Positions 1 to 64,000 of a stretch of DNA of 64,000 bases are shown piece by piece. The stretch comes from Candidatus Gygaella obscura (GTDB taxonomy: Bacteria; Omnitrophota; Gorgyraeia; Gygaellales; Gygaellaceae). Made by a program: the position numbers and the translations under genes. The stretch spans positions 4,653-68,652 of the forward strand of contig JAVCCR010000003.1 in NCBI GenBank assembly GCA_030765485.1. Direction: 5' to 3'. The notes below the pieces were generated by a model. That model worked only from the letters and a program-made list of their open reading frames with translations. It did no database searches and was not told the DNA's origin. Numbering within the stretch: position 1 is the stretch's first letter; every line of letters begins with the position of its first letter.

Positions 1-704
1 CAGACAGATTTTTGCATAGGGCATATCGATATGCGTGGGGGTGTGATAAACTTTCTGCGTTTGGAGGGATAGTTGGTTTTAACCGTAAGGTGGATTTTAA
101 TATAGCTAGGTTTATTTCTCGTAGTGGATTCTTAGAATGTATCATTGCGCCTGGTTTTGACAAGAAGGCACTGGACTTACTAACAAAAAAGAAAAATGTC
201 AGAATTATGCAGTTAAACCAAGAATATTTTTCTGTAAAAGATAAGGATTTTGATATGCGTAGTATTTTTGGTGTAGCCTTAGTGCAGGAAAAAGACAATT
301 TAGATACAATTAGAGATTCTTTAAAAGTGGTTACTAAGCATAAACCCACTAAGCATGAGATGGAAAGTCTTTTGTTTGCCTGGAAAGTAGTTAAACATAT
401 TAAGTCCAATGCGATCGTATTGGCTAAAGGAACTAAGACCGTTGGTATAGGAGCAGGACAGATGAGCAGGGTTGAGTCTGTGGATATCGCCTGTAAAAAG
501 GCTGGGAAAGCGAATACAAATAATTCTGTACTTGCTTCCGATGCATTTTTTCCAAAGGAAGATTCAATTAATAAATCTGCCCGTGCAGGAATAAAAGCGA
601 TAATTCAACCAGGCGGTTCAATTGCCGATGAGGATATAATAAAAGCCTGTAATAAGCATAAAATTGCTATGGTTTTTACCGGCATAAGACATTTTCGCCA
701 TTAA
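1..704 (+). CDS. purH: Bifunctional AICAR transformylase/IMP cyclohydrolase PurH, C-terminal fragment (5' end lies upstream of the window)
   Basis: The reading frame is open to the window edge. It ends in the characteristic PurH C-terminus (...IQPGGSI.DE..I.A.N.H.IAMVFTGIRHFRH) and carries the GAGQMSRV motif of the AICARFT domain. Confidence 0.8.
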   Translation, partial: DRFLHRAYRYAWGCDKLSAFGGIVGFNRKVDFNIARFISRSGFLECIIAPGFDKKALDLLTKKKNVRIMQLNQEYFSVKDKDFDMRSIFGVALVQEKDNLDTIRDSLKVVTKHKPTKHEMESLLFAWKVVKHIKSNAIVLAKGTKTVGIGAGQMSRVESVDIACKKAGKANTNNSVLASDAFFPKEDSINKSARAGIKAIIQPGGSIADEDIIKACNKHKIAMVFTGIRHFRH

Positions 705-722
705 GCATTTCTGCCGTTAATA

Positions 723-2039
723 ATGACCTACCAAGATTGCCTTTTGTATTTTAACTCGTTTATCAATTACGAAAAGATTATAGTTCGTAAAAAAGGCATG
801 CCTTACAGGTTAAACCGTTTTAAAGCTTTCTTGAAATTTTTAGACAATCCTCAGAATACTTTAAGGTGCGTGCATGTTGCCGGTTCAAAAGGTAAGGGTT
901 CGGTTTGTGCATTTACCGCTAATATTCTGAAAGAAGCAGGGTTTAAAGTTGGGTTTTATACCTCTCCGCATTTAACTGATATCAGAGAAAGAATAAGGAT
1001 ATTGACACCTTTTAATAAAGACAAGAGCAATGTTTTTAACGGGATAATAACCAAAAAAGAATTTGTTAGATTGATAGAGTTTCATAAGCCGAAGATTGAA
1101 GCATTTTGTAAGAATTCTGGCTATGGAAGGATTTCATTTTTCGAATTTATTACGGCTATTGCTTTTATTTATTTTAATAAAAAAAGAGTAGATTTCGCAG
1201 TTATTGAAACAGGGATGGGGGGAAGACTTGATGCAACCAATACAGTTAAGGCATTAGTTAATGTTATTACACCAATAAGTTATGAGCATATGTATGCCTT
1301 AGGCAATACTTTAAAGAAAATTGCAAAAGAAAAATCAGCTATAATAAAAAATAAATCTTCTGTCGTCTGTATTGATAAGCCAAAAGATGCGTTAGGAGTA
1401 ATCCGCCAAAGATGTAAAAAAGTAAAGGCAGAGTTATTTATTGTGAACAAAGATATATTATTTAAAGGCATGGAGAATAATTTTTTTATCAGTGGTATTC
1501 TTGGTAAGTATAATAAACTTAAGATTTCTCTTATTGGGGAACATCAGTTAGTTAATGCAAGCTTAGCCGTTGGGGCAGTAGAGTGCTTACAAAAAAAAGG
1601 TATTAATATTGAACTTGATAAGATAAAAAGGGGTTTATATAATACTATTTGGCCTGGTAGATGCGAAGTTATACAAAGAAGGCCTTTGGTTATTCTTGAC
1701 GGAGCCCAGAATGTTGCTTCAGTCAAAGCCTTGATTAAAACTGTCTTAGCAAGCTTTAAATTTAGCCGCATTATACTTGTTTTGGGCATTTCACAGGATA
1801 AAGATATCACTGGTATTTGTAATCAGCTGCGCAGGGTATCGGATAAGGTTATTCTTACTTGTGCAGATAATCCCAGGGCAACACAGCCAGAAAAACTTGC
1901 AAAATATTTCAGACAAAAAGATTTATTTATAACGTCTGATGTTAAAGAAGCACGTAGAAAAGCCATTAAGTTAGCACAAAAAGATGATTTAGTTTTAGTT
2001 ACTGGTTCATTATTCTTGATAGGTGAATATAGGCAATGA
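723..2039 (+). CDS. folC: Folylpolyglutamate synthase / dihydrofolate synthase
   Basis: 438 aa with the Mur-ligase-family P-loop HVAGSKGKGS and a YTSPHL motif; sits in a folate/purine context next to purH and folE. Confidence 0.8.
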   Translation: MTYQDCLLYFNSFINYEKIIVRKKGMPYRLNRFKAFLKFLDNPQNTLRCVHVAGSKGKGSVCAFTANILKEAGFKVGFYTSPHLTDIRERIRILTPFNKDKSNVFNGIITKKEFVRLIEFHKPKIEAFCKNSGYGRISFFEFITAIAFIYFNKKRVDFAVIETGMGGRLDATNTVKALVNVITPISYEHMYALGNTLKKIAKEKSAIIKNKSSVVCIDKPKDALGVIRQRCKKVKAELFIVNKDILFKGMENNFFISGILGKYNKLKISLIGEHQLVNASLAVGAVECLQKKGINIELDKIKRGLYNTIWPGRCEVIQRRPLVILDGAQNVASVKALIKTVLASFKFSRIILVLGISQDKDITGICNQLRRVSDKVILTCADNPRATQPEKLAKYFRQKDLFITSDVKEARRKAIKLAQKDDLVLVTGSLFLIGEYRQ

Positions 2040-3424
2040 AAAAAACCAAAGAGACTATAGCGGCAATTTCAACTTCAACTGCTGCAGCAGGTATTGGTAT
2101 TGTGCGTATTAGCGGTGAAGAAGCATTCGCTATCGCAGATAAGATATTTAAATCTGGTAAAAGATGTAAATTATCAAAGTTTAAGAGTCATACTATTAAT
2201 CACGGCTGGATTGTAGATAGAACAAAAAAACAAGACGAGCTTATTGATGAAGTTTTAGTTTCCAAGATGGATGCCCCGTTTACTTACACAAAAGAAAACA
2301 CAGTAGAAATTAATTGTCATGGTGGGATTGTCGGTTTGCGCAGAATACTTGAATTGACTCTTCAATATGGTTGCCGTTTAGCTGAACCAGGAGAATTTAC
2401 CAAAAGGGCGTTTTTAAACGGCAGGATTGACCTTACTCAGGCAGAGGCAGTAATTGATATTATTAAATCTAAGACAGATATTGCCTTAAAGTTTAGCAGC
2501 CAGCAGTTGAAAGGGGCACTTTCTAAGGAGGTTCGAAGTATAAGAAATATATTGCTTGAGGCTCTCGCATTCCTAGAGGCAGATATTGATTTTCCAGAAG
2601 AAGAAATTGGTAAACTGGATTACAACAGAATAGCTAAATTATTAAGAAAGGCTTTTATTAAAATTCAAGATATGATTAATTCTTCGAGAAAGGGCAAGAT
2701 TATCAGAGAAGGTATTCATGTGGTTATTTGCGGCAGGCCCAATGTGGGCAAGTCTTCATTACTTAATGCACTGTTAAAACAGGAACGTTGTATTGTAACG
2801 CATATTCCCGGGACAACCAGAGATACAATTGAAGAGATAATTGATATCAGGGGTATTCCTGTAAGGATAGTTGATACTGCGGGCATACTGGAATCAAAAG
2901 ACCTGGTAGAAAAAAAGGCAATTCAGCGTTCAAGAGAGCAGATTAATTCAGCCGATATTGTGATTTTGATGTTTGATGCGAATAGGAAGCTGTCAAAAGA
3001 TGATATTTTGTTAATGGGTAGACTTAAGAATAAAAATTGTCTAGCCGTGATTAACAAAGTTGATTTAAAAATAAATATTGATAAAAAGTTTATTAAGAAT
3101 GAATTTAACAATTTGATAGAGATTTCTGCAAGGAATTTTAAGAACATCCATATTTTAGAAGAAGCTATCGTCAGTTTTGTTTATGGGAGTAATAGAGATA
3201 GTGAAGAAAATATTCTTATTAGTAATAAAAGACATATAGAAAAAATCAGACAGTCTTTTATGTTGTTGCAAGATGCATCTATCTGGATAGTATCAGAAAA
3301 GAATCCTGAACTGGCGGCACAAAACATAAAAGATGCTTTAGGTTGTTTGGATGATATAATAGGAAAAAGATTTTCAGAAGAGTTGTTGGAGAGAATTTTT
3401 AGCGAGTTTTGCATAGGAAAGTAA
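2036..3424 (+). CDS. mnmE: tRNA modification GTPase MnmE (TrmE)
   Basis: 462 aa with the G-domain motifs GRPNVGKSS and DTAG, and the diagnostic C-terminal CIGK tetrapeptide. Its start overlaps the folC stop by 4 nt. Confidence 0.85.
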
Positions 3425-3438
3425 AGTCGAGGAGAACT

Positions 3439-3999
3439 ATGATACAAAAGAAAAAAATCGAGAAAGCGGTAAAGGAAATATTAAGCGCAATCGGGGAAAA
3501 CCCGAAAAGGAAAGATCTTTTAAAAACCCCTGAGCGCGTAGCGCAGATGTATGAAGAAATATTTTCTGGTATTAATAAAGATCCTAAAAAAGAATTAGAG
3601 GTTTTATTAGATCAAAAGCATGATGAGATAGTTCTTTTAAAAGGTATTCCTATATATTCGGTATGTGAGCATCATCTTTTACCTTTTTTCGGAAAAGCTA
3701 ATATCGCTTATATTCCTAAGCAGGGAAGAGTAACTGGACTTAGCAAACTTGCGCGTGTAGTTGATATATTATGTAAAAGACCTCAGATTCAGGAACGCTT
3801 GACTACACAGGTTGCTGATATAATTATGGAAAAACTTAAACCTCTGGGAGTAATGGTTGTTATTGAGGCAGAACATCTTTGTATGTCAATGAGAGGGGTA
3901 AAAAAACCTGGAACGTATACAGTTACCTCTGCCGTAAGGGGGGTTTTTAAGAAAAATGAGAAGACTCGTTTTGAAACACTTTCTTTAATCGGAAGATGA
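3439..3999 (+). CDS. folE: GTP cyclohydrolase I
   Basis: Conserved CEHHLLPF active-site motif and the FolE C-terminal fold. The start was placed at ATG 3439, which follows a GGAGAA Shine-Dalgarno, rather than the upstream in-frame ATG at 3409 that overlaps mnmE. Confidence 0.85.
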
Positions 4000-4388
4000 T
4001 TAAACGGATCATAGAACATAAACATATAAAGCCTATTTTAAAAAGTTTTGTTTTTGCTTTTAGCGGTTTAGCCCACATCTTTAAAAATCACCGTAATGCT
4101 CGTATTATTTTGTTTATCGGTATTTTGGTTTTAGCTGCAGGGGTATATTTGAAACTATCGACTATTGAGATGACGATAATTATTTTAGTCTGTGGTCTTG
4201 TATTGATCGGTGAGATATTTAATACCATGCTAGAAGATATTGTTGATTTGGTTACGGATAGTAAATTTCATCCTATTGCAAAGATAATTAAAGACATGGC
4301 TGCAGCTGCAGTTTTACTAGCGAGTTTCCTCAGTATATTAGTGGGGATATTGGTATTTTTTCCAAAGCTAAATTTATTATGGCGTTGA
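3996..4388 (+). CDS. dgkA: Diacylglycerol kinase / undecaprenol kinase family (DgkA-like), 3 TM
   Basis: 130 aa with three hydrophobic helices and the conserved motif E.FNT..E..VD...........AK.IKD.AAAAVL. Start overlaps the folE stop. Confidence 0.65.
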
Positions 4389-5917
4389 ATAAAAATATAA
4401 TTATTGCTTTCCTGGCAATTTTCATTTTGGGTTGGTTTGTTTATATAAATAATCTTGATAATAGTTTCGTATACGATGATTACCTGCTTGTGGTGGATAA
4501 CCCGGCAGTAAAATCTTTTAAATATCTACCCGATATCTTCAAGCATGACCTTTACTATTATGTAAGTGCCAGTAATTTCTACCGGCCGATAGTTTCTTTA
4601 AGTCTTATGTTTGATTTTGCCTTTTGGAAATATAATTTCCGAGGATACCATTTAACTAATAACCTGCTGCATATTTTAAATGTTTTACTTCTGTTTTTTT
4701 TAATCAGGAAAATATCAGGCAACGAAGCACTGAGTTTAATCACTGCAGTGCTTTTTATGGTCCATCCTTTGCATACCCAGGCAGTAACCTATATATCCGG
4801 TAGAGCAGATCTTCTTTATGTGTTCTTTGGTTTGCTTTCTTTAGGAATTTTTATCCACGCCTCTCAGTCTAAGTCTATATTGTTAACCTGCCTTTCTTGT
4901 TTCTGTTATATCCTATCTTTACTAAGTAAAGAAGTGGCTTTGGTTTTTCCTTTTTTAATCCTGATGATAATGTTTCTTTTTTATAAAGAATACCTCAGTT
5001 TTAGAAAATACGGCATTTTTTTGCTTATTGCCGCTTTTTATCTTTTGATGAGGATGACCTTATTGAAAGAGATACTGAATAACCCGCAGCCAGTATCTCT
5101 TGGTTTAGGAGTCAGGTTATTAAATATGCCTAAAGTGTTATTCGCTTACATTTTATTGCTTATTTTTCCTGTAGGTTTACATATTGATCGTACATTTGAT
5201 GTTAGTTTTTCTTTTTTTAAAAAAATAAATTTTAATTTATGGCCATTTTCTTTTCAAATAGAAAGAGTTGATTATCAACTTTTGTTTAGTTGGTTGATTT
5301 TGATTTTATTCATTGTGTTATTAATACGAATTGGTAAAAAAGAGAAGCTTATGTTATTTTCTAGCCTTTGGTTTTTTATTGCTTTTTTACCTCTTTCGGG
5401 CATACTTGCTTTAAATGCTTTAATTGCTGAACACTGGATATATTTGCCTAGTGTAGGTTTTTTTCTGATCATAGCGGCTTTAGTTTACAGGTTAAACTCT
5501 ACGTATTTTCTAAGATATTTTTCATTGGTTGTTTTTTGTACGATTGTTTTAAGTTATTCTTTGTTGACCATAAAGCGCAACAGGGATTGGAAGGATGAGA
5601 TCGCTCTTTACACCAGCACCTTATTTTCTCTTAACGGTAAAGGCAGTCCCAGATTATATTATAATTTAGGATGCGCTTATCTTGATAGAGGTATGGTAAA
5701 TAAGGCAATCACACAATATAAAAAAGCTATTTCCCTAAGGCCTAAAAGAAAACTGCTTTATTACTATAGTTTATCTTTGGCTTATCTGGTAAAGAAGGAT
5801 TATAATAATGTAAGAGAAGCCATCAAGAATATGTTAAATATACCTGCAGCCAATATCAATGAAGAGCGTTTATTAAATAAAGCAAAAGATATTTTAGAAA
5901 AAATAAAAGAGAAGTAA
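4379..5917 (+). CDS. Polytopic membrane protein with C-terminal TPR repeats (TMTC/PMT-like glycosyltransferase-family architecture)
   Basis: 512 aa with about 9-10 hydrophobic helices and a C-terminal TPR-like region (YYNLGCAYLDRGMVNKAITQYKKAISLRP). Overlaps the dgkA end. Confidence 0.5.
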   Translation: MALNKNIIIAFLAIFILGWFVYINNLDNSFVYDDYLLVVDNPAVKSFKYLPDIFKHDLYYYVSASNFYRPIVSLSLMFDFAFWKYNFRGYHLTNNLLHILNVLLLFFLIRKISGNEALSLITAVLFMVHPLHTQAVTYISGRADLLYVFFGLLSLGIFIHASQSKSILLTCLSCFCYILSLLSKEVALVFPFLILMIMFLFYKEYLSFRKYGIFLLIAAFYLLMRMTLLKEILNNPQPVSLGLGVRLLNMPKVLFAYILLLIFPVGLHIDRTFDVSFSFFKKINFNLWPFSFQIERVDYQLLFSWLILILFIVLLIRIGKKEKLMLFSSLWFFIAFLPLSGILALNALIAEHWIYLPSVGFFLIIAALVYRLNSTYFLRYFSLVVFCTIVLSYSLLTIKRNRDWKDEIALYTSTLFSLNGKGSPRLYYNLGCAYLDRGMVNKAITQYKKAISLRPKRKLLYYYSLSLAYLVKKDYNNVREAIKNMLNIPAANINEERLLNKAKDILEKIKEK

Positions 5918-6393
5918 TGAAAAAACTATATATTGTGTTTTTATTGATATTTTTATGCGGCTGTGCGGCTTATAAGTATGAATTGAGTCAAAAAAAATAC
6001 GATAAAGGTTTTATCGTCAGGCGTCATGGGTTGCTGATTCCTGAATACACAATTGATGATCAGCAAAAAGCCCCGAAACAAAAACAGCTTGCGCAGATGC
6101 GTTTTAAAAGACGAAAGGTTATAGTAAGTTATTATTATAAACAAATGGGACTTATATATAATGATGCTATGACGCGCACAGCTGATTTTGGTAATATGAT
6201 GACTGGTATATTTAGACTTCCTGGGGCAGTTAAAGAAAATAAAAAGTATGAAACAGACGAAGAGTACAGAAAACATTCTGATAAGGAGTTGGCAGAAGAA
6301 GAAACAGCGGTTATAGCAAAAAGACAAAGTCTAAGGGAGCAATTGGCTGAATATATAAAACGAGATATAGAATTTGAGAAGAGCTTAGAATAA
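5917..6393 (+). CDS. Putative lipoprotein, unknown function
   Basis: Signal peptide ending in LCGC (lipobox-like) followed by a charged, Lys/Glu-rich body; no recognisable catalytic motif. Confidence 0.35.
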   Translation: MKKLYIVFLLIFLCGCAAYKYELSQKKYDKGFIVRRHGLLIPEYTIDDQQKAPKQKQLAQMRFKRRKVIVSYYYKQMGLIYNDAMTRTADFGNMMTGIFRLPGAVKENKKYETDEEYRKHSDKELAEEETAVIAKRQSLREQLAEYIKRDIEFEKSLE

Positions 6394-6490
6394 TTGATAT
6401 TCTTTGATAGACGTATTAGTTGAACAAGCGTTTATAAAAAGATATACTTAGTAATAGATTTTCCAGAAATTTATCCTACAAGGAGGGGTT

Positions 6491-7417
6491 ATGGACAATT
6501 CTTTAATTAAGGCGTTGTTGGATAATATTGAAAAAGTCATTGTCGGCAAGACCGAAAAGATAAAGCTGTTGATAACCGGCTTACTTACTAACAGTCATGT
6601 TTTAATAGAAGATGTCCCTGGTCTTGGTAAAACTATGCTTGCTTTATCTTTATCAAAATCAGTCTCGGGAAAATTCAAAAGGATTCAGTTTACGCCCGAT
6701 TTATTGCCGTCAGATGTCACAGGAGGCTATGTATATAATCCCAAGACAGGAGAGTTTGATTTTAGAGAAGGTCCGATATTTGCTAATATTGTTTTAGCTG
6801 ATGAAATCAACAGAACTACCCCTAGAACCCAGTCGGCACTTTTAGAGTGTATGCAGGAGTATAAGGTTACAATTGACGGCAATACCTTTACTCTTTCGAA
6901 CCCTTTTATGGTTATAGCTACCCAAAATCCCATTGAATACCAGGGAACATATCCTTTGCCTGAGGCGCAGGTGGATAGATTCATGATGAAGATTAATATG
7001 GGGTATCCTACCGAGGAAGAAGAAGTAAAAGTCATCTCAGAGCAAAAACAGGTTCATCCTGTGGAAACGCTTGATGCGGTCATGGGTTTGGAGCATATCG
7101 CTAAGCTTCAGGAAGAAGTAAGAAAGGTACAAGTAATGCCAAATATCTTAAATTATATCGTTAAGATAGTTGCATTAACTAGAAAAAGAGACGATATCAA
7201 AGTAGGTGCAAGCCCTAGGGCTTCGATTTCTCTTATGAAAGCAAGTTGTGCCTGGGCTTTTATTGAAGGCAGAGACTACGTTATTCCGGATGATATCAAT
7301 AAGCTGGCTATATGGACATTAAAGCATAGGATTAGCTTGGAGCCAAAGTCTCTTATAGTAGGCAAAACCGCGGAGATAGTAATCTCGGAGATCCTTAAAG
7401 AAATACCCATTCCTTAG
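6491..7417 (+). CDS. MoxR-family AAA+ ATPase
   Basis: 308 aa with Walker A GLGKT, Walker B LADEINR and sensor regions; preceded by an AAGGAGG SD. Typical size and motifs for MoxR. Confidence 0.85.
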   Translation: MDNSLIKALLDNIEKVIVGKTEKIKLLITGLLTNSHVLIEDVPGLGKTMLALSLSKSVSGKFKRIQFTPDLLPSDVTGGYVYNPKTGEFDFREGPIFANIVLADEINRTTPRTQSALLECMQEYKVTIDGNTFTLSNPFMVIATQNPIEYQGTYPLPEAQVDRFMMKINMGYPTEEEEVKVISEQKQVHPVETLDAVMGLEHIAKLQEEVRKVQVMPNILNYIVKIVALTRKRDDIKVGASPRASISLMKASCAWAFIEGRDYVIPDDINKLAIWTLKHRISLEPKSLIVGKTAEIVISEILKEIPIP

Positions 7418-7421
7418 GTCC

Positions 7422-8666
7422 ATGCTTAAGACATTCATTAAGAAATGGGTATTTATTTTTGTTCTGCTTGTATTTAGCTTTATCGGTTCTTTAAAGAGTC
7501 ATATAGTTTTTTTTAATATTTTCTTCTGGATCCTTTTATCAATAATATCATTGGAATTGCTCTGCGTAGTGGTGGTTTTTTTTGCTGCTAGATTTAGTTT
7601 TAAAAGAATCCTTCCGTATAAGAGCGTAGAGGACGAAGAAATCACCATAAAAACAGAGGTTAAAAACCGCTCGTTTTTGCCTTGTTTTAACCTTGTTTTG
7701 GAAGATTTCGTCTACTGCGCGGCTCCTTCAAGGCAAAAGCATACTATTATTTTCGAATATATTGGCCCAAAAAAGAAAGTCGATTTAGTTTATCGGTGTT
7801 TTTGTTATAAAAGAGGTAGATATAATATTGGTCCTTTAAAGATATTCTTTTTTGGTCCGTTTGGTTTGGCTTTTTTCAAAAGAAAATATGATGTATTCTC
7901 AGAGATTTACGTATATCCGAAAACTTTCTCTATTCAGAAAATAGGACCTTTGACTAAAGGGATTGCTCCTTGGTTTGGAATTGAAACTAGTCGTGTAAGT
8001 GGAGACGACGACGAGTTTTTTGGTGTCCGGGAGTATAAAAGCGGAGATCCAATTAAGCGAATTCATTGGGCAAGCACAGCAAAAAAAAATAAGCTTATAG
8101 TTAAGGAATTTCAGAGACAGAGTTTTTATCGGGCCAGTATAATTTTTAATCTAGAAAAGGATACAAATTTTGGCGCGGGTAGGGAAAAAGTAGCTGAATA
8201 CATGATAAAACTTGCCGCTTCCATTGCTAAATATTTTACTATGAATGGCGTTTCGTTTGAGATCATCTCGCATATAGGGGAAATGGTACATATTCCTTTC
8301 AATAAGGGAGAAAGCCATCTTGAAGAAGTTATGAAGTTTTTTACAGTGGCTGAAGCGCAGAGTGCGGTAAGTCTACGTGAAATATTTGAAGAATTCTCCA
8401 GGCGTCTGCCTAGCGAATCCAGCATGATTGCCATAATGCAGGACACAGATTGGGAATGTTTTCCTGCGATGATGTCTTTACGTGTAAGAAATATCTCGCT
8501 TTTACCGATAGTTCTCGTTTCTTCGAGCTTTATGGATAAAAAAGATTCCTATAAAAGCGCGCACGAAATAAAATTAAACGTATCCAAGGCTATTGATTTT
8601 GTTCCGATTTTTGTTTCTTGCGGGGATAATCTCGAAGAGCTGTTTTTGTCTTCTAATATAAAATGA
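7422..8666 (+). CDS. DUF58-domain protein (vWA-like partner of MoxR) with N-terminal TM helices
   Basis: Carries the DUF58 signature GV(R)EY.SGDP.KRIHWAST.K...L.VKEF. Lies 4 nt downstream of moxR, the canonical MoxR-DUF58 pairing. Confidence 0.75.
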   Translation: MLKTFIKKWVFIFVLLVFSFIGSLKSHIVFFNIFFWILLSIISLELLCVVVVFFAARFSFKRILPYKSVEDEEITIKTEVKNRSFLPCFNLVLEDFVYCAAPSRQKHTIIFEYIGPKKKVDLVYRCFCYKRGRYNIGPLKIFFFGPFGLAFFKRKYDVFSEIYVYPKTFSIQKIGPLTKGIAPWFGIETSRVSGDDDEFFGVREYKSGDPIKRIHWASTAKKNKLIVKEFQRQSFYRASIIFNLEKDTNFGAGREKVAEYMIKLAASIAKYFTMNGVSFEIISHIGEMVHIPFNKGESHLEEVMKFFTVAEAQSAVSLREIFEEFSRRLPSESSMIAIMQDTDWECFPAMMSLRVRNISLLPIVLVSSSFMDKKDSYKSAHEIKLNVSKAIDFVPIFVSCGDNLEELFLSSNIK

Positions 8667-11494
8667 CGAAAAATAAGAAAATCATTAAGATAGAGTCTTT
8701 GCTTACCTGTTTTCTTCTTTGTGTTAATATTCTTCTTCTCTGGCAGGTACTTTCTCCAAATTCATTCTACTTTTTATGTATAATTATCGCAGGTTTTTTC
8801 TTTAGTAGCTATCTCCAACAGCGTGCGGGTAAGGTTTTGAATATTATAGTGAATCTATCGGTACTTGCTGTTTTTGTATTCCTTGTCATCTCCGTAATGA
8901 ACTCCTCATTTATATATAAAGATGTTGTTGAAATTTTTGTTAAAAAGATATTCTTGATTTTGATTATTTTTTCATTTGCTTCATCATTGGTAGGGTATCT
9001 ATCCTATATACAAGTCTTGAGCGCCTGCGTATTAATTGCTCACGCACTTTTTATTAGCAGCTATACACTTATGGTATTTTCTTTTGTTATTGTCTATTTG
9101 CTGATTTGGGTTTTGATTATGAGAGTAAAACTATATGGATATTTTTGCGATTCCGAGGAAATCAAGGGTAAAAAATATTATTCTTTGTTGATGTCGGTAT
9201 TATTTCTTGCGATCGCCCTTGCTTTAGCATGGGTATTATTAATTAGGTTTCCTATAGGAAAATTCGATAATTTTGCTTTATTGCTTCATCCTAATGAAGC
9301 AGTTAAGGCTGAGTTTCTTGCAACAGAAAGCGAAAAGGAATTTTCACAATTAGAAGAAGAGTTAGTGGAGAAAGTAGTGAAGTTTATCTCCGAATCAAAC
9401 TATGGAACTATCGGGGATAAAGAGTTAAGCTTGGCTTTATTTAATAAGCTTACCAATCAATCTGTCACTTCTTTAGAAGTCCTCCAGGCAGAAGACGGGC
9501 TTATAGATATGCTAAAAAGAATTGGCCCCGGCATTGAAAAGGGGAAGGATAATTTAGAATTGATTCTAAAGCAATATCTGAAATCAAAATTAAATTTAAA
9601 TCTGAGTAGCCATTCGAAAAGCATGATGAACAGATTCAATATGAACCCGCTTGACGTATTAGATAAGTTACTTAACATGAATCGTGTTAACAGGCTTAAT
9701 TCCAGTCGTTCGTTGGGAGAGCTTCTAAAAAACAATGAGAAACTGATGAATGAAATCGAGAGTAAACAGATCAATTTACAGGAGGCGAGTAAAATAGAAG
9801 ATTCGATTGATGACTTTAGGGATAGTAAGCTCGAAGAGCTTTATAGAAAGAAAAAAGAAGAATTAGAGACTGCTCTTGATGAATTAAAGGGTGAAAAATT
9901 CAAATTAGAATCTTTAGTCCCTCAGCAGAAAAGCCTAATAGAAGAAAAGATGCCGATAAAGCCAGATGGTAAGTTGGAAGACTTAGAGTTCGCCATTAAA
10001 AGTTTTCAAGATCTGCTGGATAGGGTAGATCAGGCGCTTAAGTTGGATGATTTTAAGGGTATTGAAAAGGTAATTAAAGAAAAAGAAGAAAGGAATACAG
10101 CTGCGCTCAAGCAGTACTTAGAAAATTTTATTGAGCTTTCCGATATCAAGCTATCTATTGTCAACGAACACATAAAAGCAGTAATAGATGAAAAATTACA
10201 TAATTCTGATATGCCAGAGTATTTTCAAAATGAAATCAACCATTCTTTAGGGAAGCTGATTTTAGTTTCTGAGGGTAAGCAGTTTAAACGCCAAACGCTG
10301 GAAACAAGTGAAAAACTCGAAAACAATAAGACCGATGCCGAAAAAGAAATAAAACAGTTGATAGTAGGTAAAGCATTTATTTTATCTAAAAGCAGTAGAA
10401 GAGAGCTTAAAAACAGTTTCAAGGAAAACCTCTCCGGGCAGGTGTCTAATCAATCTGTTAATGATTTAGTAAGATCTGTTGATCAGCTTGAGAGTATCAA
10501 TAACTTGAATATATTGTCTCAGCGCATAGAACAGCTTAATGATTATTTAAGTCAGCTAAGCAGCAAAGGACAATTATTGAAAAAAACCGAAGAAGAACAA
10601 AAGGATATTTTGGACAATCTTTATGATGTGTTATCAGCAAGAATTATTTCACAAAAGGATATTGTAGATACAGGGATAAGAGATGTTGCTAAAAAACAAG
10701 ATTCATTCGAACGACTATTAGAAGAAGACACGATGGAAAGTAGCATTAGGGATTTTCTGAAAGATATTAAAATGGAAATAGATACTGCAGATAAATTTTT
10801 AGAGATAGAAATGCTATTAGAACGGATTGATAAACTTAGTGATATTACTAAGAATAAACTCAAGGAAGAGCATTTAAATACAATACAGCAAAATCTTATA
10901 CAGAGAACGCAGATACAGAAAGCTTTTATAAGACAGAATATTAAGACTCAATTGCAGGAAAAGCTGGATTTATTGAGAAAGTTAAATCCCGAGAGCGCTA
11001 AGATAGTAGGTAAATTAAAAGATAAGTTAGAAGAAAGCAGGACAGATGAACAGTTGAATAAGATACTTAGCGACATTAATTATCAAATAGAGCAAATCTC
11101 TGAATACGGACAGAATTTGCATTTGTTAGAAGCTGAAGATGAAGATTTATTAGAAAATCAAGTTGATGGATTTAGTGATGGGTTTGGGGATAGGGAATTA
11201 GCAGTTGTGCCTTCGAGTCTTGTTATGTCTATTGATTCTAGTGTGCAACCAAAAGCTTTTTTTATTTCCGGTAATATGTTTGTGACTGATGTTACGGAAA
11301 AATGTCAATGGATTTCGGCTAGTCCCGATATAGCATGGATAGATGAAAAAGGTATTCTTCACGCGATTAAGAAAGGTTCAGTTCGAATAAGAGCAAGGTT
11401 TAGAAGCGGTGTCAGTCCGGTAATAAATGTATTAGTTGTTGATAAAATGTTGTCGTCTGTAGAGTACTCTATAGAAAGAGAAATTGCTAAATAG
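8663..11494 (+). CDS. Large membrane protein: N-terminal ~6-7 TM (TgpA/DUF3488-like), ~600-aa coiled coil, C-terminal Big_2 Ig-like domain
   Basis: 943 aa. Six to seven hydrophobic helices in the first ~200 aa are followed by a long heptad-rich E/K/L/N/Q region and a C-terminal ~80 aa Big_2-like segment (…GSVRIRARF.SGVSPVINVLVVD). No transglutaminase Cys motif was found. Start overlaps the DUF58 gene stop. Confidence 0.6.
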   Translation: MTKNKKIIKIESLLTCFLLCVNILLLWQVLSPNSFYFLCIIIAGFFFSSYLQQRAGKVLNIIVNLSVLAVFVFLVISVMNSSFIYKDVVEIFVKKIFLILIIFSFASSLVGYLSYIQVLSACVLIAHALFISSYTLMVFSFVIVYLLIWVLIMRVKLYGYFCDSEEIKGKKYYSLLMSVLFLAIALALAWVLLIRFPIGKFDNFALLLHPNEAVKAEFLATESEKEFSQLEEELVEKVVKFISESNYGTIGDKELSLALFNKLTNQSVTSLEVLQAEDGLIDMLKRIGPGIEKGKDNLELILKQYLKSKLNLNLSSHSKSMMNRFNMNPLDVLDKLLNMNRVNRLNSSRSLGELLKNNEKLMNEIESKQINLQEASKIEDSIDDFRDSKLEELYRKKKEELETALDELKGEKFKLESLVPQQKSLIEEKMPIKPDGKLEDLEFAIKSFQDLLDRVDQALKLDDFKGIEKVIKEKEERNTAALKQYLENFIELSDIKLSIVNEHIKAVIDEKLHNSDMPEYFQNEINHSLGKLILVSEGKQFKRQTLETSEKLENNKTDAEKEIKQLIVGKAFILSKSSRRELKNSFKENLSGQVSNQSVNDLVRSVDQLESINNLNILSQRIEQLNDYLSQLSSKGQLLKKTEEEQKDILDNLYDVLSARIISQKDIVDTGIRDVAKKQDSFERLLEEDTMESSIRDFLKDIKMEIDTADKFLEIEMLLERIDKLSDITKNKLKEEHLNTIQQNLIQRTQIQKAFIRQNIKTQLQEKLDLLRKLNPESAKIVGKLKDKLEESRTDEQLNKILSDINYQIEQISEYGQNLHLLEAEDEDLLENQVDGFSDGFGDRELAVVPSSLVMSIDSSVQPKAFFISGNMFVTDVTEKCQWISASPDIAWIDEKGILHAIKKGSVRIRARFRSGVSPVINVLVVDKMLSSVEYSIEREIAK

Positions 11495-11500
11495 TCCTAA

Positions 11501-13660
11501 ATGAGAAGAGCTAAATTTCTAATAGTTTCGGTTTTGTTATTTCTAATTTGTCTTTGCGCTTCTGCACAGTCGGATTATGAGATAGAAAATACTTCTTCAG
11601 GGAAGGTGGTTGTTGGTTTGACGCAGGCTCAAGCCTTGGATAAGTTTGGAAATCCGGATTCCGTTAAGGGGAATGTTTGGTATTACGGGCTGGATAATCC
11701 TTTTTATGTTTATTTTGAGAATCCGGTTTATCTTTATCCGGAAAAAATTGTTGTTGCTCTTGGTTCACCTATAGAGCTAAAGGTTTTGTTGAATAGGTTT
11801 GATGAAGGGGTAATTGATGTTACCCAGGATTGCGAATTTATTGTAAGCGATACGGAAGCACTGATTATTGATGCAAAAAACGTAATATTTCCTCAAAGGG
11901 CAGGGAATTACCAGATATTTGCAAAGCATAAGAAGCTAATAACAAATATATGTACAGTTAAAGTAGAGGCAACCCGGGAAGTACAAAAAAATATAGCTCT
12001 TCAACAGATAGTGATTTTTCCCTATAATCCACAGATTGTCGAAAATCAAAGAGTTCAATTTTCCGCATTCGGTGTTTTTCAGAATAACGATCAAAAGAAA
12101 GTATATATAGAAGATATATCCAGTCGGGCAAGTTTTATGTTGAAAGATAAAGAAAAAATTATAAATCTAAAAAACAGGTTCGTTACATTCCCTACGGAAG
12201 GCAAATATGAACTCTTCTGTAGCTACCGGGATACTGTAAGCGATCCTAATGAGATTATAGTTTATGGCGATGAAGAATCTCCAGGCGCAAGAGATGACCT
12301 AAAACAAATTATTGCTTTTCCTGAATATGTTGTTGTCAGACCAGATTACTTATTGGAATTCAAGGCATTTGCGAGCTATATGGATAATAATTTTGACGAT
12401 GTTACCTATAGAACAGATTGGTTTGTGAAAGATAAGGATATTGTTTCTATCATAGATAAAGGTAAATTCCTGACCAAGAGACCCGGCATTACAGAAATTA
12501 TCGCGACTAAGAATCAGAAAGAAAGTCTACCATTGAAGATTGTTGTTACTCGTAAGGATGAAGTGACAATGCTGCCAGTCAGTAAAAAGGAGACCTCGGC
12601 AAGTCTAGAAGAATTGTTGCAGGAAACTAGAAGAGATATAGAGGGTTTTAAAGAAGATATTTCTTTGGAAGGAAGAAAGCTGCTTGCTGTAAAATTATCT
12701 AAAGATTATCTTGAGTTGGGCTTAGGACAGGAATTTGAGGTTAAGGCAACAGCAGTTTATGATGATAACAAGGAAGAAGACGTGACTTTTCTCGGGAAAT
12801 GGTCTAGCTCTCAAGAGAAAATTGCCTCTATAACAAAGGGAAGAATAAAAGCTTTAAAAACAGGAAGCACATTGGTTAATTGTGAATATCAAAACGTAAG
12901 AAGTTCGTCATTGGCAGTAAATGTTGATAAGGAAAAGCTGATTTCTATATCTTTGAAACCTCAGGTTATCGAGCTTGAGATGACTGAAACTATACCGCTA
13001 ACTGCAGAAGGTTTTTACAGTGATGATTCCAAACGTGATATCACCGCACTTGTAGATTGGCATGTAGAGAACAAAGGGCTAGTTACTGTTTTTGGAGAAG
13101 GCAAACTTTTACCCAGAGCTTCAGGTAACACAACTTTATTCGCGCAATATCTAGATGTTAAAAGTTTATCTATTTCGATATCAATAAGATATGGTTTGAA
13201 GTGGATTATTTGGCAGATTGCCAAACTTATAATGGTTTTAATTGGACTTAGTCTGATTATATTTATAATAATGTATATTTCAAGAGAAGCACAGAAAGCA
13301 AAATTATTAATTCTTATGGATAGAGACCCCAGACAATTTGTAATAAAGCTGTATGAAAACATAAGTCGGTTGCTTCAGCTTGTGGGTTCACGTCCTCTAA
13401 AAGGAGATGCCTATTTGGCATTTGCTGTGCAAGTCCAGAATAAATATCAGATAAAAGATAATTGTTTTTTGAGCATAGTGGAGATTTTTGAGAAGGCGAA
13501 GTTTAGTAGCTACGATATCTCAAAAGAGCGGGCGGAAACTGTTTTAAATGCCTACAATTTATTTTTGTTTTCTTTGTTAGCAAGGCTTAATAAACTAGAA
13601 AAAGCAATTCTGAATGCTAAGGCTGTTTATTTTAGGACTATTCTTCAGCTAAGAAAATAG
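11501..13660 (+). CDS. Secreted/membrane-anchored protein with ~5 Big_2 Ig-like repeats, one TM helix and a C-terminal DUF4129-like cytoplasmic domain
   Basis: 719 aa. Has a signal peptide (LFLICLCASAQS), repeated ~90-aa units with Big_2-type periodicity, a TM segment (WIIWQIAKLIMVLIGLSLIIFIIMYI) and a C-terminal domain resembling DUF4129 (…IVEIFEKAKFSSYDISKE…). Lies 6 nt after the upstream gene. Confidence 0.6.
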   Translation: MRRAKFLIVSVLLFLICLCASAQSDYEIENTSSGKVVVGLTQAQALDKFGNPDSVKGNVWYYGLDNPFYVYFENPVYLYPEKIVVALGSPIELKVLLNRFDEGVIDVTQDCEFIVSDTEALIIDAKNVIFPQRAGNYQIFAKHKKLITNICTVKVEATREVQKNIALQQIVIFPYNPQIVENQRVQFSAFGVFQNNDQKKVYIEDISSRASFMLKDKEKIINLKNRFVTFPTEGKYELFCSYRDTVSDPNEIIVYGDEESPGARDDLKQIIAFPEYVVVRPDYLLEFKAFASYMDNNFDDVTYRTDWFVKDKDIVSIIDKGKFLTKRPGITEIIATKNQKESLPLKIVVTRKDEVTMLPVSKKETSASLEELLQETRRDIEGFKEDISLEGRKLLAVKLSKDYLELGLGQEFEVKATAVYDDNKEEDVTFLGKWSSSQEKIASITKGRIKALKTGSTLVNCEYQNVRSSSLAVNVDKEKLISISLKPQVIELEMTETIPLTAEGFYSDDSKRDITALVDWHVENKGLVTVFGEGKLLPRASGNTTLFAQYLDVKSLSISISIRYGLKWIIWQIAKLIMVLIGLSLIIFIIMYISREAQKAKLLILMDRDPRQFVIKLYENISRLLQLVGSRPLKGDAYLAFAVQVQNKYQIKDNCFLSIVEIFEKAKFSSYDISKERAETVLNAYNLFLFSLLARLNKLEKAILNAKAVYFRTILQLRK

Positions 13661-13661
13661 T

Positions 13662-14123
13662 TTAATTGCCTTGCGATTTGTCGATCAAGGCGTTGATTCT
13701 TGAAATAAGCGGCCAGAATTTATCAGTCTGTCTTATGTCAATATGGTCTTTTTTCTCTCCCTTGATGACCGCATCAAGTTCTCTTAAAATCCTATCAAAA
13801 GAACCGATTAATTTATGTGTTTGTTTATACACAACCAAAAGAATCAAGGCAATTGAACCCGGGGCGAGGAATAAAAGAACAATACTTACCTGTTCTGCGA
13901 TTATAATTGGGTCTATATTAAAAGGCAGGATGAAATCTTCGCCGATTACAGAAAATACCAAAAAATAAAGACACAGGCTTACAATTAAGGTAGGCAGTAG
14001 GGCAACAAGGAAAATTAAATTTAAGATGTCTTTTTGGAACTGGTTTGCATAGAATGTTTTTCTTCTCTCTGTATTTTTAGCCATTTTTTTATTCCCCTTT
14101 TTAAAATTGTTTATAGTCATCAT
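13662..14123 (-). CDS. Small 2-TM membrane protein with HAMP-like C-terminal segment (paralog of the 33375-33764 gene)
   Basis: 153 aa with a basic N-terminus, two hydrophobic helices, then ...G.F.RI...LD..I.GEKK....IRQ.D....L...IN.LID. Shares this pattern with ORF 33375..33764. The true start may be the internal Met (MAKNTERRK). Confidence 0.45.
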   Translation of the reverse strand: MMTINNFKKGNKKMAKNTERRKTFYANQFQKDILNLIFLVALLPTLIVSLCLYFLVFSVIGEDFILPFNIDPIIIAEQVSIVLLFLAPGSIALILLVVYKQTHKLIGSFDRILRELDAVIKGEKKDHIDIRQTDKFWPLISRINALIDKSQGN

Positions 14124-14166
14124 TTTATGCTAAAAGTTATCTATGGTCAAACATTTTAATCAGCAC

Positions 14167-14195
14167 TTGACAAAAGAGTTGTAACAGGTTATACT
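14167..14195 (+). promoter_or_regulatory. Sigma70-type promoter of the marR-tolC-RND operon
   Basis: TTGACA at 14167-14172, a 17-nt spacer, and TATACT at 14190-14195, about 45 nt upstream of the marR ATG. Confidence 0.5.
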
Positions 14196-14207
14196 TTGGT
14201 TGGTGAA

Positions 14208-14226
14208 TAGTTAAGAACATTAACTA
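14208..14226 (+). promoter_or_regulatory. Candidate MarR operator: perfect 7-bp inverted repeat
   Basis: TAGTTAA-gaaca-TTAACTA lies between the -10 box and the RBS (AGGAGG at about 14229), the classic position for MarR autoregulation. Confidence 0.4.
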
Positions 14227-14241
14227 TTAGGAGGTTTAAAT

Positions 14242-14700
14242 ATGAGAGACAAACAGATTAATAGTTTTGCGGATAAGATGTGTGAGGTCATTCCTGATAT
14301 TGCTCGGGAGGTTGCCAAAAGAGAAGCCAAAAGTATTCTTCATACCAAGGTCAGTATTTCCCAGCTGTTTTTACTGGAGCTGTTGGTTAAAACCGGAGAT
14401 ATGCCTATGTCCAAGATTGCCAGGGAAATGGGATTATCTCTTCCGGCAATAACAGGTATTACTGATAAACTGGTAAGGGATAATTTTGTGATAAGACTAT
14501 CTAGTCCTAAGGACAGGAGAGTAATCCTTATAAGGGTTACACTAAAAGGGAAAGAAGCAGTTGAGAAAATAAACAATATTAGAAGAAAATTTATATTTAA
14601 TAGTTTCGCTAAGCTAACGGCCAAAGAAAGAAACACTTATCTTGCGATAATTACAAAATTGCGCAATGTTTTAAAAGACAAAAGCGATAAGGAAAAATGA
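14242..14700 (+). CDS. MarR-family transcriptional regulator
   Basis: 152 aa with the winged-HTH pattern of MarR (…SISQLFLLELL…MSKIAREMGLSLPAITGITDKLVRDNFV…DRRVILIRVTLKGKEAVEKI). Confidence 0.8.
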   Translation: MRDKQINSFADKMCEVIPDIAREVAKREAKSILHTKVSISQLFLLELLVKTGDMPMSKIAREMGLSLPAITGITDKLVRDNFVIRLSSPKDRRVILIRVTLKGKEAVEKINNIRRKFIFNSFAKLTAKERNTYLAIITKLRNVLKDKSDKEK

Positions 14701-16172
14701 AAAATAAGACTGTATTTATTATTGTTGGGTTATTGTTGATATGCAATATTTCTTTTAGTGAGGAAGCTGTTATAGAAAAAATTTTATTTGAGCTTTCCTT
14801 AGCTGATGTCTCAAGAATTGCCATAGAAAATAATCTGGATATTCAGATAGCAAAGTACGATGCCTATATTAAAAGAACTGATGATTTAAGCAGTCGCTCG
14901 ATATATGATACGATTTTTAGTGCTTCGGCATCTTACAAAAATGATGAATTGGCTTCTTCAAGTTCTTTGGCTGCTGGCAAAACTACAACGCGTGATTATG
15001 GCGTAGGGGTTTCTAAAAAAACATCTACAGGAACTACAATAGGAGTAGATTTAGAAAACCAGCGTGTAGACACCGATTCTAGTCTCGTAAGCATAAACCC
15101 CAGCAATGAAGCAAGTGCAAAATTTTCCCTGAAACAAGAATTGGGTAAGAATTTTTTTGGCTTAAAAGATAGATCAGATATAAAAATTACCAAGTTTGAA
15201 ATTCTTAATTCCGATTATACTTCTTTGGATAAAATCGAAGATGTGTTATTGTCCGTTCAGAAAGCCTATTGGAAACTGGCTTATCTTTATGAAGAGCTTG
15301 AGGTAAGGAAAGATATGCTTAAAAAAGCAAAGAAGCTAATGACTATCTATGATGATAAGTATACATTGGGGTTAGTGGAAGATCCTGATTTATTTGCTGC
15401 CCGGGCCAATGTATTATCAAGAAAGAACGAACTTAATATAACAAAAAAACAACTTGAGCTTGCCAATAGTAATTTATTGTTAAGGCTCAATGAAGAAAAT
15501 GAAGCCTTGGATGTATTGACTAAAGATAAAATAAAATTTAAAGTTTGTGATGTTGATTTGAATGAATCTTTAGAGCAGGCAGTTTTACATAGAAGGGATT
15601 ATGCACGGGGAAAAAACAATATAAAGGCAAAAAACATTAATCTGGTAATGAAAAAGAACAATCTTTGGCCTGAGATAGATTTAAGCGCAAGTTTGGCTAA
15701 AAACGGAATTGATAGTTCTTATAGCGAAGCCTTATCTTCAATTAACAAATCAGACAATAAAGAATTTTATGTCGGTCTTACGATAAAGATTCCTTTTGAG
15801 AATTCAAACGCCCGAGCCCAGCTTAGCAAGGCCCGTTTAGAAAAAGCAAAATATTTGGCTTCTTTGAAACAGATAGAACGAAAGATTTTAATAGAGATAA
15901 ATGATAAAATAACAATTTTGAATTCTCTTTTAAATCAAGTTGATACCAGCGTCAGCATTGTTGACTTGCAGCAGCAAAAGCTTGCGGCCGAAGAAGATAG
16001 ATTTAATGTAGGTAGATCTTCCAGTGATATTTTAATCAGGTATCAGGAGGATTTGCTTAACGCAAGGTTATCTTTAGTTGGTTATATTTACGAATATGAA
16101 TTAGCAAAAATAGATTTATTAAAGAGCGAAGGTGTTTTATTAAATGAGTATGTAAAAGGCGAAGTATTATGA
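14697..16172 (+). CDS. TolC-family outer-membrane efflux protein
   Basis: 491 aa with a signal peptide and two repeated OEP halves of coiled-coil/beta pattern. Overlaps marR by 4 nt. Confidence 0.75.
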   Translation: MKNKTVFIIVGLLLICNISFSEEAVIEKILFELSLADVSRIAIENNLDIQIAKYDAYIKRTDDLSSRSIYDTIFSASASYKNDELASSSSLAAGKTTTRDYGVGVSKKTSTGTTIGVDLENQRVDTDSSLVSINPSNEASAKFSLKQELGKNFFGLKDRSDIKITKFEILNSDYTSLDKIEDVLLSVQKAYWKLAYLYEELEVRKDMLKKAKKLMTIYDDKYTLGLVEDPDLFAARANVLSRKNELNITKKQLELANSNLLLRLNEENEALDVLTKDKIKFKVCDVDLNESLEQAVLHRRDYARGKNNIKAKNINLVMKKNNLWPEIDLSASLAKNGIDSSYSEALSSINKSDNKEFYVGLTIKIPFENSNARAQLSKARLEKAKYLASLKQIERKILIEINDKITILNSLLNQVDTSVSIVDLQQQKLAAEEDRFNVGRSSSDILIRYQEDLLNARLSLVGYIYEYELAKIDLLKSEGVLLNEYVKGEVL

Positions 16173-19100
16173 AAATTATCGAATTCAGTGTAAAACATTC
16201 TTTGTTTGTTAATTTATTGTCCGCTCTCATTTTGATAGCTGGGGTTATTTCTATGTTTCAGTTGCGGCGTGAGGCATTTCCAGAGGTGTCTTTTGATATT
16301 GTTACTGTTGAAACAATTTATAGAGGAGCTTCGGCTGATGAAGTGGAAAAGTTAGTTACATCACCGTTAGAAAAAGAGCTTAAAAATGTTGATGATATCG
16401 ATGAGTTGAGTTCTTCTTCAAGGGAAGGTTATTCTTCGATTGCCTTGGAGCTTAATCCAGATTTAAATAAAAATGAAGTGATGAAAGTAGTTAATGATAT
16501 TCAAAAAGCAATAGACAGAGTAACAGATTTGCCTGATGGTGTAGATGATAAACCTTTGGTTACCGAGATAACCTCTCACGATATGCCCGCAATTAAGATT
16601 GCATTAAGCGGTAAACTCCTTGAAGCTCAGCTACGGGATTTAGCAGATAGACTTGAGGATAAAATTGAAAATATAGAAGGAGTTTCTAGTATAAGAAAGA
16701 CTGGTTGGCGAGATGAAGAATATTGGGTGGAGCCGGATATTCATAAGATGAAGGAATATCATGTTTCTATTGAGGAGATTATGCAGGCGCTTTCGAAAAG
16801 AAACGTCACCATTCCCGCAGGAAAATTACGTCTTAATGGACAGGAATTTATAATTAAGACAACAGGCGAATTTACCACAAAAGAGGATATTGAAAATGCT
16901 GTCATAAGGGCAAATGATCTTGGTAATTGGCTGCGAGTAAAGGATTTGGCAAATGTGCGTTATACATTTGAGGAGGAAAGCATTATTCATAAGACGTTAG
17001 GAACGCGCTCTATTACATTGGTAGTGCTTAAAAGAGAAAAAGGCGATGCAATCAAGATGGTTGCAAAAATAAAAGATGTTATCGAGGAGTTTAAGAAAGA
17101 TGTTCCTAAAGAACTTAAGATTTCTACACCTTATGATTTGTCCTACTATATTGAAAGAAGACTGAACGTATTAAAGAATAATGGAGCGATAGCTATAGTT
17201 CTCGTAGTTGTGGTTTTATTTTTATTTCTGCATCCTATGGCCGCACTTTTTACTTCTTTAGGTATACCCATTGCTATGCTGGCAACATTTTGGTACATGA
17301 ATTCTGTTGGCTTGAGTATTAATATGATTAGTATGTTTGGTTTAATCGTTGTTTTAGGTATGGTTGTTGATGATGGTATTATTATAAGCGAGAATGTATA
17401 TCGCTATTTCGAAAAGGGGATGTCGGCAGAAGAGGCTGCTATAAAGGGGGCAAATGAAGTTATGGCGCCGGTATTTGCCACAGTCATGACAACCTTTGCT
17501 GCCTTCAGTCCGCTTTTATTCATGTCTGGTTTAATCGGCAAGTTCGTTAAGCAGATTCCTCTGGTGGTAATTATTGCTTTAAGCGCTTCTTTGATTGAAG
17601 CATTTATAATCCTACCGAGCCATCTGGCTGGTTTTGTTAGAGCGAAAAAAGATCAAACAGAAGGTAGAATTACTAAAATAGGTAAGGCAATATTTAAAAG
17701 AGTAGCATATATTTATAATAAAATATTACTGAAGGCGCTTAATCATCGCTATAAATTCAGCATTGCTATTTTTATTATTTTTGTCGCCAGTATGGGTTAT
17801 GCCAAGTTTTTTATGCCTTTTTTGCTTTTTGGCTCTAAGGGCGTGGAACAGTTTCATATAAGGGCTGAAGCAAAACCAGGGATATCTTTATATAAGATGG
17901 AGGAATTGTTGCTCCCGGTTGAGGAATTGGTGGATAAGATGCCAAAAGAACACCTGGATTCCTATGAAACTTTGGTTGGTTCGATAACAGAGGAAAGAGG
18001 ATTTGACCCTAATGCCAAACAGGCCAGTAATGTTGCCCAGATTGAGGTGTATCTTACTCCTGCTCAACACCGGAAGGAGACGGCAAAGCAGATTATGGAT
18101 AGTATGCGTGATGATTTATCAAAGCTTAAAAATACCTTGCCGGAATTAGACAAGCTTTATTTTAAGGATTTTAAAGATGGTCCTCCTACGGGAAAGGCAA
18201 TCGATTTAAGGATTAGGGGAGATGAGTTTGATATTTTAAGAAATATTGCTGAAGAGATAAAAGATTATTTATATACATTAAAAGGAGTAAAGGATATTGA
18301 TGATAGCTACGATACAGGAAAAAGAGAATTACGTGTTATTATTGATGAGCAAAAGGCTGCCCAGGCATTCTTGACAATAGGAGAGGTTGCAACAAGTCTG
18401 CGTAATTCTTTTGAAGGAGGCATAGCTACAGAAATAACCCGTTCAAAGGCAGAGGAAAAAATAAAGGTTTTGGTTAGGCTCGCAGAAAAACAAAGGGATA
18501 AGAAGAGTGTATTTAACGAATTAGTAATTGTAAATAAATACAACAATTTAGTTCCTTTAAATTCTATTGCTACAATAGAAGAAGGTTGGGGCTTGACCTC
18601 CATAGAGCACTATGAAGGAGATCGCATTATAGCTGTAAGCGCAAGCGTGGATAATAAAAAGATGACTTCTAAAAAAGCAAATGATTTATTAAGACATAAA
18701 TTTAAGGATATCTCTAATCGTTATCCTGGTTATAGTATTAAGTATGCAGGTGAGGAGCAGGATAATATCGAGTCTATGCGTAGCCTTATTCAGGCTTTCG
18801 GTATTGCGTTTTTATTGATATTTTTGATTTTGGCAACTATTTTTAATTCTCTCATTCAGCCATTTGTGGTTATGCTTACGATTCCATTTGGTCTGGTGGG
18901 TGTAATCTTTGCTTTAAGCATTCATAATGAACCGATAAGTTTTCTGGCGATCATGGGAATTATTGGTTTATGCGGAGTTGTAGTTAATGATTCCATAATA
19001 TTTGTCGATTTTATCAATAAACTCAGAAAACAAGGTATTCAAAGGAGAGATTCTATAGTCCAGGCCGGTGCTTTAAGACTTAGACCGGTTATGCTTACTA

Positions 19101-19309
19101 CAATAACCACGGTTCTTGGCTTAAGTACCGTTGCCTACGGTATAGGAGGGAAAGATCCGTTTTTAAAACCCATGGCTTTATCGATTTCCTGGGGGCTTTT
19201 ATTCGGTACAGTACTTACTCTTATAATAATGCCCTGTATTTATGCGATAATTGATGATATTACTGTAAAAGTTGTACATCACGCTACGGTACGCAAGAAT
19301 CATAATTAA
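16169..19309 (+). CDS. RND-family efflux permease (AcrB/HAE1-like)
   Basis: 1046 aa with 12 TM helices in a 1+5+1+5 arrangement, two large periplasmic loops and typical AcrB motifs (…MFGLIVVLGMVVDDGII…). Overlaps tolC by 4 nt. Confidence 0.85.
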   Translation: MKIIEFSVKHSLFVNLLSALILIAGVISMFQLRREAFPEVSFDIVTVETIYRGASADEVEKLVTSPLEKELKNVDDIDELSSSSREGYSSIALELNPDLNKNEVMKVVNDIQKAIDRVTDLPDGVDDKPLVTEITSHDMPAIKIALSGKLLEAQLRDLADRLEDKIENIEGVSSIRKTGWRDEEYWVEPDIHKMKEYHVSIEEIMQALSKRNVTIPAGKLRLNGQEFIIKTTGEFTTKEDIENAVIRANDLGNWLRVKDLANVRYTFEEESIIHKTLGTRSITLVVLKREKGDAIKMVAKIKDVIEEFKKDVPKELKISTPYDLSYYIERRLNVLKNNGAIAIVLVVVVLFLFLHPMAALFTSLGIPIAMLATFWYMNSVGLSINMISMFGLIVVLGMVVDDGIIISENVYRYFEKGMSAEEAAIKGANEVMAPVFATVMTTFAAFSPLLFMSGLIGKFVKQIPLVVIIALSASLIEAFIILPSHLAGFVRAKKDQTEGRITKIGKAIFKRVAYIYNKILLKALNHRYKFSIAIFIIFVASMGYAKFFMPFLLFGSKGVEQFHIRAEAKPGISLYKMEELLLPVEELVDKMPKEHLDSYETLVGSITEERGFDPNAKQASNVAQIEVYLTPAQHRKETAKQIMDSMRDDLSKLKNTLPELDKLYFKDFKDGPPTGKAIDLRIRGDEFDILRNIAEEIKDYLYTLKGVKDIDDSYDTGKRELRVIIDEQKAAQAFLTIGEVATSLRNSFEGGIATEITRSKAEEKIKVLVRLAEKQRDKKSVFNELVIVNKYNNLVPLNSIATIEEGWGLTSIEHYEGDRIIAVSASVDNKKMTSKKANDLLRHKFKDISNRYPGYSIKYAGEEQDNIESMRSLIQAFGIAFLLIFLILATIFNSLIQPFVVMLTIPFGLVGVIFALSIHNEPISFLAIMGIIGLCGVVVNDSIIFVDFINKLRKQGIQRRDSIVQAGALRLRPVMLTTITTVLGLSTVAYGIGGKDPFLKPMALSISWGLLFGTVLTLIIMPCIYAIIDDITVKVVHHATVRKNHN

Positions 19310-19462
19310 TAATTTAACCAGGGCCATATCCTTATTATTTCCAAGAAGATATAAGGAAATTGTTCCTTTAGATTTAGCCGGTTATTAAATATTTAAAAAT
19401 CTTGCTTTTTTATTCTAGCTATATTATAATTTAGGTTAATTATTAATCAAGAAAGAATCGAT

Positions 19463-19912
19463 ATGGATGAATTTTTTAGAGAGGTTTCGCTTAATAAGAT
19501 TTTAATTGTTACTTTGATCAGCTGGATAATTGCCCAGACAATTAAGGTAATTATTGGTATCATCAGGGAGAAAAGATTTAATTTTCTTTGGTTTATTGGT
19601 ACTGGTGGCATGCCTTCAAGTCATGCTGCAGGCGCATCTGCTTTAGCGACAAGTGTTGGTATAGAATGTGGGTTTAATTCTGTATTTTTTGCTTTGGCGG
19701 CAATGTTTGCTCTTGTTACTATGTTTGATGCTCAAGGTGTAAGGCATTCTACAGGAAAACAGGCTCAGATTTTGAATAGAATGATGGCCGATATATATTT
19801 TAAGAAAAGGATTCAGGAAGATAGGCTTAAAGAGTTGATTGGCCATACTCCTATACAGGTTTTTGTAGGAGGTCTTCTAGGTATGTTCATCTCAATTTTA
19901 TTTTTCAAATAA
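19463..19912 (+). CDS. Divergent PAP2-family membrane protein (DUF212 / acid phosphatase/vanadium-haloperoxidase-related)
   Basis: 149 aa with the DUF212 hallmark GGMPSSHAA…FD.QGVRH.TGKQAQ.LN. Confidence 0.6.
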   Translation: MDEFFREVSLNKILIVTLISWIIAQTIKVIIGIIREKRFNFLWFIGTGGMPSSHAAGASALATSVGIECGFNSVFFALAAMFALVTMFDAQGVRHSTGKQAQILNRMMADIYFKKRIQEDRLKELIGHTPIQVFVGGLLGMFISILFFK

Positions 19913-19930
19913 ATTTAGACAGGAGCATTT

Positions 19931-20752
19931 ATGCGTAATAGAACCATGCGTATTGCTGTTATTGTTGCAGCAGCAATAACTTTATTTGCAATCTTTAGGA
20001 TCGCTAGAAGCAAGAAATCTTCCATTGGTTCTACCAAGACAGGTTCTGCGGAAATCTCTGCGCTTATATCGCAGGCGCAAGACTATAAAAATAATTCACA
20101 ATTTACCAAGGCGCAGGATTTATACACCCAGCTCATAGATACACATTCTGACAGTCTAGATATTATCAATTGGCAGGAGGAGCTGGAAAGTTTGAATTTA
20201 GAGATGTTATTTTCTGGTAGGATTATACCCGGGAGTATTCATTACGCTGTAGAAAAAGGAGATTCTTTGTATAAGATAGCTAAAAAACACAATACAACAG
20301 TAGAGCTTATTAAAAAAAGCAATAATTTAACCAGTAACCGTATATATGCTGGACAGAGGTTAAAGGTGTGGACATTACCTTTTAATATTCTGGTAGATAA
20401 ATCTCAGAATGTTTTATTATTGAAAACAAAAGATACAGTTTTTAAAACATACAATGTAGCAACAGGAGAGGACAATTCTACCCCTGTGGGGATTTTTAAA
20501 ATAAAGGATAAATTGGTGAATCCGGTTTGGTATAATGAAGGAAAAGCGATTTTACCAGAGGATCCGGCAAATATACTTGGTACCCGCTGGTTAGGCTTTG
20601 ATAAGGCTCCGCGTTATGGAATTCATGGTACATCTCAGCCTGGAAGTATTGGTAAACAGGCTACAAAGGGATGTGTAAGGATGCATAACAGGGAAGTAGA
20701 ACAGTTATTTACTATAGTTCCTGAGGGAACAGAGGTAACAATAATAGATTGA
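19931..20752 (+). CDS. LysM-domain L,D-transpeptidase (YkuD family)
   Basis: LysM motif (YAVEKGDSLYKIAKKHNTTVELIKKSN…) followed by the YkuD catalytic region GIHGTSQPGSIGKQATKGCVRM (His…Cys). Confidence 0.75.
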   Translation: MRNRTMRIAVIVAAAITLFAIFRIARSKKSSIGSTKTGSAEISALISQAQDYKNNSQFTKAQDLYTQLIDTHSDSLDIINWQEELESLNLEMLFSGRIIPGSIHYAVEKGDSLYKIAKKHNTTVELIKKSNNLTSNRIYAGQRLKVWTLPFNILVDKSQNVLLLKTKDTVFKTYNVATGEDNSTPVGIFKIKDKLVNPVWYNEGKAILPEDPANILGTRWLGFDKAPRYGIHGTSQPGSIGKQATKGCVRMHNREVEQLFTIVPEGTEVTIID

Positions 20753-20753
20753 T

Positions 20754-21719
20754 ATGAGCGGACTTGATTTTGAAAAACCAATTCTGGAATTAGAAAAAAA
20801 GATTGATGAACTGAGGAATTTTACAAGCGATAAGAAAATTAATCTTGCTTCTGAAATAAACCGTCTTGAGGAAAAATTAACCAGGCTTAAAAAAGATACC
20901 TACCGCAATATTACTCCCTGGCAGCGCGTACAGATTGCCAGACACCCGCAGCGACTTTACACCACTGATTACATAAATACGATAATGAAGAATTTTATTG
21001 AGTTGCATGGAGATCGTTTATTTGCCGACGATAAGGCTTTAATCGGAGGGTTGGCAACATTAGATGATAGAAAAGTTGTTGTTATGGGTCATCAAAAAGG
21101 ACGTGAAACCAAAGAAAGTATTATGCGTAATTTCGGTTGTGCTCATCCTGAAGGATACCGCAAGGCCTTAAGGTTGATGTATATGGCGCAGAAATTTAAT
21201 CTTCCGATTATTGTTTTTATCGATACCCCCGGAGCATATCCTGGTATTGGTGCTGAAGAAAGAGGTCAGGCGCAGGCAATAGCTTCTAATCTTATGGAGA
21301 TGGTAGAGATAAAAGTACCTATAATCGTTACTGTAATCGGTGAAGGCGGTTCAGGCGGCGCTTTAGGTGTGGGTATAGGAGATAAGATTTTGGTGTTGGA
21401 GAATTCTTATTATTCGGTTATTTCTCCTGAGGGGTGTGCAGCAATTCTTTGGAAAAGCAGCACCAAAGCGCCAGAGGCAGCTGATGCATTAAAGCTTACC
21501 GCAGAAGATTTACTAAAATTTAAGATTATTGATGAGATTGTACCCGAACCTTTAGGTGGAGTGCATAGGGATCCGCAGAAGATGTGTCAGACGCTTAAAG
21601 AAGCTATCATCAGGAATCTAAATTCTTTATCCGACTTATCTACAAAACAAATTCTGGATAGAAGATATAATAAGTTCAGAAAAATCGGCGACATAACTGA
21701 AAACGTACAAGATGCTTAA
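20754..21719 (+). CDS. accA: Acetyl-CoA carboxylase carboxyltransferase alpha subunit
   Basis: 321 aa with the conserved AccA core (…FIDTPGAYPGIGAEERGQAQAIA…GEGGSGGALG…). Confidence 0.85.
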   Translation: MSGLDFEKPILELEKKIDELRNFTSDKKINLASEINRLEEKLTRLKKDTYRNITPWQRVQIARHPQRLYTTDYINTIMKNFIELHGDRLFADDKALIGGLATLDDRKVVVMGHQKGRETKESIMRNFGCAHPEGYRKALRLMYMAQKFNLPIIVFIDTPGAYPGIGAEERGQAQAIASNLMEMVEIKVPIIVTVIGEGGSGGALGVGIGDKILVLENSYYSVISPEGCAAILWKSSTKAPEAADALKLTAEDLLKFKIIDEIVPEPLGGVHRDPQKMCQTLKEAIIRNLNSLSDLSTKQILDRRYNKFRKIGDITENVQDA

Positions 21720-22236
21720 TCAAGAGTTTATCATTTTAGGCCTGTTAAAGTCCGGTCCTCGCCATGGTTATGAAATCAAAAAAGAGCTAAAAGAAGTAGT
21801 TGGTTTATTTGCTACCATAACCAATAAGTCTATATATTATCCTTTAAAACAGATGGAAAAAGCAAAGGTGGTGAAAAAGAATATTTCTCGTGAGGGCTCT
21901 CGTCCTGAGAAATACACGTATACAATTACAGAGCAAGGAGAAAGAAGGTTTAAGGATCTTTTGTATAAGAATATCTCACGGCTTGAGCGGCCATTTTTCG
22001 ACATTGATATGTGTCTCTATTTTCTTCCCTTTTTGTCAAAAACTGAAGTTGTTAAAAGATTAAAGGTAAGGCTGAGGCTGCTTTCCAAGATAGAAAATTG
22101 GCTTAAGAAACAAGCTGGGCAAAAAGAAAAATACTACCCGCATCTTTCAGCAATAATCGAGCATAATCTTGATTTGATCATTTCTGAAACAGGTTTTACC
22201 AAAAAGCTAGTTAATAGATTAAGTAAGAATAAGTAG
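21712..22236 (+). CDS. PadR-family transcriptional regulator
   Basis: N-terminal PadR winged helix (ILGLLKSGPRHGYEIKKEL…YYPLKQMEKAKVV). Overlaps the accA stop. Confidence 0.7.
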   Translation: MLNQEFIILGLLKSGPRHGYEIKKELKEVVGLFATITNKSIYYPLKQMEKAKVVKKNISREGSRPEKYTYTITEQGERRFKDLLYKNISRLERPFFDIDMCLYFLPFLSKTEVVKRLKVRLRLLSKIENWLKKQAGQKEKYYPHLSAIIEHNLDLIISETGFTKKLVNRLSKNK

Positions 22237-22302
22237 ATAGATAAGTTTAAAATCACATAACCATTTAAAATCATTATAGTTTGGGGTTTGAATTAAAAAA
22301 AC

Positions 22303-22330
22303 TTGAAGATTTTTATTTTCCTTATATAAT
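22303..22330 (+). promoter_or_regulatory. Sigma70-type promoter of the 22367-33310 operon
   Basis: TTGAAG at 22303-22308, a 16-nt spacer, and a perfect TATAAT at 22325-22330. Confidence 0.45.
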
Positions 22331-22358
22331 AAAATTTAACTAATAAAATTTAATTAAT
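22331..22358 (+). repeat. Tandem 14-bp direct repeat (AAAATTTAACTAAT / AAAATTTAATTAAT) immediately downstream of the -10 box; candidate operator
   Basis: Two adjacent copies matching at 13 of 14 positions, located between the promoter and the ATG at 22367. Confidence 0.4.
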
Positions 22359-22366
22359 AAGATTCA

Positions 22367-23863
22367 ATGGACATAGCAAAACTTTTACAGGAATCAACAG
22401 ATAAGTATAAAGATAAGCCGGCAATATTTTTTAAGGGCAAAGAAATTACTTTTATTGAGTTAAGGGATAATGTGTTTAAGCTGACAAATGCCCTAGGCTC
22501 TTTAGGCCTAAAAAAACATGATAAGGTTGCTATATATCTTCCTAATTGTCCACAGTATATCTATACCTATTTGGCTATTTGGTGTAGTTGCGCCACGGCA
22601 GTACCGTTAGATTTTATGCTTACCGAAGAGGAGCTTATATCTTGTATAGACCACTCAGAAGCTAAAATTATTATTGCAAAGAAAAAGTCTAGGGTGTCTT
22701 TTTCTGATATAAAAAATAAATGTAAGTTGCTTCAAGAAGTAGTTCTTTTAGACGAGGGTGAAGAATTTGTCAATTTCAATATACTTTTAAATAATGTAAA
22801 AGAAGATTATCCTAAGGCTGAATGCAGTGATAAAGACTACTCTATAATTTTCTATACCTCCGGAACAACCGGGAAACCTAAAGGGGTTTTGATAAATTAT
22901 GCTCAGATAGCAGCACCGGCTATGGGGATGAAACATTTCGTGGGGCTTAATGATAAAGATATTGCGCTTTGTGCGATTCCTTTATCTCATTTGGGCGGGT
23001 TGGTGTTTTTGCAGTCAATAATCTTTTTAGGAACAACTGTTGTGTTGATGGAACGTTTTATGCCGGTTGAATTTTTAAAAAATATTACCGAGTATAAAGT
23101 AACCTGTTTTTGGATAGTGCCATCGATGTATTATGCGATTTTACAGCTTAAGGAATTTGAAAGTTATGATTTATCAAGTCTTCAATGGGTGGTTTCTTTT
23201 GGTGCGCCGAGCTCTGCAGAACAATTGAGGCGTTTTCACAAATATTGCCCGCAGGCTGAGTTTGTCAATGGTTGGGGAATGACTGAAACTAATGCGCCAA
23301 GCGTGGTGATTCCAAAAGGTAGTAAAAAGCTAGAAAGCGTTGGGCTTCCTGCTCCTTGGGTTGAACTTAAGATATTAGATAGCAATAATAAGGAAGTTAA
23401 AAAAACAGAAGTAGGAGAAATTGTTGTCAAAGGATGGGTGGTTACCGATGGCTATTATAAGGATGATGAGCTTACTAAACAGACCAAGCGTAATGGTTGG
23501 TTTTATACAGGAGATCTGGGTAGACTTGATACTGAAGGTTACCTGTATATATGTGGCCGCAAGAAAGAGATGATTAAAGTAGGAGGAGAAATAGTTTTTG
23601 AACCTGAGGTTGAGGCTGCTTTACATAAACATCCTGCTGTTAGCGAAGTGGCTGTAATTGGGGTGAAAGACAAATTAAGGACAGAGGTGCCTAAGGCCTT
23701 TATTGTTTTAAAAGAAGATACGCAGTTTGCAGAAGAAGAAATAGTATTTTTTCTAAAAAAGCATCTGGCCCATTTTAAGATTCCGCATTATTTTGAAGTT
23801 TTGGATACTCTTCCCAAGACCAGATCAGGTAAAGTTGATAAAAAAGTTTTAAGAGACAGATAA
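22367..23863 (+). CDS. AMP-dependent synthetase/ligase (acyl-CoA synthetase family)
   Basis: 498 aa with the AMP-binding motif YTSGTTGKPKGV, a GWGMTET motif, and the conserved C-terminal Lys of this family. Confidence 0.75.
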   Translation: MDIAKLLQESTDKYKDKPAIFFKGKEITFIELRDNVFKLTNALGSLGLKKHDKVAIYLPNCPQYIYTYLAIWCSCATAVPLDFMLTEEELISCIDHSEAKIIIAKKKSRVSFSDIKNKCKLLQEVVLLDEGEEFVNFNILLNNVKEDYPKAECSDKDYSIIFYTSGTTGKPKGVLINYAQIAAPAMGMKHFVGLNDKDIALCAIPLSHLGGLVFLQSIIFLGTTVVLMERFMPVEFLKNITEYKVTCFWIVPSMYYAILQLKEFESYDLSSLQWVVSFGAPSSAEQLRRFHKYCPQAEFVNGWGMTETNAPSVVIPKGSKKLESVGLPAPWVELKILDSNNKEVKKTEVGEIVVKGWVVTDGYYKDDELTKQTKRNGWFYTGDLGRLDTEGYLYICGRKKEMIKVGGEIVFEPEVEAALHKHPAVSEVAVIGVKDKLRTEVPKAFIVLKEDTQFAEEEIVFFLKKHLAHFKIPHYFEVLDTLPKTRSGKVDKKVLRDR

Positions 23864-23877
23864 AAGAGGGTTTAGCT

Positions 23878-24624
23878 ATGATGCAAAGAGAAATTCATAT
23901 TAGTTCTAAAGATTTATTGAGTCAAATCCAGTTTAAATCAAAACCTATGGCTGATATTGCTTTAGTCAGCGGTCAGATTCACCGAGTAGAGTTTTGTCTG
24001 CAGCTATTGACCGAGGTAAAAGAGAATTTTAGTACTATGGGATATACTTTTTGGACCGGAAAATATAAAGGTCGAAGTATTACTGTTGGTAATGCCGGTC
24101 TCTATGCACCAGATACGGCATTAGTGACACAGTTATTGATAGAAGCAGGGATAAATTCTTTTATTCGTATCGGTAGCTGCGGTGCTTTGACAAAGGATAT
24201 ACAGATAGCTGATTTTGTTATTGCTGATAAAGCTTTAAGAGGAGACGGCGTTACTAATTATTATGTTAAGAGTGATTTTATTCCTAAGTCTACGCCTGAG
24301 TTAAACAGCCGGTTAGCTGAAGCAATTATCTCCAAAGGAAAAAAGTTACATCAAGGTATGGTTTGGACAACAGATGCATTATTAAAAGAAACTCCTGAAT
24401 TTGTGAATCCGGCAATTACTAAAGGCGCAATAGCAGTAGATATGGTTACGAGCGCTTTTTTAACACTATGTTCTTTATATAATAAAACTTCAGCTGCGGT
24501 AATGGTGGTAAGCGATAATCTTATTACTGGTGAAGTTGATTTTACTTCGCCTGCGGTTATGGAATCGGAAAAAATAATGTTGGCTTCTAGTTTAGACGTA
24601 GCAGCGCAATTAGGAAATAGTTAA
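23878..24624 (+). CDS. Nucleoside phosphorylase, PNP/UDP family 1 (DeoD/Udp/MTA-phosphorylase-like); candidate MTA/5'-deoxyadenosine phosphorylase
   Basis: 248 aa with the NP-I family pattern (…GNAGLYAPDTA…IRIGSCGAL…). Sits directly upstream of an MtnA-family gene. Confidence 0.65.
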   Translation: MMQREIHISSKDLLSQIQFKSKPMADIALVSGQIHRVEFCLQLLTEVKENFSTMGYTFWTGKYKGRSITVGNAGLYAPDTALVTQLLIEAGINSFIRIGSCGALTKDIQIADFVIADKALRGDGVTNYYVKSDFIPKSTPELNSRLAEAIISKGKKLHQGMVWTTDALLKETPEFVNPAITKGAIAVDMVTSAFLTLCSLYNKTSAAVMVVSDNLITGEVDFTSPAVMESEKIMLASSLDVAAQLGNS

Positions 24625-25533
24625 ATGACTGAATCAATACTTGCATTACCGGTTAGGTTTAAAGGAAATTATATAGAGGTTTTAGATGAGACGCTCCTTC
24701 CTTTTAATGAAAAGTATATACGGGTAGATACATTAGAGTATGCTTTATCGGTTTTAGGTTCTATGAAAACAAGAGCAATGGGTCAGGTGCTTTTATTTTT
24801 TTACTCTTGTGTGCTTTTTGAAAAGAACAATTCAATTGATGAAATTGCAGGTAAATTCAAAGATATACGGCCTACATTTGATTTTATTCTTTTAGCGGAT
24901 CTAGTGAAAAAGGCTCTTGCAAAAGAAAAGAGCATAAAAAGCGCGGTAGAAAGTTTTATAAATGGTTTTCAAGATGCAAGACATAAAAGAGCTAAATCAT
25001 TAGCGTCGATATTGCCTGATGATGCGCGTGTTCTTACAATATGTAATGTTAATTCCGAGCTTATCTATCTGGCTGAGGAAATGCACAAGTTAAATAAGAA
25101 GATATTTTTTTATGTCTGTGAAACACGGCCATATCTTCAGGGAACGCGGCTTACTTTTTGGGAATTAAGAAAACGAGGTATTTCTTGTAAATTGATCTGT
25201 ATATCTCAATCTGCCAGTCTTATGCAGGAAGGTTCAATTAGTACAGTTATTACCGGAGCAGACAGATCCAGCACGAGAGGTGCAGTGATAAACAAAATCG
25301 GTACATATAGCCTGGCAATACTTGCCAAACATTTTAATATTGCTTTTTATCCTTTGGTGCAGTATGCGAAGGATATTGATATAGACGCAATTAAAATCGA
25401 AGAAAGAGCAAAGAGTGAAGTGTTTATGTTTTTAAAAGGGGATTTTGCCCACATGGATGCGCTTTACCCCGCGTTTGACGTTGTAGAAAAAGAATTGATT
25501 ACAAAAAACATAGATTTAACCAAATTAAACTAA
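24625..25533 (+). CDS. eIF-2B alpha/beta/delta-family protein, MtnA-like (methylthioribose-1-P / 5-deoxyribose-1-P isomerase family)
   Basis: 302 aa with eIF2B/MtnA family patterns (LDETLLP…, YVCETRPYLQGTRLT.WEL, VITGADRSS..GAVINKIGTYSLAILAKHFNIAFY). Starts 1 nt after the phosphorylase stop. Confidence 0.65.
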   Translation: MTESILALPVRFKGNYIEVLDETLLPFNEKYIRVDTLEYALSVLGSMKTRAMGQVLLFFYSCVLFEKNNSIDEIAGKFKDIRPTFDFILLADLVKKALAKEKSIKSAVESFINGFQDARHKRAKSLASILPDDARVLTICNVNSELIYLAEEMHKLNKKIFFYVCETRPYLQGTRLTFWELRKRGISCKLICISQSASLMQEGSISTVITGADRSSTRGAVINKIGTYSLAILAKHFNIAFYPLVQYAKDIDIDAIKIEERAKSEVFMFLKGDFAHMDALYPAFDVVEKELITKNIDLTKLN

Positions 25534-25545
25534 TTATAAGGAGAA

Positions 25546-27009
25546 ATGATGAAACTATTATTTTTAAATCCGCCAATCGGTTCATGGGTTTATTGGGGTA
25601 AACATAGAGCTATTAATGTTGCCCATGCTCAACTTACTGCTTGTATCAGAGAGTGGGTTAAAGAAGTAGATATTTCAGTTATTGACTGTCGTGCTTCGGA
25701 ATTGAAAGAAGAACAGATGATAGATAAAATTAAACAGATTTCACCCGATGTTATCTATATGGGCGATGCTTATCAGATGACTGGGACTGTTGCCATATTG
25801 CCGCTTTATCAAAAGGCTGCAAAACTTATTAAGAAGAACTTTCCCAATGTAAAAATCTGCGTAGGAGGTTTTTATATTGCAGCAAATTATGCAGAAATCT
25901 CAAAAGAAAGCCCTGATTTTGATTTTATTATTTCCGGAGAAGTAGACCTGACCTTGACCGAGCTAATACAGGCTTTAAAGAATAACGAGAAAGATTTTTC
26001 TAAAATCAAAGGCCTGCTTTATCGGGATAACGGTTCTTTTAAGACAAACGAGTACCGTGAGCTGATTAAAGATTTGGATACGCTTCCTATGCCGGCGTAT
26101 GATTTGTTTCCGATGGATAAATATATTGGTTATGGTTCAATGCCGTTTTATCAGGAGATTTTTACTGCCAGAGGCTGTCCTTTTGGCTGCGGCATGTGTA
26201 TAGATTGGGTTATAGTTGACCCAAGAGGTAACTGCGACTGGCAGCAGCATAGGTTTAAGTCTGCAGCCAGAGTCGTAGATGAGATGGAGCTACTTTTAAC
26301 TAAATACGGCAAAAAATATATCCATATATTCGATTTGAATTTTAACCCTGTTAGACGGCGCGTGGAAGAGTTCTTAAAAGAAATGCAGAAGAGAAAACTT
26401 CCCATAAAATATGCCTTTTTAGGCAATGCCCATTCCTTTGTTAGAGATAAGGATTTACTGAAAGATTTACGCGATACAGGGTTTGTCTGCGGTATATTCG
26501 GTCTTGAAGTGGAAGATGCTGAGACTCTGAAGAAAATCAAAAAAGGCATTACGGTGCAAAACGTGCATGAGGTTACCCAGTTATTTAGGGAATTAGGGAT
26601 TATGTCTACGATTACCTGGATGATTGGTTTTCCTGATGATGATGAAACTAAGATAAAAAGGCGTTTTGCAGTCTTAGATGAGATTGATCCTGATGTCTCA
26701 TCGCTTCAAATGATGCTTCCTGTTCCGGGTATACCTTTGTACGATGAATTTTCTCCATACGTGGAAGAGCATGATTTGATGAAGTGGGATTTTCATCATC
26801 CTATAGTTAGGACCAAGCATCTTACGCGCCAGCAGTTGGGTCAGTTAGCCGAATGGGCAAACAGAGAGTTTTACACTAAGAAAAACCGTATTCAGCGCAT
26901 CTTGGAAAGCAAGACCTTACATGAATATCCTAAGAATATATTCAAAAGTTATATGTTTAACTTAGAGAAATTCGCTAACGCAGCAACTAAAGAAGAGATT
27001 ATTATTTGA
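25546..27009 (+). CDS. Cobalamin (B12)-binding radical SAM enzyme
   Basis: 487 aa. N-terminal Rossmann-like B12-binding domain (…VIYMGDAYQMTGT…ICVGGFY…), then the radical SAM cluster motif CPFGCGMC (CxxxCxxC), then a C-terminal extension of the DUF4070 type. Confidence 0.8.
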   Translation: MMKLLFLNPPIGSWVYWGKHRAINVAHAQLTACIREWVKEVDISVIDCRASELKEEQMIDKIKQISPDVIYMGDAYQMTGTVAILPLYQKAAKLIKKNFPNVKICVGGFYIAANYAEISKESPDFDFIISGEVDLTLTELIQALKNNEKDFSKIKGLLYRDNGSFKTNEYRELIKDLDTLPMPAYDLFPMDKYIGYGSMPFYQEIFTARGCPFGCGMCIDWVIVDPRGNCDWQQHRFKSAARVVDEMELLLTKYGKKYIHIFDLNFNPVRRRVEEFLKEMQKRKLPIKYAFLGNAHSFVRDKDLLKDLRDTGFVCGIFGLEVEDAETLKKIKKGITVQNVHEVTQLFRELGIMSTITWMIGFPDDDETKIKRRFAVLDEIDPDVSSLQMMLPVPGIPLYDEFSPYVEEHDLMKWDFHHPIVRTKHLTRQQLGQLAEWANREFYTKKNRIQRILESKTLHEYPKNIFKSYMFNLEKFANAATKEEIII

Positions 27010-27028
27010 TTTTAAGAAAGTTACGCAT

Positions 27029-27520
27029 TTGAAAATCGATAATTTAAAAGAATCCATATTGGTTTGGGGCACATTATCCGATGAGGCGCTTATGTATTTA
27101 AAACAGCCCCAGAAAGATAACGCCTTAAACGTTATCGTTGCTGAGAATAGGCCATTTCTTTTAGGGATAAAATATAATGTCCTTAAGCTAAACAAGGAAA
27201 ATATTCCTTTTGTGTATTGTACGGATAACATGCTGGGGTTTTTATTTTATAGAAAGAAAATCTCTCAGGTGGTTATCTGCTATAAGAAAAAAGAAAAAAA
27301 GTCTCTGTTGGCAGATTCAGGAAGTCTTTTTGCTGTATTATTAGCAAAATTGCACAATGTAAAAGTTAGAGCTTTCCCGCAGGGAAATTTGGATTATTCA
27401 ACTTTAGATAAAAACAGCGCCACGCTTGATGGTAAAGCAATGCTTTTAGATGAGGATAAAGACTTTGTACAAGAAACAAAGGATGAATTAATAAAAGAGG
27501 AGTTTTATGAACATAACTGA
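27029..27520 (+). CDS. Degenerate MtnA/eIF2B-family paralog (C-terminal-half fragment lacking the GADR catalytic segment); possible pseudo-enzyme or gene remnant
   Basis: 163 aa with a TTG start. Retains family-like segments (…VAENRPFLLG…IPFVYCTDNMLGFLF…VVICYKK…LFAVLLAKLHNVKV.AF), but the GADR…NKIGTY core is replaced. Confidence 0.4.
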   Translation: MKIDNLKESILVWGTLSDEALMYLKQPQKDNALNVIVAENRPFLLGIKYNVLKLNKENIPFVYCTDNMLGFLFYRKKISQVVICYKKKEKKSLLADSGSLFAVLLAKLHNVKVRAFPQGNLDYSTLDKNSATLDGKAMLLDEDKDFVQETKDELIKEEFYEHN

Positions 27521-28496
27521 GCTTAAGAAACAGATAATCTATTGGGCTAGGCTTTTAAACGAGAGAGGTTTTGTTACAGCAAGAAGCGGTAATATTTCCT
27601 GTAGGTTAGAGGATAAGATTCTTATGACTAGTCACGATTCTTATTTAGGACAGTTAGAAGAGGATGAGATTGTTTTACTGGATTCAAAAGGAGCGATTAT
27701 AGAAGGAGAAAAAGAACCCACCAGCGAAAAGCCGCTTCATCTGGGGATTATGGAACATATTGATGAGGCAAAAGTGATTATACACGCACACAGCCCATTT
27801 ACCACTGCGTATTTTCATTATTTTAAAAAACTGGATATTTTTTCTTTTGAGGCTAAGTTTTATTTAGGAGAGATTAAGGTTATTCCGCAGTCTGGGCCTA
27901 CGGTTACAGATATAAATCCGGTAATTGAAGAGTTGATGAATAATAATATTGTTGTTTTAGGCAATCACGGCGTAGTTGCAATCGGTAAGGATTTTAAAAG
28001 TGCATTTAGTTTGGTCGAGCTTCTAGAAGAACAGTCCAAGATAAATTTGATGTTTTCTGGCAAGACTAAGGATTCTCCTTGCGTTGAAGAAGATAAACAA
28101 CAGATAGAGCATGTAGAAAAATCCTATTTCATGTTTTCACAGGAGCATATTCAAACAATAAAAGATATTATAAATAATGATACGCAGGCACAAGAGTTGG
28201 GTAAAAAGCATGATTTGACTTGTTCGCTTTGTGTTAAGGATATTGATGCCAAACAAGCAGTTTGTTTTTATTACCAGCAAGGCAAAATTACTAATACTGA
28301 TAATAATCCAGAAGCCGAATTTATTATTGCCGGTTCAACAGACATATTAAAGAAGATCTTTAACTGTAAAATTGACCCCTTTGTAGCTGTTACACAAGGT
28401 AAAGTTAAAACCAAAGGTGATATTAATAAAATCAGCCAATGGTATCCGGCACTTACTAGGACATTTAAACTTTGGGAACAGGTAAAAGTGGTTTAG
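27507..28496 (+). CDS. Class II aldolase/adducin-domain protein (Ald2/MtnB-like) fused to a C-terminal SCP2-like lipid-binding domain
   Basis: The N-terminal ~200 aa show the class II aldolase pattern (…VTARSGNIS…, Zn ligands in IIHAHSP…, …GNHGVVAIG). The C-terminal ~110 aa resemble SCP2 (…FIIAGSTDILKKIF.CKIDPFVAVTQGKVKTKGDINKI…). Overlaps the upstream ORF by 14 nt. Confidence 0.7.
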   Translation: MNITELKKQIIYWARLLNERGFVTARSGNISCRLEDKILMTSHDSYLGQLEEDEIVLLDSKGAIIEGEKEPTSEKPLHLGIMEHIDEAKVIIHAHSPFTTAYFHYFKKLDIFSFEAKFYLGEIKVIPQSGPTVTDINPVIEELMNNNIVVLGNHGVVAIGKDFKSAFSLVELLEEQSKINLMFSGKTKDSPCVEEDKQQIEHVEKSYFMFSQEHIQTIKDIINNDTQAQELGKKHDLTCSLCVKDIDAKQAVCFYYQQGKITNTDNNPEAEFIIAGSTDILKKIFNCKIDPFVAVTQGKVKTKGDINKISQWYPALTRTFKLWEQVKVV

Positions 28497-28540
28497 CGGT
28501 ATTTTAAGATTAATTTATTTACTGCAGGAATATATAAATA

Positions 28541-30892
28541 ATGAAAATTCTCGCCATAAGGTTTGCCCGGTTTATTATTAAATTCAGGCTTGTTTTTTTG
28601 GTTGCTTTTACTCTTATTTCAATATTTTTTTTTCAGGTTATAAAAGATATTACGTTTCAGACTGATATCGATGATTTTTATCCGCAGAAGCATCCCTTTG
28701 TTACTGTTCAGAATAAGCTCACCCAGGTTTTTGGTGGGATAAATCAGGTTTCCATTGCCCTAAAAGTAAAAGAAGGCGATATCTTAAATAGTGATACGCT
28801 TGAGAAGGTAATCCGTATTACCAATGAGCTGTATCTTATGGATGGGATAAACCTCGGACGGGTTACTTCTTTATCTGCCCGTAAGATAAAACACATCAAG
28901 GCAACAGAAGACGGGTTTTCCATTGACCGCGTATTAAGACAAGTGCCAAAAGATGAGCTGGAGATGATGGCATTACGAGATAGGATTGTTTTAAGTCCCA
29001 ATGTCTATATCCGTATGGTTTCGCAGGATTTTCAAAGTACGCTTATTCAGGCAGATTTTCAAAAAGGGGTGTCTTCAAAATATATCTTTGATAAGCTGCA
29101 GCAAATAAAACTTCAGGAAGAAAACGCCAATACGCAGATATTTTTAGCCGGTAGACCCATCCTTGAAGGTTGGCTTAATACATATCTGCCTAAGATGTTA
29201 AAGATACTTCTTTTGACTCTTTTGGTGGTTTCACTTATATTGTTTTTTACGTTTCGTTCCAAAAGAGGCGTATTCTTGCCGCTATTAGATTCATCTATGG
29301 CTACATTATGGGGTTTGGGAATGATGAAGCTTTTTGGCTTCAGGCTTGATCCAACAACAATACTGGTTCCATTTTTGATCCTGGCTTTAGGTATCAGCCA
29401 TTCGATTCATTTTATGAAGCATTATTATGAGGAGATGAAGCAAGAAAATAGAAAATCCAAGCATGCTGTACGCAGAACTCTGGAGGTATTATTTGTTCCG
29501 GCAATCACCGCAGTTATTACAGATGGGTTTGGTTTTTTAAGTTTGGCTTTTATTCCTTTAGATACTATTCGCAGTATGGCTCTGGCTGCAGGTTTTGGAA
29601 TTTTTAGCAATTTTCTTACTTCATTTATTTTTACGCCCTGTCTGATTTCTTATATGAAACCTCCCAAGGTGCTTGAGGTAGCCCGCGAAGAAGAACATCT
29701 TTTGATTGATAAACTCTTGTCACGGGTGGCGAATATTTCAACGCATAAGAGAACACGCGTGGTGTTAAGTTTAGTGTTTATATCAATCGTGGCCGTATCT
29801 TTATTTGGAATAAACAAGATTGTCGTTGGAGATAACTCTTTTGGCTCAAGCCATCTTTATCCCAACAGCCCCTATAATAAAAGTGACAAGTTTATAAATG
29901 ATAATTTCGGAGGCACTAATTCCTATTATGTGTTAGTTGACGGCCAAACAGAGGATAGCCTTATTGATTTAGATGCGCTTAAAAAAATCGATTCCCTCCA
30001 GCATTATATACTAAAGAATGTAAAAGAAGCAGGATACGCGGTATCTGTTTCTGATTATGTAAAGGGGTTAAACTTTGCTATGTTTTCCGGTGATAGAAAC
30101 TATTATAGGCTTCCGGAAAAAAGTCAAACCGTTGCTGAATATCTATTTCTTTATGAGATCTCGACTTATCCTGGAGATTTTGAACCAGTGATAACCGCTG
30201 ATTACTCCAAGGCGAATATAAAGTTTGATCTTAAAGACCATAGGCCTTCGACAATAGATAATGTTATTGCTAAGACAAGGCAGTGGATAGATGAGAATAT
30301 GTCTAAAGATGATGTCTTAAAGTTTGAATATGCTGCTGGTGAAATTGGAATGTTGGCGGCAATAAATGATATTATTGCCAAAAGCATAATTCCCAGCATC
30401 ATTTTTATATCAGCTTTAATTTTCGTATATATTTCCTACATATTCGGTTCTGTCAGCGCAGGGTTATTGTTATTGGTGCCGCTACTATTTAGTATTTTAG
30501 TTGTATTCGGGCTTTTTGGTTTAACGGGTATGCCTTTAACAACCGAGACTTTATCTTTAGCAGCATTAAGCGAAGGCCTAGGGATAAATTATGGCATATA
30601 TGTTATCACGCGGCTTTTCCAGGAGGTTAGGCGCAGGAAGCACCCTTCTTATGAAGAGGCATTAAAGGTAACCCTAGTTACATCTGGTAAGGCTGTATTT
30701 TTTAGCGGAATGATTGTTTCAATTGGAATTTTCGTGTGGCTGTTTTCTGATATCCGTCTGCAGGCAAGACTGGGAGTAACTTTAGGAGTTACTTTAATTA
30801 TAAACATGATAGCTGCACTTGTGATTCTACCTTTATTAATATTACTGGTGAAGCCGAAGTTTATTTTTGATATAGAAAAGTTTAAGTATTAA
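28541..30892 (+). CDS. MMPL/RND-superfamily exporter (HpnN-like, sterol-sensing-domain type)
   Basis: 783 aa with two blocks of about six TM helices, each preceded by a soluble periplasmic domain, and an SSD-like block (…FLILALGISHSIHFM…). Confidence 0.75.
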   Translation: MKILAIRFARFIIKFRLVFLVAFTLISIFFFQVIKDITFQTDIDDFYPQKHPFVTVQNKLTQVFGGINQVSIALKVKEGDILNSDTLEKVIRITNELYLMDGINLGRVTSLSARKIKHIKATEDGFSIDRVLRQVPKDELEMMALRDRIVLSPNVYIRMVSQDFQSTLIQADFQKGVSSKYIFDKLQQIKLQEENANTQIFLAGRPILEGWLNTYLPKMLKILLLTLLVVSLILFFTFRSKRGVFLPLLDSSMATLWGLGMMKLFGFRLDPTTILVPFLILALGISHSIHFMKHYYEEMKQENRKSKHAVRRTLEVLFVPAITAVITDGFGFLSLAFIPLDTIRSMALAAGFGIFSNFLTSFIFTPCLISYMKPPKVLEVAREEEHLLIDKLLSRVANISTHKRTRVVLSLVFISIVAVSLFGINKIVVGDNSFGSSHLYPNSPYNKSDKFINDNFGGTNSYYVLVDGQTEDSLIDLDALKKIDSLQHYILKNVKEAGYAVSVSDYVKGLNFAMFSGDRNYYRLPEKSQTVAEYLFLYEISTYPGDFEPVITADYSKANIKFDLKDHRPSTIDNVIAKTRQWIDENMSKDDVLKFEYAAGEIGMLAAINDIIAKSIIPSIIFISALIFVYISYIFGSVSAGLLLLVPLLFSILVVFGLFGLTGMPLTTETLSLAALSEGLGINYGIYVITRLFQEVRRRKHPSYEEALKVTLVTSGKAVFFSGMIVSIGIFVWLFSDIRLQARLGVTLGVTLIINMIAALVILPLLILLVKPKFIFDIEKFKY

Positions 30893-30908
30893 AAAACAGG
30901 AGGGGAGC

Positions 30909-31805
30909 ATGAGGAGTTTGTTGATGAAGAGTTTGTTGTTAGTGTGTTGTGTTTTTGTTTTTGTTGTTAATGGTTTTGCTATGGAGTTTAAGCAGCATGA
31001 GGTTTATAAGATCACTGATGGTATGAACGCAGAAGAAATCATAGGGGTGTCTACTTTTAATAAATATACCAAGTTTGCCTATGATTATGAGTCAACCGGA
31101 TATGTCCACCTGATTGAAAAAAGCGGGGCAAAGAGACAAAGAACTTTTTTACGCCGCAGGATTATTTTGGGGGATAAGTTAGCCAAAATTGATTATAAGG
31201 ATGTTACCAGTTTCACTGCTCCCACATCAGTTAAGGGTTTAGGTATTTTAAGTTGGACCTATATGACCTATGGGCAGGATTCGGATCAGTGGTTATGGAT
31301 CCCATCACTTAAGAAAATTCGTAAGGTTTCAGCTGCTCAAGGTGATGATTCTTTTATGGGTTCAGATTTTACCACAGAAGAAGTCACCACAAGAAAAGTA
31401 GAGGATGAGACCTACAAATTATTAAGGCAAGAAAAGTTCACCGGCTATACATCAAGTTTTAATGGTAAAATCTATTATAAGGATGCAGATTGTTTTGTTA
31501 TAGAGGCAACTCCTGTAAGAGATCCTTGGTATTATTCTAAAAGAATCGTCTGGGTGGAAAAAACTACAGGTGGCGATATCTATGAAGAGATTTATGACGC
31601 TAATGGCAGGAAATATAAATATATCCTTAAAGAATACCAGATTAAAGACGTTAATGGACGCGACTATTCAGTGCAGACGCATCTTGAGGTAGAGGACCTG
31701 CGTTCGAATCACAAGACTGTCATTGAAATAAAGGGTATCAAGTTTGATCAGGGTCTAAAAGAGAGTGACTTTAGTGAAAGAATCCTGCAGAGGTCAAAAT
31801 GGTAA
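30909..31805 (+). CDS. LolA-like outer-membrane lipoprotein-sorting-family protein
   Basis: 298 aa with a signal peptide and a beta-rich body typical of the LolA-like proteins commonly encoded next to MMPL exporters. Confidence 0.55.
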   Translation: MRSLLMKSLLLVCCVFVFVVNGFAMEFKQHEVYKITDGMNAEEIIGVSTFNKYTKFAYDYESTGYVHLIEKSGAKRQRTFLRRRIILGDKLAKIDYKDVTSFTAPTSVKGLGILSWTYMTYGQDSDQWLWIPSLKKIRKVSAAQGDDSFMGSDFTTEEVTTRKVEDETYKLLRQEKFTGYTSSFNGKIYYKDADCFVIEATPVRDPWYYSKRIVWVEKTTGGDIYEEIYDANGRKYKYILKEYQIKDVNGRDYSVQTHLEVEDLRSNHKTVIEIKGIKFDQGLKESDFSERILQRSKW

Positions 31806-31819
31806 TAAAAGGAGTAAGT

Positions 31820-33310
31820 ATGAGGAAGAAAATTGTTTTATTTATAATCTTAGTGTTTGTGGTTTTGGGTGTAACCATGAATAGTTATGCTCAAATGGAT
31901 CAGGCGTTTGTCTATGAAGCATTGCGCAAAGTCTTGCCTTTTGAAAAACTAGAGATGGCCGGGTACTTAAAAAACGAGACATCTCTTAAGATGGCGCATG
32001 GCATGGATGAATTTATGAAGTTTAAGAATATTGTTAACTTGCAGGCTAATTACAATATTAAAGATAATGTTGATTTTTTTACCACGATTAGGTGGTTCCA
32101 TGATGGAGTCTATAGTCTGGAAGAGTCTAGATATACATCGATTGATTCCAAGGAGAAAAATCGGAAACTCAAATTCCCTGAGAAGATGCTTTGGTTAAGG
32201 GATTGCTTTGTGGATATCTATACAGATAGATTGGATATCCGTGCCGGTAAACAGCAGGTTGTCTGGGGTACAGCAGATGGGATCAGAATATTAGATATGA
32301 TCAATCCTTTAGATTACAGCGAGTGGACTTTGCCGAATTACTCTGATATCAGGATTCCTTTATGGATGCTTAATATTGAAGGTGAACTTTTAGCAGACGG
32401 ACATTTGCAGGTTTTATTGATTCCTGATTATCAGGCTAATTATTACGGCCCGGTAGGAGGTCCGTTTACCTTAAGGACGGTGGAATTGGGCGCAAAAAGC
32501 CTTAATGCTTTGCCGCCATTTGTTACTACAACAACAATAAGTGAGCGTCCTAAGCGCAATTTTGAGAATACAAAGCTAGGGCTTCGCTGGCGTAATGTTA
32601 TTGGCGCAGGTTACGCTCAGGGGTTAGAATACACGCTTAATTATTATCACGGTTATGATTTTGCATCTGCAGCCTATACTGCAGTAAAAATTGTTCCCGG
32701 AGGATACTTTAAGTTGACCCGTAGAGCAGAGGGAATTGATGTCTTTGGCGGAACGTTTTCTAAAACTGTTACAAACGGTGCGTTTGGTATTCCTGCACTT
32801 TTTAAGGGTTGGACTGTAAGAGGCGAGTATGCCTGGATTACGCATGGAGCAATGAATTATGGAACTGATGCCAATATCGTAGGTACTGTAGATGTGGATC
32901 AGTTTAATTATGTTTTAGGTTTTGATAAGAATTTTTGGACCAATTGGCTTTTTAGTTTTCAGTTTATCCAGATGAACGCTAAGGAAACTGAGGAGTTCAA
33001 TAAGGATTCCTACGTTTTATTAAATGGCGCTACCCGTGGTTCATTAGGAGATCAGGAAACAACCCTAAGTCTTAAAATTTCAACTGATTTTATGCATGAG
33101 AGAGTCAAGCCGGAAGTTTTAATTCTTCATACGGTCGGCAGTGAGAAATCCGACCGAGATTGGAGGATAAGCCCGAAAGTCAGTTTTGAAATCAATGACC
33201 GCTGGCAAATAGCGGCCGGAGCGCATATCTTTGAGGGAGAGGAACAGCTTTTAAGCGGTCAGTTTGATAAAAACGACCAGGTATTCTTTGAGACAAAGTA
33301 TAGTTTCTAA
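31820..33310 (+). CDS. Putative outer-membrane beta-barrel protein (DUF1302-like)
   Basis: Signal peptide, alternating amphipathic beta pattern rich in aromatics and Gly, and a C-terminal ...YSF. Start placed at the ATG following the AAGGAG SD; the ORF extends to 31799 in frame and overlaps the upstream gene. Confidence 0.45.
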   Translation: MRKKIVLFIILVFVVLGVTMNSYAQMDQAFVYEALRKVLPFEKLEMAGYLKNETSLKMAHGMDEFMKFKNIVNLQANYNIKDNVDFFTTIRWFHDGVYSLEESRYTSIDSKEKNRKLKFPEKMLWLRDCFVDIYTDRLDIRAGKQQVVWGTADGIRILDMINPLDYSEWTLPNYSDIRIPLWMLNIEGELLADGHLQVLLIPDYQANYYGPVGGPFTLRTVELGAKSLNALPPFVTTTTISERPKRNFENTKLGLRWRNVIGAGYAQGLEYTLNYYHGYDFASAAYTAVKIVPGGYFKLTRRAEGIDVFGGTFSKTVTNGAFGIPALFKGWTVRGEYAWITHGAMNYGTDANIVGTVDVDQFNYVLGFDKNFWTNWLFSFQFIQMNAKETEEFNKDSYVLLNGATRGSLGDQETTLSLKISTDFMHERVKPEVLILHTVGSEKSDRDWRISPKVSFEINDRWQIAAGAHIFEGEEQLLSGQFDKNDQVFFETKYSF

Positions 33311-33320
33311 ATAGATAAAC

Positions 33321-33359
33321 AAAAAAAGACCCCGCCTATTAATTTAAGCGGGGTTTTTT
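33321..33359. terminator. Bidirectional rho-independent terminator
   Basis: A7-ACCCCGC-(12 nt loop)-GCGGGGT-T6, sitting between convergent genes that end at 33310 and 33375. Confidence 0.6.
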
Positions 33360-33374
33360 GTTATTCGAGAGTTT

Positions 33375-33764
33375 TTAAATTTTGTTTGAATCTAAGACAG
33401 TGTTAATTTTTTCTGCCAGGCCTTTAAGGTGGTCTCTTTTGCGCAGTTTTACTCTTACGGATTTATCCCCATCAATAAATTTATTTAAATCCTCTTCAAT
33501 ACGAAATAGCGCTCCAAAGGTTCTGTTGGACATAACAATAATAAAATAAACCAGTATTACAAATATAATCATATATCCTGATAGAAACCCCAGGTAAAAA
33601 CTCCTGATGAATTTTACCGGGTCCTTGGTGAAAAAATGAGCGTTGTTAAGCATGCTCCAGAAATACCAGTGGGTTATTCCAGCTGCTAAGATTATCAAGG
33701 CGATAACTATTAAGACATATTTAAGCTGTAGTCCGTTAATGATGTATTTGCTTCTTTTGCTCAT
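33375..33764 (-). CDS. Small 2-TM membrane protein with HAMP-like C-terminal segment (paralog of the 13662-14123 gene)
   Basis: 129 aa with a basic N-terminus, two hydrophobic helices, then …FGALFRIEEDLNKFIDGDK…KLRKRDHLKGLAEKINTVLD, sharing the pattern of ORF 13662..14123. Confidence 0.45.
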   Translation of the reverse strand: MSKRSKYIINGLQLKYVLIVIALIILAAGITHWYFWSMLNNAHFFTKDPVKFIRSFYLGFLSGYMIIFVILVYFIIVMSNRTFGALFRIEEDLNKFIDGDKSVRVKLRKRDHLKGLAEKINTVLDSNKI

Positions 33765-33787
33765 GACTAACTCCTTTTTTAATTATG

Positions 33788-33870
33788 TGCCGAAGGTGGG
33801 AGTTGAACCCACACGAGGTTACCCTCATCGGTTTTTGAGACCGACGTGTATGCCATTCCACCACTTCGGC
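33788..33870 (-). tRNA. tRNA-Leu (anticodon CAA), type II with long variable arm
   Basis: The reverse complement reads GCCGAAGTGGTGGAATGGCATACACGTCGGTCTCAAAAACCGATGAGGGTAACCTCGTGTGGGTTCAACTCCCACCTTCGGCA. It has a 7-bp acceptor stem, a CTCAAAA anticodon loop and a GGTTCAACTCC T-arm, and closely matches E. coli tRNA-Leu(CAA). The CCA end is not encoded. Confidence 0.85.
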
Positions 33871-33875
33871 AAAAC

Positions 33876-34625
33876 TTACTTCTTGTCCTTACCCATAAAA
33901 ACCTTCATGAGTTCTAAAGGTAATGGGAAAATTATCGTTGATGTCTTTTCTGATGAAATCTCCACAAGAGTTTGTAAATATCTCATCTGCAAAGCTATGG
34001 GTTGCTTGGCTACGTTTTCGGCTGCAGCAACGAGCTTTTCTGAAGCCTGGTATTCGGCTTCTGCACCAATTATCTTTGCTCTACGTTCACGTTCTGCCTC
34101 AGCTTGTTTGGCCATGGCCCGCTGCATTTCTTGAGGAAGGTCAACGTGTTTGATTTCTACATTGGAAACTTTTACTCCCCAGGGGTCAGTTGCCCTATCG
34201 ATTATTTCCTGTAACTGGTTATTTATTTTTTCCCGTTCTGATAAAAGTTCATCTAATTGCACTTGGCCGACAATGCTTCTTAAAGAGGTTTGCGCCATTT
34301 GAGAGGTGGCAAACATAAAATCTTCAACTTCCGTTATAGCCTTGTTGGGATCAATTACCCTAAAATACACAACAGCATTTACTTTAACCGAAACGTTATC
34401 CCTAGTAATTATATCCTGAGAAGGAACATCTAAGGTGATAATTCTTAAACTTATACGCACAGCCTTATCTAGAGGGATAAAGACAAATATAATTCCCGGG
34501 CCTTTAGGAACTGAAACAAGCCGTCCTAAGCGAAATATTACTGCTCGCTCGTACTCTTTTAAAATCTTAATGCAGTTTGATAGGTACAAAACTACAAAGA
34601 CTAGAATCATTATGGAAAAAGGCAT
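33876..34625 (-). CDS. SPFH/band-7 (stomatin-like) membrane protein
   Basis: 249 aa with an N-terminal TM helix, an SPFH core (…[21 protein letters not shown]…) and a C-terminal coiled coil ([17 protein letters not shown]). Confidence 0.8.
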
Positions 34626-34626
34626 T

Positions 34627-35958
34627 TTAGGCTCCTTTGGTTATTTTGAGTTTTAATCCTTCAACAGCGATTATCTTTACAGCATCGTTTTTCTTAATCG
34701 GTTTTTTATCAAGCGTATATGCATTCCAGATTTCACCGTGACAGAGAACTTTGCCGGTTTTATTTATATTACTTATTGCCGTTGCTTTTTCATTTAAGAG
34801 ACCTTCTTTACCGGTAGTGATTTTCTTGCGGTATGTTTTTACTGCGTTAAATACTAAAAGAACAGCAATTGAGCCTGTAGCAACAGCAAAAGGTATTATT
34901 ATTTTAACTGAAATCCTTAAAAATTCAAATGGAGATTTTATAAGCATTATCGAGCCAAAACTTAAAGCGACAATACCACCTAAAGTTAATAGCCCGAATG
35001 TAGGTGTAAAGGCCTCAGCAATAAATAGTATTATTGATAAAACTATGAGTAAAATCCCGGTGTAATCTATGGGTAAGGCTTGAAAGGAATAAAAGGAAAG
35101 CAGTATACAGATTGCTCCGGCAATCCCAGGGAAACCTATCCCCGGGTGTGAGAACTCAAATATCAAGCCAATAACCCCTAACAGCATGAGGATATAGGCG
35201 ATATTCGGATTAGTTACTGAATTTAATATTCTTTCCTGGAAGGTAAGAGGTATCTCCACAATAGAAGCATCTTTGGTATTTAAGATAATAGTTTTTTCAT
35301 TTAGTATAATCTTTTTATTGTTTAACTTTTGTTTTAGCTCATCAAAATCTGAAGCGATAAAATCAATTACCTTGTTTCTTAAGGCTTGTGTTTCCGTGCT
35401 GGAGATGCTTTTTTTAACTGCATCCTGCGCCCAGCGCTGGTTGCGCTTACGAAGTTTTGCAATTGTAGTAACCCAGGCTAAGGTATCATTTAATACCTTT
35501 TCGCTAAGGATATCTTTTTCAGACTTACTTTTATCTTCTTCGGTCTTTTTTACAGAGGGAGCGATGCCGATATTTAATGGGTGAGCTGAACCCATATTAG
35601 TTGATGGCGCCATAACCGCCACATGAGAGGCTAAGGTAATAAAAACCCCGGCACTGCCTGCACGCGCACCACTTGGTGAGACATAAACAACAATCGGGAT
35701 TTTAGAGTTAAGTATTGTTTTTACAATGTCACGCGTTGAATCCAATAACCCGCCGGGAGTATCAAGTTCAATAATAAGGCAACTTGCCTTATTATCAATA
35801 GACTCATCGATTGCTCGGGCAATAAAATCCTTAACCACAGGGCCAATGATGTAGTTATCTATCCTGATGAGGTTGATTTGGCTAGGTTCTTGCGCAAAAC
35901 AAGAGCAGGAAAGGATAAAAAAACCAATAAATAAACTGAAAATAAGTTTTTTAATCAT
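34627..35958 (-). CDS. NfeD-like membrane-bound ClpP-class serine protease (stomatin operon partner)
   Basis: 443 aa with a signal peptide, a ClpP-like domain (…[11 protein letters not shown]…GSAGVFI…), multiple TM helices and a C-terminal OB-fold. Ends 1 nt before the stomatin start. Confidence 0.75.
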
Positions 35959-36065
35959 AACTTCAGTATATTGTATAGGTAAAAAAGTAACTAGTCAATA
36001 CAAAACCGCCCTTAAAAATATGCTTTAAAACTAAGCATTTTTATGATAATATAACCAATACATTT

Positions 36066-36141
<76 letters not shown>

Positions 36142-36151
36142 ATAGGTCAAT

Positions 36152-36190
36152 TCAGCGCTGTTTAGACAACTAGGCAGCGCTGAGTTTATT
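36152..36190 (+). terminator. Rho-independent terminator after tRNA-Ala
   Basis: 9-bp stem TCAGCGCTG / CAGCGCTGA with a 14-nt loop, followed by the T-rich GTTTATTGTT. Confidence 0.45.
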
Positions 36191-36941
36191 GTTAGGGGGA
36201 AAAAAAGAAATGAAGGTTGTTTTATATTGGGTAATTATTGCTTGTTTTGTTTTTGGAGCTTTCGGTTGTGCTATGAATATTGCTAGTATTCGTAAATACG
36301 GATTACCCACAGATTATAAATCCGAGATAGAAGATATTTTGAGGCATTTTAAACAAAATTTTCCTTTATCTTATGATTACTCCGTTGAGATTTTATCAGA
36401 GAAAGAAATGAGTGAAATGGTAAAATCTGGCTCTCCCCATATAAAACAAATTTCCCCTACAGAAAACCCGGTTATTTATCTCGATGATTTATTTGTGAAG
36501 TATTTATATAATGATCCAAATGGTTACGTTTATAGAAAATTGTATCTTGTTTGTGTTTTAGCTCATGAAATATGTCATATAGAATACAATTTAGCAGATA
36601 ATCCTATAACTATCCATTTGCAAGTAGATTATAAAGCCATTGATATGATAAAGAAGTTTGGAATTGAATGGTTTGAATATAGTTGGGCTTTGGCTTCGGC
36701 AGAGTCTTATATGGACATTAGAAGAACTGGTGGTGAATGGCAAAATCTATTATTAACGATGTTTAAAGGCGGAGTAGCAGTTACAACAGGATTATTTTAT
36801 CAAGAAAATGATTTATTTCAAAGAGCGATAATGATAAATGATAATCTGGGGAGAATGGATAAAGGTTGGTTAGGAAAAAGGGGTAGGAGATGGAGAAAAT
36901 TTATAGATAATAAAGAAATTTGGGATTTTCCTGATGATTAG
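36189..36941 (+). CDS. Hypothetical secreted/lipoprotein with HExxH motif (putative zinc metallopeptidase)
   Basis: Signal peptide with a lipobox-like GAFGC, and HEICH embedded in LVCVLAHEICHIEYN. The likely true start is the ATG at 36210 (MKVVLYW…). No other recognisable domains. Confidence 0.4.
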   Translation: MLGGKKEMKVVLYWVIIACFVFGAFGCAMNIASIRKYGLPTDYKSEIEDILRHFKQNFPLSYDYSVEILSEKEMSEMVKSGSPHIKQISPTENPVIYLDDLFVKYLYNDPNGYVYRKLYLVCVLAHEICHIEYNLADNPITIHLQVDYKAIDMIKKFGIEWFEYSWALASAESYMDIRRTGGEWQNLLLTMFKGGVAVTTGLFYQENDLFQRAIMINDNLGRMDKGWLGKRGRRWRKFIDNKEIWDFPDD

Positions 36942-37014
36942 TATTGCAAATAATTATAACGTATAATAATGAGTGTATTTCGAGAGTTGATGGCTTATAT
37001 ATTAGGAGTAGTAA

Positions 37015-37407
37015 ATGGATAATTGCTTAGAAGTTTGTCAAAAAGTTATAGATAGAATTAATAAAGAAAAACCGAATTTTGAGTTTATCATAGAAAAAAG
37101 GTCTTACAATAGCGAAGATCACAGAAAAGCGGTTGAGGTATGTTCGTATGAATTATTAAAAAAAGAAATAGTAAAGTTAAAAAAAATAAGCAAATTTAAT
37201 AATGATGTATCTGAAGTGCTAGACATTATCAATAAAAAAGAGCCAGATTTATTACTTAATCGATTGAATGAATTGGAAAAAAAAATAAACAAATATTTAG
37301 TCAGTTTAAAAAAACCTAAAGAAGAGATATTCTTTCTTAAGCCTAATTTCTACGGTATTGGCATGGATGTTAAAACTTTTTTTAAAAGAATATTTAATAA
37401 ATTCTAG
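37015..37407 (+). CDS. Hypothetical Lys/Glu-rich coiled-coil protein
   Basis: A 130-aa ORF that is not overlapped by other genes; very basic and helical, with no recognisable motif. Confidence 0.3.
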   Translation: MDNCLEVCQKVIDRINKEKPNFEFIIEKRSYNSEDHRKAVEVCSYELLKKEIVKLKKISKFNNDVSEVLDIINKKEPDLLLNRLNELEKKINKYLVSLKKPKEEIFFLKPNFYGIGMDVKTFFKRIFNKF

Positions 37408-37473
37408 CTATCTGTAGTTACGTTTCATCAAAAACCCTTCACTTTTTAACATTTACTGATACAATAACTTATT

Positions 37474-39870
37474 ATGGACTATAAACCAAACACAATAGAG
37501 CCTAAATGGCAAAAATACTGGCAGGATAACGCCTGTTTTAAAGCCAGTATGGATTCATCCCGCAAAAAATTCTACTGTCTGGAGATGTTTCCTTATCCAT
37601 CAGGCAAGATTCACATGGGCCATGTGCGCAATTACACCATTGGCGATGTGTATTCTAGATTTAAAAGTCTTAACGGCTTTAATGTCATGCATCCTATGGG
37701 TTTTGATGCCTTTGGTCAACCTGCTGAAAATGCTGCTATAAAGCATAATACCAAGCCTGATACCTGGACGCATAAATGTATTGATGCAATGAAAGAAGAA
37801 CTTAAAAAAATGGGCCTTTCCTATGATTGGGATAGGGAAGTTTCAACCTGTGATGATACCTACTATAAGTGGAACCAGTGGATATTCTTAAAGATGTTGG
37901 AAAAAGGCCTTGCTTATAAAAAGGCTTCTAGTGTTAACTGGTGCCCGTCTTGTGAGACAACCTTAGCCAATGAAGAGGTTATTGACGGAGGCTGCTGGAG
38001 GTGTCATACGGAAGTTATTCAAAAAGACTTAGATCAGTGGTATTTAAAAATAACTGATTATAAAGAAAGACTTTTAGAAGACTTGGCTCAGTTAAAAGAG
38101 TGGCCTTCACGAGTTGTTACCATGCAGACCAATTGGATCGGTAAAAGTAAGGGCGTTGAGATATTCTTTAAAGTTAAGGATAAAGATATCACCATTCCTG
38201 TATTTACCACAAGAGTGGATACTATCTTTGGTGCAACTTATATTGTCTTAGCGGCAGAACACCCCTTAACAAAAGAGTTGATAAAAGGTAAGCCTGAGGA
38301 AAAAAAATCATTAGAATTTATCCAAAATACAACTGCCAAAAGCTCTACAGTGAGAGGTAAAGAAGATATTAAAAAAGAAGGTGTTTTTACCGGGAGTTAT
38401 GCCATTAATCCGGTTAACAATGAAACAATCCCGATTTGGATTGCTGATTATGTATTAATGGAATACGGTACTGGTGCGATTATGGCAGTACCCACCCATG
38501 ACGAAAGAGACTTTTTATTCGCTAAAGAACACAACCTTCCAATGCGAGTGGTTATAAAACCAAAAGACAAAGATTTAGATGTAAAAACTATGCAGGAAGC
38601 TTATACACTTAATGGCGTGCAGGTTAATTCTGGAGAATTTGATGGAATAGATAATGAGACCGCAAAAGAAAAAATCGCTTCCTGGATGGAAGATAAAGAA
38701 ATCGGCAAGATCAAAGAACACTGGAGATTAAGGGATTGGCTGATTTCCCGGCAAAGATATTGGGGAACACCGATTCCGGTTATCTATTGTGATAACTGCG
38801 GTATTGTGCCCGTGCCTTTAAAGGATTTGCCGGTGGCACTTCCTAAGGATGCGCCATTTACCGGAGAAGGCGGAAGTCCATTAGCTAAGGTAGCGGAATT
38901 TGTTAATACAACATGTCCCAAATGCAAGAGGAAATCCCGTCGGGAAACTGACACCATGGCCACTTTCTTTGATTCCAGTTGGTATTTTTTAAGGTTTACT
39001 TCAGTTGACTGCGAAGATTTACCTTTTGATAAGCTTGAGGCTAAGTACTGGATGAATGTAGACCAATATATTGGCGGGATAGAGCATGCGATACTGCATT
39101 TATTATACTCTCGATTTTTTACCAAGTTTTTTAAGGATATTGGTTTAGTGGATTTTGATGAGCCGTTTAATAGACTTCTCACTCAAGGCATGGTGTTAAA
39201 AGACGCTGAGGTAATGAGCAAATCTAAAGGCAATGTGGTTGATCCGGATTCAGTGATAAAAAAATACGGCGCAGATAGTCTAAGATTATTTATTCTTTTT
39301 GCTGCACCACCGGAGGTGGAACTGGAGTGGGATGACCGGGCCATTGAAGGAGCGTTTAAATTCCTAAACCGCGTATGGAGGATTAAAGATAATTTAACTG
39401 AAAAATTAGATGCCAATACTGAAAAAGCCCTGCATAAGGCAATCCAGAAAGTAACCCAGGACTATGAAAGCTTTAAATTCAATACGGCAATCGCATCACT
39501 TATGGAGCTGGTGAACGTAATTTATAAAACCGGTATTGATAAAGATGGTTTTTTAAAGCTTTTAGTTTTATTAAGCCCGATTGCACCGCATATGACCGAA
39601 GAGCTTAATTCTATTCTTGGTGAAAAAGACTCTATACTAAAAAGCCCCTGGCCAAAGTTTGACGTGAGAAAAATAAAAGAAGATAAAATCAATATCGTTA
39701 TCCAGGTCAATGGTAAGGTAAGAGCGAATATTGAAGTAGATTCTTCTATTGTCCAGGATGATTTAAAACAAATTGCCCTGGCTGATGCAAATGTCATTAA
39801 GTGGAGTCAAGGTAAACCCGCAAAGAAAATAATCGTTGTACCAGGTAGACTTGTCAATATCGTTGTTTAA
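37474..39870 (+). CDS. leuS: Leucyl-tRNA synthetase
   Basis: 798 aa with the HMGH (HIGH-class) motif in PYPSGKIHMGHVRNY, VMSKSKGN (KMSKS), and the CP1 editing and zinc-binding Cys clusters. Confidence 0.9.
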   Translation: MDYKPNTIEPKWQKYWQDNACFKASMDSSRKKFYCLEMFPYPSGKIHMGHVRNYTIGDVYSRFKSLNGFNVMHPMGFDAFGQPAENAAIKHNTKPDTWTHKCIDAMKEELKKMGLSYDWDREVSTCDDTYYKWNQWIFLKMLEKGLAYKKASSVNWCPSCETTLANEEVIDGGCWRCHTEVIQKDLDQWYLKITDYKERLLEDLAQLKEWPSRVVTMQTNWIGKSKGVEIFFKVKDKDITIPVFTTRVDTIFGATYIVLAAEHPLTKELIKGKPEEKKSLEFIQNTTAKSSTVRGKEDIKKEGVFTGSYAINPVNNETIPIWIADYVLMEYGTGAIMAVPTHDERDFLFAKEHNLPMRVVIKPKDKDLDVKTMQEAYTLNGVQVNSGEFDGIDNETAKEKIASWMEDKEIGKIKEHWRLRDWLISRQRYWGTPIPVIYCDNCGIVPVPLKDLPVALPKDAPFTGEGGSPLAKVAEFVNTTCPKCKRKSRRETDTMATFFDSSWYFLRFTSVDCEDLPFDKLEAKYWMNVDQYIGGIEHAILHLLYSRFFTKFFKDIGLVDFDEPFNRLLTQGMVLKDAEVMSKSKGNVVDPDSVIKKYGADSLRLFILFAAPPEVELEWDDRAIEGAFKFLNRVWRIKDNLTEKLDANTEKALHKAIQKVTQDYESFKFNTAIASLMELVNVIYKTGIDKDGFLKLLVLLSPIAPHMTEELNSILGEKDSILKSPWPKFDVRKIKEDKINIVIQVNGKVRANIEVDSSIVQDDLKQIALADANVIKWSQGKPAKKIIVVPGRLVNIVV

Positions 39871-39875
39871 GCGCT

Positions 39876-40223
39876 ATGCTTAGCCTAAAAAAAGAACAGA
39901 AAATATTTTTAATAACTGTAGTTATAGTTATTGCTGCTTTTCTGGCAATAAGTTTTTTGATTAAAAGAAAAAGATTTACCTGCCCTTTAGCCAGCCTTGT
40001 AAAAGCTAAACTTAACTCAAGTCAGACTAAACCGATCAATATCAATAAAGCCACTAGCCAAGAGCTCAGCTCAATTAAAGGCATAGGAAGTGTTTTGGCT
40101 TCCCGCATCATCGATTATATAAACACCAAAGGAAGCTTTGAATCAATTGAAGAGTTAAAAGAAGTAAAAGGTATTGGTGAATACAAATTCAACCAGATAA
40201 AAGATGAAGTCTTTATTGAATAG
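39876..40223 (+). CDS. comEA: ComEA-family competence protein (helix-hairpin-helix DNA-binding)
   Basis: N-terminal TM helix plus a C-terminal HhH pair (ININKATSQELSSIKGIGSVLASRIIDY…ELKEVKGIGEYKFNQIKD). Confidence 0.75.
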   Translation: MLSLKKEQKIFLITVVIVIAAFLAISFLIKRKRFTCPLASLVKAKLNSSQTKPININKATSQELSSIKGIGSVLASRIIDYINTKGSFESIEELKEVKGIGEYKFNQIKDEVFIE

Positions 40224-41664
40224 GATTTTTACAGCAATTAATATGCGCGCTGCACCAATTGTATTAGTGTGTTTATTGTTATCTGCTGGTATTGTGTTTG
40301 AGAAGGTTTTTGTTTGGCCATTTTTGCTGCTGTTTGCTTTATTGATCTTAATTTTATTAATAAACGTATCGTTTCTGCAGAAAGATTTTTCCACCAACAC
40401 AATCTATCTACTATTTTTTATTCTTGGAGCAATGTTGGTTGCTAACGCAAACACCTTAGCCAATAACCATATCATCAATACGCCGTTTGTATTCAGCCAG
40501 GAGGTTTTAGTTGATGGTGTGGTTATCGATGACCCGAAAGAAAGCAAAAAAAGAACCAGTTTTACCTTAAAGGCAGAAAACGTTTATTTTAAAAAGGATT
40601 TACCTATTGTAGTTACGGGCAACCTGTTAGTGCATTTATATAAAAATGAAGATGTTTTTTATGGTGACAGGCTTTTGATCAAGGGGAAAGTTTCCAAGGC
40701 GTATAATTTTAGTCAGGGTTTTGACTACCGGGAATTTTTAGCCAGTAAGGGTATATACGGCTTGTTTTTTGTCTCCGGAGATGATTTTTTCAGTAAAAAA
40801 GAGAACTTAATACTGAATCCAGTTAAACACCTGGCATATAAACTGCGCAATGATATCAGAAATATTTTTAACCGTAGTCTTAAACCTGCTTATGCAGCAG
40901 CGTATAATACGATTCTTTTAGGTGACAGCAAGAACCTTCCCAAGCTATTTAGGGATAATTTTGTAAAAACCGGCACTGCGCATGTCTTAGCAGTTAGCGG
41001 TTTGCATGTAGGGATAATCTCTTTGCTATTATTTTTTGTCTTAAGGCTGGTTAGGATTCCTAAAAAAGCAATTTATTGTATTATGATTTTTACTTTAATC
41101 GGATATTGTTTTGTTACGGGTTTAAGGATTTCAGTGATAAGAGCCACAGTCATGGCAGTAGTTGTTTTAATTGGGTTTTTAAAGCAGAAACAGCTGAATA
41201 TCTACAATTCTTTAAGCCTGGCTGCGATTATCATCCTGGTGATGAATCCAAATGAGATATTTAATGTCGGGTTTCAGCTGTCGTTTACCAGTGTCTTTGC
41301 CATTGTTACATTAGTGCCTTTGTTGGAGAGGGCAATCAGCTTTTATGAATGGCCAAAGTTATTTAAAAACCTTTTCTTTAAGCCGGCATTTGCCTCATTC
41401 TCTGCCTGGATTGCTACTATGCCTATAGTCGCAAGCCACTTTGGTATTATCAGCCTGGTAAGTGTTGCAGCAAACCTGGTAATAGTTCCCTTTATGGTAG
41501 TTGTTTTATCATCGGGGTTGTTGTTAGTGCTTGTTAAGACTATCTTACCTATATTTAGTACACAACTAGTTGCAATAAGCAGCTTCACAATTCATATTCT
41601 TTTTGCCATAACATCCGTTTTTGCTAAAATTCCCTTTAGTTTTATCCTGATTGGTAATCATTGA
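40204..41664 (+). CDS. comEC: ComEC/Rec2-family DNA internalisation channel (DUF4131 + Competence domain; no metallo-beta-lactamase domain)
   Basis: 486 aa with an N-terminal DUF4131-like segment and the polytopic Competence domain (…GTAHVLAVSGLHVGII…). Overlaps comEA by 20 nt. Confidence 0.7.
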   Translation: MKSLLNRIFTAINMRAAPIVLVCLLLSAGIVFEKVFVWPFLLLFALLILILLINVSFLQKDFSTNTIYLLFFILGAMLVANANTLANNHIINTPFVFSQEVLVDGVVIDDPKESKKRTSFTLKAENVYFKKDLPIVVTGNLLVHLYKNEDVFYGDRLLIKGKVSKAYNFSQGFDYREFLASKGIYGLFFVSGDDFFSKKENLILNPVKHLAYKLRNDIRNIFNRSLKPAYAAAYNTILLGDSKNLPKLFRDNFVKTGTAHVLAVSGLHVGIISLLLFFVLRLVRIPKKAIYCIMIFTLIGYCFVTGLRISVIRATVMAVVVLIGFLKQKQLNIYNSLSLAAIIILVMNPNEIFNVGFQLSFTSVFAIVTLVPLLERAISFYEWPKLFKNLFFKPAFASFSAWIATMPIVASHFGIISLVSVAANLVIVPFMVVVLSSGLLLVLVKTILPIFSTQLVAISSFTIHILFAITSVFAKIPFSFILIGNH

Positions 41665-41696
41665 CAATTAAGCTATACTATGATAAATTTAGCGTT

Positions 41697-42638
41697 ATGA
41701 AAAAGATACTAATTATATTATTTTTAATGAGTTTTGTATTTGTCAGTAATGGCTATTCTTTTTGGATCTGGACACCAAAAAGTGGCAAATGGGTAAATCC
41801 TAAATACAGCGTAAAGCAAAATCCCAAGGAGCATTTTGATTATGCCATGGGGTTTTATAACAAAAAAAGCTTGAAACGTGCCATTGCTGAGTTTAGGCGT
41901 TTGATTAAAAACTATTCTGATGCCTATGAGGCAGCTGAGGCGCAGTTTTATATTGGTAAATCCTTTGAAGGCCTGAGGAAGGATTATGAAGCCTATAAGG
42001 CCTACCAGCTTGTTATAGATAAATATCCGTTTAATAAGCGCCATGAGGAGATTATTAGGATAGAATATGATATTGCTGAGAGGTTTATTTCCAACAGAGA
42101 TAAAAGTAAATTCCTCGGGCTAAATTTTCAATTGGAAGATCCGGCAGTGGAGATTTTTAAGAAAATCGAAGAAAACTCTCCTTATAGCAAGCTAGCGGCA
42201 AAATCGATCTATCGCTTGGGTGTTTATTTAAAGGCGAAAGAGCTCTTTATAGAGGGCCAGAAGGAGTTTGAGAATTTATTGGATAAGTATCCTAACAGTG
42301 AATGGGTGGAACCGGCAAGATTCCAGCTGGCAGAATGTTTGGCTTTGATTTCACCGGAGGCTGAATACAGTCAGAATATCACCCAAGAAGCAAGAGAAAA
42401 GTTTGAGGATTTTGCTCAGGAACATCCCGAGGCTATTTTAGGAGAATCAGCGAGAATAAAGGTAAGGGAGTTAAAAGAAAAGGAAGCCGAAAGCAATTTT
42501 ATCATCGCGCAGTTCTACGAAAAACAGAAAGATTTTGAATCTGCCAAGATTTACTATAATTACGTTATTGATAATTATCCTGAAAGTGATTTTGTAGTCA
42601 AGGCGCTCGAGGGTATAAAAGAGATTGATAAAAAATAA
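41697..42638 (+). CDS. TPR-repeat protein, BamD/YfiO-like
   Basis: Signal peptide then repeated TPR-like helices (…AEAQFYIGKSFEGL…YKAYQLVIDKYP…; …AQFYEKQKDFESAKIYYNYVIDNYPESDF). Start taken at the internal ATG following a hydrophobic leader. Confidence 0.45.
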   Translation: MKKILIILFLMSFVFVSNGYSFWIWTPKSGKWVNPKYSVKQNPKEHFDYAMGFYNKKSLKRAIAEFRRLIKNYSDAYEAAEAQFYIGKSFEGLRKDYEAYKAYQLVIDKYPFNKRHEEIIRIEYDIAERFISNRDKSKFLGLNFQLEDPAVEIFKKIEENSPYSKLAAKSIYRLGVYLKAKELFIEGQKEFENLLDKYPNSEWVEPARFQLAECLALISPEAEYSQNITQEAREKFEDFAQEHPEAILGESARIKVRELKEKEAESNFIIAQFYEKQKDFESAKIYYNYVIDNYPESDFVVKALEGIKEIDKK

Positions 42639-42653
42639 TACGGAGAAGAAACG

Positions 42654-43208
42654 ATGAGATTATTTAAAGGTATTGTTCTGGCTCTGGCAGTTGTTTTTAT
42701 GGCGGTTAATTTAAGCGCCTGCGGTTACAGCGCTTCAGGGGCTAATCTTCCTGCGGGGATAAAAACAATACATGTCTCACCTTTTAAAAATAGAATAGAT
42801 ATCACCTCTGAAGTTACCACGTTTAATAGATACAGAAGCTACCGGCCGCTTTTAGAGGTAGACATCAGGAATTCTGTAATAGACAGGTTTCTTTTAGACG
42901 GGGCCTTGAAAATAGATAACAGCGAAAACGCCGATTGGATTCTAGAAGGCGAGCTGGTTGAGTTTAGAAAAGATGCTTTAAAGTACGGCTCTGATGATGA
43001 GACAGTAAGGGAATACAGGATTAATATAGTAGTTAATCTTTCTTTGTTTGATAGGGAAGGAAGGATTATCTGGGGTGAGCCCGGTTTTACCGGAGATACC
43101 ACTTATTTTACGCAAGGTGCCAATGCAAAAAGCGAAGTTACTGCAATTGACGATGCCTTAACTGATCTGGCAAGACGCATAGTGGAAAGAGTTGTAGAAG
43201 ATTGGTAA
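42654..43208 (+). CDS. lptE: LptE-like LPS-assembly lipoprotein
   Basis: 184 aa with signal peptide and lipobox LSAC-G. The size and the leuS…lptE…holA synteny match the conserved E. coli arrangement. Confidence 0.5.
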   Translation: MRLFKGIVLALAVVFMAVNLSACGYSASGANLPAGIKTIHVSPFKNRIDITSEVTTFNRYRSYRPLLEVDIRNSVIDRFLLDGALKIDNSENADWILEGELVEFRKDALKYGSDDETVREYRINIVVNLSLFDREGRIIWGEPGFTGDTTYFTQGANAKSEVTAIDDALTDLARRIVERVVEDW

Positions 43209-43211
43209 AGT

Positions 43212-43856
43212 ATGAACTTTCTTATTCACGGTGATAATCCTGATTTTATAGATTCTCAGATCGATAACATAAAAAACCACTACTGTAAAAAGGCCACAGT
43301 AGATTTTAATTTTCATACGCTTTACGCCGATGATATCCGCAGCAAAAAGATTTTAGAAGAACGCCTTTGTCAGTTTCCTTTAAACGCAAAAAAAAGAGTT
43401 TTAGTTGTAAGAAAAGTTGAGCAGTTAAAAAGCCCGATTAAGGATTTTTTAAAAAGCTATCTGGAAAATCCCTATAAGCATGTAGTGTTGGTTCTCGAAA
43501 GCAGTCAGACTCCTGATAAGAAAAATGCATTTTTTAATGCAATTGCCAAAAACGTCAAAATCGCCCATGATAAGAAAAGCTTTAGTTTTGATAATTTTGA
43601 CTTATTTCGTGCCATTGAGAAAAGTGAACCTGTGCGTGCTTTAAAAGTACTTAATTTTTTATTGGGGAAGTCAAAACCGGTTCAGGTCTTGGCAGCTATG
43701 GCAGGTTATTTTGCCAAAAGGCCTCCGGCAAGGGATAAAGAGCTTAAGCATTACTTAGAATATATGCATGATGCAGATAAAAGAATAAAAACCACCTCTG
43801 TTGATCCTAAGTTTGTTTTGGAAAGATTAGTATTAAGAATGTGTTTTATTAAGTAA
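43212..43856 (+). CDS. holA: DNA polymerase III delta-subunit-like protein (HolA-like, short)
   Basis: 214 aa. The N-terminal region resembles the HolA clamp-loader fold (…RVLVVRKVEQLKSPIKDFLKSYLENPYKHVVLVLES…) and sits after the lptE-like gene. It is shorter than canonical HolA. Confidence 0.45.
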   Translation: MNFLIHGDNPDFIDSQIDNIKNHYCKKATVDFNFHTLYADDIRSKKILEERLCQFPLNAKKRVLVVRKVEQLKSPIKDFLKSYLENPYKHVVLVLESSQTPDKKNAFFNAIAKNVKIAHDKKSFSFDNFDLFRAIEKSEPVRALKVLNFLLGKSKPVQVLAAMAGYFAKRPPARDKELKHYLEYMHDADKRIKTTSVDPKFVLERLVLRMCFIK

Positions 43857-44099
43857 CAGTTGTAGCCTGGTGGATTTACGCGTAGCGGTATTTTTGGGAA
43901 TTATGTTCTTTTTGGCAGCTTTGGTTAGTTGAGAGGTTATCTTAGGAAGCATCTTTTTAGCCTCAGCTACTTTTTTTTCGTCAATCAACTTTCGGAATTG
44001 TTTTATTGATTTTTTGAACTGATTCTTTATTCTTACGTTATGAACATTGCGTTTTTTGCTTTTTCGTAATTCTTTTAAAGCTGAATATCTTTGTGGCAT
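43833..44099 (-). CDS. rpsT: 30S ribosomal protein S20
   Basis: 88 aa, highly basic (…SALKELRKSKKRNVHNVRIKNQFKKSIK…), typical of bS20. Its 3' end overlaps the holA-like 3' end by 24 nt in a convergent arrangement. Confidence 0.8.
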   Translation of the reverse strand: MPQRYSALKELRKSKKRNVHNVRIKNQFKKSIKQFRKLIDEKKVAEAKKMLPKITSQLTKAAKKNIIPKNTATRKSTRLQLLLNKTHS

Positions 44100-44147
44100 A
44101 AGTATTTTTCCTTTCTAAGGTGTTAAATATAACAGAAACTTTTTTAT

Positions 44148-45710
44148 ATGTCAACCAATAAATCTATTCTTTTCTCAGCCTCAAGCATTACTTTGGGAAC
44201 TGTTATTTCGCGTATTTTCGGCTTTTTCCGCGATATTATGCTTGCCGGTTACCTAGGTACAGGTATTTTTGCACAGGCGTTTGTGGTTGCTTTTAGGATT
44301 CCTAATCTTTTGAGGACTCTTTTTGGCGAGGGCCTTGTAAATGCAGTATTTGTACCGGTTTTTTCAGGATATCTGGAAAAAGGGGAAACCGCGCAGTTCT
44401 GGAAATTAAGCACCTCGCTTTTTAAAAGAATAACCTTGATTCTTTTTTTTGCAGTTAGTCTAGGTGCTTTTGTCATGCCTTTTGTAGTGCGGTTTATCGC
44501 TCCCGGATTTATTCAGGATCCGGAGAAGCTTCGTGTAACCATAGAGCTTTCTCGCCTGATGTTTCCTTATATTCTGCTTATATCGGTGGCAGTATATTTA
44601 TCCAGTATTCTTAATAGCCATAAGATGTTTTTCTTACCGGCAATCAACCCCGCTGTTTTAAACATTGTTATAATTGTTACGCTTGTTTTATTTTCTTCGC
44701 AGATAAAGACAAATATTATGCCTTTGGGTATTGCGGTTTTAGTTGCTGGATTAATGCAAATCGTTATACTTGTACCTTCGCTTTTCAAAAAAGGCTTTAA
44801 GGTCCAGTTTTTAATGACTACAGATAAAGATGAGAATCTGGCCTTAGAAAAGAAAAAGATTCTTAAGCTTTCCATGCCTAGGGTGTTTAGTTCTGCTGTT
44901 TATCAGATAAGCGTTTTTGTGGATACAATTTTAGCTTCATTAGCTTCTATAGTAGGTGAAGGTGCAATTGCGGCAATCTACTATGCTAATAGGATTATTC
45001 AGTTTCCTCTGGCTGTATTCAGTTTTGCCATAACTACCGCTGCTTTACCTACTCTTTCGCGCCAGGCATCCACAGCGGATTTAAGCAGTTTTAGGAAAAC
45101 AGTTTCTTTTAGCTTAGAAAATATCATGTTTATTCTTATGCCCATAAGCGTATTTCTGCTTGTTTTATCAGAGCCGATAATTCAGATTATTTTTCAAAGA
45201 GGTGAGTTTGGTCAATATTCAACGCTTATAACCAGCAGGGTTTTATTCTTTTATTCTTTTGGATTGTTATTTTTTGGAGCCAGCCGAATGCTTTCGGCGA
45301 GTTTCTATGCCCTGCAGGATACATTTACTCCTTTAAAAAGCGCAGTTATCAGCCTGGTGGTAAATATTATACTTGATTTGACCCTGATGTTTCCTTTGGG
45401 TGTGGGAGGGCTTGCTCTAGCAAGCGCTGTTGCTTCTTTTGTAAATGCAGCTATTCTGTTTAAAATATTAGATAAAAGGCTTGGGTTTAAAATGGGTAGT
45501 TTCTTGATGAGAGAGTTTATAAAGATAAGTTTTGCAAGTGTGATTTTAGGATTTGTGCTTAAATATGTCTGGTCAAGTTTTGTAGGGATAAATCAGTTTT
45601 TGCTGCTTGCGCTTGTTATGTTTATAGGCGTAGTCAGCTTTTTGCTTTTTAGTTTAATATTTAAGGTTGACGTTGCAAAAAGATTCATGGCATGGATAAG
45701 AAAAAGATAA
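44148..45710 (+). CDS. murJ: Lipid II flippase MurJ (MviN)
   Basis: 520 aa with about 14 TM helices and the MurJ N-terminal signature (…TLGTVISRIFGFFRDIMLAGYLGTG…AFRIPNLLR.LFGEG…). It is divergent from rpsT, as in many bacteria. Confidence 0.85.
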   Translation: MSTNKSILFSASSITLGTVISRIFGFFRDIMLAGYLGTGIFAQAFVVAFRIPNLLRTLFGEGLVNAVFVPVFSGYLEKGETAQFWKLSTSLFKRITLILFFAVSLGAFVMPFVVRFIAPGFIQDPEKLRVTIELSRLMFPYILLISVAVYLSSILNSHKMFFLPAINPAVLNIVIIVTLVLFSSQIKTNIMPLGIAVLVAGLMQIVILVPSLFKKGFKVQFLMTTDKDENLALEKKKILKLSMPRVFSSAVYQISVFVDTILASLASIVGEGAIAAIYYANRIIQFPLAVFSFAITTAALPTLSRQASTADLSSFRKTVSFSLENIMFILMPISVFLLVLSEPIIQIIFQRGEFGQYSTLITSRVLFFYSFGLLFFGASRMLSASFYALQDTFTPLKSAVISLVVNIILDLTLMFPLGVGGLALASAVASFVNAAILFKILDKRLGFKMGSFLMREFIKISFASVILGFVLKYVWSSFVGINQFLLLALVMFIGVVSFLLFSLIFKVDVAKRFMAWIRKR

Positions 45711-46924
45711 AATCCCTCCCCGTTTGTCCTGGTGTATATTTGATGAAGGATGTTAAATCACAGATCATATATATCGGTAAGGCAAAGAATTTAAAAAAAA
45801 GAGTAAGCCAGTATTTCAGGAAGTCGTCCGCATTAGATTTTAAAACCGCTAAGATGGTTGAGCGGGTTCGAGATTTTGATTTTCTTGTTAGCCCCACAGA
45901 GGACCAGGCCTTGATTCTCGAGGCCAGGCTTATCCGTCAACACAGGCCGTATTATAATATTGAGCTTAGAGATGATAAAAGTTTTCCTTTTGTAATGATC
46001 ACGAAAGATAGGTTTCCGCGTGTTTTTATTGTGCGCCCGAAAGAGAAAAAGGAAGCTTTTTACTACGGTCCGTTTACCAATGTAGGGTTATTGCGCAGTG
46101 TATTAAAACAGATTAGAAGAATTTTTAGTTTTTGTACCTGTAAAAACCCCAAGACAAGCTGTCTGTATTCAAAGATTGGTCTTTGTCCTGGCCCAGATAT
46201 TAAAGGTAAGGCCTTAGCAGGCTATAGGCGTAATATCAACAATCTTAAACTTTTTTTAGAGGGTAAAAACGATAAACTGTTTGTAAGTTTGAACCAACAG
46301 ATGCTGGCAGCTTCCAAAAGAAAGAACTTTGAGTCGGCAGCCAAAATTAGAGATCAGATAAAGTCGTTCAGTAATCTTACTCAGCAAAAAGATATCACTG
46401 TTTTAGAACATCTTAAAAGCGTTCTTGGGCTTAAAAAGATTCCTTTTCGTATTGAGGCATTCGATATCTCTAATATATCAGGTGCTCTGGCAACAGGCGG
46501 TATGGTAAGTTTTTTAAACGGCTTGAGCGATAAAGCCAATTATAGAAAATTCAGGATAAAAAGCATTTCTACAATTGATGATTATGCAATGTTAAAAGAG
46601 GTATTGCTGCGCCGCTACAGGAGGGTTTTATCTGAGGCTTTGCCTTTGCCTGATTTGATTATTATAGATGGAGGAAAAGGACAGTTGTCTTGCGCGAAAA
46701 AAGTGATGCGGGAATTAAAGCTTGATATTGATTTGATCTCTCTTGCCAAGAAAGAGGAAGAGATCTTTATCCCAAGTAAGAAAAATCCAATAGCTTTGCC
46801 TTTTTCCTCAGATGCCCTGCAGTTTTTAAGACGGGTTCGCGATGAAGTACATAGATTTGCTATTGACTATCACAGGCTTTTAAGGAAAAAGAATCTTATC
46901 AATGAAAAAAACAAAAGAAAATAG
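45692..46924 (+). CDS. UvrC-like excinuclease lacking the C-terminal (HhH)2 domain
   Basis: 410 aa with GIY-YIG (PGVYLM…IYIGKAKNLKKRVSQYF), a Cys cluster, a UVR domain, and the RNase-H-like endonuclease domain ending in …IIIDGGKGQL…. No helix-hairpin-helix tail. Confidence 0.7.
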   Translation: MDKKKIKSLPVCPGVYLMKDVKSQIIYIGKAKNLKKRVSQYFRKSSALDFKTAKMVERVRDFDFLVSPTEDQALILEARLIRQHRPYYNIELRDDKSFPFVMITKDRFPRVFIVRPKEKKEAFYYGPFTNVGLLRSVLKQIRRIFSFCTCKNPKTSCLYSKIGLCPGPDIKGKALAGYRRNINNLKLFLEGKNDKLFVSLNQQMLAASKRKNFESAAKIRDQIKSFSNLTQQKDITVLEHLKSVLGLKKIPFRIEAFDISNISGALATGGMVSFLNGLSDKANYRKFRIKSISTIDDYAMLKEVLLRRYRRVLSEALPLPDLIIIDGGKGQLSCAKKVMRELKLDIDLISLAKKEEEIFIPSKKNPIALPFSSDALQFLRRVRDEVHRFAIDYHRLLRKKNLINEKNKRK

Positions 46925-47195
46925 ACTTAGCAGTTTTGATTGGAAGGTATTTAAGGTAGTTTCAGAAATTCCCTTGGGAGAAGTTAAAACATACAAATGG
47001 GTTGCTAAAAGAATCAATCATCCCGAGTCAGCGCGTGCAGTGGGTAATAGTCTGAAGAAGAATCCCTGGCCTGTTGTGATACCGTGTCATCGGGTAATAC
47101 ATTCAGACAGCTCCCTTGGCGGGTATTCTCAGGGCAAAAGAATGAAGAAAAAATTATTAGATTTAGAGAGAAAAATCAAAGATTTGATGTTATAA
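46902..47195 (+). CDS. ogt: Methylated-DNA-protein-cysteine methyltransferase, DNA-binding/active-site domain only (Ogt/MGMT family)
   Basis: 97 aa with the active-site motif IPCHRVI and the preceding HTH (…TYKWVAKRINHPESARAVGNSL…). Overlaps the end of the UvrC-like gene by 23 nt. Confidence 0.7.
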   Translation: MKKTKENRLSSFDWKVFKVVSEIPLGEVKTYKWVAKRINHPESARAVGNSLKKNPWPVVIPCHRVIHSDSSLGGYSQGKRMKKKLLDLERKIKDLML

Positions 47196-47241
47196 TAAAA
47201 TTTATTGTTATAGGTTTAGGCTGTAGTTTAAGGAGAATATA

Positions 47242-48324
47242 ATGGATATAAAGAAATACCTTGATCAGATGGTAGAAAAGAACGCATCGGATTTATTTAT
47301 CAGAGTCGGCGGTCCTGTGAGAATGCGTATTGCCGGAAGAATCTTTGCCATAGATACGAAAGTTCTGGAGTTGGCGGATGTAAAACAGGCAATAAGTGAC
47401 TTGACTACTCCTGAGCAGCTCAATACCTTAGAGACCAAGCGTGATGTTGATTTTGCCATAACTATGTATGTGCGCGAGTTCGACAGGCGTTTCCGCGCAA
47501 GTATCTTTCATCAGCGTAATACCCCGGCAATCGTAATAAGACTTATCCGGCATAAGATAGATACATTTAAGGAGCTTTTGCTTCCTTCGAAGGTGTTGAC
47601 TGATCTTTCTCTTGAGTCACGTGGAATGATACTTTTTACCGGTACTACAGGAAGCGGTAAGTCTACTGCTTTAGCAAGTATGATTGAATATATCAATAAT
47701 AATTGCCAGAAACATATACTTACCTTGGAAGAGCCGATAGAGTTTGTGTTTAGAGATAAGGTTTCAATTATAAACCAGAGAGAGCTAGGTATGGATGTTT
47801 CAGATTATTCTACGGCTTTAAGGGCGTTTACCTTGCAAAGTCCGGATGTTATCTTTATTGGTAATATTCGTGACCAGGAGACGATGTTTGCGGCAGTGAA
47901 TGCAGCTGAAACTGGCGTATTGGTTTTAAGTACTCTGCATACTGTAAATGCAATGCAGACGATCGAGCGTATCATTAATTTTTTCCCTCCGTATCAGCAT
48001 AGCGAGATAAGGATGCAGTTGTCGCTTTTACTTAAAGGGGTAATTTCTTTAAGGCTTGCACCGACAACTGACGGTACCAAAAGAGTTCCTGCCTGTGAGG
48101 TGATGGTTAATACCCCTACAGTTTCAAGATTGATCCGCGAAGGAAAAACCTGGGAGATACCTCAGTATATTGAGCAAGGCGAACTTTTTGGTATGCAGAC
48201 ATTTAACCAGTCTTTGGCAAAACTGGTAAAGGAAGGTTCTATCACAGAGGAAGTGGCATGTGATTTTTCTGACAATAAGGATGAGTTTTATTTAATGTTA
48301 AAAGGGATCAAGAAAGGACACTAG
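47242..48324 (+). CDS. pilT: PilT/PilU-family type IV pilus retraction ATPase
   Basis: 360 aa with Walker A GTTGSGKST, and Asp-box and His-box regions typical of PilT. Confidence 0.8.
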   Translation: MDIKKYLDQMVEKNASDLFIRVGGPVRMRIAGRIFAIDTKVLELADVKQAISDLTTPEQLNTLETKRDVDFAITMYVREFDRRFRASIFHQRNTPAIVIRLIRHKIDTFKELLLPSKVLTDLSLESRGMILFTGTTGSGKSTALASMIEYINNNCQKHILTLEEPIEFVFRDKVSIINQRELGMDVSDYSTALRAFTLQSPDVIFIGNIRDQETMFAAVNAAETGVLVLSTLHTVNAMQTIERIINFFPPYQHSEIRMQLSLLLKGVISLRLAPTTDGTKRVPACEVMVNTPTVSRLIREGKTWEIPQYIEQGELFGMQTFNQSLAKLVKEGSITEEVACDFSDNKDEFYLMLKGIKKGH

Positions 48325-48328
48325 TTTA

Positions 48329-49436
48329 ATGCTTGAGCAGATAAGAAGGAACATTGAAATTTTAAAAGAGAAATTGGATTATCTACGAGGTTATCTTTGA
48401 GATAGACAAAAAGAATATACGTCTAGATCAGTTGAATAGCTTGATTTCCATACCTAATTTTTTTAAGGACGAAAGCAATTCTAAAAAAGTCCTTAGTGAA
48501 TTGAAGCGTTTAAAGACAATAGTCAATCCTTGGCTCGAAGCCAATAATGAATTCATCGAGCTAAATGAATTACTAGAGATAGTCGAGGAAAAAGATGACA
48601 AGGCTCTTCACGAGCTGGAGAAAGATTCGTTTGCTCTTTTAGAAAAAATTGAGAAATTGGATTTTAATCTGCTTTTCTGTGGGGAGTTTGATGCTAATAA
48701 TACTATCCTTAGTATTAATGCTGGAGCTGGCGGAACCGAATCCTGCGATTGGGTAAGCATGCTTCTGAGGATGTATGTCAGGTTTGCGGAAAGAAAAGGG
48801 TTTAAGACAAAAGTAATTGATTTATTAGAAGGTGAAGAAGCAGGCATTAAGAATGTTACGATTTTTATAAACGGAGTTAATTCCTTCGGGTTCTTAAAGG
48901 CAGAACGGGGAGTGCATCGTTTGGTAAGGATTTCACCGTTTGATTCCAATAAAAGAAGGCATACTTCTTTTGCCTCAGTTGATGTTATTCCTGAGATTGA
49001 AGATAATATTGAAGTTGTCTTGGATGAAAAGGATTTAAAGGTAGATGTTTATCGCGCTTCCGGCAAGGGGGGGCAGGGGGTAAACACTACGGATTCGGCA
49101 GTACGTATAACGCATCTACCCACAGGGATTGTGGTTACTTGTCAGAACGAAAGGTCTCAGTTTCAAAATAAACAGAATGCTTTAAAGGTGCTGCGTGCGC
49201 GCATCTATGAGAAGATGCAGCTTGAACAAGAGGCAAAGCTGCAGAAACAGGGAAGCGATAAAAGAAAGATTGAATGGGGCAGTCAGATTCGCTCTTACGT
49301 AATACATCCTTATAGTATGGTAAAGGATCACCGCACTAAGTTTGAGACATCTAATGTCCAGGCAGTAATGGATGGTGATTTGGAAGGATTTATTTTTACT
49401 TTTTTAAAACAGCAAAAAAATATAAATAATGATTAA
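48329..49436 (+). CDS. prfB: Peptide chain release factor 2, with programmed +1 ribosomal frameshift at 48395-48400
   Basis: The frame-0 leader MLEQIRRNIEILKEKLDYLRGYL ends at CTT TGA G and is preceded by an SD-like AGGT. The +1 frame continues (EIDKKN…) into the 334-aa ORF, which carries GGQ (…GKGGQGVNTTDSAVRITH…) and an SPF-region equivalent. The conserved …LRGYL motif matches E. coli RF2. Confidence 0.85.
48395..48400 (+). other. prfB autoregulatory +1 frameshift site (CTT TGA G)
   Basis: Leu codon followed by an in-frame UGA, with an internal SD-like element (AGGT) a few nt upstream; this is the canonical RF2 recoding signal. Confidence 0.8.
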
Positions 49437-52269
49437 ATTTTTGGCTAATAAGATAATCGGTACGCAGAATCAGCGAGAGCTTAAGCGCTATGGGGAGATT
49501 GTTATTAAGATAAATGCCCTGGAGGAAAAGATTTCAGTTTTATCAGATGAACAGCTGCGCAATAAAACCGAAGAATTTAAATCAATTATTGGGAATAATT
49601 TTAAAAGTTTGGATTTAAAGATTGCTAATCTCGAGCGTGAGTTTGAGGAATCCAGCCCGCAGGAACGCCAAAAAATAAAAGTGCAGCTTAAGACAATGCG
49701 CAGCCAGGTTTTTGATAGTATTTTACCTGAGGCCTTTGCTGTAGTAAGAGAGGTGGCTAAGCGAAAAATTCATATGCGTCATTTTGATGTGCAGCTTATG
49801 GGAGGCTTGGTTTTGCATGAAGGCAAGATTGCGGAAATGGTTACTGGTGAAGGAAAAACCCTTGTTGCTACCTTGTCGGCTTACTTGAATGCCCTTTTAG
49901 GCAAAGGCGTGCATATAGTAACGGTAAATGATTACTTGGCAAGAAGAGACCGTGATTGGATGGGTCCGGTTTTTGAGGCCCTAGGTCTTACTATTGGCGT
50001 AATACAGCATGATATGCCTGCGGATGAGAGAAAACTCGCCTATGGCTGCGATATTGTATACGGCACGAATAATGAATTCGGTTTTGATTATCTTAGGGAC
50101 AATATGGTAATAGATAAACGTGAAATGGTGCAAAGATCATTTTATTATGCCATTGTCGATGAGGTTGATTCCATTTTAATCGATGAGGCGCGTACTCCTT
50201 TGATAATTTCAGGTCCTACAGAAGCAAGTACGGATATTTATTTTAAAGCCAAAGATATTGCTTCTACATTAAAGGGAAAGCGTGTTACTCAAAAAGAGGA
50301 AATAGATGCTAAATATGCAGGAAGAGATCTTTATGAAGGCGTTGATTATATAGCAGATGAAAAGGCAAATACAGTTTCTCTTTCTGATGAAGCTGAGGCA
50401 AAGGTATCTTCGATGTTCGGGATAAGCTCAATTCATGATATCGATACCATAGAATATCGTCACCAGATAATGGCAGCTTTAAAGGCCAAGGAATTCTTTC
50501 AGTGCGATGTGGATTATGTGGTAAAAAACGGTCAGGTTATTATTGTGGATGAGTTTACCGGCCGCCTTATGCCTGGAAGGCGCTGGTCCGATGGCCTGCA
50601 TCAGGCAATAGAGGCAAAAGAAGGTTTAAAAATAGAAAAAGAAAACCAGACCCTGGCTACGATAACTCTACAGAATTATTTTCGTATGTATGAGAAGCTT
50701 TCTGGTATGACCGGAACAGCTTTTACCGAAGCAGGAGAGTTTAAGCATATATATGATTTGGATGTTATTGTTGTTCCTACAAATCAGCCTTTAATCAGAG
50801 CGAATTATCCTGATGCAGTATATAAAAGTGAAAAAGAAAAGTTCGAAGCTGTAGTGGAAGAAATCGTCCAGCTTTATAATGCTGGCCGTCCAGTGCTTGT
50901 CGGTACAATCTCTATTGAAAAGTCAGAATTTATAGCAGCCATGCTTACGCAAAGAGGCATTACGCATAATATTCTTAATGCTAAATATCATGAGCGTGAA
51001 GCTTATATTATTGCTCAGGCAGGAAGATTTAAGGCTGTGACTATTGCTACTAATATGGCAGGAAGAGGTACGGATATTTTATTAGGTGGTAATGCTGAGT
51101 TTATGGCCAAGGCAATAGTAGAGCAATCCGGAATATCTATTGATGATGTTTCGTTTGAAAAGGTTTACAAAGAAAAGTTAAAAGAACTTAAAATAACCAT
51201 AGATGAGGAACATCAAAAGGTAATTGAGGTTGGGGGCTTGCATATAATTGGAACAGAACGTCATGAAGCCAGAAGAATAGATAATCAGCTCAGGGGTCGT
51301 TCTGGACGCCAGGGTGATCCGGGTTCATCAAGGTTCTATGTAAGTCTGCAGGATGACCTTATGCGGCTTTTTGGTTCTGACAGGCTGGTCGGTCTTATGG
51401 ATAAGCTGGGTTTAGAAGATGGCCAGGTTATTGAGCATCCTTGGGTAACAAGGTCTATAGAAATGGCTCAAAGAAGAGTTGAAGGACATAATTTTGAAAT
51501 CAGAAAACACCTTTTGGAATATGATAACGTCATGAACAAGCAGCGTGAGATTATTTACCATCAGAGGAAAATGGTCTTAGGCGGTACCAATATAAAAGAA
51601 CAGATTGCAGAATTTAGAAACGAATGTTTAGATACAGAGTTTAATTGTCTTGCTAGTGAAGAAACGCAAGATTCGGTTTCTCAGGAAAAAATTGCAAATT
51701 GGCTTTCTTTGGAATTTAATATCGCTATTGATGCCAATATTTTTAAAGGTTTGAATAAAGATCAGCAGAAAGAAAGAATCAAGAAGCTGATGGACGATGC
51801 CTATATTGAGAAGGAAAAGCTTTTAGGCGAAGACGCAAGGTTTTTAGAGAGAATGATTATGTTGCAGATAATAGACAGTAAATGGAAGGATCATCTTTAT
51901 GCTATGGATTATCTGCGTGAGGGCATAGGGCTGCGTAGTTACGGACAAAAAGACCCCTTGATAGAATATCAGAGGGAGGCATTTAACGGTTTTCAGGAAA
52001 TGATCTATTCAATTAAGCGTGAAATTATCCAGACTTTGTTTAAGGTTAATCGGGCAAAAGAGAAAAGGATAAAAAGCGTTTTTGAGCGTATTAACCAGCA
52101 GTTTGTTCATGAGCAGGTATCAGGTCTTGTTAATCCAAAACAAGACAGTCCCAAGCCAGAGAAAAAAAAATCTTCTGAGACTTTCAAAAGGTCTTCCAAA
52201 AAGGTCGGTAGGAACGATCCTTGTCCCTGTGGTTCTGGTAAAAAATATAAAAAATGCTGCGGAAAGTAG
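49429..52269 (+). CDS. secA: Preprotein translocase ATPase SecA
   Basis: 946 aa with DEAD-like motor motifs (…MVTGEGKTLVA…, …DEVDSILIDEARTPLIISG…) and a C-terminal zinc-binding tail (CPCGSGKKYKKCCGK). Overlaps prfB by 8 nt. Confidence 0.9.
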   Translation: MIKFLANKIIGTQNQRELKRYGEIVIKINALEEKISVLSDEQLRNKTEEFKSIIGNNFKSLDLKIANLEREFEESSPQERQKIKVQLKTMRSQVFDSILPEAFAVVREVAKRKIHMRHFDVQLMGGLVLHEGKIAEMVTGEGKTLVATLSAYLNALLGKGVHIVTVNDYLARRDRDWMGPVFEALGLTIGVIQHDMPADERKLAYGCDIVYGTNNEFGFDYLRDNMVIDKREMVQRSFYYAIVDEVDSILIDEARTPLIISGPTEASTDIYFKAKDIASTLKGKRVTQKEEIDAKYAGRDLYEGVDYIADEKANTVSLSDEAEAKVSSMFGISSIHDIDTIEYRHQIMAALKAKEFFQCDVDYVVKNGQVIIVDEFTGRLMPGRRWSDGLHQAIEAKEGLKIEKENQTLATITLQNYFRMYEKLSGMTGTAFTEAGEFKHIYDLDVIVVPTNQPLIRANYPDAVYKSEKEKFEAVVEEIVQLYNAGRPVLVGTISIEKSEFIAAMLTQRGITHNILNAKYHEREAYIIAQAGRFKAVTIATNMAGRGTDILLGGNAEFMAKAIVEQSGISIDDVSFEKVYKEKLKELKITIDEEHQKVIEVGGLHIIGTERHEARRIDNQLRGRSGRQGDPGSSRFYVSLQDDLMRLFGSDRLVGLMDKLGLEDGQVIEHPWVTRSIEMAQRRVEGHNFEIRKHLLEYDNVMNKQREIIYHQRKMVLGGTNIKEQIAEFRNECLDTEFNCLASEETQDSVSQEKIANWLSLEFNIAIDANIFKGLNKDQQKERIKKLMDDAYIEKEKLLGEDARFLERMIMLQIIDSKWKDHLYAMDYLREGIGLRSYGQKDPLIEYQREAFNGFQEMIYSIKREIIQTLFKVNRAKEKRIKSVFERINQQFVHEQVSGLVNPKQDSPKPEKKKSSETFKRSSKKVGRNDPCPCGSGKKYKKCCGK

Positions 52270-53792
52270 ATTTGTTCAAAAAAATCTTATTTTCTTCTAT
52301 TTCAGGAGTTCTTTTAGCGTTATCTTTTCCAAAAACTGAAATATCCCTTTTTGCCTGGGTGGCTTTCATTCCTTTGTTTTTTATATTCGAAGCAAATAAA
52401 GCTAAACAAAATATTTCATTTGGTTTTTTGACTGGGTTTGTATTTTGGTTTATTACGATATATTGGCTTAAATACGTTACCTGGTTTGGTTTGATAGTTT
52501 TATGTATCTATCTTGCACTTTATTTTTCTCTATTCAGTTTTCTTGCCTCTTTGATCTTAAAATCAAAAAAATCAGCGTTATTTCTTATTCCGGCTATTTG
52601 GGTTGTACTGGAATTTATCAGGGCTAATATTTTTAGCGGATTCGGTTGGGCGCTTTTAGGTTACAGCCAGTACAAAAATATTTTTATTATTCAGTTTGCT
52701 GACTTATTCGGTAGTTTCGCAGTTTCCTTTTTGGTGATGTTGGTAAATGTGTTTATTTTTCTTCTTGTTAAAGGAATTGTTTTAAAAAAGGCTTTTATTC
52801 CCAGGAAGCAAATCGCTTTAGTGTTGATATTGTTTGTTTTGGTTATAAGTTACGCCGCATTTAAGTTAGAGAGCAAAAAAAGTAATAGTTTTTATAGGCT
52901 CGGTATTATCCAGGGTAATATCGCTCAGGATAAGAAATGGGATTCAACGTTATCAGGGGAAATATTTGCAAAGTATAAACGGTTGACTCTAAAGGCAGAT
53001 AATGATGATCTTGATTTGATAATTTGGCCTGAGACCGCACTTTCCTTTTATTTAAATTTTGAGGAAAATAATATTGATAAGGTAAAAAAGTTAATGGCGG
53101 GTTTTAAAAAACCGATTTTAGCAGGCGCTATTGTATATAAACATGATGATTTTTATAACAGCGCCTTGCTTTTTAATACTCGTAAGTTAGAAAGATACGA
53201 TAAGATGCATCTTGTACCATTTGGTGAATATATACCATTTCGTAAAAGACTGCCTATTCTTGAGAATATAGTTAATATGGTTATGCCTATTGAGGATTTT
53301 AAATCCGGGAAGGATTACACTATTTTTGATGTAGGATTTAAATTTGGTGTGCTGATTTGTTTTGAAGATACTCTGGGTTATCTTTCTCGTAATCTTGTCA
53401 AATGCGGCGCTCAGGTTCTAGTGAATATAACCAATGATGCCTGGTTTATGGATTCTTCAAGTCCATATCAGCATCTGCAGGCCTCGGTTTTTAGGGCTAT
53501 TGAGAATAGGACGCCATTAGTCAGATGCGCCAATACTGGGGTTAGTTGTTTTATTGATAAAAACGGAATGATTGGCTCGATTGTAAAAGACAAACAGGGC
53601 AAAATGATTTTTGTTGATGGATTTATGTCTGATGATGTTAGGATAGATAAAAAACAAAGCCTCACATTTTATAACAGATACCCGTTTCTATTTATTGGGT
53701 TCTGCGTTTTGCTAATTATTTATAATTTTATTTTGTTTAGCTTAAGTTATAATAGGAGGGATGGCCATGGAAATAAAGGTAATAAAGATTAA
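52254..53792 (+). CDS. lnt: Apolipoprotein N-acyltransferase
   Basis: 512 aa with an N-terminal polytopic membrane domain plus a CN-hydrolase domain (…GVLICFEDT…, catalytic Glu/Lys/Cys pattern). Confidence 0.8.
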   Translation: MLRKVDLFKKILFSSISGVLLALSFPKTEISLFAWVAFIPLFFIFEANKAKQNISFGFLTGFVFWFITIYWLKYVTWFGLIVLCIYLALYFSLFSFLASLILKSKKSALFLIPAIWVVLEFIRANIFSGFGWALLGYSQYKNIFIIQFADLFGSFAVSFLVMLVNVFIFLLVKGIVLKKAFIPRKQIALVLILFVLVISYAAFKLESKKSNSFYRLGIIQGNIAQDKKWDSTLSGEIFAKYKRLTLKADNDDLDLIIWPETALSFYLNFEENNIDKVKKLMAGFKKPILAGAIVYKHDDFYNSALLFNTRKLERYDKMHLVPFGEYIPFRKRLPILENIVNMVMPIEDFKSGKDYTIFDVGFKFGVLICFEDTLGYLSRNLVKCGAQVLVNITNDAWFMDSSSPYQHLQASVFRAIENRTPLVRCANTGVSCFIDKNGMIGSIVKDKQGKMIFVDGFMSDDVRIDKKQSLTFYNRYPFLFIGFCVLLIIYNFILFSLSYNRRDGHGNKGNKD

Positions 53793-54252
53793 AAAAAATG
53801 AAACTGATAATATTATAATCGGTCAGGCACATTTTATCAAAACAGTTGAAGATCTTTACGAGGTTTTAATTACTGCTATGGTGGATATAAAGTTTGGTCT
53901 TGCGTTTTCCGAGGCCTCTGGTGCGTGTTTGGTAAGAAGCGAAGGCAATGATAATGAATTGAAAAAACTTGCTGAGGAAAATGCTCTTAATGTAGGAGCA
54001 GGGCATGCTTTTTATATACTGCTTCGCGATGCATATCCGATAAATGTCCTTAATGCAGTAAAAAACACTCAGGAAGTATGTCGGGTATTTTGTGCAACGG
54101 CAAATCCTTTGGAGGTACTGGTGGCTGAGTCAAAATTAGGCCGCGGTATTGTAGGGGTAATCGACGGTTCAAGCCCTCGGTCAGTTGAAACGGAAGAAGA
54201 TATACGTTGGCGTAAGGATCTTTTGCGTAAAATCGGATATAAAAGAAGCTAA
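53761..54252 (+). CDS. Small conserved protein resembling the adenosine-specific-kinase family (COG1839-like)
   Basis: 163 aa with NVGAGHAFYIL and a C-terminal GVIDGSSP pattern, recalled by eye as the archaeal/bacterial adenosine-specific kinase family. The start overlaps the lnt 3' end by 32 nt. Confidence 0.4.
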   Translation: MAMEIKVIKIKKNETDNIIIGQAHFIKTVEDLYEVLITAMVDIKFGLAFSEASGACLVRSEGNDNELKKLAEENALNVGAGHAFYILLRDAYPINVLNAVKNTQEVCRVFCATANPLEVLVAESKLGRGIVGVIDGSSPRSVETEEDIRWRKDLLRKIGYKRS

Positions 54253-54259
54253 ATTTTCC

Positions 54260-54287
54260 TTGAAAACAGGTTTCAATTTGTTATAAT
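54260..54287 (+). promoter_or_regulatory. Sigma70-type promoter upstream of the lpxL-like gene
   Basis: TTGAAA at 54260-54265, a 16-nt spacer, and TATAAT at 54282-54287. Confidence 0.4.
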
Positions 54288-54307
54288 TCATATAATTTAG
54301 ATCAGAC

Positions 54308-55225
54308 ATGGCACTAAAACATAATTTAAGAGCATTCAGGAGAACTTTAGGGTATATTCTTTTAAAGAGTATATTCTGGGGGATATATTTTATTCCTTTT
54401 AACTGGCTTAAGGCCTTTGCCCGTATTTTAGCAAAATCAGGTTATTTTCTTTTTTCTAAGCATAGAAAACTTGCAATGCGTAGCCTTGACATTGCCTTTG
54501 AAGATAAGATCAATATCCAGGAAAAGAAAAAAATAGTCCAGGATTCCTTCCGCTATATGCTTGAAGGAGCGTTTGAGCTTCTTTATTGCGGAAGGCATTT
54601 AAAGTACGTAAAGCGTTTAGTGAGAGTAAGGGGAATTGAAAATCTTAATAATGCCTTGGCTAAAAAAAGAGGCGTAATAGCTGTAACTGCGCATTTTGGG
54701 AATTTTCCCGTTATGCAGTTTAAGCTTGCTTGCGAAGGTTATGAAATTAATTCCATAATCAGGCGCATGAGAGACCCCTTGGCAAATAAGTTTTTCTTAA
54801 AGAAGCGCAATGAATGGGGTGTTAAGACTATATATAAAGAACCGCGTACAGCCTGTGTTTCTAGCAGCATAAAATCACTAAAGAACAACGAGATACTTTT
54901 TATTCTCCTTGATCAGAATTTTGGCACAGGAGGGGTTTTTGTAAATTTTTTCAATAGAAAAGCCGCCACGGCAACAGGTCCGGTTATACTGGCCCAAAGG
55001 ACCAATGCGGTGATTCTGCCGATGTTTATCGTTCACGACCATACGGGAAAGCATGTTCTTTTGATAGATAAGGAAGTGGAGCTTATCAACACAGCAGATA
55101 AACAGGAAACAATCCAAACTAATACCCAGCGGTTAACGGATATTATTGAAAGCTATATTAGAAAATATCCTGCAGAATGGAGCTGGATCCATAGGCGTTG
55201 GAAGACGCAGCCAGAAAAGGTTTAA
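54308..55225 (+). CDS. Lipid A biosynthesis acyltransferase (LpxL/HtrB family lauroyl/myristoyl transferase)
   Basis: 305 aa with an N-terminal membrane anchor and the LPLAT fold, including the HFGNF version of the HX4D acyltransferase motif (…AVTAHFGNFPVM…). Confidence 0.7.
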   Translation: MALKHNLRAFRRTLGYILLKSIFWGIYFIPFNWLKAFARILAKSGYFLFSKHRKLAMRSLDIAFEDKINIQEKKKIVQDSFRYMLEGAFELLYCGRHLKYVKRLVRVRGIENLNNALAKKRGVIAVTAHFGNFPVMQFKLACEGYEINSIIRRMRDPLANKFFLKKRNEWGVKTIYKEPRTACVSSSIKSLKNNEILFILLDQNFGTGGVFVNFFNRKAATATGPVILAQRTNAVILPMFIVHDHTGKHVLLIDKEVELINTADKQETIQTNTQRLTDIIESYIRKYPAEWSWIHRRWKTQPEKV

Positions 55226-55227
55226 TA

Positions 55228-55410
55228 ATGATAAATTTGGTAGAAAAAATATTTAAACTACGACAAAACCATACTGGTGTACGTACAGAGATTTTTGGCG
55301 GGATGACTACTTTTTTTACCATGAGTTACATAGTTTTTGTTCAGCCTGCGCTGTTGTCTAAATGCGGTATGGATTTTGGTGCAGTTATGGCTGTAACCTG
55401 TATAGCTTAA
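55228..55410 (+). pseudogene. Remnant of a purine (guanine/hypoxanthine) permease gene (AzgA/PbuG-like N-terminal 60 codons only)
   Basis: MINLVEKIFKLRQNHTGVRTEIFGGMTTFFTMSYIVFVQPALLSKCGMDFGAVMAVTCIA closely matches the conserved N-terminus of NCS2/AzgA permeases but stops after about 60 codons, with no continuation in any frame. Confidence 0.5.
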
Positions 55411-55499
55411 GCTGTAGCGATTTTCTTGATGGCCTTTAAAGAAGCGCATTGGCTAATTTATTTATTCACAATTATATTTATAGCGAGGTACATATTATT

Positions 55500-56072
55500 A
55501 TGAAAGACTTAAATCCAGTTTTAGAAAAAGATCAATTGCTAGAGAAGGTTTTATTTAAGACAATAGCTGTTATTGCATTTGTTTTTTTGACAGCAATGGG
55601 TGCTTATATCAGGGTACCGTTATGGTTTACTCCAGTACCATTTACCTTGCAGACACTATTTGTTTTGCTTGGTGCATGTGTATTGGGAAAATATTTAGGT
55701 ACTTTTACTCAAGTTATCTATATTGCCTTGGGTGTTTTGGGTGCGCCGCTATTTACAAAAAGCGGTGCAGGTCTTTATTATTTTTTGGGTCCTACGGCAG
55801 GTTATCTTGCAGGGTTTTTATTGAGCAGTGTTTTTATAGGGGTGTTTTTAAAACCGCAGAAAAGCTTTAGGGAAATATTTTTTATTTTTAGCGCAGCAAG
55901 CCTGTTAATCTTGTTATGCGGAGCAGTGTGGCTGAAGATAATCTTTCGTTTAAATTACCTACAGACTTTTATTTTAGGGGTGATGCCATTTGTTATAGGT
56001 GATGCAATCAAGAGCCTAATAGCCAGCTTATTTTATATGAAGTTTAGATCCAGAATCAGCAGCCTTAATTAA
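55500..56072 (+). CDS. bioY: Biotin transporter BioY
   Basis: About 190 aa from the internal ATG (MKDLNP…), with 5-6 TM helices and the BioY pattern (…VPFTLQTLFVLLGACVLG…GAPLF…GPTAGYLAGF…). The ORF extends upstream to 55449. Confidence 0.75.
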   Translation: MKDLNPVLEKDQLLEKVLFKTIAVIAFVFLTAMGAYIRVPLWFTPVPFTLQTLFVLLGACVLGKYLGTFTQVIYIALGVLGAPLFTKSGAGLYYFLGPTAGYLAGFLLSSVFIGVFLKPQKSFREIFFIFSAASLLILLCGAVWLKIIFRLNYLQTFILGVMPFVIGDAIKSLIASLFYMKFRSRISSLN

Positions 56073-58269
56073 TTTTTTTGCGATTTAGATATAAGAGAGA
56101 ATAGATTTTAATTATTATAACTAGCATTATGCATTTTGGTATACCAATTATCGGTATAAGAAGCGTAGTGGTAAATGCTGCAGCAAAAAACCCTCCTAAT
56201 AGTTCAAAGGCATAAATCGTAGAGATATTACTTTTTGGTTTTATGGTTAGATAAATTTTATTTATAAGAGGGAACTCCCATCCGTGGATAATGCCGATTG
56301 AGCAGGCAATTACATACAGGGACAATTCATTTATCAAAATCTTAGTTTCAAACATTATCAGAATAGCCACTGCAATTAAAATAAATCCAGCTTCTAGCAG
56401 TTTGATTGTTGGGGATTCTTTAATTCTCTCAGCATTTCTGTAACAGTGAAGTGTTCCAAAGGAAAGCCCGGCCATAAAAGAAGTAGTAATGAGGATGATC
56501 TTAGAGTAAACCACCCCGAAGTATACCTGCATTGCGATTATAAGAGATAACACCAGAAGCATCTCAGAAAATGCCGTGCTTATAGCGATATATTCCAAGG
56601 TAAAACCTTTGCGCACTCTTTTAGTTATAAAACCAGAAGAAAGGATTATTACTAATAAAATAAAAATAGCATTAAAGTTAATTTTTTCTATTAATAAACT
56701 AATCGATCTTAACCCAGGGAATGATTTTGTGTTCCAAAGCAGCAGGTTGTCTAATACCAGACGTGGTTTTAGGTCTAAGTTTTTTGTTGTATTGTTTTTT
56801 TTCAAAGAGTGCCAGAACCACTCCTCGCGCGATTTATTTAAAAGTAAATTCAGGTGGCCAGTATCAATAAACGAGGTTTTTATTTCTCTCCTTTTTAACT
56901 TATCAAAAAGATAATCGGCATTAAGGTTAATTTTATAATCCGATGCTAGTATTATATTAGTCAGTCCCGGAACAACTTTTATATATCTAAAGCTATCGAT
57001 TAGTGTATTTAATAGATGAGTGTTTATATTTTTTAGTTCTGGGGAATAGCTTGATTCGCTGCCTTGACAGCTAAGTACCAAAAGAGAGTTTTTGTTGAGG
57101 TTATTTTTTAAAAGGGAGAAAAATTCTTGTGTATAGAAACGATTGATTTGGATGCTTGAAGATACAAGATAATTTATAAAAATAAGATCGTAATTTTGTA
57201 TAGAATTACGCATGTAGGCTCTGGGATCATTGATTTTTATGTTAACTTTTTTGTTTTGGAGTTCTTCTTTTGCGATTTTTTTAAAAGAATCGATTAGCAT
57301 TGGGTCTAATTCTACGTAGTCGATTTTTTCAACGTTATGTTTAAGGATTTCCTTTATGAGGCCGTAGTAATTACCGATGAGCAGAATATGTTTTGGTTGA
57401 TCGTGTTCAAGCAGCGCAAGATGAGAGAAGGTTTCATTAAATCTAGTATTATCGTATGGAATAGTAGCAGTTGGCTGGCCGTTTACAAATACTGTTTTCT
57501 GCTTATCCTTTAATCCCACACATATGTTTGCATATTCAGAGTTTTTATTTTCAGTTATTTCCAAGCCCTGAAAAAGATTAGAAAAAGTGCTTTCCGATAA
57601 ATTATTTATTCCGGATTTGGTTTTTAAGCTGATAACAATGATTGTAATTAAGAAAATAATAGTTAAGACGAATGTGAATCTTTTTTTGCTGCATTTTTGG
57701 TATTTTAAGGTAATTAATACAGCGCTGGTAAGGTTAATTAGTCCCAGGATAACGACTTGTTCGATGACTATTATTTGTGCAAACAGAAAGATAAAAAATA
57801 AAATTGTTCCAAGAATAACCCCAATTGCTTCAAAGGCATAGGCAAGAGAGACACCTTTATATTTTTGGTTTTTCTTTATTGCCAGGCTTGAACCAAGTTT
57901 AAAAATCCATCCGTCAATAATGCAGAAGGGGGCAAGAGCAATTGCGCTTACTATAATTATGCCAATAATTGAAAATGATTCCCCGGGAAGCTTATTGAAG
58001 ATTATACGTGAGTTTCTCAAAAAAACTATAGATAAAGAAGTGATTATGACGATAAGGCTTTGGAATAAAGAAAAAAAGAAATAATTGTTTGATAGTTTTT
58101 TTCTTGCAATTATTCCAGCTCCCAGTGACTGGAAAATTATCCAAGATGAAAAGATGATACCTATAGTAAGTTCATTTCCGGAGAATAGAACTAGAAGTTC
58201 TCTGATAAATATTGTTTGGATTATAACGGCCGTTAGGCCCTTTACTATTAAGGCAATAATTACTGGCAT
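56065..58269 (-). CDS. Polytopic membrane protein with spermidine/spermine-synthase-like (aminopropyltransferase-fold) domain
   Basis: 734 aa with more than 12 TM helices distributed N- and C-terminally, and a central soluble domain with the SpeE-like pattern (…KHILLIGNYYGLIKEILKH..VEKIDYVELDP…). Confidence 0.6.
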   Translation of the reverse strand: MPVIIALIVKGLTAVIIQTIFIRELLVLFSGNELTIGIIFSSWIIFQSLGAGIIARKKLSNNYFFFSLFQSLIVIITSLSIVFLRNSRIIFNKLPGESFSIIGIIIVSAIALAPFCIIDGWIFKLGSSLAIKKNQKYKGVSLAYAFEAIGVILGTILFFIFLFAQIIVIEQVVILGLINLTSAVLITLKYQKCSKKRFTFVLTIIFLITIIVISLKTKSGINNLSESTFSNLFQGLEITENKNSEYANICVGLKDKQKTVFVNGQPTATIPYDNTRFNETFSHLALLEHDQPKHILLIGNYYGLIKEILKHNVEKIDYVELDPMLIDSFKKIAKEELQNKKVNIKINDPRAYMRNSIQNYDLIFINYLVSSSIQINRFYTQEFFSLLKNNLNKNSLLVLSCQGSESSYSPELKNINTHLLNTLIDSFRYIKVVPGLTNIILASDYKINLNADYLFDKLKRREIKTSFIDTGHLNLLLNKSREEWFWHSLKKNNTTKNLDLKPRLVLDNLLLWNTKSFPGLRSISLLIEKINFNAIFILLVIILSSGFITKRVRKGFTLEYIAISTAFSEMLLVLSLIIAMQVYFGVVYSKIILITTSFMAGLSFGTLHCYRNAERIKESPTIKLLEAGFILIAVAILIMFETKILINELSLYVIACSIGIIHGWEFPLINKIYLTIKPKSNISTIYAFELLGGFFAAAFTTTLLIPIIGIPKCIMLVIIIKIYSLLYLNRKKIN

Positions 58270-58270
58270 T

Positions 58271-59011
58271 TTATAATAAGGTCATTGCCTTTACGGCCTC
58301 TAGATGTTTTTGGCTAAGACGATATAGGCCAAGTTTTATCCAGAAGTTGCTGTGATTTTCTTTAGGCGTTGAATCCAGTACCGTTCCTTCTACTGTAAAA
58401 GGCATGGTATGGGTGGGTAGTTTTAAATCCAGACTGATGATTTTGTTTTTTTCAAAAGTCTTGGTAGATTCAAATATGAGAATTGCTTGTGGGTTTTTTG
58501 ATTCAGGAACAGGTGCAGCCTCAATAAGCTCAATATCAGCTATACACCAATAAGGTATGCCGATTATGTTTTCTCCTAGGTTCTGTAGCATGATCAGGTA
58601 TTCTATAAAATTAAATAGTATTTTTTTGGTTTCTTCGTTAATTTCAACGAATTTCGTACCTAGCACATACTCACCGTCTTCTTCTTTTTTCCATATAGCT
58701 TTTACTTTTAGCTGGGTCTTATCATAACCTTTTACGCTGGGTACATATATCTGCATGGATATTTCTTTATCTATATCGATATCTTCTTTGCTGGAGAGCA
58801 GAAAACCGCCTTTACTGATGTTTTTTATTTTGATATGTCTAAATTCGTCTTTCTGGCTGAATCTAGCCAATAACCAGTAGGCTAAACGTTTATCTTTCCG
58901 GCGATCCTGATCTGTATTGGTTTGTTCAATCGATTTCATAGCATATAAATTAGCATAGTTACTTTCTATTAACAAGTAATTTATATAACTTTTCTTAACA
59001 TTTGTTCTCAA
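58271..59011 (-). CDS. PilZ-domain protein (c-di-GMP receptor)
   Basis: 246 aa with an RxxxR motif (RRKDKR) and a D/NxSxxG motif (NISKGG) in the N-terminal half. The stop/start junction with the downstream SpeE-like gene overlaps by 1 nt. Confidence 0.6.
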   Translation of the reverse strand: MRTNVKKSYINYLLIESNYANLYAMKSIEQTNTDQDRRKDKRLAYWLLARFSQKDEFRHIKIKNISKGGFLLSSKEDIDIDKEISMQIYVPSVKGYDKTQLKVKAIWKKEEDGEYVLGTKFVEINEETKKILFNFIEYLIMLQNLGENIIGIPYWCIADIELIEAAPVPESKNPQAILIFESTKTFEKNKIISLDLKLPTHTMPFTVEGTVLDSTPKENHSNFWIKLGLYRLSQKHLEAVKAMTLL

Positions 59012-59154
59012 GAGGCGCTAGAAACAGCTTTTATATCGAGATTGACAATAAAAATGCTTTGTGTTATAAATAAGCATATTCAAATTCAAAAAATGCATTT
59101 AATTACATGATTGAACCGAAGTAGTATCGTGTTTAATCTTTTTGGATAACAGAG

Positions 59155-60090
59155 ATGATTAATCCTATAAGAGTTTTTAAGCCCAGAATCGGCCTTGCGC
59201 TTGGAGGCGGAGGAGTAAGGGCATTTGCTCATATTGGTATACTAAAGGTATTGGAGGAAAATAAAGTTCCAATACATGCGCTTAGTGGTATCAGTATGGG
59301 TTCTATAATCGCAGCTATCTACGCATTAGGAATTCCGATTGATAAAATCGAGAAGAAGCTTTTGGATATTGCTGGGAGTAAAGCTATCTTGAGTCTGGAG
59401 AAGTTTTCTACAAGTTCAGAGATAGATGAAAAAAAACTAGTATTCCAGAAATTTGTTCGGATATTGAAGAATCTTTATCTTTGGAATGTGAGAGGTGCCA
59501 GGAAATGGCTGGTTAGGTTTGACAAAATTCTTCCTTTTGTGGAAAGCCTTATTGGGAATAAAACTTTTGCCGATACGAAGATTCCTTTTTACTGTGTTGC
59601 ATGTGACTTGGCTACGGGCGAAGAAGTTATTATCAATAAAGGCAAACTTATTGATGCAGTATTGGCGTCTTCTGCGCTTCCAGGAGTTTTTCCTCCGGTA
59701 AAGCTTGAAGGAAAGCTTTTAGTTGATGCGGGCATATTAGGTTCTATTCCTACGTGGGTGTTTGACAGAAAAGATGTGGATTTTGTTCTTGCTGCTAACG
59801 TGGGAGGCAATATTTACCATAAGGAATTTAATACAGGGTTGGATATATTATTCCAGGCAGATCTTATAACAAGCCACAAGCTGGATCAAGAAGTATTAAG
59901 ATATGCTGATTTTGTTATTGATCCGGCTGTACATGATGTGTTGTGGAGTGAGTTTTCTCAGGCAGGTTTTTGTATTGAACAGGGTAAGCTTGCTACTAAA
60001 CAGAATATGAGGTTTTTGAAAAAGACAATAAGAGGAAAATATATAAATCCGTTTTTTAATTCAAAGAAAAAAGTAGAGAAGTATACATAG
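59155..60090 (+). CDS. Patatin-like phospholipase
   Basis: Oxyanion-hole GGGGVRAF, a GxSxG nucleophile motif (GISMGS) and a DAG (VDAGIL) catalytic dyad motif. Confidence 0.8.
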   Translation: MINPIRVFKPRIGLALGGGGVRAFAHIGILKVLEENKVPIHALSGISMGSIIAAIYALGIPIDKIEKKLLDIAGSKAILSLEKFSTSSEIDEKKLVFQKFVRILKNLYLWNVRGARKWLVRFDKILPFVESLIGNKTFADTKIPFYCVACDLATGEEVIINKGKLIDAVLASSALPGVFPPVKLEGKLLVDAGILGSIPTWVFDRKDVDFVLAANVGGNIYHKEFNTGLDILFQADLITSHKLDQEVLRYADFVIDPAVHDVLWSEFSQAGFCIEQGKLATKQNMRFLKKTIRGKYINPFFNSKKKVEKYT

Positions 60091-60108
60091 TAAAGATAAG
60101 GAGAAGAT

Positions 60109-60195
60109 ATGAGTAAGCGTAAACGTAGAGCAAGGCTTTCTTGGAGAACAAAGAAGGCAAACCATGGAAAAAAGCCCTGTATGGGTAAAAATTAA
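60109..60195 (+). CDS. 28-codon highly basic small ORF with strong Shine-Dalgarno
   Basis: AAGGAG sits 7 nt upstream of the ATG. The product is MSKRKRRARLSWRTKKANHGKKPCMGKN. It lies in a 127-nt gap between the patatin gene and hldD. Confidence 0.25.
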   Translation: MSKRKRRARLSWRTKKANHGKKPCMGKN

Positions 60196-60217
60196 TTTTT
60201 AATCGGAAAGTAAATTT

Positions 60218-61129
60218 ATGAAAGCTTTAGTTACGGGAGGTGCTGGTTTTGTCGGTGCCAATATATGCGAACATCTTTTAGAACAGGGTATTAAGGTTGT
60301 CTGTCTAGATGATTTTCTGAAAGGAAGTGAAGAGAACATTCATGGCATGGATTTAGAACTGGTAAAGGGAAGTGTTGTCGATGAGGGTTTAATAAGAAGC
60401 CTTAAGGGCAAGGGGATTGATGTGATATTCCACGAGGCAGCAATTACTGATACTACTGTTATTGATGATGACTTAATGCTTAGAGTCAACGTGGAAGGAT
60501 TTAAATACGTTCTTGACTTGGCAAGAAATGAGAATTCTTCAGTTGTTTATGCATCTTCCGCGGCTGTTTATGGAGATTGTGCAGTTGCGATGAAGGAGAA
60601 TCAAAAGCCTAATCCGTTAAATATATATGGGGTTTCCAAGCTTAAAATGGATGAGATTTCACCTGTTTTTACTAAAGAGACCGGATTAAATGTTGTGGGT
60701 CTTCGTTATTTTAATGTTTACGGGCCAAAAGAAGACTTTAAGGCAAATGCAATGAGTATGATCCGTCAACTTGCCAACCAGATGTTAAAAGGTAATCCCC
60801 CCCGTATTTTTAAATGGGGAGAACAGGAAAGAGACTTTGTTTATGTAAAAGATGTTGTATTAGCGAATATAAAGGCATTTGAGGCAAAAACAAGCTGTAT
60901 TGTAAATGTAGGAACAGGAGTAAGAACAAATTTTAATCGCGTAATTGATATTTTAAACGATAACTTGAATATGGATTTTAAACCAGAATATTTCGATAAT
61001 CCCTACAGTTTTTATCAGAATCACACACAGGCTGATCTTGCACTGGCGCAAAGCTCTATAGACTTTAAGGCTGGTTTTTCCATTGAAGAAGGAATTAAGG
61101 ATTATATTTTGAAGCTTAAGAAGGTTTAA
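60218..61129 (+). CDS. hldD: ADP-L-glycero-D-manno-heptose 6-epimerase (SDR/NAD-epimerase family)
   Basis: 303 aa with GGAGFVG NAD-binding, ASSAAVYG, YGVSK, and RYFNVYGP.E..K..MASV-like regions closely paralleling E. coli HldD. Confidence 0.75.
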   Translation: MKALVTGGAGFVGANICEHLLEQGIKVVCLDDFLKGSEENIHGMDLELVKGSVVDEGLIRSLKGKGIDVIFHEAAITDTTVIDDDLMLRVNVEGFKYVLDLARNENSSVVYASSAAVYGDCAVAMKENQKPNPLNIYGVSKLKMDEISPVFTKETGLNVVGLRYFNVYGPKEDFKANAMSMIRQLANQMLKGNPPRIFKWGEQERDFVYVKDVVLANIKAFEAKTSCIVNVGTGVRTNFNRVIDILNDNLNMDFKPEYFDNPYSFYQNHTQADLALAQSSIDFKAGFSIEEGIKDYILKLKKV

Positions 61130-61146
61130 GTTCTCCACGGTTTAAA

Positions 61147-63186
61147 ATGCAGAAAATCGACTATAAGAATCAACTAAACGAAAAACAGTTTGAGGCTGTT
61201 ACTTCCTCTGATGGCGCATATCTGGTTATTGCCGGTGCGGGTTCCGGTAAGACACGCACCTTAGTCTATCGAGTGGCTTATCTAGTAGAAAAAGGTGTTG
61301 CTCCGGAACGGATTTTGCTGCTCACCTTTACACGCAGGGCTGCAGAGCAGATGCTTAGACGCGCCTCAGGGCTTTTGGATAATAGGTGCCAGCATGTTTC
61401 AGGAGGCACGTTTCATTCCTTTGCCAATTTTGTGCTGCGTAAATACGCGAAACTACTTGGGTTGGCCAATAACTATACAATTCTTGATGAGTCAGATGCC
61501 GAAGATGTTATCAATCTTTTAAGAACGCAGTTGGAGCTGAATAAGCAGGACAAACGTTTTCCTAGGAAAAAGGCGATTCTGGATATGATCTCTAAAAGTA
61601 TCAACAAGGTTGAACCTTTAAAAAAAGTAATTTACGATGAATACCCACAATTTTTAGAATGGGAAGATCAGATCAGTAAGATAAAACAGCTGTATAAAAA
61701 ATACAAATTTGAAAAATCCCTCCTTGATTACGATGACCTCTTAGTTTTTTTGAAAAAGCTTCTTATTGATTTTGAAGACGTAAGAGCCTCTCTAAGTAAT
61801 AAATACAAGTATATAATGGTTGATGAATATCAGGATACGAATAAACTTCAGGCTTTGATTGTCTCCCTTTTAGCCAGCATTCATAAAAACATTATGGTAG
61901 TAGGAGACGATTCACAGAGTATATATTCTTTTAGGGGAGCGAATTTTAAAAATATTATGGATTTTCCCAAGATTTTTCCTGATACAAAGGTTATAAGCTT
62001 AGAAGAAAATTACCGTTCAACCCAAACGATACTAAATCTTACCAATAATATTATCAGTATGGCTGAAGAAAGATTTAAGAAATTTCTATATACTAAAAAA
62101 GAAGGAGGAGCTTTACCTATATATGTAGATGCTGCGGATGAAAGTGCTCAGTCAAAATATATTGTTGATAAGATACTTGAGTTTCGAGAGCAGAATATCG
62201 AACTTTCCGATATGGCTGTATTATTTCGTTCTGGATGGCACTCCAATGATTTAGAGGTAGAACTTGCCAGTAGAAACATTCCTTTTATTAAATATGGAGG
62301 CAGGAAATTCGTTGAGGCCGCTCATATCAAAGATATACTTTCATATTTAAGGATAGTGCATAACGTAAAAGATGAAGTTAGTTGGCATAGATTGCTTTTA
62401 TTGTGTAAAGGCATTGGCCCTAAGTCCGCTGTTAAAATCATCAATGAGGTAGTAAAAAAAGATAATTATAGTAATATCGCTGTCAAACTGCTTGAAAAAA
62501 TAGACATAGCTAAGCTTTTTGAATTATTAACTGACATTAAAGATAAGGGTTATAGTTTGCTTGAACTTTTGGATTTGTTTTTAAAGTATTACCAGCCCCT
62601 TTTTAGGCAAAGGTATGATGATTTTAATAAACGTGTTAATGATCTGGATTCATTAAGGCGGATTGCTGCAAGGTACGAGTCTTTAGAGAAATTTTTAGCG
62701 GATATGGCCTTAGAGCCTCCTGAGCGTAGTATTGTTGAGAGAGCTTTAAAAAATAATGATGATTCAACACTTACGCTTTCTACGATTCATTCAGCCAAGG
62801 GCCTGGAATGGCATACGGTATTTATTATCTATGTAGCAGAAGGATATTTACCTAGCTATTTATCTTTGGATAATGATGATGCAATAGAAGAGGAACGTAG
62901 ACTTCTTTATGTTGCTTCAACCAGGGCCAAGGAAAACCTTTTTTTGATAAAACCTCAGATTGACCGCTCTCCGCAGAGTTTTTTTATGGAGGGTAAGACT
63001 GTGTTTACGCAGATATCACGTTTTATAGACACACCTAAAATATTTAAGGATTTGCTTGATTGCGAACCAGGCGTTGATTCTAAAGAAGAGGATAAAGAAT
63101 TTGCTTATGAGCTTGATTCAAATCAAACAAAGAACGACGATTTTTTCGATAACATTAAAGAGTATTTTAAGGATGATTTTATTTAA
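61147..63186 (+). CDS. UvrD/PcrA/Rep-family superfamily-1 DNA helicase
   Basis: 679 aa with Walker A GAGSGKTRTL, motif II VDEYQDTN, and motifs III-VI (…VGDDSQSIYSFRGA…, …TIHSAKGLEW…, …LLYVASTRAKENLF). Confidence 0.85.
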   Translation: MQKIDYKNQLNEKQFEAVTSSDGAYLVIAGAGSGKTRTLVYRVAYLVEKGVAPERILLLTFTRRAAEQMLRRASGLLDNRCQHVSGGTFHSFANFVLRKYAKLLGLANNYTILDESDAEDVINLLRTQLELNKQDKRFPRKKAILDMISKSINKVEPLKKVIYDEYPQFLEWEDQISKIKQLYKKYKFEKSLLDYDDLLVFLKKLLIDFEDVRASLSNKYKYIMVDEYQDTNKLQALIVSLLASIHKNIMVVGDDSQSIYSFRGANFKNIMDFPKIFPDTKVISLEENYRSTQTILNLTNNIISMAEERFKKFLYTKKEGGALPIYVDAADESAQSKYIVDKILEFREQNIELSDMAVLFRSGWHSNDLEVELASRNIPFIKYGGRKFVEAAHIKDILSYLRIVHNVKDEVSWHRLLLLCKGIGPKSAVKIINEVVKKDNYSNIAVKLLEKIDIAKLFELLTDIKDKGYSLLELLDLFLKYYQPLFRQRYDDFNKRVNDLDSLRRIAARYESLEKFLADMALEPPERSIVERALKNNDDSTLTLSTIHSAKGLEWHTVFIIYVAEGYLPSYLSLDNDDAIEEERRLLYVASTRAKENLFLIKPQIDRSPQSFFMEGKTVFTQISRFIDTPKIFKDLLDCEPGVDSKEEDKEFAYELDSNQTKNDDFFDNIKEYFKDDFI

Positions 63187-63192
63187 TAAAAT

Positions 63193-64000
63193 ATGCTTTC
63201 CATAGGTAACCTTAAATTAAAGTCTAATCTTATTCTTTCTCCTTTGGCTGGTATAAGCGATTTGCCTTTTCGTATGATTAACCGTAAATTCGGCTGTCAT
63301 CTTGCTTTTGTAGAGATGATCAATGTCCGTTCTTTAAGCCACAAGAGTAAAAAAACCAAAAGAATGCTCTCTACCTTAAAGGCCGATAGCCCTTTAGGGG
63401 TGCAGCTTTTGGGGTTTGAAGAAGATTTTATAAAAAAAGCAATAGATATATTGCAGTATTATAGATTTAATGTTTTGGATTTTAACTGTGCCTGCCCTGA
63501 AAAAAAAGTCGTACGCCGCGGTGAAGGAGCAGCTCTTTTAAAAGACCCAAAAAAGATACAAAGGATATTAAAGATTATGGTTAAACGAAGTAATCGGCCA
63601 GTGACTGTTAAAATAAGAATCGGTTTTAACAGCGAATCAGTGAATGCAAAAGAAGTGGCTCTTTGTGCCCAGGATGCAGGAGTAAAGGCTTTATTTATTC
63701 ATGGAAGAACGCGGGAACAGTTTTATAAGCCCGGAGTAGATTATGATACGATTAGAAGAGTAAAAGAAGCCTTGTCTATTCCTGTAATTGCAAGCGGGGA
63801 TATTTTTAGCGGCGCATTGGCTAAAAGAATGTTGGATGAGACCGGCTGTGATGGGTTGGCAGTTGCCAGGGGTAGCTTTGGGAATCCATGGATTTTTAAG
63901 GAGATTAAAGCATTTTTAAAGGGGAAATCAATTAAGAAACCGAATGCCAGACAGGTTTATAAGGTAATGCGACCACATTTTAAAAGCTGTGTTAAATTTT
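63193..64000 (+). CDS. tRNA-dihydrouridine synthase (Dus family), 3'-truncated by window end
   Basis: N-terminal Dus/TIM-barrel pattern (…LILSPLAGISDLPFR…, NCACP, …IRIG…) with the reading frame open to 64000. Confidence 0.8.
   Translation, partial: MLSIGNLKLKSNLILSPLAGISDLPFRMINRKFGCHLAFVEMINVRSLSHKSKKTKRMLSTLKADSPLGVQLLGFEEDFIKKAIDILQYYRFNVLDFNCACPEKKVVRRGEGAALLKDPKKIQRILKIMVKRSNRPVTVKIRIGFNSESVNAKEVALCAQDAGVKALFIHGRTREQFYKPGVDYDTIRRVKEALSIPVIASGDIFSGALAKRMLDETGCDGLAVARGSFGNPWIFKEIKAFLKGKSIKKPNARQVYKVMRPHFKSCVKF

What the first reader, a model, noticed from the sequence alone, without database searches (positions are those of the whole stretch)
6491..13660. MoxR-DUF58 operon whose TgpA-like third component is split and remodelled
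The canonical MoxR-DUF58-TgpA triad encodes a single protein with an N-terminal polytopic DUF3488 membrane domain, a transglutaminase core and a DUF4129 tail. Here the four genes are tightly linked (gaps of 4, -4 and 6 nt). The N-terminal polytopic domain is followed by a heptad-rich coiled coil of roughly 600 residues and a Big_2 domain, with no TGase Cys motif that I can see. A separate secreted protein carries five Big_2 repeats, a TM helix and a DUF4129-like cytoplasmic tail. This replaces an enzymatic core with long structural or adhesive modules while keeping the MoxR-DUF58 chaperone pair. It may be an envelope-spanning scaffold or adhesin whose assembly is MoxR-dependent.
Basis: partly seen in the sequence, partly recalled or inferred. 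Interest (0 to 1): 0.68.

Follow-up and report, generated by a model that had tools for sequence, protein, structure and literature searches.

The report
Split, enzyme-less TgpA-like MoxR operon
An uncultured Omnitrophota bacterium carries a conserved four-gene operon in which the usual membrane transglutaminase partner of the MoxR ATPase and DUF58 has lost its enzyme domain and is split into two membrane proteins built from helices and Ig-like repeats; this is a real, undescribed variant of a poorly understood system, and its function is unknown.

Summary
Four co-oriented genes (6491-13660; gaps 4, -4 and 6 nt) encode MoxR (AAA_3, 2e-64), DUF58, a 943-aa protein (P3) and a 719-aa protein (P4). 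P3 has seven TM helices, a conserved helical ectodomain, a variable all-alpha region and one Big_2-like domain. P4 has a signal peptide, five Big_2-like repeats, a TM helix and a cytoplasmic tail.

The tail is homologous to DUF4129 of canonical TgpA (hhalign 98.3%, E 2.6e-14), although Pfam's own model misses it. Neither protein has a transglutaminase core or a conserved Cys outside TM1. The cassette recurs in the same order in 12 distinct Omnitrophota loci with unrelated flanks.

A tail-profile search found about 60 single-chain proteins with a P3-like N-module and a P4-like tail. The three looked up sit directly after DUF58, MoxR-DUF58 where the contig extends. So P3 plus P4 is the split form of a one-protein design.

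Two corrections. The "600-residue coiled coil" is a segmented all-alpha region with only two short heptad-like stretches. Homology of the N-terminal domain to TgpA_N is suggestive, not proven.

This is a new variant of a known kind. The scaffold or adhesin function is untested.

The parts
6420..6490 (+). Likely operon start: a 97-nt intergenic gap with a sigma-70-like site (TTGAAC-17-TATACT, 6420-6448) and a strong AAGGAGG ribosome-binding site before the MoxR ATG.
   Evidence: Consensus matches only; promoter-like sites are not enriched over shuffles.
6491..7417 (+). MoxR-family AAA+ ATPase, 308 aa, with Walker A (GLGKT) and Walker B (DEINR) visible.
   Evidence: Pfam AAA_3 2.1e-64 and AAA_lid_2 2.5e-21. 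66-91% identical across Omnitrophota loci.
7422..8666 (+). DUF58 protein, 414 aa, with a hydrophobic N-terminal membrane anchor and a VWA-like domain. The signature GDDDEFxGVREYxxGDxxxxIHW is present. The position of the first MIDAS Asp is Asn (NLEKD).
   Evidence: Pfam DUF58 1e-13; alignment A14.
8663..9247 (+). P3 residues 1-195: seven-helix membrane domain, with N-terminus inside and C-terminus outside by the positive-inside rule. Possibly TgpA_N-like.
   Evidence: AF2 helices 3-30, 34-51, 56-79, 85-105, 110-127, 136-162 and 170-195. Pfam TgpA_N E 4.8e-4, below cut-off; 17 of 39 family members hit it.
9326..9895 (+). P3 residues 222-411: conserved all-helical ectodomain ('domain X') carrying the family's most conserved motif, KAExGLxxxLxxxGPGxE (G290 invariant in 60 sequences).
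   Evidence: AF2 block-mean pLDDT about 70-95 over this stretch; conservation in A3, A8 and A11. No Pfam or PDB match.
9896..11137 (+). P3 residues 412-825: poorly conserved, charged, segmented alpha-helical region that varies in length between orthologues. Heptad-like only at about 386-434 and 610-658.
11186..11455 (+). P3 residues 842-931: Big_2-like Ig domain, followed by a short terminal helix.
   Evidence: Pfam Big_2 E 0.01 here and 3.1e-4 in the L002 orthologue; hhalign 95-97.7% to the P4 repeats; beta strands in AF2.
11501..11566 (+). P4 signal peptide, residues 1-22, with predicted cleavage at ASA|QS.
   Evidence: Read from the sequence; hydrophobic N-terminus conserved in orthologues.
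11573..11716 (+). P4 residues 25-72: small conserved N-terminal domain of unknown family.
   Evidence: Conserved in A4; no Pfam hit; unrelated to the Ig repeats.
11717..13201 (+). P4 residues 73-567: five Big_2-like repeats (73-162, 160-260, 262-356, 391-481, 474-567), with a helical linker at 357-390 between repeats 3 and 4.
   Evidence: Pfam Big_2 4.9e-8, above cut-off; pairwise hhalign 95-98.8% for 9 of 10 repeat pairs; repeat-HMM boundaries.
13193..13291 (+). P4 transmembrane helix, residues about 565-597.
   Evidence: Hydropathy segments; conserved in A4 and A5.
13292..13657 (+). P4 residues 598-719: cytoplasmic DUF4129-like tail, motif PRxF..LYEN..RL...G.....L.YA......F....FE(K/E)AK(F/Y)S.
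   Evidence: hhalign 98.3%, E 2.6e-14, to the DUF4129 region of canonical TgpA; 97.4% against 14 canonical proteins. The profile search reaches Pfam-positive DUF4129 proteins.

Best explanation
This is a four-gene operon for a MoxR-DUF58 machine. Its membrane partner is a transglutaminase-less relative of TgpA that is encoded as two chains.

Shown:
- MoxR is an intact AAA+ ATPase, and DUF58 is a membrane-anchored VWA-like protein.
- P3 supplies a seven-helix membrane domain followed by a conserved helical domain, a variable helical region and one Ig-like domain.
- P4 supplies a signal peptide, five further Ig-like domains, a single TM helix and a cytoplasmic DUF4129 tail.
- In many Omnitrophota relatives these two ends sit in one polypeptide; the three looked up occupy the third-gene slot.

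Inferred:
- P3 and P4 associate through their extracytoplasmic helical and Ig parts and their TM segments. Together they rebuild the TgpA topology: polytopic anchor, periplasmic module, TM, cytoplasmic DUF4129.
- The DUF4129 tail, together with the cytoplasmic loops of P3, is the docking or target site for the DUF58 adaptor and the MoxR hexamer. This follows the pattern of other MoxR-VWA pairs, where the VWA protein bridges the ATPase to the complex it remodels.
- With no catalytic domain, the periplasmic output must be binding or structural. Candidates are a tether or ruler contacting peptidoglycan, outer membrane or surface glycan, or a ligand-binding ectodomain whose state is coupled to ATP-driven remodelling.
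For: - Domain calls and tight or overlapping junctions.
- The same gene order in 12 distinct Omnitrophota loci with unrelated flanks. MoxR and DUF58 are well conserved (66-91% and 44-80% identity), while P3 (21-24%) and P4 (28-30%) diverge fast but keep their architecture.
- The tail profile finds 204 clusters. 61 of the full-length hits join a P3-type 410-residue N-module to a P4-type tail in one chain. The three looked up follow DUF58, with MoxR upstream where the contig extends.
- The same profile reaches canonical proteins with TgpA_N, Transglut_core and DUF4129, and the match lies on their Pfam DUF4129 region.
- hhalign gives 98.3% and 97.4% for the tail. NCBI names two family members 'DUF4129 domain-containing protein'.
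- No TGase: there is no Pfam hit, no conserved Cys outside TM1, the P3 ectodomain is all-alpha, and P4 is filled by Ig repeats.
- Topology: seven helices with positive charges on alternate loops, a signal peptide on P4, and a periplasmic domain between TM5 and TM6 in P. aeruginosa TgpA (PMC3507681).
- The canonical triad was verified in Ralstonia.
- DUF4129-tailed Ig-array proteins again lie next to MoxR-DUF58 in an unrelated lineage.
Against: - No direct evidence that P3 and P4 bind each other or bind MoxR/DUF58.
- N-domain homology to TgpA_N is below Pfam's cut-off and is not recovered by hhalign against 7-14 canonical sequences.
- No structural relative in the PDB, and the AlphaFold-database libraries were unavailable.
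- The DUF58 here lacks the first MIDAS Asp, so the analogy with metal-dependent VWA adaptors may not hold.
- The full-length P3 model is of low confidence (pLDDT 50).
- The function of even canonical TgpA triads is not established.
Confidence: 0.6

Rival explanations
1. P3/P4 and their fused relatives are not derived from TgpA. They form a separate family of DUF4129-tailed membrane partners of MoxR-DUF58, and their seven-helix domain is unrelated to TgpA_N. The resemblance to TgpA would then be limited to the shared DUF4129 module and the gene neighbourhood.
For: - hhalign of the N-domain against canonical TgpA sets gives probabilities below 1%, and HMM searches are negative.
- P. aeruginosa TgpA is predicted to have five N-terminal helices, against seven here.
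- DUF4129 also combines with quite different ectodomains and no polytopic domain next to MoxR-DUF58. DUF4129 is therefore a mobile module.
Against: - TgpA_N is the only Pfam family hit repeatedly by the N-domains (17 of 39, best 6.3e-6). The checked matches are colinear with profile positions about 2-190, and no other family is hit by more than 2 members.
- The order of modules and the gene position are the same as in TgpA.
- The canonical sets available for hhalign were small and compositionally distant.
Confidence: 0.3
2. The system is a transmembrane sensor rather than a scaffold or adhesin. The Ig and helical ectodomain would bind an envelope or external ligand, and the DUF4129 tail would relay this inward to regulate MoxR-DUF58 activity on some other cytoplasmic or membrane client.
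For: - The ectodomains evolve fast and change in repeat number while the cytoplasmic parts stay conserved, as is typical of ligand-facing receptor modules.
- The Bifidobacterium PFNA cluster (kinase, FN3 protein, MoxR, DUF58, transglutaminase) has been discussed as a signal-recognition system (PMC8430577).
Against: - No recognisable signalling output domain (kinase, cyclase, HTH) lies in or next to the cassette in any locus examined.
- The direction of information flow cannot be read from sequence.
Confidence: 0.2
3. The two large genes are envelope proteins that merely lie beside MoxR-DUF58, or the split is a frameshift or assembly artefact in a single gene.
For: - One locus (L011) does show P3 broken in two, and MAG assemblies contain errors.
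Against: - The L011 break is a run of N, that is, an assembly gap.
- The split recurs in 12 distinct loci from different projects.
- P4 has its own ATG, signal peptide and N-terminal domain, and P3 ends in a conserved terminal helix.
- The flanks differ while the four genes stay together, and fused relatives sit in the same slot.
Confidence: 0.03

Closest known systems
MoxR-DUF58-TgpA triad (P. aeruginosa PA2875-PA2874-PA2873; Ralstonia moxR-hypothetical-tgpA)
   Same: - Same gene order, MoxR then DUF58 then the membrane partner.
- Same overall topology: polytopic N-terminal domain, periplasmic module, TM helix, cytoplasmic tail.
- The tail is homologous to DUF4129.
   Different: - No Transglut_core and no catalytic Cys.
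- The periplasmic module is a novel helical domain plus variable helices plus six Big_2-like domains.
- It is encoded as two polypeptides.
- Seven rather than five N-terminal helices, and N-domain homology is only sub-threshold.
Single-chain transglutaminase-less TgpA-like proteins of Omnitrophota (for example P0011 594 aa, P0017 634 aa, P0022 1222 aa; unnamed in databases)
   Same: - Homologous 410-residue N-module (360-460 bits against the family HMM) and a homologous tail.
- Same position after DUF58 in the three looked up (with MoxR where the contig extends), and same phylum.
   Different: - One polypeptide with 0-2 Ig repeats.
- The window's form is split after one Ig domain and has six Ig domains in all, plus a signal peptide and a small extra domain on the second chain.
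Ig-array-TM-DUF4129 proteins beside MoxR-DUF58 (loci L026 and L027; L027 is probably archaeal, inferred from a proteasome alpha gene)
   Same: - A secreted or bitopic protein with several Ig-like domains, one TM helix and a cytoplasmic DUF4129.
- It is encoded in the same gene cluster as MoxR and DUF58.
   Different: - Different Ig families (Big_3_5, Big_1, CarboxypepD_reg, MG2).
- Different gene order (the DUF4129 protein comes first) and extra small genes.
- No polytopic P3-like partner seen.
- DUF4129 passes Pfam's own threshold there.
Bifidobacterium PFNA cluster (pkb2-fn3-aaa_atp-duf58-tgm)
   Same: A MoxR-DUF58 pair is accompanied both by a TgpA-type membrane protein and by a separate protein built of Ig-like (FN3) domains (PMC8430577).
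   Different: - The transglutaminase is retained there.
- The FN3 protein lies upstream.
- A Ser/Thr kinase is part of that cluster.
Bat-type and other MoxR-VWA operons (Bacteroides/Leptospira/Borrelia batA-E; RavA-ViaA, CbbQ-CbbO, NorQ-NorD). Cited from general knowledge and the abstract of PMC5700661.
   Same: A MoxR AAA+ ATPase is paired with a VWA-type adaptor and membrane proteins. The general logic is an ATPase remodelling a partner complex through the adaptor.
   Different: Those systems use BatA/BatB VWA membrane proteins or soluble enzyme clients. They have no DUF4129 tail, no P3-like domain and no Ig array.

Membership tests
TgpA (DUF3488 and DUF4129 domain-containing transglutaminase) | The gene lies directly downstream of MoxR and DUF58 genes. 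| tested here: met
   Window gaps of 4, -4 and 6 nt. The same order occurs in 12 loci. The canonical arrangement was verified in Ralstonia and in P. aeruginosa.
TgpA (DUF3488 and DUF4129 domain-containing transglutaminase) | N-terminal polytopic TgpA_N / DUF3488 domain (PF11992). | tested here: inconclusive
   Pfam E 4.8e-4 (19.7 bits against a cut-off of 30) on residues 18-197, matching profile positions 2-182. 17 of 39 family N-domains hit it, best 6.3e-6, and it is the only recurrent family. hhalign against canonical sets is negative. No structural library was available.
TgpA (DUF3488 and DUF4129 domain-containing transglutaminase) | Periplasmic Transglut_core (PF01841) with a Cys-His-Asp triad. 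| tested here: not met
   No hit at E<=1 in P3 or P4. The only invariant Cys in the three-orthologue alignments is C16 in TM1 of P3, and P4 has none. P3 222-825 is all-alpha. P4 73-567 is filled by five Ig repeats. Positive control: the same scan finds Transglut_core at about 1e-30 in canonical relatives.
TgpA (DUF3488 and DUF4129 domain-containing transglutaminase) | TM helix followed by a cytoplasmic DUF4129 (PF13559). | tested here: met
   The Pfam model does not score the window protein even at E<=10. Profile-profile comparison does: 98.3%, E 2.6e-14, and 97.4%, E 1.5e-11. The tail profile also retrieves Pfam-positive DUF4129 proteins on the matching region.
TgpA (DUF3488 and DUF4129 domain-containing transglutaminase) | All modules lie in a single polypeptide. 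| tested here: not met
   There are two ORFs with a stop codon, 6 nt and a new ATG plus signal peptide between them. The split is conserved in 12 loci.
MoxR AAA+ ATPase (MRP subfamily) | AAA_3 core plus AAA_lid_2, with Walker A and B motifs. | tested here: met
   AAA_3 2.1e-64 and AAA_lid_2 2.5e-21. GLGKT and DEINR are visible in the translation.
DUF58 | PF01882 domain, with an N-terminal membrane anchor. | tested here: met
   DUF58 1e-13, above the cut-off. The signature motif and hydrophobic N-terminus are conserved in A14.
Big_2 (bacterial Ig-like, group 2) | PF02368 match; repeats homologous to each other. | tested here: met
   P4 scores 33.2 bits against a cut-off of 22.8. Single repeats are sub-threshold, but 9 of 10 P4 repeat pairs and all five pairs with the P3 C-terminal domain give hhalign 95-98.8% (R1-R4 4.6%).
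Long two-stranded coiled coil | Sustained heptad (3.5-residue) hydrophobic periodicity over hundreds of residues. | tested here: not met
   Only 4 of 80 windows reach the 99th percentile of shuffles, at 386-434 and 610-658, and there is no peak at 3.5 over 412-825 as a whole. A crude heptad scan flags only 612-645. AF2 gives many short helices (low confidence). No dedicated coiled-coil predictor was available.
Known anti-phage defence systems (PADLOC), including MoxR-vWA ternary conflict systems | A match of any of the four proteins to a defence-system model. | tested here: not met
   Only two marginal IetA hits for the ATPase (E 4e-4 and 1e-3) and none for the other three proteins.

The most novel reading that the evidence does not exclude
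In Omnitrophota, which are small cells and in part predatory or host-attached, P3 and P4 form an ATP-powered envelope device that spans or protrudes from the periplasm. A MoxR hexamer pulling on the DUF4129 tail through DUF58 would change the extension or binding state of a helical stalk tipped with six Ig domains. The device would act as a mechanically regulated tether or adhesin, for example to surface glycan, outer membrane or a host cell. More generally, the conserved client of MoxR-DUF58 would be the membrane-anchored DUF4129 module, not the transglutaminase.
Probability: 0.15. Interest if true: 0.7.

Novelty: new variant of a known kind. Interest (0 to 1): 0.45.

Why it matters
MoxR-DUF58-TgpA triads are widespread, and TgpA is reported as essential in P. 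aeruginosa, yet it is not known what the ATPase pair does to its membrane partner.

This Omnitrophota family shows that the transglutaminase can be dropped entirely while three things are kept: the membrane domain, the DUF4129 tail and the link to MoxR-DUF58. DUF4129 also recurs beside MoxR-DUF58 with unrelated ectodomains. That points to the DUF4129-bearing membrane module, rather than the enzyme, as the constant partner.

The natural series offers ready-made constructs for interaction and structure studies. It runs from a short fused form, to a fused form with two Ig domains, to a split form with six Ig domains.

The result is an architectural and evolutionary finding. It does not reveal a new mechanism.

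Tried and rejected
- **Direct Pfam detection of DUF4129.** Scanning the P4 tail from three orthologues found nothing at E<=10. A profile search and hhalign were needed instead.
- **NCBIfam.** No family for DUF58, P3 or P4.
- **Word-indexed searches.** They found only 3 P3 and 3 true P4 relatives. A third search with a 39-sequence N-domain profile returned nothing, not even family members, probably because hydrophobic words saturated the candidate list. That search was wasted.
- **hhalign and HMM searches of the N-domain.** Searches against Clostridial, proteobacterial, actinobacterial and haloarchaeal TgpA were all negative. The tail HMM also misses the high-GC canonical sequences one by one, so these negatives are weak.
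- **PDB sequence search.** Nothing with the N-module or tail profiles.
- **Full-length P3 model.** With a 3-sequence alignment it reached only pLDDT 50. Only its secondary structure was used, and no fold search was run on it.
- **Misaligned alignment.** An alignment of full-length P3 with fused relatives (A13) placed the P3 C-terminus on the DUF4129 motif, so it was not used for modelling.
- **Rejected hits and readings.** P0007 (1144 aa) proved to be an unrelated Big_2 protein. The defence-system reading was rejected. The frameshift-artefact reading was rejected.
- **Phylogeny.** An NJ tree of MoxR plus DUF58 could not resolve whether the split arose once.

Full report
**What is in the sequence**

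The region 6491-13660 holds four + strand ORFs of 308, 414, 943 and 719 aa. They are separated by 4 nt, a 4-nt ATGA overlap and 6 nt.

A 97-nt gap with a promoter-like site and a strong AAGGAGG ribosome-binding site precedes the first gene. A convergent gene abuts the last. The four genes therefore form a bounded unit.

The 943-aa protein is 100% identical to a hypothetical protein of the MAG 'Candidatus Gygaella obscura', phylum Omnitrophota. The flanking genes have no evident link to the cassette: mnmE, folE, a diacylglycerol kinase and a TPR protein upstream, and MarR, OEP and AcrB downstream.

**Domain content**

Gene 1 is a MoxR-type AAA+ ATPase (AAA_3 2.1e-64, AAA_lid_2 2.5e-21). Gene 2 is a DUF58 protein (1e-13).

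The 943-aa protein (P3) gives only a weak TgpA_N hit. The 719-aa protein (P4) gives Big_2 at 4.9e-8. Neither gives Transglut_core or DUF4129 at E<=1. NCBIfam adds nothing.

An AlphaFold2 model of P3 residues 1-412, built on 60 homologues, is confident (mean pLDDT 83.5). It shows:
- seven membrane helices (3-30, 34-51, 56-79, 85-105, 110-127, 136-162, 170-195);
- a disordered linker (203-219);
- an all-helical domain (222-411).

Lys and Arg cluster at the N-terminus and in the 2-3 and 6-7 loops. The positive-inside rule therefore puts the N-terminus in the cytoplasm and everything after residue 196 outside. This is an inference.

A full-length model on three sequences is of low confidence (pLDDT 50). 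Its secondary structure is unambiguous: helices from 222 to 825, a beta domain at 853-925 and a terminal helix.

P4 begins with a signal peptide (ASA|Q) and a small conserved domain. Five segments follow (73-162, 160-260, 262-356, 391-481, 474-567). Together with the P3 C-terminal domain, they are mutually homologous by profile-profile comparison. The value is 95-98.8% for every pair except R1-R4, which is linked through the others. Two of the segments, and the P3 domain, hit Pfam Big_2 on their own.

P4 then has a TM helix at about 565-597 and a 120-residue tail.

**The coiled-coil claim**

This is the one descriptive point that does not hold as written.
- A crude heptad score flags only residues 612-645.
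- A Fourier test for 3.5-residue hydrophobic periodicity finds 4 of 80 windows above the 99th percentile of shuffles, at 386-434 and 610-658. There is no in-phase signal over 412-825.
- AF2 breaks the region into about 25 helices of 7-54 residues.

The first 190 residues of the helical stretch (222-411) are a conserved, confidently folded domain. They carry the most conserved motif of the whole family, KAExGLxxxLxxxGPGxE, with G290 invariant in 60 sequences. The remaining roughly 415 residues are poorly conserved and vary in length between orthologues.

The region is best called a conserved helical ectodomain plus a variable, segmented alpha-helical spacer. No dedicated coiled-coil predictor was available.

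**Is the tail DUF4129?**

Pfam's model does not score the tails of three orthologues even at E<=10. I therefore searched 1.84 billion cluster representatives with a profile of the cytoplasmic tail, built from three sequences with the TM helix excluded. It found 204 clusters at E<=1e-3 and 96 at E<=1e-10.

Among the weaker hits are canonical proteins that Pfam annotates as TgpA_N, Transglut_core (about 1e-30) and DUF4129. The match falls on their DUF4129 region. For example, in P0135 the match covers 682-783 and Pfam DUF4129 covers 702-755.

Further support:
- hhalign of the P4 tail family against seven such proteins gives 98.3%, E 2.6e-14, over 102 columns.
- Against 14 canonical TgpA proteins, including Ralstonia, Cupriavidus, actinobacterial and haloarchaeal ones fetched from annotated replicons, it still gives 97.4%, E 1.5e-11.
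- NCBI's own pipeline names two family members 'DUF4129 domain-containing protein [Candidatus Omnitrophota bacterium]'.

The tail is a DUF4129 homologue.

**Is a transglutaminase hidden anywhere?**

No.
- There is no Pfam hit, while the same scan finds the core at about 1e-30 in canonical relatives.
- The only invariant Cys in the three-orthologue alignments of either family is C16, in TM1 of P3.
- The P3 ectodomain is all-alpha apart from the Ig domain.
- P4 between the signal peptide and the TM helix is filled by the small N-domain, five Ig repeats and a 34-residue linker.

**Is it really a split TgpA-like protein?**

The decisive evidence came from the same search. Of 117 full-length hits, 61 are single proteins. 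They start with the same N-terminal signature as P3 (M..KDKY..E..LTF.LL). They match an HMM of the P3 N-module over its whole 410 residues, at roughly 360-460 bits. They end in a TM helix plus a P4-type tail.

Of these 61, 35 have no Ig repeat (about 590-700 aa) and 26 have one or two Ig repeats next to the TM helix. A further 35 clusters look like P4, with a signal peptide, 3-5 Ig repeats and the tail.

Three fused proteins were looked up. Each sits directly after DUF58, and MoxR precedes it where the contig extends (L013-L017). A further split locus, L018, again has MoxR, DUF58, a 933-aa protein and a 722-aa protein. Every named member belongs to Omnitrophota.

P3 plus P4 is therefore the two-gene form of a one-protein design. 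The break lies in the extracytoplasmic part, which is exactly where the second chain needs, and has, its own signal peptide.

**Conservation**

A scan of one genome per GTDB species returned ten loci, all Omnitrophota. Adding L002 and L018, and removing one duplicate, gives 11 further distinct loci beside the window. Each carries the genes in the same order. Two are cut by contig ends before or within P4, and the flanks are unrelated.

The P3-P4 junctions are always tight, from -11 to +13 nt. MoxR is 66-91% identical to the window protein, DUF58 44-80%, P3 21-24% and P4 28-30% apart from the one close relative. The cytoplasmic machine is conserved, and the ectodomains evolve fast while keeping their architecture.

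The one apparent further split, in L011, is a run of N. An unbootstrapped NJ tree places split loci in two deep clades with a fused locus between them. Whether the split arose once is open.

**What remains uncertain: the N-domain**

TgpA_N is the top Pfam hit for the isolated N-domain of three orthologues (E 4.8e-4, 1.4e-3, 0.012). The matches are colinear with profile positions about 2-182 but below the 30-bit cut-off.

Across 39 diverse family members, 17 hit TgpA_N at E<=0.1 (best 6.3e-6). No other family is hit by more than two. Even so, hhalign and HMM searches against the canonical sequences I could assemble are negative.

There is no PDB relative, and the AlphaFold-database libraries were unavailable. 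P. aeruginosa TgpA is described with five N-terminal helices and a periplasmic domain at 180-544 (PMC3507681), whereas P3 has seven. I rate TgpA_N homology as likely but unproven.

**How it probably works**

Shown:
- an intact AAA+ ATPase;
- a membrane-anchored VWA-like DUF58, whose first MIDAS Asp is replaced by Asn here;
- a two-chain membrane module whose only cytoplasmic parts are the short loops of P3 and the DUF4129 tail of P4.

Inferred from established knowledge of MoxR-VWA pairs (RavA-ViaA, CbbQ-CbbO, NorQ-NorD): DUF58 bridges the MoxR hexamer to this module, most plausibly through DUF4129.

DUF4129 is the one element shared by three arrangements:
- canonical TgpA;
- the Omnitrophota family;
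- an unrelated set of operons, where a protein with a Big_3_5, Big_1, CarboxypepD_reg or MG2 array, a TM helix and DUF4129 lies beside MoxR-DUF58 (L026 and L027, the latter probably archaeal).

Because no catalytic domain is present, the periplasmic output should be binding or structural. I cannot distinguish a tether or ruler from an adhesin or a ligand sensor. No signalling domain is linked in any locus examined. The cassette matches no known defence system.

**Comparison with what is known, and novelty**

The closest described system is the MoxR-DUF58-TgpA triad, for which only P. aeruginosa TgpA has been studied. The Bifidobacterium PFNA cluster is a partial precedent for an Ig-like-domain protein travelling with MoxR, DUF58 and a transglutaminase.

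Full-text searches for DUF4129, DUF3488, TgpA, MoxR, Omnitrophota and Gygaella found no description of transglutaminase-less or split forms.

The locus fails two defining features of TgpA, the enzyme core and the single chain. It should not be filed as TgpA. It is a new variant of that kind of system, common within one phylum.

Interest is moderate. The main value is the suggestion that the membrane-anchored DUF4129 module, not the enzyme, is the constant partner of MoxR-DUF58. A second value is the natural series of fused and split forms available for experiment.

Noticed in passing
L012:6664-12379 (P3 gene nt 2161-2354; P4 gene nt 1175-1304, 1363-1553 and 1609-1673): In one Omnitrophota relative, a helical-repeat module of about 190 nt from the P3 gene is 83-85% identical at the DNA level to three places in the adjacent P4 gene. 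This expands the P4 helical linker between Ig repeats 3 and 4 by about 170 residues. It implies recent exchange between the two genes, and it hints that the two helical regions are equivalent or pair with each other.
   Followed up: partly
L013:2976-3962; L014:10817-16640; L015:5881-8122; L016:2255-7093: In loci with the fused (single-chain) form, the next gene is always a Glycos_transf_4 (WecA/MraY-type) glycosyltransferase. Where the contig extends, an amine oxidase and an ABC-2/Wzt-type exporter follow. This suggests a link to surface-glycan synthesis or export. The window has no such genes nearby.
   Followed up: no
L026:8001-14838; L027:2537-8361: A different operon type occurs outside Omnitrophota (L027 also encodes a proteasome alpha subunit, so it is probably archaeal). 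The order is: signal peptide, Ig-like array (Big_3_5, Big_1, CarboxypepD_reg, MG2), TM and DUF4129; then a 165-170-aa protein; then MoxR; then DUF58; then a 274-287-aa protein. Related proteins P0144 and P0145 carry weak Transglut_core hits.
   Followed up: partly
window:9500-9535 (P3 residues 279-290): The most conserved element of the whole family lies in the extracytoplasmic helical domain rather than in the membrane or cytoplasmic parts. It is the motif GLxxxLxxxGPG (G290 invariant; G279, L280 and G288 at least 90% conserved in 60 sequences) at a helix-loop-helix junction. It is a candidate functional site with no known counterpart.
   Followed up: no
window:8118-8132 (DUF58 residues 233-237): The Omnitrophota DUF58 proteins have NLEKD where the L026/L027 (probably archaeal) homologues have a D-led motif (LDARQ, IDSRD) at the start of the VWA-like domain. 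A canonical metal-binding MIDAS site may therefore be absent.
   Followed up: no
L011:8905-12289: The P3 gene appears as two ORFs (809 and 312 aa) because of a run of N in the public record. This is an assembly gap, not a further gene split.
   Followed up: yes
window:1-64000: GC skew is positive in 31 of 32 2-kb windows, and most ORFs of at least 150 aa are on the + strand. This fits a single replichore with strong gene-strand bias. GC content is 31-39%.
   Followed up: no
window:5917-6393 and 13662-14123: The small genes on either side of the cassette (158 aa upstream on the + strand, 153 aa downstream on the - strand) have no Pfam family. The upstream one has no homologue in any related locus, and the downstream one is conserved only in the closest relative (L001), so neither belongs to the system.
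   Followed up: yes

Follow-up and report, generated by a model that had tools for sequence, protein, structure and literature searches.

In the uncultured Omnitrophota bacterium Candidatus Gygaella obscura, one operon brings together a B12-type radical SAM enzyme (rSAM), a set of enzymes predicted to degrade the adenosine part of SAM, and a putative exporter of lipid to the outer membrane. The operon lies at 22367-33310 of the window, the whole 64,000-nucleotide stretch of DNA that was analysed, and comprises nine co-directional ORFs on the forward strand with junctions of, in order, 14, 0, 12, 19, -14, 44, 16, and -7 nt, most of which carry Shine-Dalgarno-like sequences. Our preferred reading, held tentatively, is that a lipid- or polyketide-modifying rSAM carries with it a built-in DHAP shunt for its own 5′-deoxyadenosine, and that the operon produces or alters a hydrophobic molecule, acyl or polyketide in type, for delivery to the outer membrane. 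A carboxylic acid would be activated by the ligase LIG, and a hydrophobic substrate held by an SCP2 domain would be modified by the clade-specific rSAM, probably in complex with neighboring proteins. The 5′-deoxyadenosine left by each turnover would be dismantled on site: a PNP-like phosphorylase would release adenine and 5-deoxyribose-1-phosphate, the isomerase ISO with its non-catalytic partner sISO would convert the latter to 5-deoxyribulose-1-phosphate, and a Zn aldolase would split this into DHAP and acetaldehyde. In most relatives an aldehyde dehydrogenase (ALDH) would turn the C2 fragment into acetate, and in some a Zn-ADH and an LsrF-type thiolase would take it to acetyl-CoA. The product would cross the envelope via an MMPL transporter, a LolA-like carrier, and a DUF1302 barrel. 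This series of enzymes matches the validated 5-deoxyribose/DHAP shunt, the phosphorylase-initiated variant included (PMC6079011). We found no published description of the nine-gene operon or of its cluster family of about 18 genes.

The ORF positions are exactly those of an earlier note on this DNA, which had described nine same-strand frames with short or overlapping junctions, and a Pfam profile search confirmed its domain calls for all nine, with the SCP2 and IF-2B assignments both above the Pfam cutoff. LIG (22367..23863, 498 aa) is an acyl/aryl-CoA (or -ACP) ligase of the ANL superfamily with AMP-binding and AMP-binding_C domains (1e-84). Its closest NCBIfam model is a long-chain-fatty-acid-CoA ligase (446 bits, under the 476 cutoff), and its closest structures are FadD5, 4-coumarate-CoA ligase, oxalate-CoA ligase, and FadD-1. 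LIG is not of the acetyl-CoA synthetase type; it resembles fatty-acyl/aryl-CoA ligases and not acetate-activating enzymes. The PNP-like protein (23878..24624, 248 aa; PNP_UDP_1 5e-35) is a hexameric-type nucleoside phosphorylase whose best structure match is the Sulfolobus MTA phosphorylase 1JDS. Across 57 members, G20, R24, R87, S90, M180, and D204 are invariant and the sugar/5′ pocket is altered (Glu181 to Val/Ile, His4 mostly to Met, Arg43 to Glu/Gly); the pocket is hydrophobic. ISO (24625..25533, 302 aa; IF-2B 3e-40) is an MtnA/DrdI-type (5-substituted) ribose-1-phosphate isomerase that best matches the MtnA structures 1T9K and 2YVK, keeps the catalytic Cys139 (TICN) and Asp212 (GADR) invariant in 77 members, and falls under every NCBIfam MtnA cutoff (160 vs 271). 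The earlier note had taken the sISO frame (27029..27520, 163 aa, TTG start) for a degenerate MtnA fragment. It is instead a small, conserved, non-catalytic IF-2B paralogue (36 bits, cutoff 22.4) that retains the ENRP and TDN motifs but has neither the catalytic Cys nor GADR; it is kept at about 160 aa in 70 of 80 related loci and is not a decaying fragment. Its end overlaps the start of the aldolase gene by 14 nt.

That gene encodes ALDSCP (27507..28496, 329 aa), a class II (Zn) ketose-1-phosphate aldolase (Aldolase_II 1e-34) fused to an SCP2 lipid-binding domain (27.7 bits, cutoff 21.3). Its AF2 model (pLDDT 88.8) has two domains joined by a disordered linker at 188-203. The SCP2 fold was verified on an AlphaFold model of the C-terminal domain (pLDDT 93.6), for which Foldseek returned a TM score of 0.82 to Thermus SCP2 2CX7 and only SCP2-like proteins among the top 46 matches. 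The aldolase domain finds DrdA as its top match both in fold (6BTG, with DHAP) and in sequence, and the equivalents of N29, E73, H92, H94, and H155 are invariant. Compared with FucA and DrdA, the aldehyde pocket is remodelled (Y113 to F, F131 to P), and the SCP2 domain stands in place of the C-terminal tail that closes the pocket in both. The fusion is invariant, and the SCP2 domain is as conserved as the catalytic one.

Between ISO and sISO lies the rSAM gene (25546..27009, 487 aa), which encodes a class B (B12-domain) enzyme of a dedicated clade. It has a Radical_SAM match (8e-13), and all 65 members compared keep the CxxxCxxC motif (C211/C215/C218) unchanged. B12 binding is putative rather than proven, because the B12-binding match (30.6 bits) is just short of the 32.1 cutoff. 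Among NCBIfam families the protein comes nearest to BchE (205 bits, cutoff 481) and HpnJ (140 bits, cutoff 578), and its only PDB relatives, matched at about 1e-12, are CysS and TokK. The clade is monophyletic and bound to the cluster, and the association is gone at about 40% identity. The cluster family occurs in 126 species-level genomes, mostly Omnitrophota, with others in Desulfofervidus-like, Fibrobacterales, and Deferribacterales bins; MAGs are the source of every homologue. We compared 80 related loci, 37 of them full-flank. The family core consists of the isomerase, its small paralogue, the aldolase-SCP2 fusion, the ALDH, and the one rSAM clade, and in the full-flank loci ISO is present in 37/37, the rSAM in 35/37, and a non-acylating ALDH after the aldolase in 35/37. 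A neighborhood comparison of the kind that the note had proposed found that, of the relatives, only the nearest, L001, keeps the nine-gene order. Gene order is heavily shuffled, yet one rSAM clade occurs together with the module in several phyla, which ties the phosphorylase, isomerase, and aldolase functionally to the rSAM, as the note had suggested.

By this comparison the window operon is evidently a pared-down form of a supercluster of about 18 genes, and two of its features had been overlooked. The first is the ALDH that most relatives carry after the aldolase; it is absent from the window, L001, L012, and L039, and the window operon has lost it. The second is a block resembling a type II PKS (KS/CLF, ACP, cyclases, KR, and MFS), which adjoins the core in 44/80 loci and whose KS/CLF-ACP-cyclase-KR genes form the other half of the supercluster. 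Where an active-site Gln would be expected, the CLF carries Arg, so decarboxylative acetate priming is unlikely and the starter must come already loaded. Clusters of type B have neither a dedicated phosphorylase nor a dedicated ligase, and they carry a BCAT/ADCL-like (fold-type IV) aminotransferase. Some loci encode an LsrF-type thiolase (NCBIfam 354, cutoff 297), in some relatives accompanied by a Zn-ADH.

The cluster types without a phosphorylase, the LsrF-type thiolase, and the dispensable ALDH all fit a by-product shunt. Type B is most easily explained by a generic nucleoside substrate that housekeeping enzymes can also cleave, and the known LsrF substrate, P-HPD, is a 4-oxidised 5-deoxyribulose-1-phosphate. 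Other features fit a plain shunt poorly, namely the SCP2 fusion, the Y113F/F131P changes, the hydrophobic phosphorylase pocket, the ALDH, the conserved sISO, and the character of LIG. Every cell has many rSAM enzymes, and that one clade should need a private shunt counts against this reading. Of the note's disposal proposal, the coupling of the trio to the rSAM stands, and the role of the trio as a mere remover of 5′-deoxyadenosine is not established.

The SCP2 fusion and the remodelled aldehyde and 5′ pockets favor a close rival, which we regard as possible though doubtful: a nucleoside-to-acyl building-block pathway that combines the HpnH/HpnG logic of hopanoid synthesis with fluoroacetate-type trimming. 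Here the rSAM would make 5′-X-5′-deoxyadenosine, with X a hydrophobic group, either through attack of the 5′-deoxyadenosyl radical on an sp2 carbon in a lipid or polyketide, or through alkylation of C5′. The PNP-like enzyme would remove adenine, ISO/sISO would give the ketose-1-phosphate, and the aldolase would yield DHAP and X-CH2-CHO, with X in the SCP2 tunnel. The ALDH would then form X-acetate, and a thioester made by LIG, or by Zn-ADH plus the LsrF-like thiolase, would prime KS/CLF-ACP or enter an envelope lipid exported by MMPL/LolA-like/DUF1302. An exact enzymatic precedent is the route from 5′-FDA to fluoroacetate via PNP, isomerase, aldolase, and NAD-ALDH, and onward through fluoroacetyl-CoA to omega-fluoro fatty acids (PMC8945431); the lipid precedent is diploptene, which is adenosylated by HpnH and then trimmed by the PNP-family HpnG (PMC13459092). 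The invariance of the fusion, the hydrophobic phosphorylase pocket, the ALDH adjoining the aldolase together with a FadD/4CL-like ligase, the CLF Arg, and a Fibrobacterales locus with two ligases and a carrier protein directly upstream all speak for this rival. However, we know of no class B rSAM that transfers an adenosyl group; the known adenosylating enzymes, HpnH and MqnE, are of other classes. In addition, type B clusters lack the dedicated phosphorylase and ligase, the ALDH is an essential step that is missing in the window and three relatives, the equivalog model matched by the LsrF-like protein stands for a substrate with X = H, and the minimal window operon has no obvious acceptor source.

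The preferred shunt reading has the product leave through three proteins. The first is an MMPL/HAE3-type RND inner-membrane transporter (28541..30892, 783 aa; MMPL 7e-36, with a sterol-sensing domain) that scores 203 bits with HAE3 TIGR00921 and 82.6 bits with HpnN (cutoff 752), so that the note's MMPL call holds and its HpnN-like label is only loosely true. The LolA-like/TP_0789-like (DUF1329-related) periplasmic carrier (30909..31805, 298 aa; LolA_like 4e-43, DUF1329 3e-11) and the DUF1302 outer-membrane beta-barrel (31799..33310, 503 aa; 5e-24) both have signal peptides, and in relatives DUF1302 always follows MMPL and LolA-like in unchanged order. The SCP2 fold, these or MFS transporters, and KS/CLF/ACP in relatives support the hydrophobic product that the note had proposed, and its direction of transport would be export. 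It is unlikely that DUF1302, LolA-like, and MMPL instead import an exogenous amphiphile or 5′-deoxynucleoside, such as one released by a host or prey cell, for degradation in the cytoplasm to adenine, DHAP, and an acid fed into metabolism by LIG. Pseudomonas requires DUF1302/DUF1329/RND genes for growth on fatty esters, a case in which export or import was left undecided, and Omnitrophota are for the most part nanobacteria that depend on a host (PMC10066038). Yet the transporter module is optional (19/80 loci) and rSAM and module persist without it, the KS/CLF/ACP/cyclase association is biosynthetic, the rSAM has no obvious role in such catabolism, and both a kinase and a nucleoside transporter are absent.

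Still less probable is an oxygen-independent variant of methionine salvage with ISO as MtnA, the aldolase-fold protein as an MtnB-like dehydratase, the rSAM in place of the O2-dependent dioxygenase, and the type B aminotransferase as the KMTB transaminase of the last step. The ISO, PNP, and aldolase-fold proteins do match MtnA, MTAP, and MtnB models, and the Phe in place of the catalytic Tyr113 of FucA, the type B aminotransferase, and a spermidine-synthase-like protein encoded elsewhere in the window, the would-be source of MTA, would suit this scheme. But MtnB scores 66 bits over half the domain vs 117 bits for FucA, conservation of a non-acylating ALDH points to an aldehyde as product, no enolase-phosphatase is present, and the scheme leaves SCP2, the exporter, the ligase, and the KS/CLF block unaccounted for. 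Chance juxtaposition of ordinary purine/methionine salvage genes with an unrelated rSAM and exporter is effectively refuted by the comparative data, since, although the exporter is separable and cluster blocks P and N can lie 680 kb apart, the rSAM and the ISO/sISO/ALDSCP core occur together in several phyla even where genes have been shuffled, this cluster has an rSAM clade dedicated to it, the genes have an operator in common, and reading frames overlap.

The nine genes form one transcription unit, to which an upstream PadR gene and the operator also belong; in the same tentative reading, PadR would repress it. The note's promoter, operator, and terminator were all found, but it had overlooked the PadR-family regulator (21712..22236, forward strand, 174 aa; 1e-15), the likely repressor of the operon. 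The first 8 nt of its gene are shared with the end of accA. In 34/80 loci (21/37 full-flank) a PadR gene immediately precedes the ligase gene, although the genes further upstream differ between loci. The operator (22327..22358) consists of two 13-nt TAATAAAATTTAA units 14 nt apart, overlaps the -10 element, and is a diverged copy of the conserved 20-bp family palindrome ACTAGTAAAATTTTACTAGT, with the window copy at 22339. At up to 4 mismatches the palindrome has 56 matches in 1.57 Mb of loci vs about 1-2 per 600 kb in shuffles, and 51 of the 56 are directly upstream of LIG (about 50 loci). The terminator, a bidirectional intrinsic one (33329..33354) whose 10-pair stem (6 G-C) is preceded by an A-run and followed by a T-run, is the region's strongest. 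The sigma-70-type promoter TTGAAG-16-TATAAT (22303..22330, forward strand) is of a kind not enriched as such in this AT-rich DNA (63 sites vs 55 expected); its -35, -10, and repeat are kept in L001, where the remaining spacer has diverged, and distant loci have TTGACA at equal distance from the operator.

The nine ORFs of the operon lie on the + strand and span 22367-33310 of the window, with junctions of 14, 0, 12, 19, -14, 44, 16, and -7 nt and Shine-Dalgarno-like sequences at most of them; the gene for a 163-aa IF-2B-like protein (sISO) overlaps the aldolase start. These positions and short or overlapping junctions confirm the nine-gene, single-strand layout described in the earlier note, and the strong terminator placed downstream is borne out as well, the stem at 33329-33354 being the strongest of the region. 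GC content is even across the operon and its flanks, and the flanking genes are diderm housekeeping genes, LptE, Lnt, LpxL-like, MurJ, SecA, and LeuRS among them; the names given to homologues place the organism in Candidatus Omnitrophota. As an observation the nine-gene operon is confirmed; the interpretation first offered for it is partly supported. Pfam assigns AMP-binding to the ligase (LIG), PNP_UDP_1 to the phosphorylase (PNP), IF-2B to the MtnA/DrdI-type isomerase (ISO), Radical_SAM to the class B radical SAM enzyme (rSAM), IF-2B to the 163-aa sISO, Aldolase_II and SCP2 to the class II aldolase-SCP2 fusion (ALDSCP), and MMPL, LolA_like, and DUF1302 to the last three proteins. Every domain that had been named, SCP2 and IF-2B/MtnA included, thus has profile-HMM support, but the description of the exporter as HpnN-like holds only loosely: the MMPL protein scores 124 bits against Pfam MMPL (cutoff 20.5) and only 82.6 bits against the HpnN model TIGR03480 (cutoff 752) and 46 bits against NF052374 (cutoff 1100). 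Assignment to the equivalogs MtnA (160 bits, cutoff 271), DeoD (106, 232), FucA (117, 250), BchE (205, 481), HpnJ (140, 578), HpnG (37.6, 187), the ladderane-associated rSAM family TIGR04072 (70.4, 360), MtnB, and HpnN was rejected, all being below cutoff. NCBIfam scores near but below the cutoffs indicate that the operon enzymes form distinct subfamilies and are not orthologues of the named enzymes.

The gene directly upstream of LIG encodes a PadR regulator (21712-22236, + strand). In distant loci the PadR-LIG spacer carries a TTGACA box followed, at promoter distance, by the palindrome ACTAGTAAAATTTTACTAGT, which has 56 matches (≤4 mismatches) in 1.57 Mb of loci when shuffled sequences give about 1-2 per 600 kb. 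All but five of these matches (51/56) lie directly upstream of LIG, and the palindromes are often paired 14 nt apart. The window has the identical spacing, with a copy at 22339, so the tandem-repeat operator proposed earlier can be recognized as a conserved family element. Its presence in the PadR-LIG spacer indicates that PadR belongs to the system, and the adjacent PadR gene together with the conserved promoter palindrome, a putative operator, characterizes the operon as putatively PadR-regulated. Two loci, L015 and L085, have an operator copy upstream of MMPL. No B12 or SAM riboswitch was found in the leader, Rfam returning two tRNAs only in the window.

The aldolase domain of ALDSCP has retained its catalytic apparatus and has a remodelled aldehyde pocket. 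The equivalents of FucA N29, E73, H92, H94, and H155 are invariant in 87/87 members and cover the three His Zn ligands (H92, H94, H155), the Glu acid/base (E73), and the phosphate site (N29) of a class II aldolase. The best match in both sequence and fold is DrdA (6BTD/6BTG), a validated 5-deoxyribulose-1-P aldolase (PMC6079011). On the aldehyde side of the pocket, Tyr113 is replaced by Phe in 80/87 members and Phe131 by Pro in 86/87, and a disordered linker plus SCP2 takes the place of the pocket-closing C-terminal tail of FucA and DrdA. DrdA retains Tyr113, Phe131, and the tail. The E. coli FucA and DeoD reference sequences behind the residue numbering were accepted since all literature-numbered residues mapped correctly, and that numbering is their only validation. 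The SCP2 domain scores 27.7 bits in Pfam (cutoff 21.3), and its AF2 domain model has a pLDDT of 93.6. Foldseek matched the model to Thermus SCP2 (2CX7) with a TM of 0.82, and the top 46 matches were all SCP2-like, UbiJ and alkylsulfatase C-terminal domains included. The predicted model therefore confirms an SCP2 fold for the ALDSCP C-terminus. The family is compact: it has 220 matches among 90%-identity clusters, 47 representatives reach E ≤ 1e-30 in the 50%-identity library, and almost every member is 320-342 aa in length. Other SCP2 fusion partners were sought by a Rosetta-stone search. One library protein, P0364, joins a truncated rSAM to a truncated aldolase-SCP2 and looks like a deletion or an assembly chimera. 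Another, P0410 (551 aa), has a class II aldolase domain 39% identical to that of the window fused to Radical_SAM and SPASM; this fusion looks genuine and, in another system, ties the aldolase fold physically and independently to a radical SAM enzyme.

PNP is a member of PNP_UDP_1 whose closest structure is the hexameric Sulfolobus MTA phosphorylase 1JDS. Its phosphate site and catalytic Asp204 are invariant; Glu181 is Val or Ile in 57/57 sequences, His4 is mostly Met, and Arg43 is Glu or Gly. The ribose-binding motif, otherwise an almost universal E-M-E among such phosphorylases, is D-M-V in this subfamily (window 23878-24624 and 56 homologues), and together with the acidic or Gly residue at position 43 it implies a different mode of sugar/phosphate binding, as far as can be predicted from sequence. 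ISO has its best structure matches in MtnA, and its catalytic Cys139 (TICN) and Asp212 (GADR) are invariant in 77/77 family members. The companion sISO had been called a degenerate MtnA fragment, a reading that we abandon: it occurs in 70/80 loci at a stable length of about 160 aa and keeps its ENRP and TDN motifs while both catalytic motifs are gone. The pseudogene explanation was rejected on these grounds, and sISO is best read as a putative non-catalytic partner subunit.

The radical SAM enzyme is recognized by Pfam Radical_SAM with 49.4 bits (cutoff 29.5), and its CxxxCxxC motif (C211, C215, C218) is invariant in 65 members. The N-terminus scores 30.6 bits against Pfam B12-binding, slightly under the cutoff of 32.1; the BchE model aligns with residues 42-450, and relatives carry a precomputed PF02310 match. 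Relatives of known structure are distant (CysS and TokK at ~1e-12), and homologues at ~40% identity occur in unrelated contexts. In an NJ tree all cluster-linked rSAMs fall into a single clade to which each cluster contributes one copy, and the idea of two rSAM paralogues per cluster was rejected on that basis. The rSAM and aldolase-SCP2 phylogenies conflict (L006-L014 versus L003/L035/L085/L086). Loci with the aldolases nearest to that of the window (59-60% identity) have rSAMs only ~43% identical, and the rSAMs of Desulfofervidus-type and Fibrobacterales loci are 52-59% identical. The conflict indicates mosaic evolution or swapping of cluster parts.

ALDSCP was found in 126 species-level genomes, mostly of Omnitrophota; the other bins are labelled Desulfofervidus, Desulfobacteraceae/Syntrophobacter, Deferribacterales, Victivallales, and Fibrobacterales, plus one Methanoperedenaceae contig. 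All relatives are MAGs, and genes at their loci were called as stop-to-stop ORFs matched by BLASTP. We probed 80 loci with the window proteins, 37 of which have full flanks. Among these 37, ISO is present in all (37/37), rSAM in 35, a non-acylating aldehyde dehydrogenase (ALDH) directly 3′ of the aldolase in 35, sISO in 32, LIG in 25, PNP in 24, PadR in 21, and MMPL/LolA-like/DUF1302 in 9. Overall the MMPL module occurs in 19/80 loci, and the order MMPL, LolA-like, DUF1302 is kept in 16-19 of them. The nine-gene order, whose conservation the earlier note proposed to check, recurs exactly in the closest relative only, L001, which also has the flanking genes in common with the window; elsewhere the parts are shuffled or optional modules. 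Three architectures recur. Architecture A runs [PadR] LIG, rSAM, PNP, ISO, sISO, ALDSCP, ALDH, MMPL, LolA-like, DUF1302. Architecture B runs KS, CLF, ACP, cyclase, SRPBCC, MFS, SDR, rSAM, Amidohydro_2, Aminotran_4, ISO, sISO, ALDSCP, ALDH, [LsrF-like, Zn-ADH], [MMPL...], and architecture C runs PadR, LIG, PNP, ISO, sISO, ALDSCP, ALDH, rSAM, ApbA, TIGR04076-family protein, KS, CLF, ACP, cyclase, SRPBCC, MFS, and further genes. In L093, whose aldolase is 61% identical to that of the window, all parts stand in one 18-gene array on one contig. ALDH has been lost from the window, L001, L012, and L039, and no KS, ACP, or ALDH occurs anywhere in the 64-kb window.

The PKS-like block adjoins the module in 44/80 loci. 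The Cys/His/His triad is complete in KS1 and entirely gone from KS2, which makes the two a KS/CLF pair as in type II PKSs (for example L087 1307-3810; L091 8752-11236). CLF, whose Cys is replaced by Arg in the motif SDRASS, shows 72-91% identity across Omnitrophota. The companions of KS/CLF are an ACP, a PF04199 cyclase, an SRPBCC cyclase, an SDR, an MFS transporter, an ApbA-type reductase, and a TIGR04076-family protein, and the block is, on the predicted functions of its genes, a type II PKS-like pathway in strict anaerobes. Since this block and the nucleoside block can stand 680 kb apart in one chromosome, the genome of the window may carry the former elsewhere. The apparent exclusivity between PNP plus LIG and Amidohydro_2 plus Aminotran_4 was tested as an artefact of 10-kb flanks, and the type B locus L091 truly lacks PNP, LIG, and PadR. 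Amidohydro_2 (ACMSD/LigW-like) coexists with PNP in L093 and L042 and thus belongs to the PKS/rSAM side rather than substituting for the phosphorylase. Some loci carry additional features. An LsrF-type protein is always paired with a Zn-dependent secondary-alcohol dehydrogenase (Zn-ADH) beside the module (L002 12836-14712; L018 11058-12896; also L019, L028, L029, L036, L047, L051, L059, and L061). The Fibrobacterales locus L086 has, before the module (1325-8213), an Aminotran_1_2 protein (possibly an alpha-oxoamine synthase), a GRAS-domain protein, an FrsA-like hydrolase, two adenylating enzymes, and a carrier protein, a gene set that suggests a carrier-bound product of amino-lipid type in that lineage. 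L085, on a 2.5-Mb contig labelled Candidatus Methanoperedenaceae (LR991655.1), holds a bacterial-type cluster that includes the outer-membrane LolA-like and DUF1302 proteins, with fragmented MMPL and IF-2B genes, which points to mis-binning or to a copy gained by horizontal transfer and now decaying.

Searches of the available literature on SCP2, class II aldolase, and radical SAM combinations, the DHAP shunt, Omnitrophota, Velamenicoccus, and lipid rSAMs did not find a description of this cluster. Among the closest parallels is the DHAP shunt, or 5-deoxyribose salvage (MtnP or DrdK, MtnA/DrdI, Ald2/DrdA), which has the same three enzyme families in the same series, with DrdA as the best structural match of the aldolase domain and with isomerase and aldolase catalytic residues intact here. 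Unlike the shunt, the operon has an SCP2-fused aldolase with a lost tail and the Y113F and F131P changes, a conserved non-catalytic isomerase paralogue, and a phosphorylase with Glu181 changed to Val and His4 to Met. It is also embedded with a dedicated rSAM, ALDH, ligase, PKS-like block, and exporters instead of forming a stand-alone trio, and no cluster member reaches the NCBIfam cutoff for MtnA, MtnB, FucA, or DeoD. The fluoroacetate/4-fluorothreonine pathway of Streptomyces cattleya likewise uses a PNP, an MtnA-like isomerase, an aldolase, and an NAD-dependent ALDH to convert a 5′-X-5′-deoxyadenosine to an X-acetate that, once activated, can start a fatty-acid chain. Of the 37 full-flank relatives, 35 have this series in full; ALDH is what the operon of the window lacks. 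In contrast to S. cattleya, the hosts here are anaerobes of the Omnitrophota, nothing in that pathway is equivalent to SCP2, sISO, or the exporter, and the class B rSAM is the only SAM enzyme of the cluster, no SAM-dependent fluorinase/chlorinase domain having been found among cluster proteins of the window or the loci examined. Judged by its sequences, the cluster would work like a DHAP shunt or a fluoroacetate-type module, but it departs from them in one defining feature, the aldehyde pocket, and in falling below every equivalog cutoff. The bacteriohopanepolyol side-chain pathway (HpnH, HpnG, HpnJ, HpnN) offers another precedent, as an rSAM there acts on a lipid with the adenosyl moiety of SAM and a PNP-family enzyme removes adenine; one of the families nearest to the rSAM of the operon is the B12-type HpnJ, and both systems have an RND/MMPL transporter, which in the hopanoid pathway exports the lipid to the outer membrane. 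However, no operon protein reaches the Hpn equivalog cutoffs, no HpnH-type rSAM or squalene-hopene cyclase is nearby, and the ribose that is kept in that pathway would here be isomerized and cleaved further. The resemblance is one of logic only.

The export and PKS-like portions have parallels of their own. The DUF1302/DUF1329/RND (COG1033) envelope module of Proteobacteria encodes the same three families together, is co-fit in mutant screens, and is implicated in the handling of hydrophobic compounds or an envelope component. Its BNR/Ycf48-like fourth component was not seen with the operon, where, unlike in Proteobacteria, the module is attached to a biosynthetic-looking operon that offers it a candidate cargo pathway. 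Type II PKS-like and aryl-polyene-type lipid clusters combine an adenylating enzyme, KS/CLF, and ACP with MMPL and LolA-like exporters; relatives of the operon carry KS with a catalytically dead CLF, ACP, KR, two cyclase-type proteins, and a ligase, some with MMPL/LolA-like export, whereas the window lacks KS and ACP within 64 kb. To our knowledge, known aryl-polyene and type II PKS clusters have neither a nucleoside-cleavage module nor a B12-type rSAM. In the same phyla, antiSMASH has been reported to call 'ladderane' clusters of no assigned function (PMC9902471), and the present cluster family may be what antiSMASH labels 'ladderane' in Omnitrophota.

The system can be described as a nucleoside-cleavage module that is coupled to a radical SAM enzyme, equipped with SCP2, and set in a PadR-controlled lipid/polyketide cluster. 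One regulated operon encodes intact enzymes of the phosphorylase, MtnA-type isomerase, and ketose-1-P aldolase families, which are evolutionarily locked to one rSAM clade, along with a lipid-binding domain, a ligase that activates acids, and an envelope transporter of three components. Three precedents bear on what such a system might do. A phosphorylase, isomerase, and class II aldolase in series turn 5′-deoxyadenosine (5′-dAdo) or MTA into adenine, DHAP, and an aldehyde (PMC6079011); the same series with an NAD-ALDH converts 5′-fluoro-5′-deoxyadenosine to fluoroacetate (PMC8945431); and the rSAM HpnH attaches an adenosyl group to a lipid that the PNP-family HpnG then trims (PMC13459092). Two mechanisms built on these precedents appear to us nearly equally likely. 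The first, quite plausible if short of an even chance, is that rSAM would act on a hydrophobic substrate and leave 5′-dAdo, which the phosphorylase/isomerase/aldolase module would clear and recycle. Almost all rSAMs release 5′-dAdo, which favors this by-product shunt from the outset, as do the similarities to DrdA and MTAP, the lack of an own phosphorylase in type B clusters, and the dispensability of ALDH. The LsrF-type protein also argues for it, since it passes the NCBIfam cutoff for the P-HPD thiolase (354 > 297). Oxidation of 5-deoxyribulose-1-P at C4 gives P-HPD, the substrate of LsrF, so that Zn-ADH and the LsrF-like thiolase could constitute an ATP-free, thiolytic version of the DHAP shunt yielding DHAP and acetyl-CoA; we know of no description of such a route. 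If the by-product shunt is real, the cluster would clearly exemplify a radical SAM enzyme with a private, possibly complexed, disposal line for its by-product.

The second mechanism, a genuine possibility that we hold with some doubt, is that the module substrate is a 5′-X-adenosine with a hydrophobic X and that the resulting X-CH2-CHO becomes an acyl building block. Several features of the enzymes point this way: the SCP2 fusion is invariant and at the aldehyde side of the active site, the aldehyde pocket is remodelled relative to DrdA, the phosphorylase pocket is hydrophobic, ALDH adjoins the aldolase, and the ligase is FadD/4CL-like and not acetate-type. The CLF Arg in place of Gln argues for a loaded, non-acetate starter, and the Fibrobacterales locus has two ligases and a carrier protein. 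Against a building-block pathway, we know of no class B rSAM that transfers adenosyl, and the window itself lacks the ALDH step. Such a pathway would amount to a new use of SAM as a two-carbon donor. In a specific form of this idea, tentative and somewhat less likely than not, rSAM would couple the adenosyl group (or an alkylated form) to a hydrophobic molecule; phosphorylase, isomerase plus partner subunit, and SCP2-fused aldolase would then trim the ribose, leaving a two-carbon aldehyde stub and DHAP; and the stub would be oxidized, activated, and then elongated by KS/CLF-ACP or put into an envelope lipid, making SAM a C2 (carboxymethyl) donor for lipid/polyketide building blocks. Were this so, a new mode of SAM use would merge hopanoid-type radical adenosylation with fluoroacetate-type trimming in a phylum-wide Omnitrophota pathway. 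Under both the by-product shunt and the building-block pathway, MMPL, LolA-like, and DUF1302 would presumably move a hydrophobic product outward. Uptake and catabolism is an improbable alternative, a variant based on anaerobic methionine salvage or on a dehydratase is more improbable still, and chance juxtaposition of the genes is close to negligible.

Present in at least 126 species-level genomes of a phylum that is uncultured and has small genomes, the cluster family is widespread, tightly conserved, and directly testable. The 10-20 kb spent on the cluster and a CLF kept 72-91% identical suggest that the product is probably important for the envelope or lifestyle. Newly defined here are an SCP2-fused aldolase family, a non-catalytic MtnA paralogue, a distinct phosphorylase subfamily, and a PadR operator. 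The surroundings of the operon in the window provide some further observations. Just past the terminator on the opposite strand, a 129-aa ORF (33375-33764, - strand) without a family match is kept in L001, and tRNA genes at 33788-33870 (- strand) and 36066-36138 (+ strand) flank an SPFH/NfeD pair. About 23 kb from the operon, a 734-aa protein (56065-58269, - strand) with a spermidine/spermine-synthase domain at residues 277-399 is a potential source of MTA; a PilZ-domain protein follows it. The stretch at 6491-13660 (+ strand) encodes a MoxR-type AAA ATPase and a DUF58 protein and then two more proteins, one of 943 aa that has no Pfam match and one of 719 aa whose matches to Big_2 and hyaluronate-lyase-N are weak, their best stretches failing the E-value limit when taken alone. 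Finally, a MarR regulator, an outer-membrane efflux protein, and an AcrB-type RND pump (14242-19309, + strand) lie just upstream of DUF212/YkuD/accA/PadR, placing a second, classical RND system beside the MMPL operon.

What the first reader, a model, noticed from the sequence alone, without database searches (positions are those of the whole stretch)
25546..27009. B12-binding radical SAM enzyme embedded inside a 5'-dAdo/MTA salvage-like gene set
The CPFGCGMC cluster motif, an N-terminal cobalamin-binding Rossmann region and a DUF4070-type tail define a class B radical SAM enzyme, a class that typically methylates unactivated carbon or phosphinate substrates. It sits between an MtnA-like gene and a degenerate MtnA-like fragment, so the salvage genes appear to have been recruited around it, possibly by duplication of mtnA. 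The substrate is unknown. Candidates suggested by the neighbours are a lipid or acyl chain (ligase, SCP2, MMPL) or a nucleoside-derived metabolite.
Basis: partly seen in the sequence, partly recalled or inferred. Interest (0 to 1): 0.6.

Follow-up and report, generated by a model that had tools for sequence, protein, structure and literature searches.

The report
Radical SAM enzyme with nucleoside-dismantling operon
A vitamin-B12-type radical enzyme of unknown function sits in a single operon with three enzymes able to take apart the adenosine by-product (or an adenosine adduct) of such enzymes, plus lipid-handling and export proteins. The same gene set recurs in several phyla of uncultured anaerobes, and I found no paper that describes it.

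Summary
Window 25546-27009 encodes a 487-aa radical SAM (rSAM) enzyme with CPFGCGMC and an N-terminal Rossmann domain. Its predicted fold matches cobalamin-type rSAMs (CysS, OxsB, TokK, TsrM). It is BchE-like but fails the BchE and HpnJ family cut-offs, and no DUF4070 tail was detected.

It lies in a tight 11-kb operon:
- acyl-CoA ligase
- MTAP-like phosphorylase
- MtnA-like isomerase
- the rSAM
- a short IF-2B paralogue
- a class II aldolase fused to SCP2
- HAE3 RND pump, LolA-like protein and DUF1302 barrel

The "degenerate mtnA fragment" is not decay. It is a conserved subunit that lacks the catalytic residues, and in one relative it is fused to the isomerase. The rSAM/isomerase pair/aldolase-SCP2 core, usually with an aldehyde dehydrogenase, recurs in 16 related loci from Omnitrophota, Thermodesulfobacteriota, Desulfofervidus and Fibrobacterales. 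In several Omnitrophota it lies inside a type II polyketide supercluster.

The enzyme logic equals the DHAP shunt and the fluoroacetate pathway: 5'-X-5'-deoxyadenosine gives DHAP plus X-CH2-CHO.

My best reading (about 0.4) is that X is a hydrophobic group attached by the rSAM, extended by two carbons to an acyl-CoA. The main rival (about 0.35) is dedicated salvage of plain 5'-deoxyadenosine. No literature on this cluster was found.

The parts
21712..22236 (+). PadR-family transcription regulator, directly upstream of the operon. Likely its regulator (inferred).
   Evidence: Pfam PadR E 1.1e-15. Conserved at the same position in L005 at 90% identity.
22303..22330 (+). Best sigma-70-like promoter match, in the 130-nt gap before the ligase gene.
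   Evidence: TTGAAG-16-TATAAT, 10 of 12 matches. This is a consensus match only; the number of such sites in the region is no higher than in shuffled sequence.
22367..23863 (+). AMP-forming acyl-CoA ligase of the FadD/MenE type.
   Evidence: Pfam AMP-binding E 1e-84. Best NCBIfam hit is the long-chain-fatty-acid--CoA ligase model PRK06187, 446 bits (cut-off 476). The acetate--CoA ligase model gives only 256 bits against a cut-off of 729. Orthologues occur in L005, L020, L002 and L025.
23878..24624 (+). Hexameric-PNP/MTAP-like nucleoside phosphorylase.
   Evidence: Pfam PNP_UDP_1 E 4.7e-35. Best PDB match is S. solfataricus MTA phosphorylase 1JDS, E 1.6e-26. The G..R, R-x-G-S-C-G and S-D-N motifs are conserved. 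The E-M-E ribose motif reads D-M-V in all cluster orthologues.
24625..25533 (+). MtnA-like (IF-2B family) aldose-ketose isomerase for a ribose-1-phosphate-type substrate; the catalytic subunit.
   Evidence: IF-2B E 3e-40. MtnA models score 160 and 149 bits, below their cut-offs of 271 and 279. Aligns with MtnA structures 1T9K and 2YVK. The catalytic Cys (T-I-C-N) and Asp (G-A-D-R) are retained in all 11 orthologues.
25546..27009 (+). BchE-like radical SAM enzyme with a B12-binding-type N-terminal domain: the finding itself. The B12-type domain spans about 25663-25965 and the CX3CX2C motif lies at 26176-26199.
27029..27520 (+). Short IF-2B paralogue (163 aa, TTG start), conserved and lacking the catalytic residues. 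Probable partner subunit of the isomerase.
   Evidence: IF-2B E 5.7e-9. Present in all related clusters. The catalytic Cys and Asp positions read W-G and C/F-Y-K/Q, while E-x-R-P and D-N-M/T/V are kept. It is fused to the long isomerase in the 467-aa ORF of L021. It overlaps the next gene by 14 nt.
27507..28496 (+). Class II (metal-dependent) aldolase (aa 1-185) joined by a disordered linker (aa 188-203) to an SCP2 lipid-binding domain (aa about 210-325).
   Evidence: Pfam Aldolase_II E 1.1e-34. Pfam SCP2 27.7 bits, above the 21.3 cut-off. Best PDB sequence match is 6BTD/6BTG, the B. thuringiensis 5-deoxyribulose-1-P aldolase DrdA. The Zn His triad and catalytic Glu are conserved. AF2 pLDDT is 91 and Foldseek TM is about 0.8 to FucA/DrdA. 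The SCP2 part aligns weakly to the SCP2-like domain of sec-alkylsulfatase.
28541..30892 (+). HAE3/MMPL-type RND inner-membrane transporter.
   Evidence: Pfam MMPL E 6.7e-36 plus sterol-sensing domain. TIGR00921 (HAE3) gives 203 bits and HpnN 83 bits, both below cut-off.
30909..31805 (+). Secreted LolA-like / DUF1329-like periplasmic protein.
   Evidence: Pfam LolA_like E 4e-43 and DUF1329 E 3.4e-11. The N-terminal signal sequence is visible in the translation.
31799..33310 (+). DUF1302 protein, a predicted outer-membrane barrel; last gene of the operon.
   Evidence: Pfam DUF1302 E 5.1e-24. It has a signal sequence. A G+C-rich hairpin lies at 33329-33354 just downstream. AmeA of Castellaniella is the DUF1302 outer-membrane partner of an HAE3 pump.

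Best explanation
The operon 22367-33310 encodes a pathway in which the rSAM (25546-27009) uses the adenosyl part of SAM as a building block.

Proposed sequence (steps 2-4 are inferred from homology and retained catalytic residues; steps 1, 5 and 6 are hypothesis; nothing was assayed):
1. The rSAM joins the 5'-carbon of the 5'-deoxyadenosyl radical to a hydrophobic substrate X. This would give a 5'-X-5'-deoxyadenosine, as HpnH does with diploptene and MqnE with its benzoate substrate.
2. The MTAP-like phosphorylase removes adenine with phosphate, giving 5-X-5-deoxyribose-1-phosphate.
3. The MtnA-like isomerase, working with its short non-catalytic partner, makes the ribulose-1-phosphate.
4. The class II aldolase, whose flexibly tethered SCP2 domain holds the hydrophobic tail, cleaves it to DHAP plus X-CH2-CHO.
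5. An aldehyde dehydrogenase oxidises the aldehyde to X-CH2-COOH. This gene is in nearly all related clusters but missing from this window. The FadD-like ligase then makes X-CH2-CO-CoA.
6. The HAE3 pump, LolA-like protein and DUF1302 barrel move the hydrophobic substrate or product across the envelope. PadR regulates the operon.

The net result would be an oxygen-independent two-carbon extension of a hydrophobic molecule, paid for with one SAM.
For: (1) The phosphorylase, isomerase and aldolase keep their catalytic residues. Their best solved relatives are the enzymes of 5'-deoxynucleoside dismantling: S. solfataricus MTAP, MtnA and DrdA.

(2) The same four-step logic (PNP, isomerase, aldolase, then aldehyde dehydrogenase) is an established biosynthetic route from a 5'-substituted 5'-deoxyadenosine: 5'-fluoro-5'-deoxyadenosine to fluoroacetaldehyde plus DHAP in S. 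cattleya (PMC6079011). That the aldehyde dehydrogenase step then gives fluoroacetate is from my own knowledge.

(3) rSAM enzymes that add the adenosyl radical to a carbon substrate, followed by a PNP-family enzyme that removes adenine, are known: HpnH/HpnG and MqnE (PMC13459092).

(4) The aldolase is fused through a disordered linker to a highly conserved SCP2 domain. Only about 30 full-length two-domain representatives exist among 1.84 billion cluster representatives.

(5) An aldehyde dehydrogenase follows the aldolase in 14 related loci. It scores higher on betaine-, aminobutyr- and phenylacetaldehyde dehydrogenase models than on the acetaldehyde model.

(6) The ligase is FadD/MenE-like, not acetyl-CoA synthetase-like. 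L022 carries two ligases plus a carrier protein.

(7) HAE3 + LolA-like/DUF1329 + DUF1302 sets handle hydrophobic compounds (PMC6394551).

(8) The core is syntenic across phyla in 16 loci besides the window.

(9) L018 and L019 add a Zn-dehydrogenase and an LsrF-type thiolase (354 bits, above the 297 cut-off). By chemical inference, these could convert the same pentulose-1-phosphate to DHAP plus an acyl-CoA.

(10) All three sugar enzymes fall below the equivalog cut-offs of the housekeeping families. They are therefore specialised paralogues.
Against: - No class-B-type or BchE-like rSAM is known to adenosylate a substrate. HpnH and MqnE have different architectures.
- BchE-like chemistry (multi-step oxidation) would consume several SAM per turnover and release plain 5'-deoxyadenosine. 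That alone could justify a dedicated salvage set.
- The isomerase/aldolase/ALDH module accompanies three different rSAM subfamilies. In the L025/L021 supercluster one module serves two rSAMs, as expected for handling a common by-product.
- The Omnitrophota PKS-type clusters L018, L019, L023 and L024 have no phosphorylase gene next to the module.
- The window itself lacks the aldehyde dehydrogenase.
- SCP2 could serve another role, such as delivering the rSAM's lipid substrate or docking.
- No substrate X is identified.
- Nothing here was tested biochemically.
Confidence: 0.4

Rival explanations
1. Dedicated by-product salvage. The rSAM performs BchE-like oxidation, methylation or cyclisation on a lipid or polyketide and releases ordinary 5'-deoxyadenosine, possibly several per turnover. 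The phosphorylase, isomerase and aldolase are a private DHAP shunt. They convert this inhibitory by-product to adenine, DHAP and acetaldehyde, and the aldehyde dehydrogenase detoxifies the acetaldehyde. The ligase and the RND/LolA/DUF1302 proteins deal with the rSAM's own lipid substrate or product.
For: - The trio matches the phosphorylase-type 5-deoxyribose/DHAP shunt, and DrdA is the best solved match for the aldolase.
- DHAP-shunt function for 5'-deoxynucleosides is established (PMC12632272 and PMC10986504).
- All three rSAM subfamilies are BchE-like (193-214 bits).
- One module serves two rSAMs in L025/L021, and the module pairs with different rSAM subfamilies.
- L018/L019 carry an LsrF-type thiolase and a Zn-dehydrogenase. 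By inference, these could turn 5-deoxyribulose-1-P into DHAP plus acetyl-CoA.
Against: - It does not explain the conserved SCP2 fusion on the aldolase.
- It does not explain the non-catalytic second isomerase subunit.
- It does not explain why one rSAM family among the dozens in an anaerobe would need private salvage genes in at least four phyla.
- It does not explain why all three sugar enzymes are divergent paralogues below the housekeeping cut-offs.
- The ligase is not acetyl-CoA-synthetase-like.
Confidence: 0.35
2. The module runs in the synthetic direction. The ligase, plus an aldehyde-forming enzyme, supplies a fatty or aryl aldehyde. The aldolase-SCP2 condenses it with DHAP to a long-chain ketose-1-phosphate, which the isomerase and phosphorylase convert to a lipid-tailed sugar or nucleoside. 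The rSAM then modifies that product, as HpnJ or OxsB act on sugar or nucleoside moieties. The HAE3/LolA/DUF1302 system exports it to the outer membrane.
For: - Class II aldolases and purine nucleoside phosphorylases are reversible (general knowledge).
- The ALDH gives weak LuxC-family hits.
- An aldehyde:ferredoxin oxidoreductase with its own tungsten/molybdenum cofactor genes sits in the L025/L021 supercluster.
- HpnN-like HAE3 pumps export hopanoids.
- HpnJ is the second-best family match.
Against: - The ALDH matches NAD(P)-dependent, acid-forming aldehyde dehydrogenases, not acyl-CoA reductases.
- There is no precedent for such a lipid.
- It is a more complicated account of the same genes.
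Confidence: 0.1
3. The rSAM is an ordinary cobalamin-dependent C-methyltransferase of a lipid (HpnR/HpnP-like or ladderane-type), and the neighbouring genes are functionally unrelated passengers.
For: - Class B architecture.
- Weak matches to HpnR (91 bits) and the ladderane-type lipid rSAM (70 bits).
Against: - Synteny of rSAM with the isomerase pair and aldolase-SCP2 in 16 loci from several phyla argues for functional coupling.
- So do the 0-19 nt gaps and the overlap around the rSAM gene, and the gene fusion in L021.
- BchE and HpnJ score far above the methylase models.
Confidence: 0.08

Closest known systems
DHAP shunt / 5-deoxyribose salvage (MtnP or DrdK, MtnA/DrdI, Ald2/DrdA)
   Same: It uses the same three reaction types in the same order: phosphorolysis of a 5'-deoxynucleoside, ribose-1-P to ribulose-1-P isomerisation, and class II aldol cleavage to DHAP plus an aldehyde. 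DrdA is the best solved match of the aldolase. Catalytic residues are conserved.
   Different: All three enzymes score below the family cut-offs. The isomerase has an extra non-catalytic subunit. The aldolase carries an SCP2 domain. The genes are interleaved with a B12-type rSAM, an acyl-CoA ligase, usually an aldehyde dehydrogenase, and an envelope-spanning hydrophobe transporter. Known shunt clusters are stand-alone three-gene sets, in some genomes with sugar transporters.
Fluorometabolite pathway of Streptomyces cattleya (fluorinase, PNP FlB, isomerase, aldolase, fluoroacetaldehyde dehydrogenase)
   Same: It is a biosynthetic use of the same chain: a group installed on C5' of SAM's adenosine is carried through PNP, MtnA-like isomerase and fuculose-phosphate-type aldolase to X-CH2-CHO. 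The route as far as the aldehyde is cited. The dehydrogenase step to X-CH2-COOH and the enzyme names are from my own knowledge.
   Different: Here the enzyme acting on SAM is a radical SAM protein, not a nucleophilic halogenase. X is unknown and probably hydrophobic. The operon also has a CoA ligase, SCP2 and an exporter.
HpnH/HpnG (hopanoid side chain) and MqnE/MqnB (futalosine pathway)
   Same: An rSAM adds the 5'-deoxyadenosyl radical to a carbon substrate, and a PNP_UDP_1-family enzyme then removes the base. In hopanoids the substrate is a lipid and an HAE3 pump (HpnN) exports the product.
   Different: HpnH and MqnE are not B12-domain rSAMs. The window's phosphorylase is not HpnG (38 bits against a cut-off of 187). 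Hopanoid and futalosine pathways keep the ribose carbons or remove them differently, with no MtnA-like isomerase or class II aldolase. No shc or hpn genes lie in the window.
BchE (anaerobic Mg-protoporphyrin IX monomethyl ester cyclase) and HpnJ
   Same: These are the best-scoring curated families over nearly the full length (BchE 205 bits, E 1.6e-60; HpnJ 140 bits). They share the B12-domain + rSAM architecture.
   Different: The scores are far below the trusted cut-offs (481 and 578). There are no bacteriochlorophyll or hopanoid genes nearby. Hosts annotated as Omnitrophota, Thermodesulfobacteriota and Desulfofervidus are, to my knowledge, not phototrophs.
AmeABCD-type HAE3 transport cassettes (Castellaniella; Pseudomonas DUF1302/DUF1329/RND sets)
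   Same: An HAE3 RND pump, a LolA-like/DUF1329 periplasmic protein and a DUF1302 outer-membrane protein are encoded together and linked to hydrophobic compounds.
   Different: No BNR/COG4447 fourth component is present. Here the cassette is co-operonic with cytoplasmic enzymes.

Membership tests
Class B (cobalamin-dependent) radical SAM enzymes | CX3CX2C motif binding the SAM-cleaving [4Fe-4S] cluster | tested here: met
   CPFGCGMC at aa 211-218. All three Cys are invariant in 61 homologues.
Class B (cobalamin-dependent) radical SAM enzymes | N-terminal Rossmann-type cobalamin-binding domain preceding the rSAM barrel | tested here: met
   Pfam B12-binding E 3.2e-7, 30.6 bits, just under the 32.1 gathering score. 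The AF2 model has a five-stranded Rossmann domain. Foldseek matches CysS, OxsB, TokK and TsrM over both domains at TM 0.63-0.75.
Class B (cobalamin-dependent) radical SAM enzymes | Actual binding and use of cobalamin | not testable with these tools
   AprD4, also among the top fold matches, has this domain but to my knowledge does not use cobalamin. No cobalamin riboswitch lies in the window.
BchE (TIGR02026 equivalog) | Score at or above the curated cut-off of 481 bits | tested here: not met
   205.4 bits. Paralogous subfamilies score 193-214 bits.
BchE (TIGR02026 equivalog) | Bacteriochlorophyll biosynthesis gene context | tested here: not met
   No bch genes appear in the 64-kb window or in any related locus.
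HpnJ (TIGR03471) | Score at or above 577.6 bits, and a hopanoid gene neighbourhood | tested here: not met
   140 bits. No shc/hpn genes in the window. The phosphorylase scores 37.6 bits on HpnG (cut-off 187) and the pump 82.6 bits on HpnN (cut-off 752).
DUF4070-tailed B12 rSAM proteins | C-terminal DUF4070 domain | tested here: not met
   No hit at E <= 10. HMMER filters may hide very weak matches.
DHAP shunt / 5-deoxyribose salvage | Nucleoside phosphorylase with a phosphate-binding site and catalytic Asp | tested here: met
   G..R, R-x-G-S-x-G and S-D-N are conserved. Best PDB match is MTAP 1JDS. The ribose motif E-M-E is altered to D-M-V.
DHAP shunt / 5-deoxyribose salvage | MtnA/DrdI-type isomerase with catalytic Cys and Asp | tested here: met
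   T-I-C-N and G-A-D-R align to Cys160 and Asp240 of B. subtilis MtnA (residue roles from my own knowledge; alignment).
DHAP shunt / 5-deoxyribose salvage | Class II aldolase with a Zn His triad and catalytic Glu | tested here: met
   H-A-H, N-H-G and T-S-E are conserved. DrdA 6BTD is the best sequence match.
DHAP shunt / 5-deoxyribose salvage | Equivalog-level similarity to characterised MtnP/DeoD, MtnA and FucA/MtnB models | tested here: not met
   deoD 106 bits against 232; salvage_mtnA 149 against 279; FucA_Meth 117 against 250.
DHAP shunt / 5-deoxyribose salvage | Substrates are 5'-deoxyadenosine or MTA | not testable with these tools
   Needs enzyme assays.
SCP2 lipid-transfer domain | Pfam SCP2 match above the gathering score, with an alpha/beta SCP2 fold | tested here: met
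   27.7 bits against a 21.3 cut-off. Confident AF2 alpha/beta domain at aa 212-323. Weak sequence match to the SCP2-like domain of sec-alkylsulfatase, E 0.013. Ligand binding was not tested.
AmeABCD-type HAE3 cassette | HAE3 RND + DUF1329/LolA-like + DUF1302 + BNR/COG4447 protein | tested here: inconclusive
   Three of the four components are present. No BNR protein is in the operon. The HAE3 model TIGR00921 gives 203 bits against a cut-off of 352.

The most novel reading that the evidence does not exclude
A previously unknown oxygen-independent carbon-chain extension. A B12-domain rSAM enzyme attaches the 5'-carbon of SAM's adenosyl group to a hydrophobic molecule (a lipid, hydrocarbon or polyketide intermediate). 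A dedicated phosphorylase, a two-subunit isomerase and an SCP2-tethered aldolase then trim the ribose away as DHAP. This leaves a -CH2-CHO handle that is oxidised and CoA-activated. In some Omnitrophota the product would serve as an unusual starter or tailoring unit for a type II polyketide synthase.
Probability: 0.3. Interest if true: 0.9.

Novelty: new variant of a known kind. Interest (0 to 1): 0.68.

Why it matters
BchE-like B12-domain rSAM genes are, to my knowledge, common in non-phototrophic anaerobes, and I know of no assigned function for them there. Here one such family is locked, across phyla, to a complete nucleoside-dismantling chain whose aldolase carries a lipid-binding domain.

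If the adduct model is right, it would add a third natural use of "SAM's adenosine as a C2 donor", after fluoroacetate and futalosine, and the first to act on hydrophobic substrates. It would be a new anaerobic way to functionalise unreactive carbon, and would bear on the lipid or polyketide metabolism of Omnitrophota, which to my knowledge are uncultured.

If the salvage model is right, it would be the first case I am aware of in which a 5'-deoxyadenosine shunt is dedicated to, and co-evolves with, particular rSAM enzymes. It would also carry a new two-subunit isomerase.

Either way the hypothesis is directly testable with four or five recombinant proteins.

Tried and rejected
- **Exact-sequence look-up of the rSAM:** not on record.
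- **Metagenome scan with the aldolase-SCP2 as a single sequence:** only one short locus.
- **Riboswitch search:** no cobalamin or SAM riboswitch, only two tRNAs in the window.
- **Promoter and terminator scans:** not above shuffled expectation.
- **Literature searches** (DUF1302 + radical SAM + aldolase; B12 rSAM + MtnA + SCP2; 5-deoxyribulose + LsrF; Omnitrophota + polyketide + radical SAM): nothing on this cluster.
- **The ORM2 benzene 'Magic' and 'Nanopod' clusters:** they surfaced through DUF1329 but are different gene sets.
- **BchE, HpnJ, HpnG and HpnN orthology:** rejected on curated cut-offs.
- **'Pseudogene fragment' reading of 27029-27520:** rejected because of its conservation and the fusion in L021.
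- **'Recent mtnA duplication':** rejected.
- **P0363** (a truncated B12-type rSAM joined to a truncated aldolase-SCP2): considered as a Rosetta-stone fusion, but set aside as a probable chimera because both domains are cut.
- **Active-site pockets:** I could not inspect them, because model coordinates are not returned.
Full report
**1. What is at the coordinates**

Window 25546-27009 (+) is a complete ORF of 487 aa.
- It carries CPFGCGMC at aa 211-218 (nt 26176-26199). This is a canonical CX3CX2C motif.
- Its three Cys are the only invariant cysteines among 61 homologues, so no auxiliary Fe-S cluster is indicated.
- Pfam finds Radical_SAM (E 7.8e-13) and a B12-binding domain at aa 40-140 (E 3.2e-7, 30.6 bits, just under the 32.1 gathering score).
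- An AlphaFold2 model built on the 61-sequence alignment is confident (pLDDT 93, pTM 0.92) and starts with a five-stranded Rossmann domain.
- Foldseek against the PDB aligns it over both domains with CysS, OxsB, MgmA, TokK, AprD4 and TsrM (E 1e-18 to 1e-21, TM 0.63-0.75, 15-18% identity).
- By sequence, only CysS and TokK are detectable in the PDB, at about 1e-12.

So the class B architecture is real, and the enzyme is far from any solved structure. The claimed DUF4070 tail was not found even at E <= 10.

**2. Which characterised family**

The best NCBIfam match is BchE (205 bits, E 1.6e-60, nearly full length), then HpnJ (140 bits), ApyD, P-methylases, HpnR and BzaD. All are far below their trusted cut-offs (BchE 481, HpnJ 578). 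The window and all related loci lack bch or hpn genes.

**3. The operon**

Genes from 22367 to 33310 are all on the + strand. Gaps run from -14 to +44 nt, and a 130-nt gap with the best promoter-like site precedes the first gene. The order is:

| Coordinates | Product |
|---|---|
| 21712-22236 | PadR regulator (upstream of the operon) |
| 22367-23863 | FadD/MenE-like acyl-CoA ligase |
| 23878-24624 | PNP/MTAP-like phosphorylase |
| 24625-25533 | MtnA-like IF-2B isomerase |
| 25546-27009 | the rSAM |
| 27029-27520 | short IF-2B-like protein, 163 aa |
| 27507-28496 | class II aldolase fused to SCP2 |
| 28541-30892 | HAE3/MMPL RND pump |
| 30909-31805 | LolA-like/DUF1329-like secreted protein |
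| 31799-33310 | DUF1302 outer-membrane protein |

The flanks are housekeeping genes of a diderm bacterium: Mur ligase, MnmE, AcrB/TolC, AccA, LeuRS, SecA, Lnt and LpxL. The closest public relative is a Candidatus Omnitrophota MAG with the same gene order (rSAM 94% identical; L005).

**4. Are the 'salvage' enzymes functional?**

- *Phosphorylase.* It matches Sulfolobus MTA phosphorylase best (1JDS, E 1.6e-26). It keeps the phosphate-binding Gly/Arg and R-x-G-S-x-G motifs and the catalytic S-D-N Asp. The E-M-E ribose motif is D-M-V in every cluster orthologue.
- *Long isomerase.* It aligns with MtnA structures 1T9K and 2YVK and keeps the catalytic Cys (T-I-C-N) and Asp (G-A-D-R) in all 11 orthologues.
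- *Aldolase domain.* It keeps the FucA-type Zn His triad and Glu. Its best solved sequence match is 6BTD/6BTG, the Bacillus thuringiensis 5-deoxyribulose-1-phosphate aldolase DrdA (identity of 6BTD confirmed in PMC6079011).
- *Family cut-offs.* All three score well below the equivalog cut-offs of the housekeeping families. They are a specialised set of paralogues.

**5. The 'degenerate fragment'**

The 163-aa ORF corresponds to the C-terminal Rossmann core of IF-2B proteins. It lacks both catalytic residues: W-G replaces the Cys motif, and C/F-Y-K/Q replaces G-A-D-R. It keeps E-x-R-P and D-N-M/T/V. It is present with the same length and start in every related cluster.

In L021 it is fused in frame to the long isomerase as a single 467-aa protein. 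It has no significant BLASTP similarity to the long isomerase of the same operon (E 0.77). It is therefore an old, conserved, non-catalytic partner subunit, not a decaying duplicate.

**6. Conservation elsewhere**

Counting loci with rSAM, long and short IF-2B and aldolase-SCP2 together gives 16 besides the window. L015 is cut at the rSAM, so its long isomerase lies off the contig. L021 is the same region as L025. The loci are:
- Omnitrophota: L005, L015, L018, L019, L023.
- Metagenome contigs with the same PKS-type gene order as L019 and L023, probably Omnitrophota (no taxon label returned): L024, L021/L025.
- Thermodesulfobacteriota: L006, L008, L011, L012, L013.
- Desulfofervidus: L020.
- A contig labelled Methanoperedenaceae and its intact twin: L002, L003.
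- Fibrobacterales: L022.

An aldehyde dehydrogenase follows the aldolase in 14 of these loci. It is absent from the window and from L005.

Phosphorylase orthologues share contig lengths with aldolase-SCP2 hits in at least 11 further cases, which suggests that they lie on the same contigs.

A profile search of 1.84 billion cluster representatives finds only 81 hits at E <= 1e-30, and about 30 full-length two-domain representatives. The fusion is a small, distinct family.

Solo copies of the rSAM also exist. Two of them are 86% identical paralogues of a cluster copy within the same MAG (L007/L013, L009/L008).

**7. A wider picture**

In several Omnitrophota the isomerase pair, aldolase-SCP2 and aldehyde dehydrogenase sit in one operon with:
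- a second BchE-like rSAM subfamily, 37-45% identical to the window's;
- an Amidohydro_2 protein and a class IV aminotransferase;
- a complete type II polyketide synthase set: KS, CLF, ACP, two cyclases, KR and MFS.

This arrangement is seen in L019, L023, L024 and L021.

L025 and L021 overlap by 7,425 nt at 100% identity. Together they form one supercluster of about 35 kb. It begins with ligase, phosphorylase and a third BchE-like rSAM, the same front end as the window. It ends with the fused isomerase, aldolase-SCP2 and aldehyde dehydrogenase.

L018 and L019 add a Zn-dehydrogenase and an LsrF-type 3-hydroxy-5-phosphonooxypentane-2,4-dione thiolase (354 bits against a cut-off of 297). By chemical inference, oxidation of C4 of a 5-deoxypentulose-1-phosphate gives exactly the LsrF substrate type. 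Thiolysis would then yield DHAP plus an acyl-CoA. That is a second route with the same outcome as aldolase + dehydrogenase + ligase.

**8. Mechanism**

Inferred from homology and retained catalytic residues (not assayed): the operon encodes phosphorolysis of a nucleoside, ribose-1-P to ribulose-1-P isomerisation, and aldol cleavage to DHAP plus an aldehyde. This is the DHAP shunt (PMC6079011). It is also the back end of fluoroacetate biosynthesis, where the group placed on C5' of SAM's adenosine ends up as X-CH2-CHO.

Inferred: what X is.
- *Adduct model, about 0.4.* The rSAM attaches the adenosyl C5' to a hydrophobic substrate, as HpnH and MqnE do (PMC13459092). This explains the SCP2 tether on the aldolase, the near-universal aldehyde dehydrogenase, the FadD-like ligase, the hydrophobe transport cassette (PMC6394551), the divergence of the sugar enzymes, and the link to a PKS that could use X-acetyl-CoA.
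- *Salvage model, about 0.35.* X = H. BchE-type chemistry consumes SAM stoichiometrically, and the module removes the inhibitory 5'-deoxyadenosine. This fits the BchE-likeness, the sharing of one module by two rSAMs, and the module's pairing with three rSAM subfamilies. It leaves SCP2, the second isomerase subunit and the ligase type unexplained.
- *Minor rivals.* A synthetic-direction pathway making a lipid-tailed sugar or nucleoside (about 0.1). A plain lipid methylase with unrelated neighbours (below 0.1).

**9. Known or new**

I found no paper on this cluster. A 2026 review of lipid-modifying rSAM enzymes mentions neither an aldolase nor SCP2.

Relative to known systems, this is a new variant of the 5'-deoxynucleoside-dismantling pathway. 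It is interleaved with a BchE-like B12-domain rSAM, has a two-subunit isomerase and an SCP2-fused aldolase, and is coupled to an HAE3/LolA-like/DUF1302 cassette. If the adduct model holds, it would be a new kind of anaerobic C2 extension.

**10. Limits**

All functional statements rest on homology, conserved residues, synteny and fusions. No substrate is identified. Cobalamin use cannot be judged from sequence. Whole-genome checks for additional salvage genes could not be run.

Noticed in passing
L025 8364-20744 joined to L021 1-21479 (7,425-nt overlap at 100% identity): A supercluster of about 35 kb on a JGI metagenome contig. Gene order: ligase, phosphorylase, BchE-like rSAM, two small ORFs, aldehyde:ferredoxin oxidoreductase, ApbA-like reductase, duplicated TIGR04076 protein, type II PKS set (KS, CLF, ACP, two cyclases, MFS, KR), Amidohydro_2, a second BchE-like rSAM, class IV aminotransferase, tungstate/molybdate transporter and Moco genes, fused IF-2B isomerase, aldolase-SCP2, aldehyde dehydrogenase.
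   Followed up: partly
L019 1-14346; L023 1-12447; L024 1-12439; L004 1307-11488: A type II polyketide synthase operon is conserved in Omnitrophota with small genomes (1.3-2.0 Mb in L004, L019 and L023). It is always next to a BchE-like rSAM and an Amidohydro_2 protein. Its product is unknown.
   Followed up: partly
L018 12836-14712; L019 11061-12899: An LsrF-type thiolase (above the NCBIfam cut-off) and a Zn-dehydrogenase lie beside the aldolase-SCP2. They could form a thiolytic alternative that turns a 5-deoxypentulose-1-phosphate into DHAP plus acyl-CoA.
   Followed up: partly
L021 18098-19501: The long catalytic and short non-catalytic IF-2B proteins are fused into one 467-aa ORF.
   Followed up: yes
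window 23878-24624 and its orthologues: The ribose-binding E-M-E motif of hexameric PNP/MTAP enzymes is D-M-V in all nine cluster phosphorylases. This hints at an altered sugar or 5'-substituent pocket.
   Followed up: no
L007 and L009 (=L001) versus L013 and L008: Two Thermodesulfobacteriota MAGs each carry a second, solo copy of the rSAM, 86% identical to their cluster copy, in unrelated neighbourhoods.
   Followed up: partly
P0410 (551 aa) and P0363 (694 aa): P0410 is a full class II aldolase domain of this clade fused to a SPASM-type rSAM. P0363 joins a truncated B12-type rSAM to a truncated aldolase-SCP2 and is probably a chimera or a deletion.
   Followed up: partly
L002 (LR991655.1, labelled Methanoperedenaceae) 7658-17694: Here the cluster has the pump, the long isomerase and a LolA-like gene each split into two ORFs, and carries a 23S_rRNA_IVP-family ORF. 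A 98%-identical (ALDH) intact copy is in L003. Diderm-type DUF1302 and LolA-like genes on a contig labelled as archaeal suggest mis-binning, transfer or sequencing frameshifts.
   Followed up: no
L011 1505-4810 (-) and L013 1907-5263 (-); L011 19956-20735 and L013 17761-18603: In Thermodesulfobacteriota the cluster is flanked by a divergently transcribed 1,100-aa adenylate-cyclase/AAA_16/TPR (STAND-type) regulator and, downstream, a DUF2284 metal-binding protein. L011 also has a second PNP_UDP_1 gene at 546-1184.
   Followed up: no
window 56065-58269 (-): A 734-aa protein with a spermidine-synthase domain. To my knowledge such enzymes release MTA, so this genome may need a 5'-deoxynucleoside disposal route.
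   Followed up: no
window 8663-11494 (+) and 36189-37407 (+): A 943-aa ORF and two smaller ORFs have no Pfam match.
   Followed up: no
window 33788-33870 (-) and 36066-36138 (+): Two tRNA genes, the only Rfam matches in the window.
   Followed up: no
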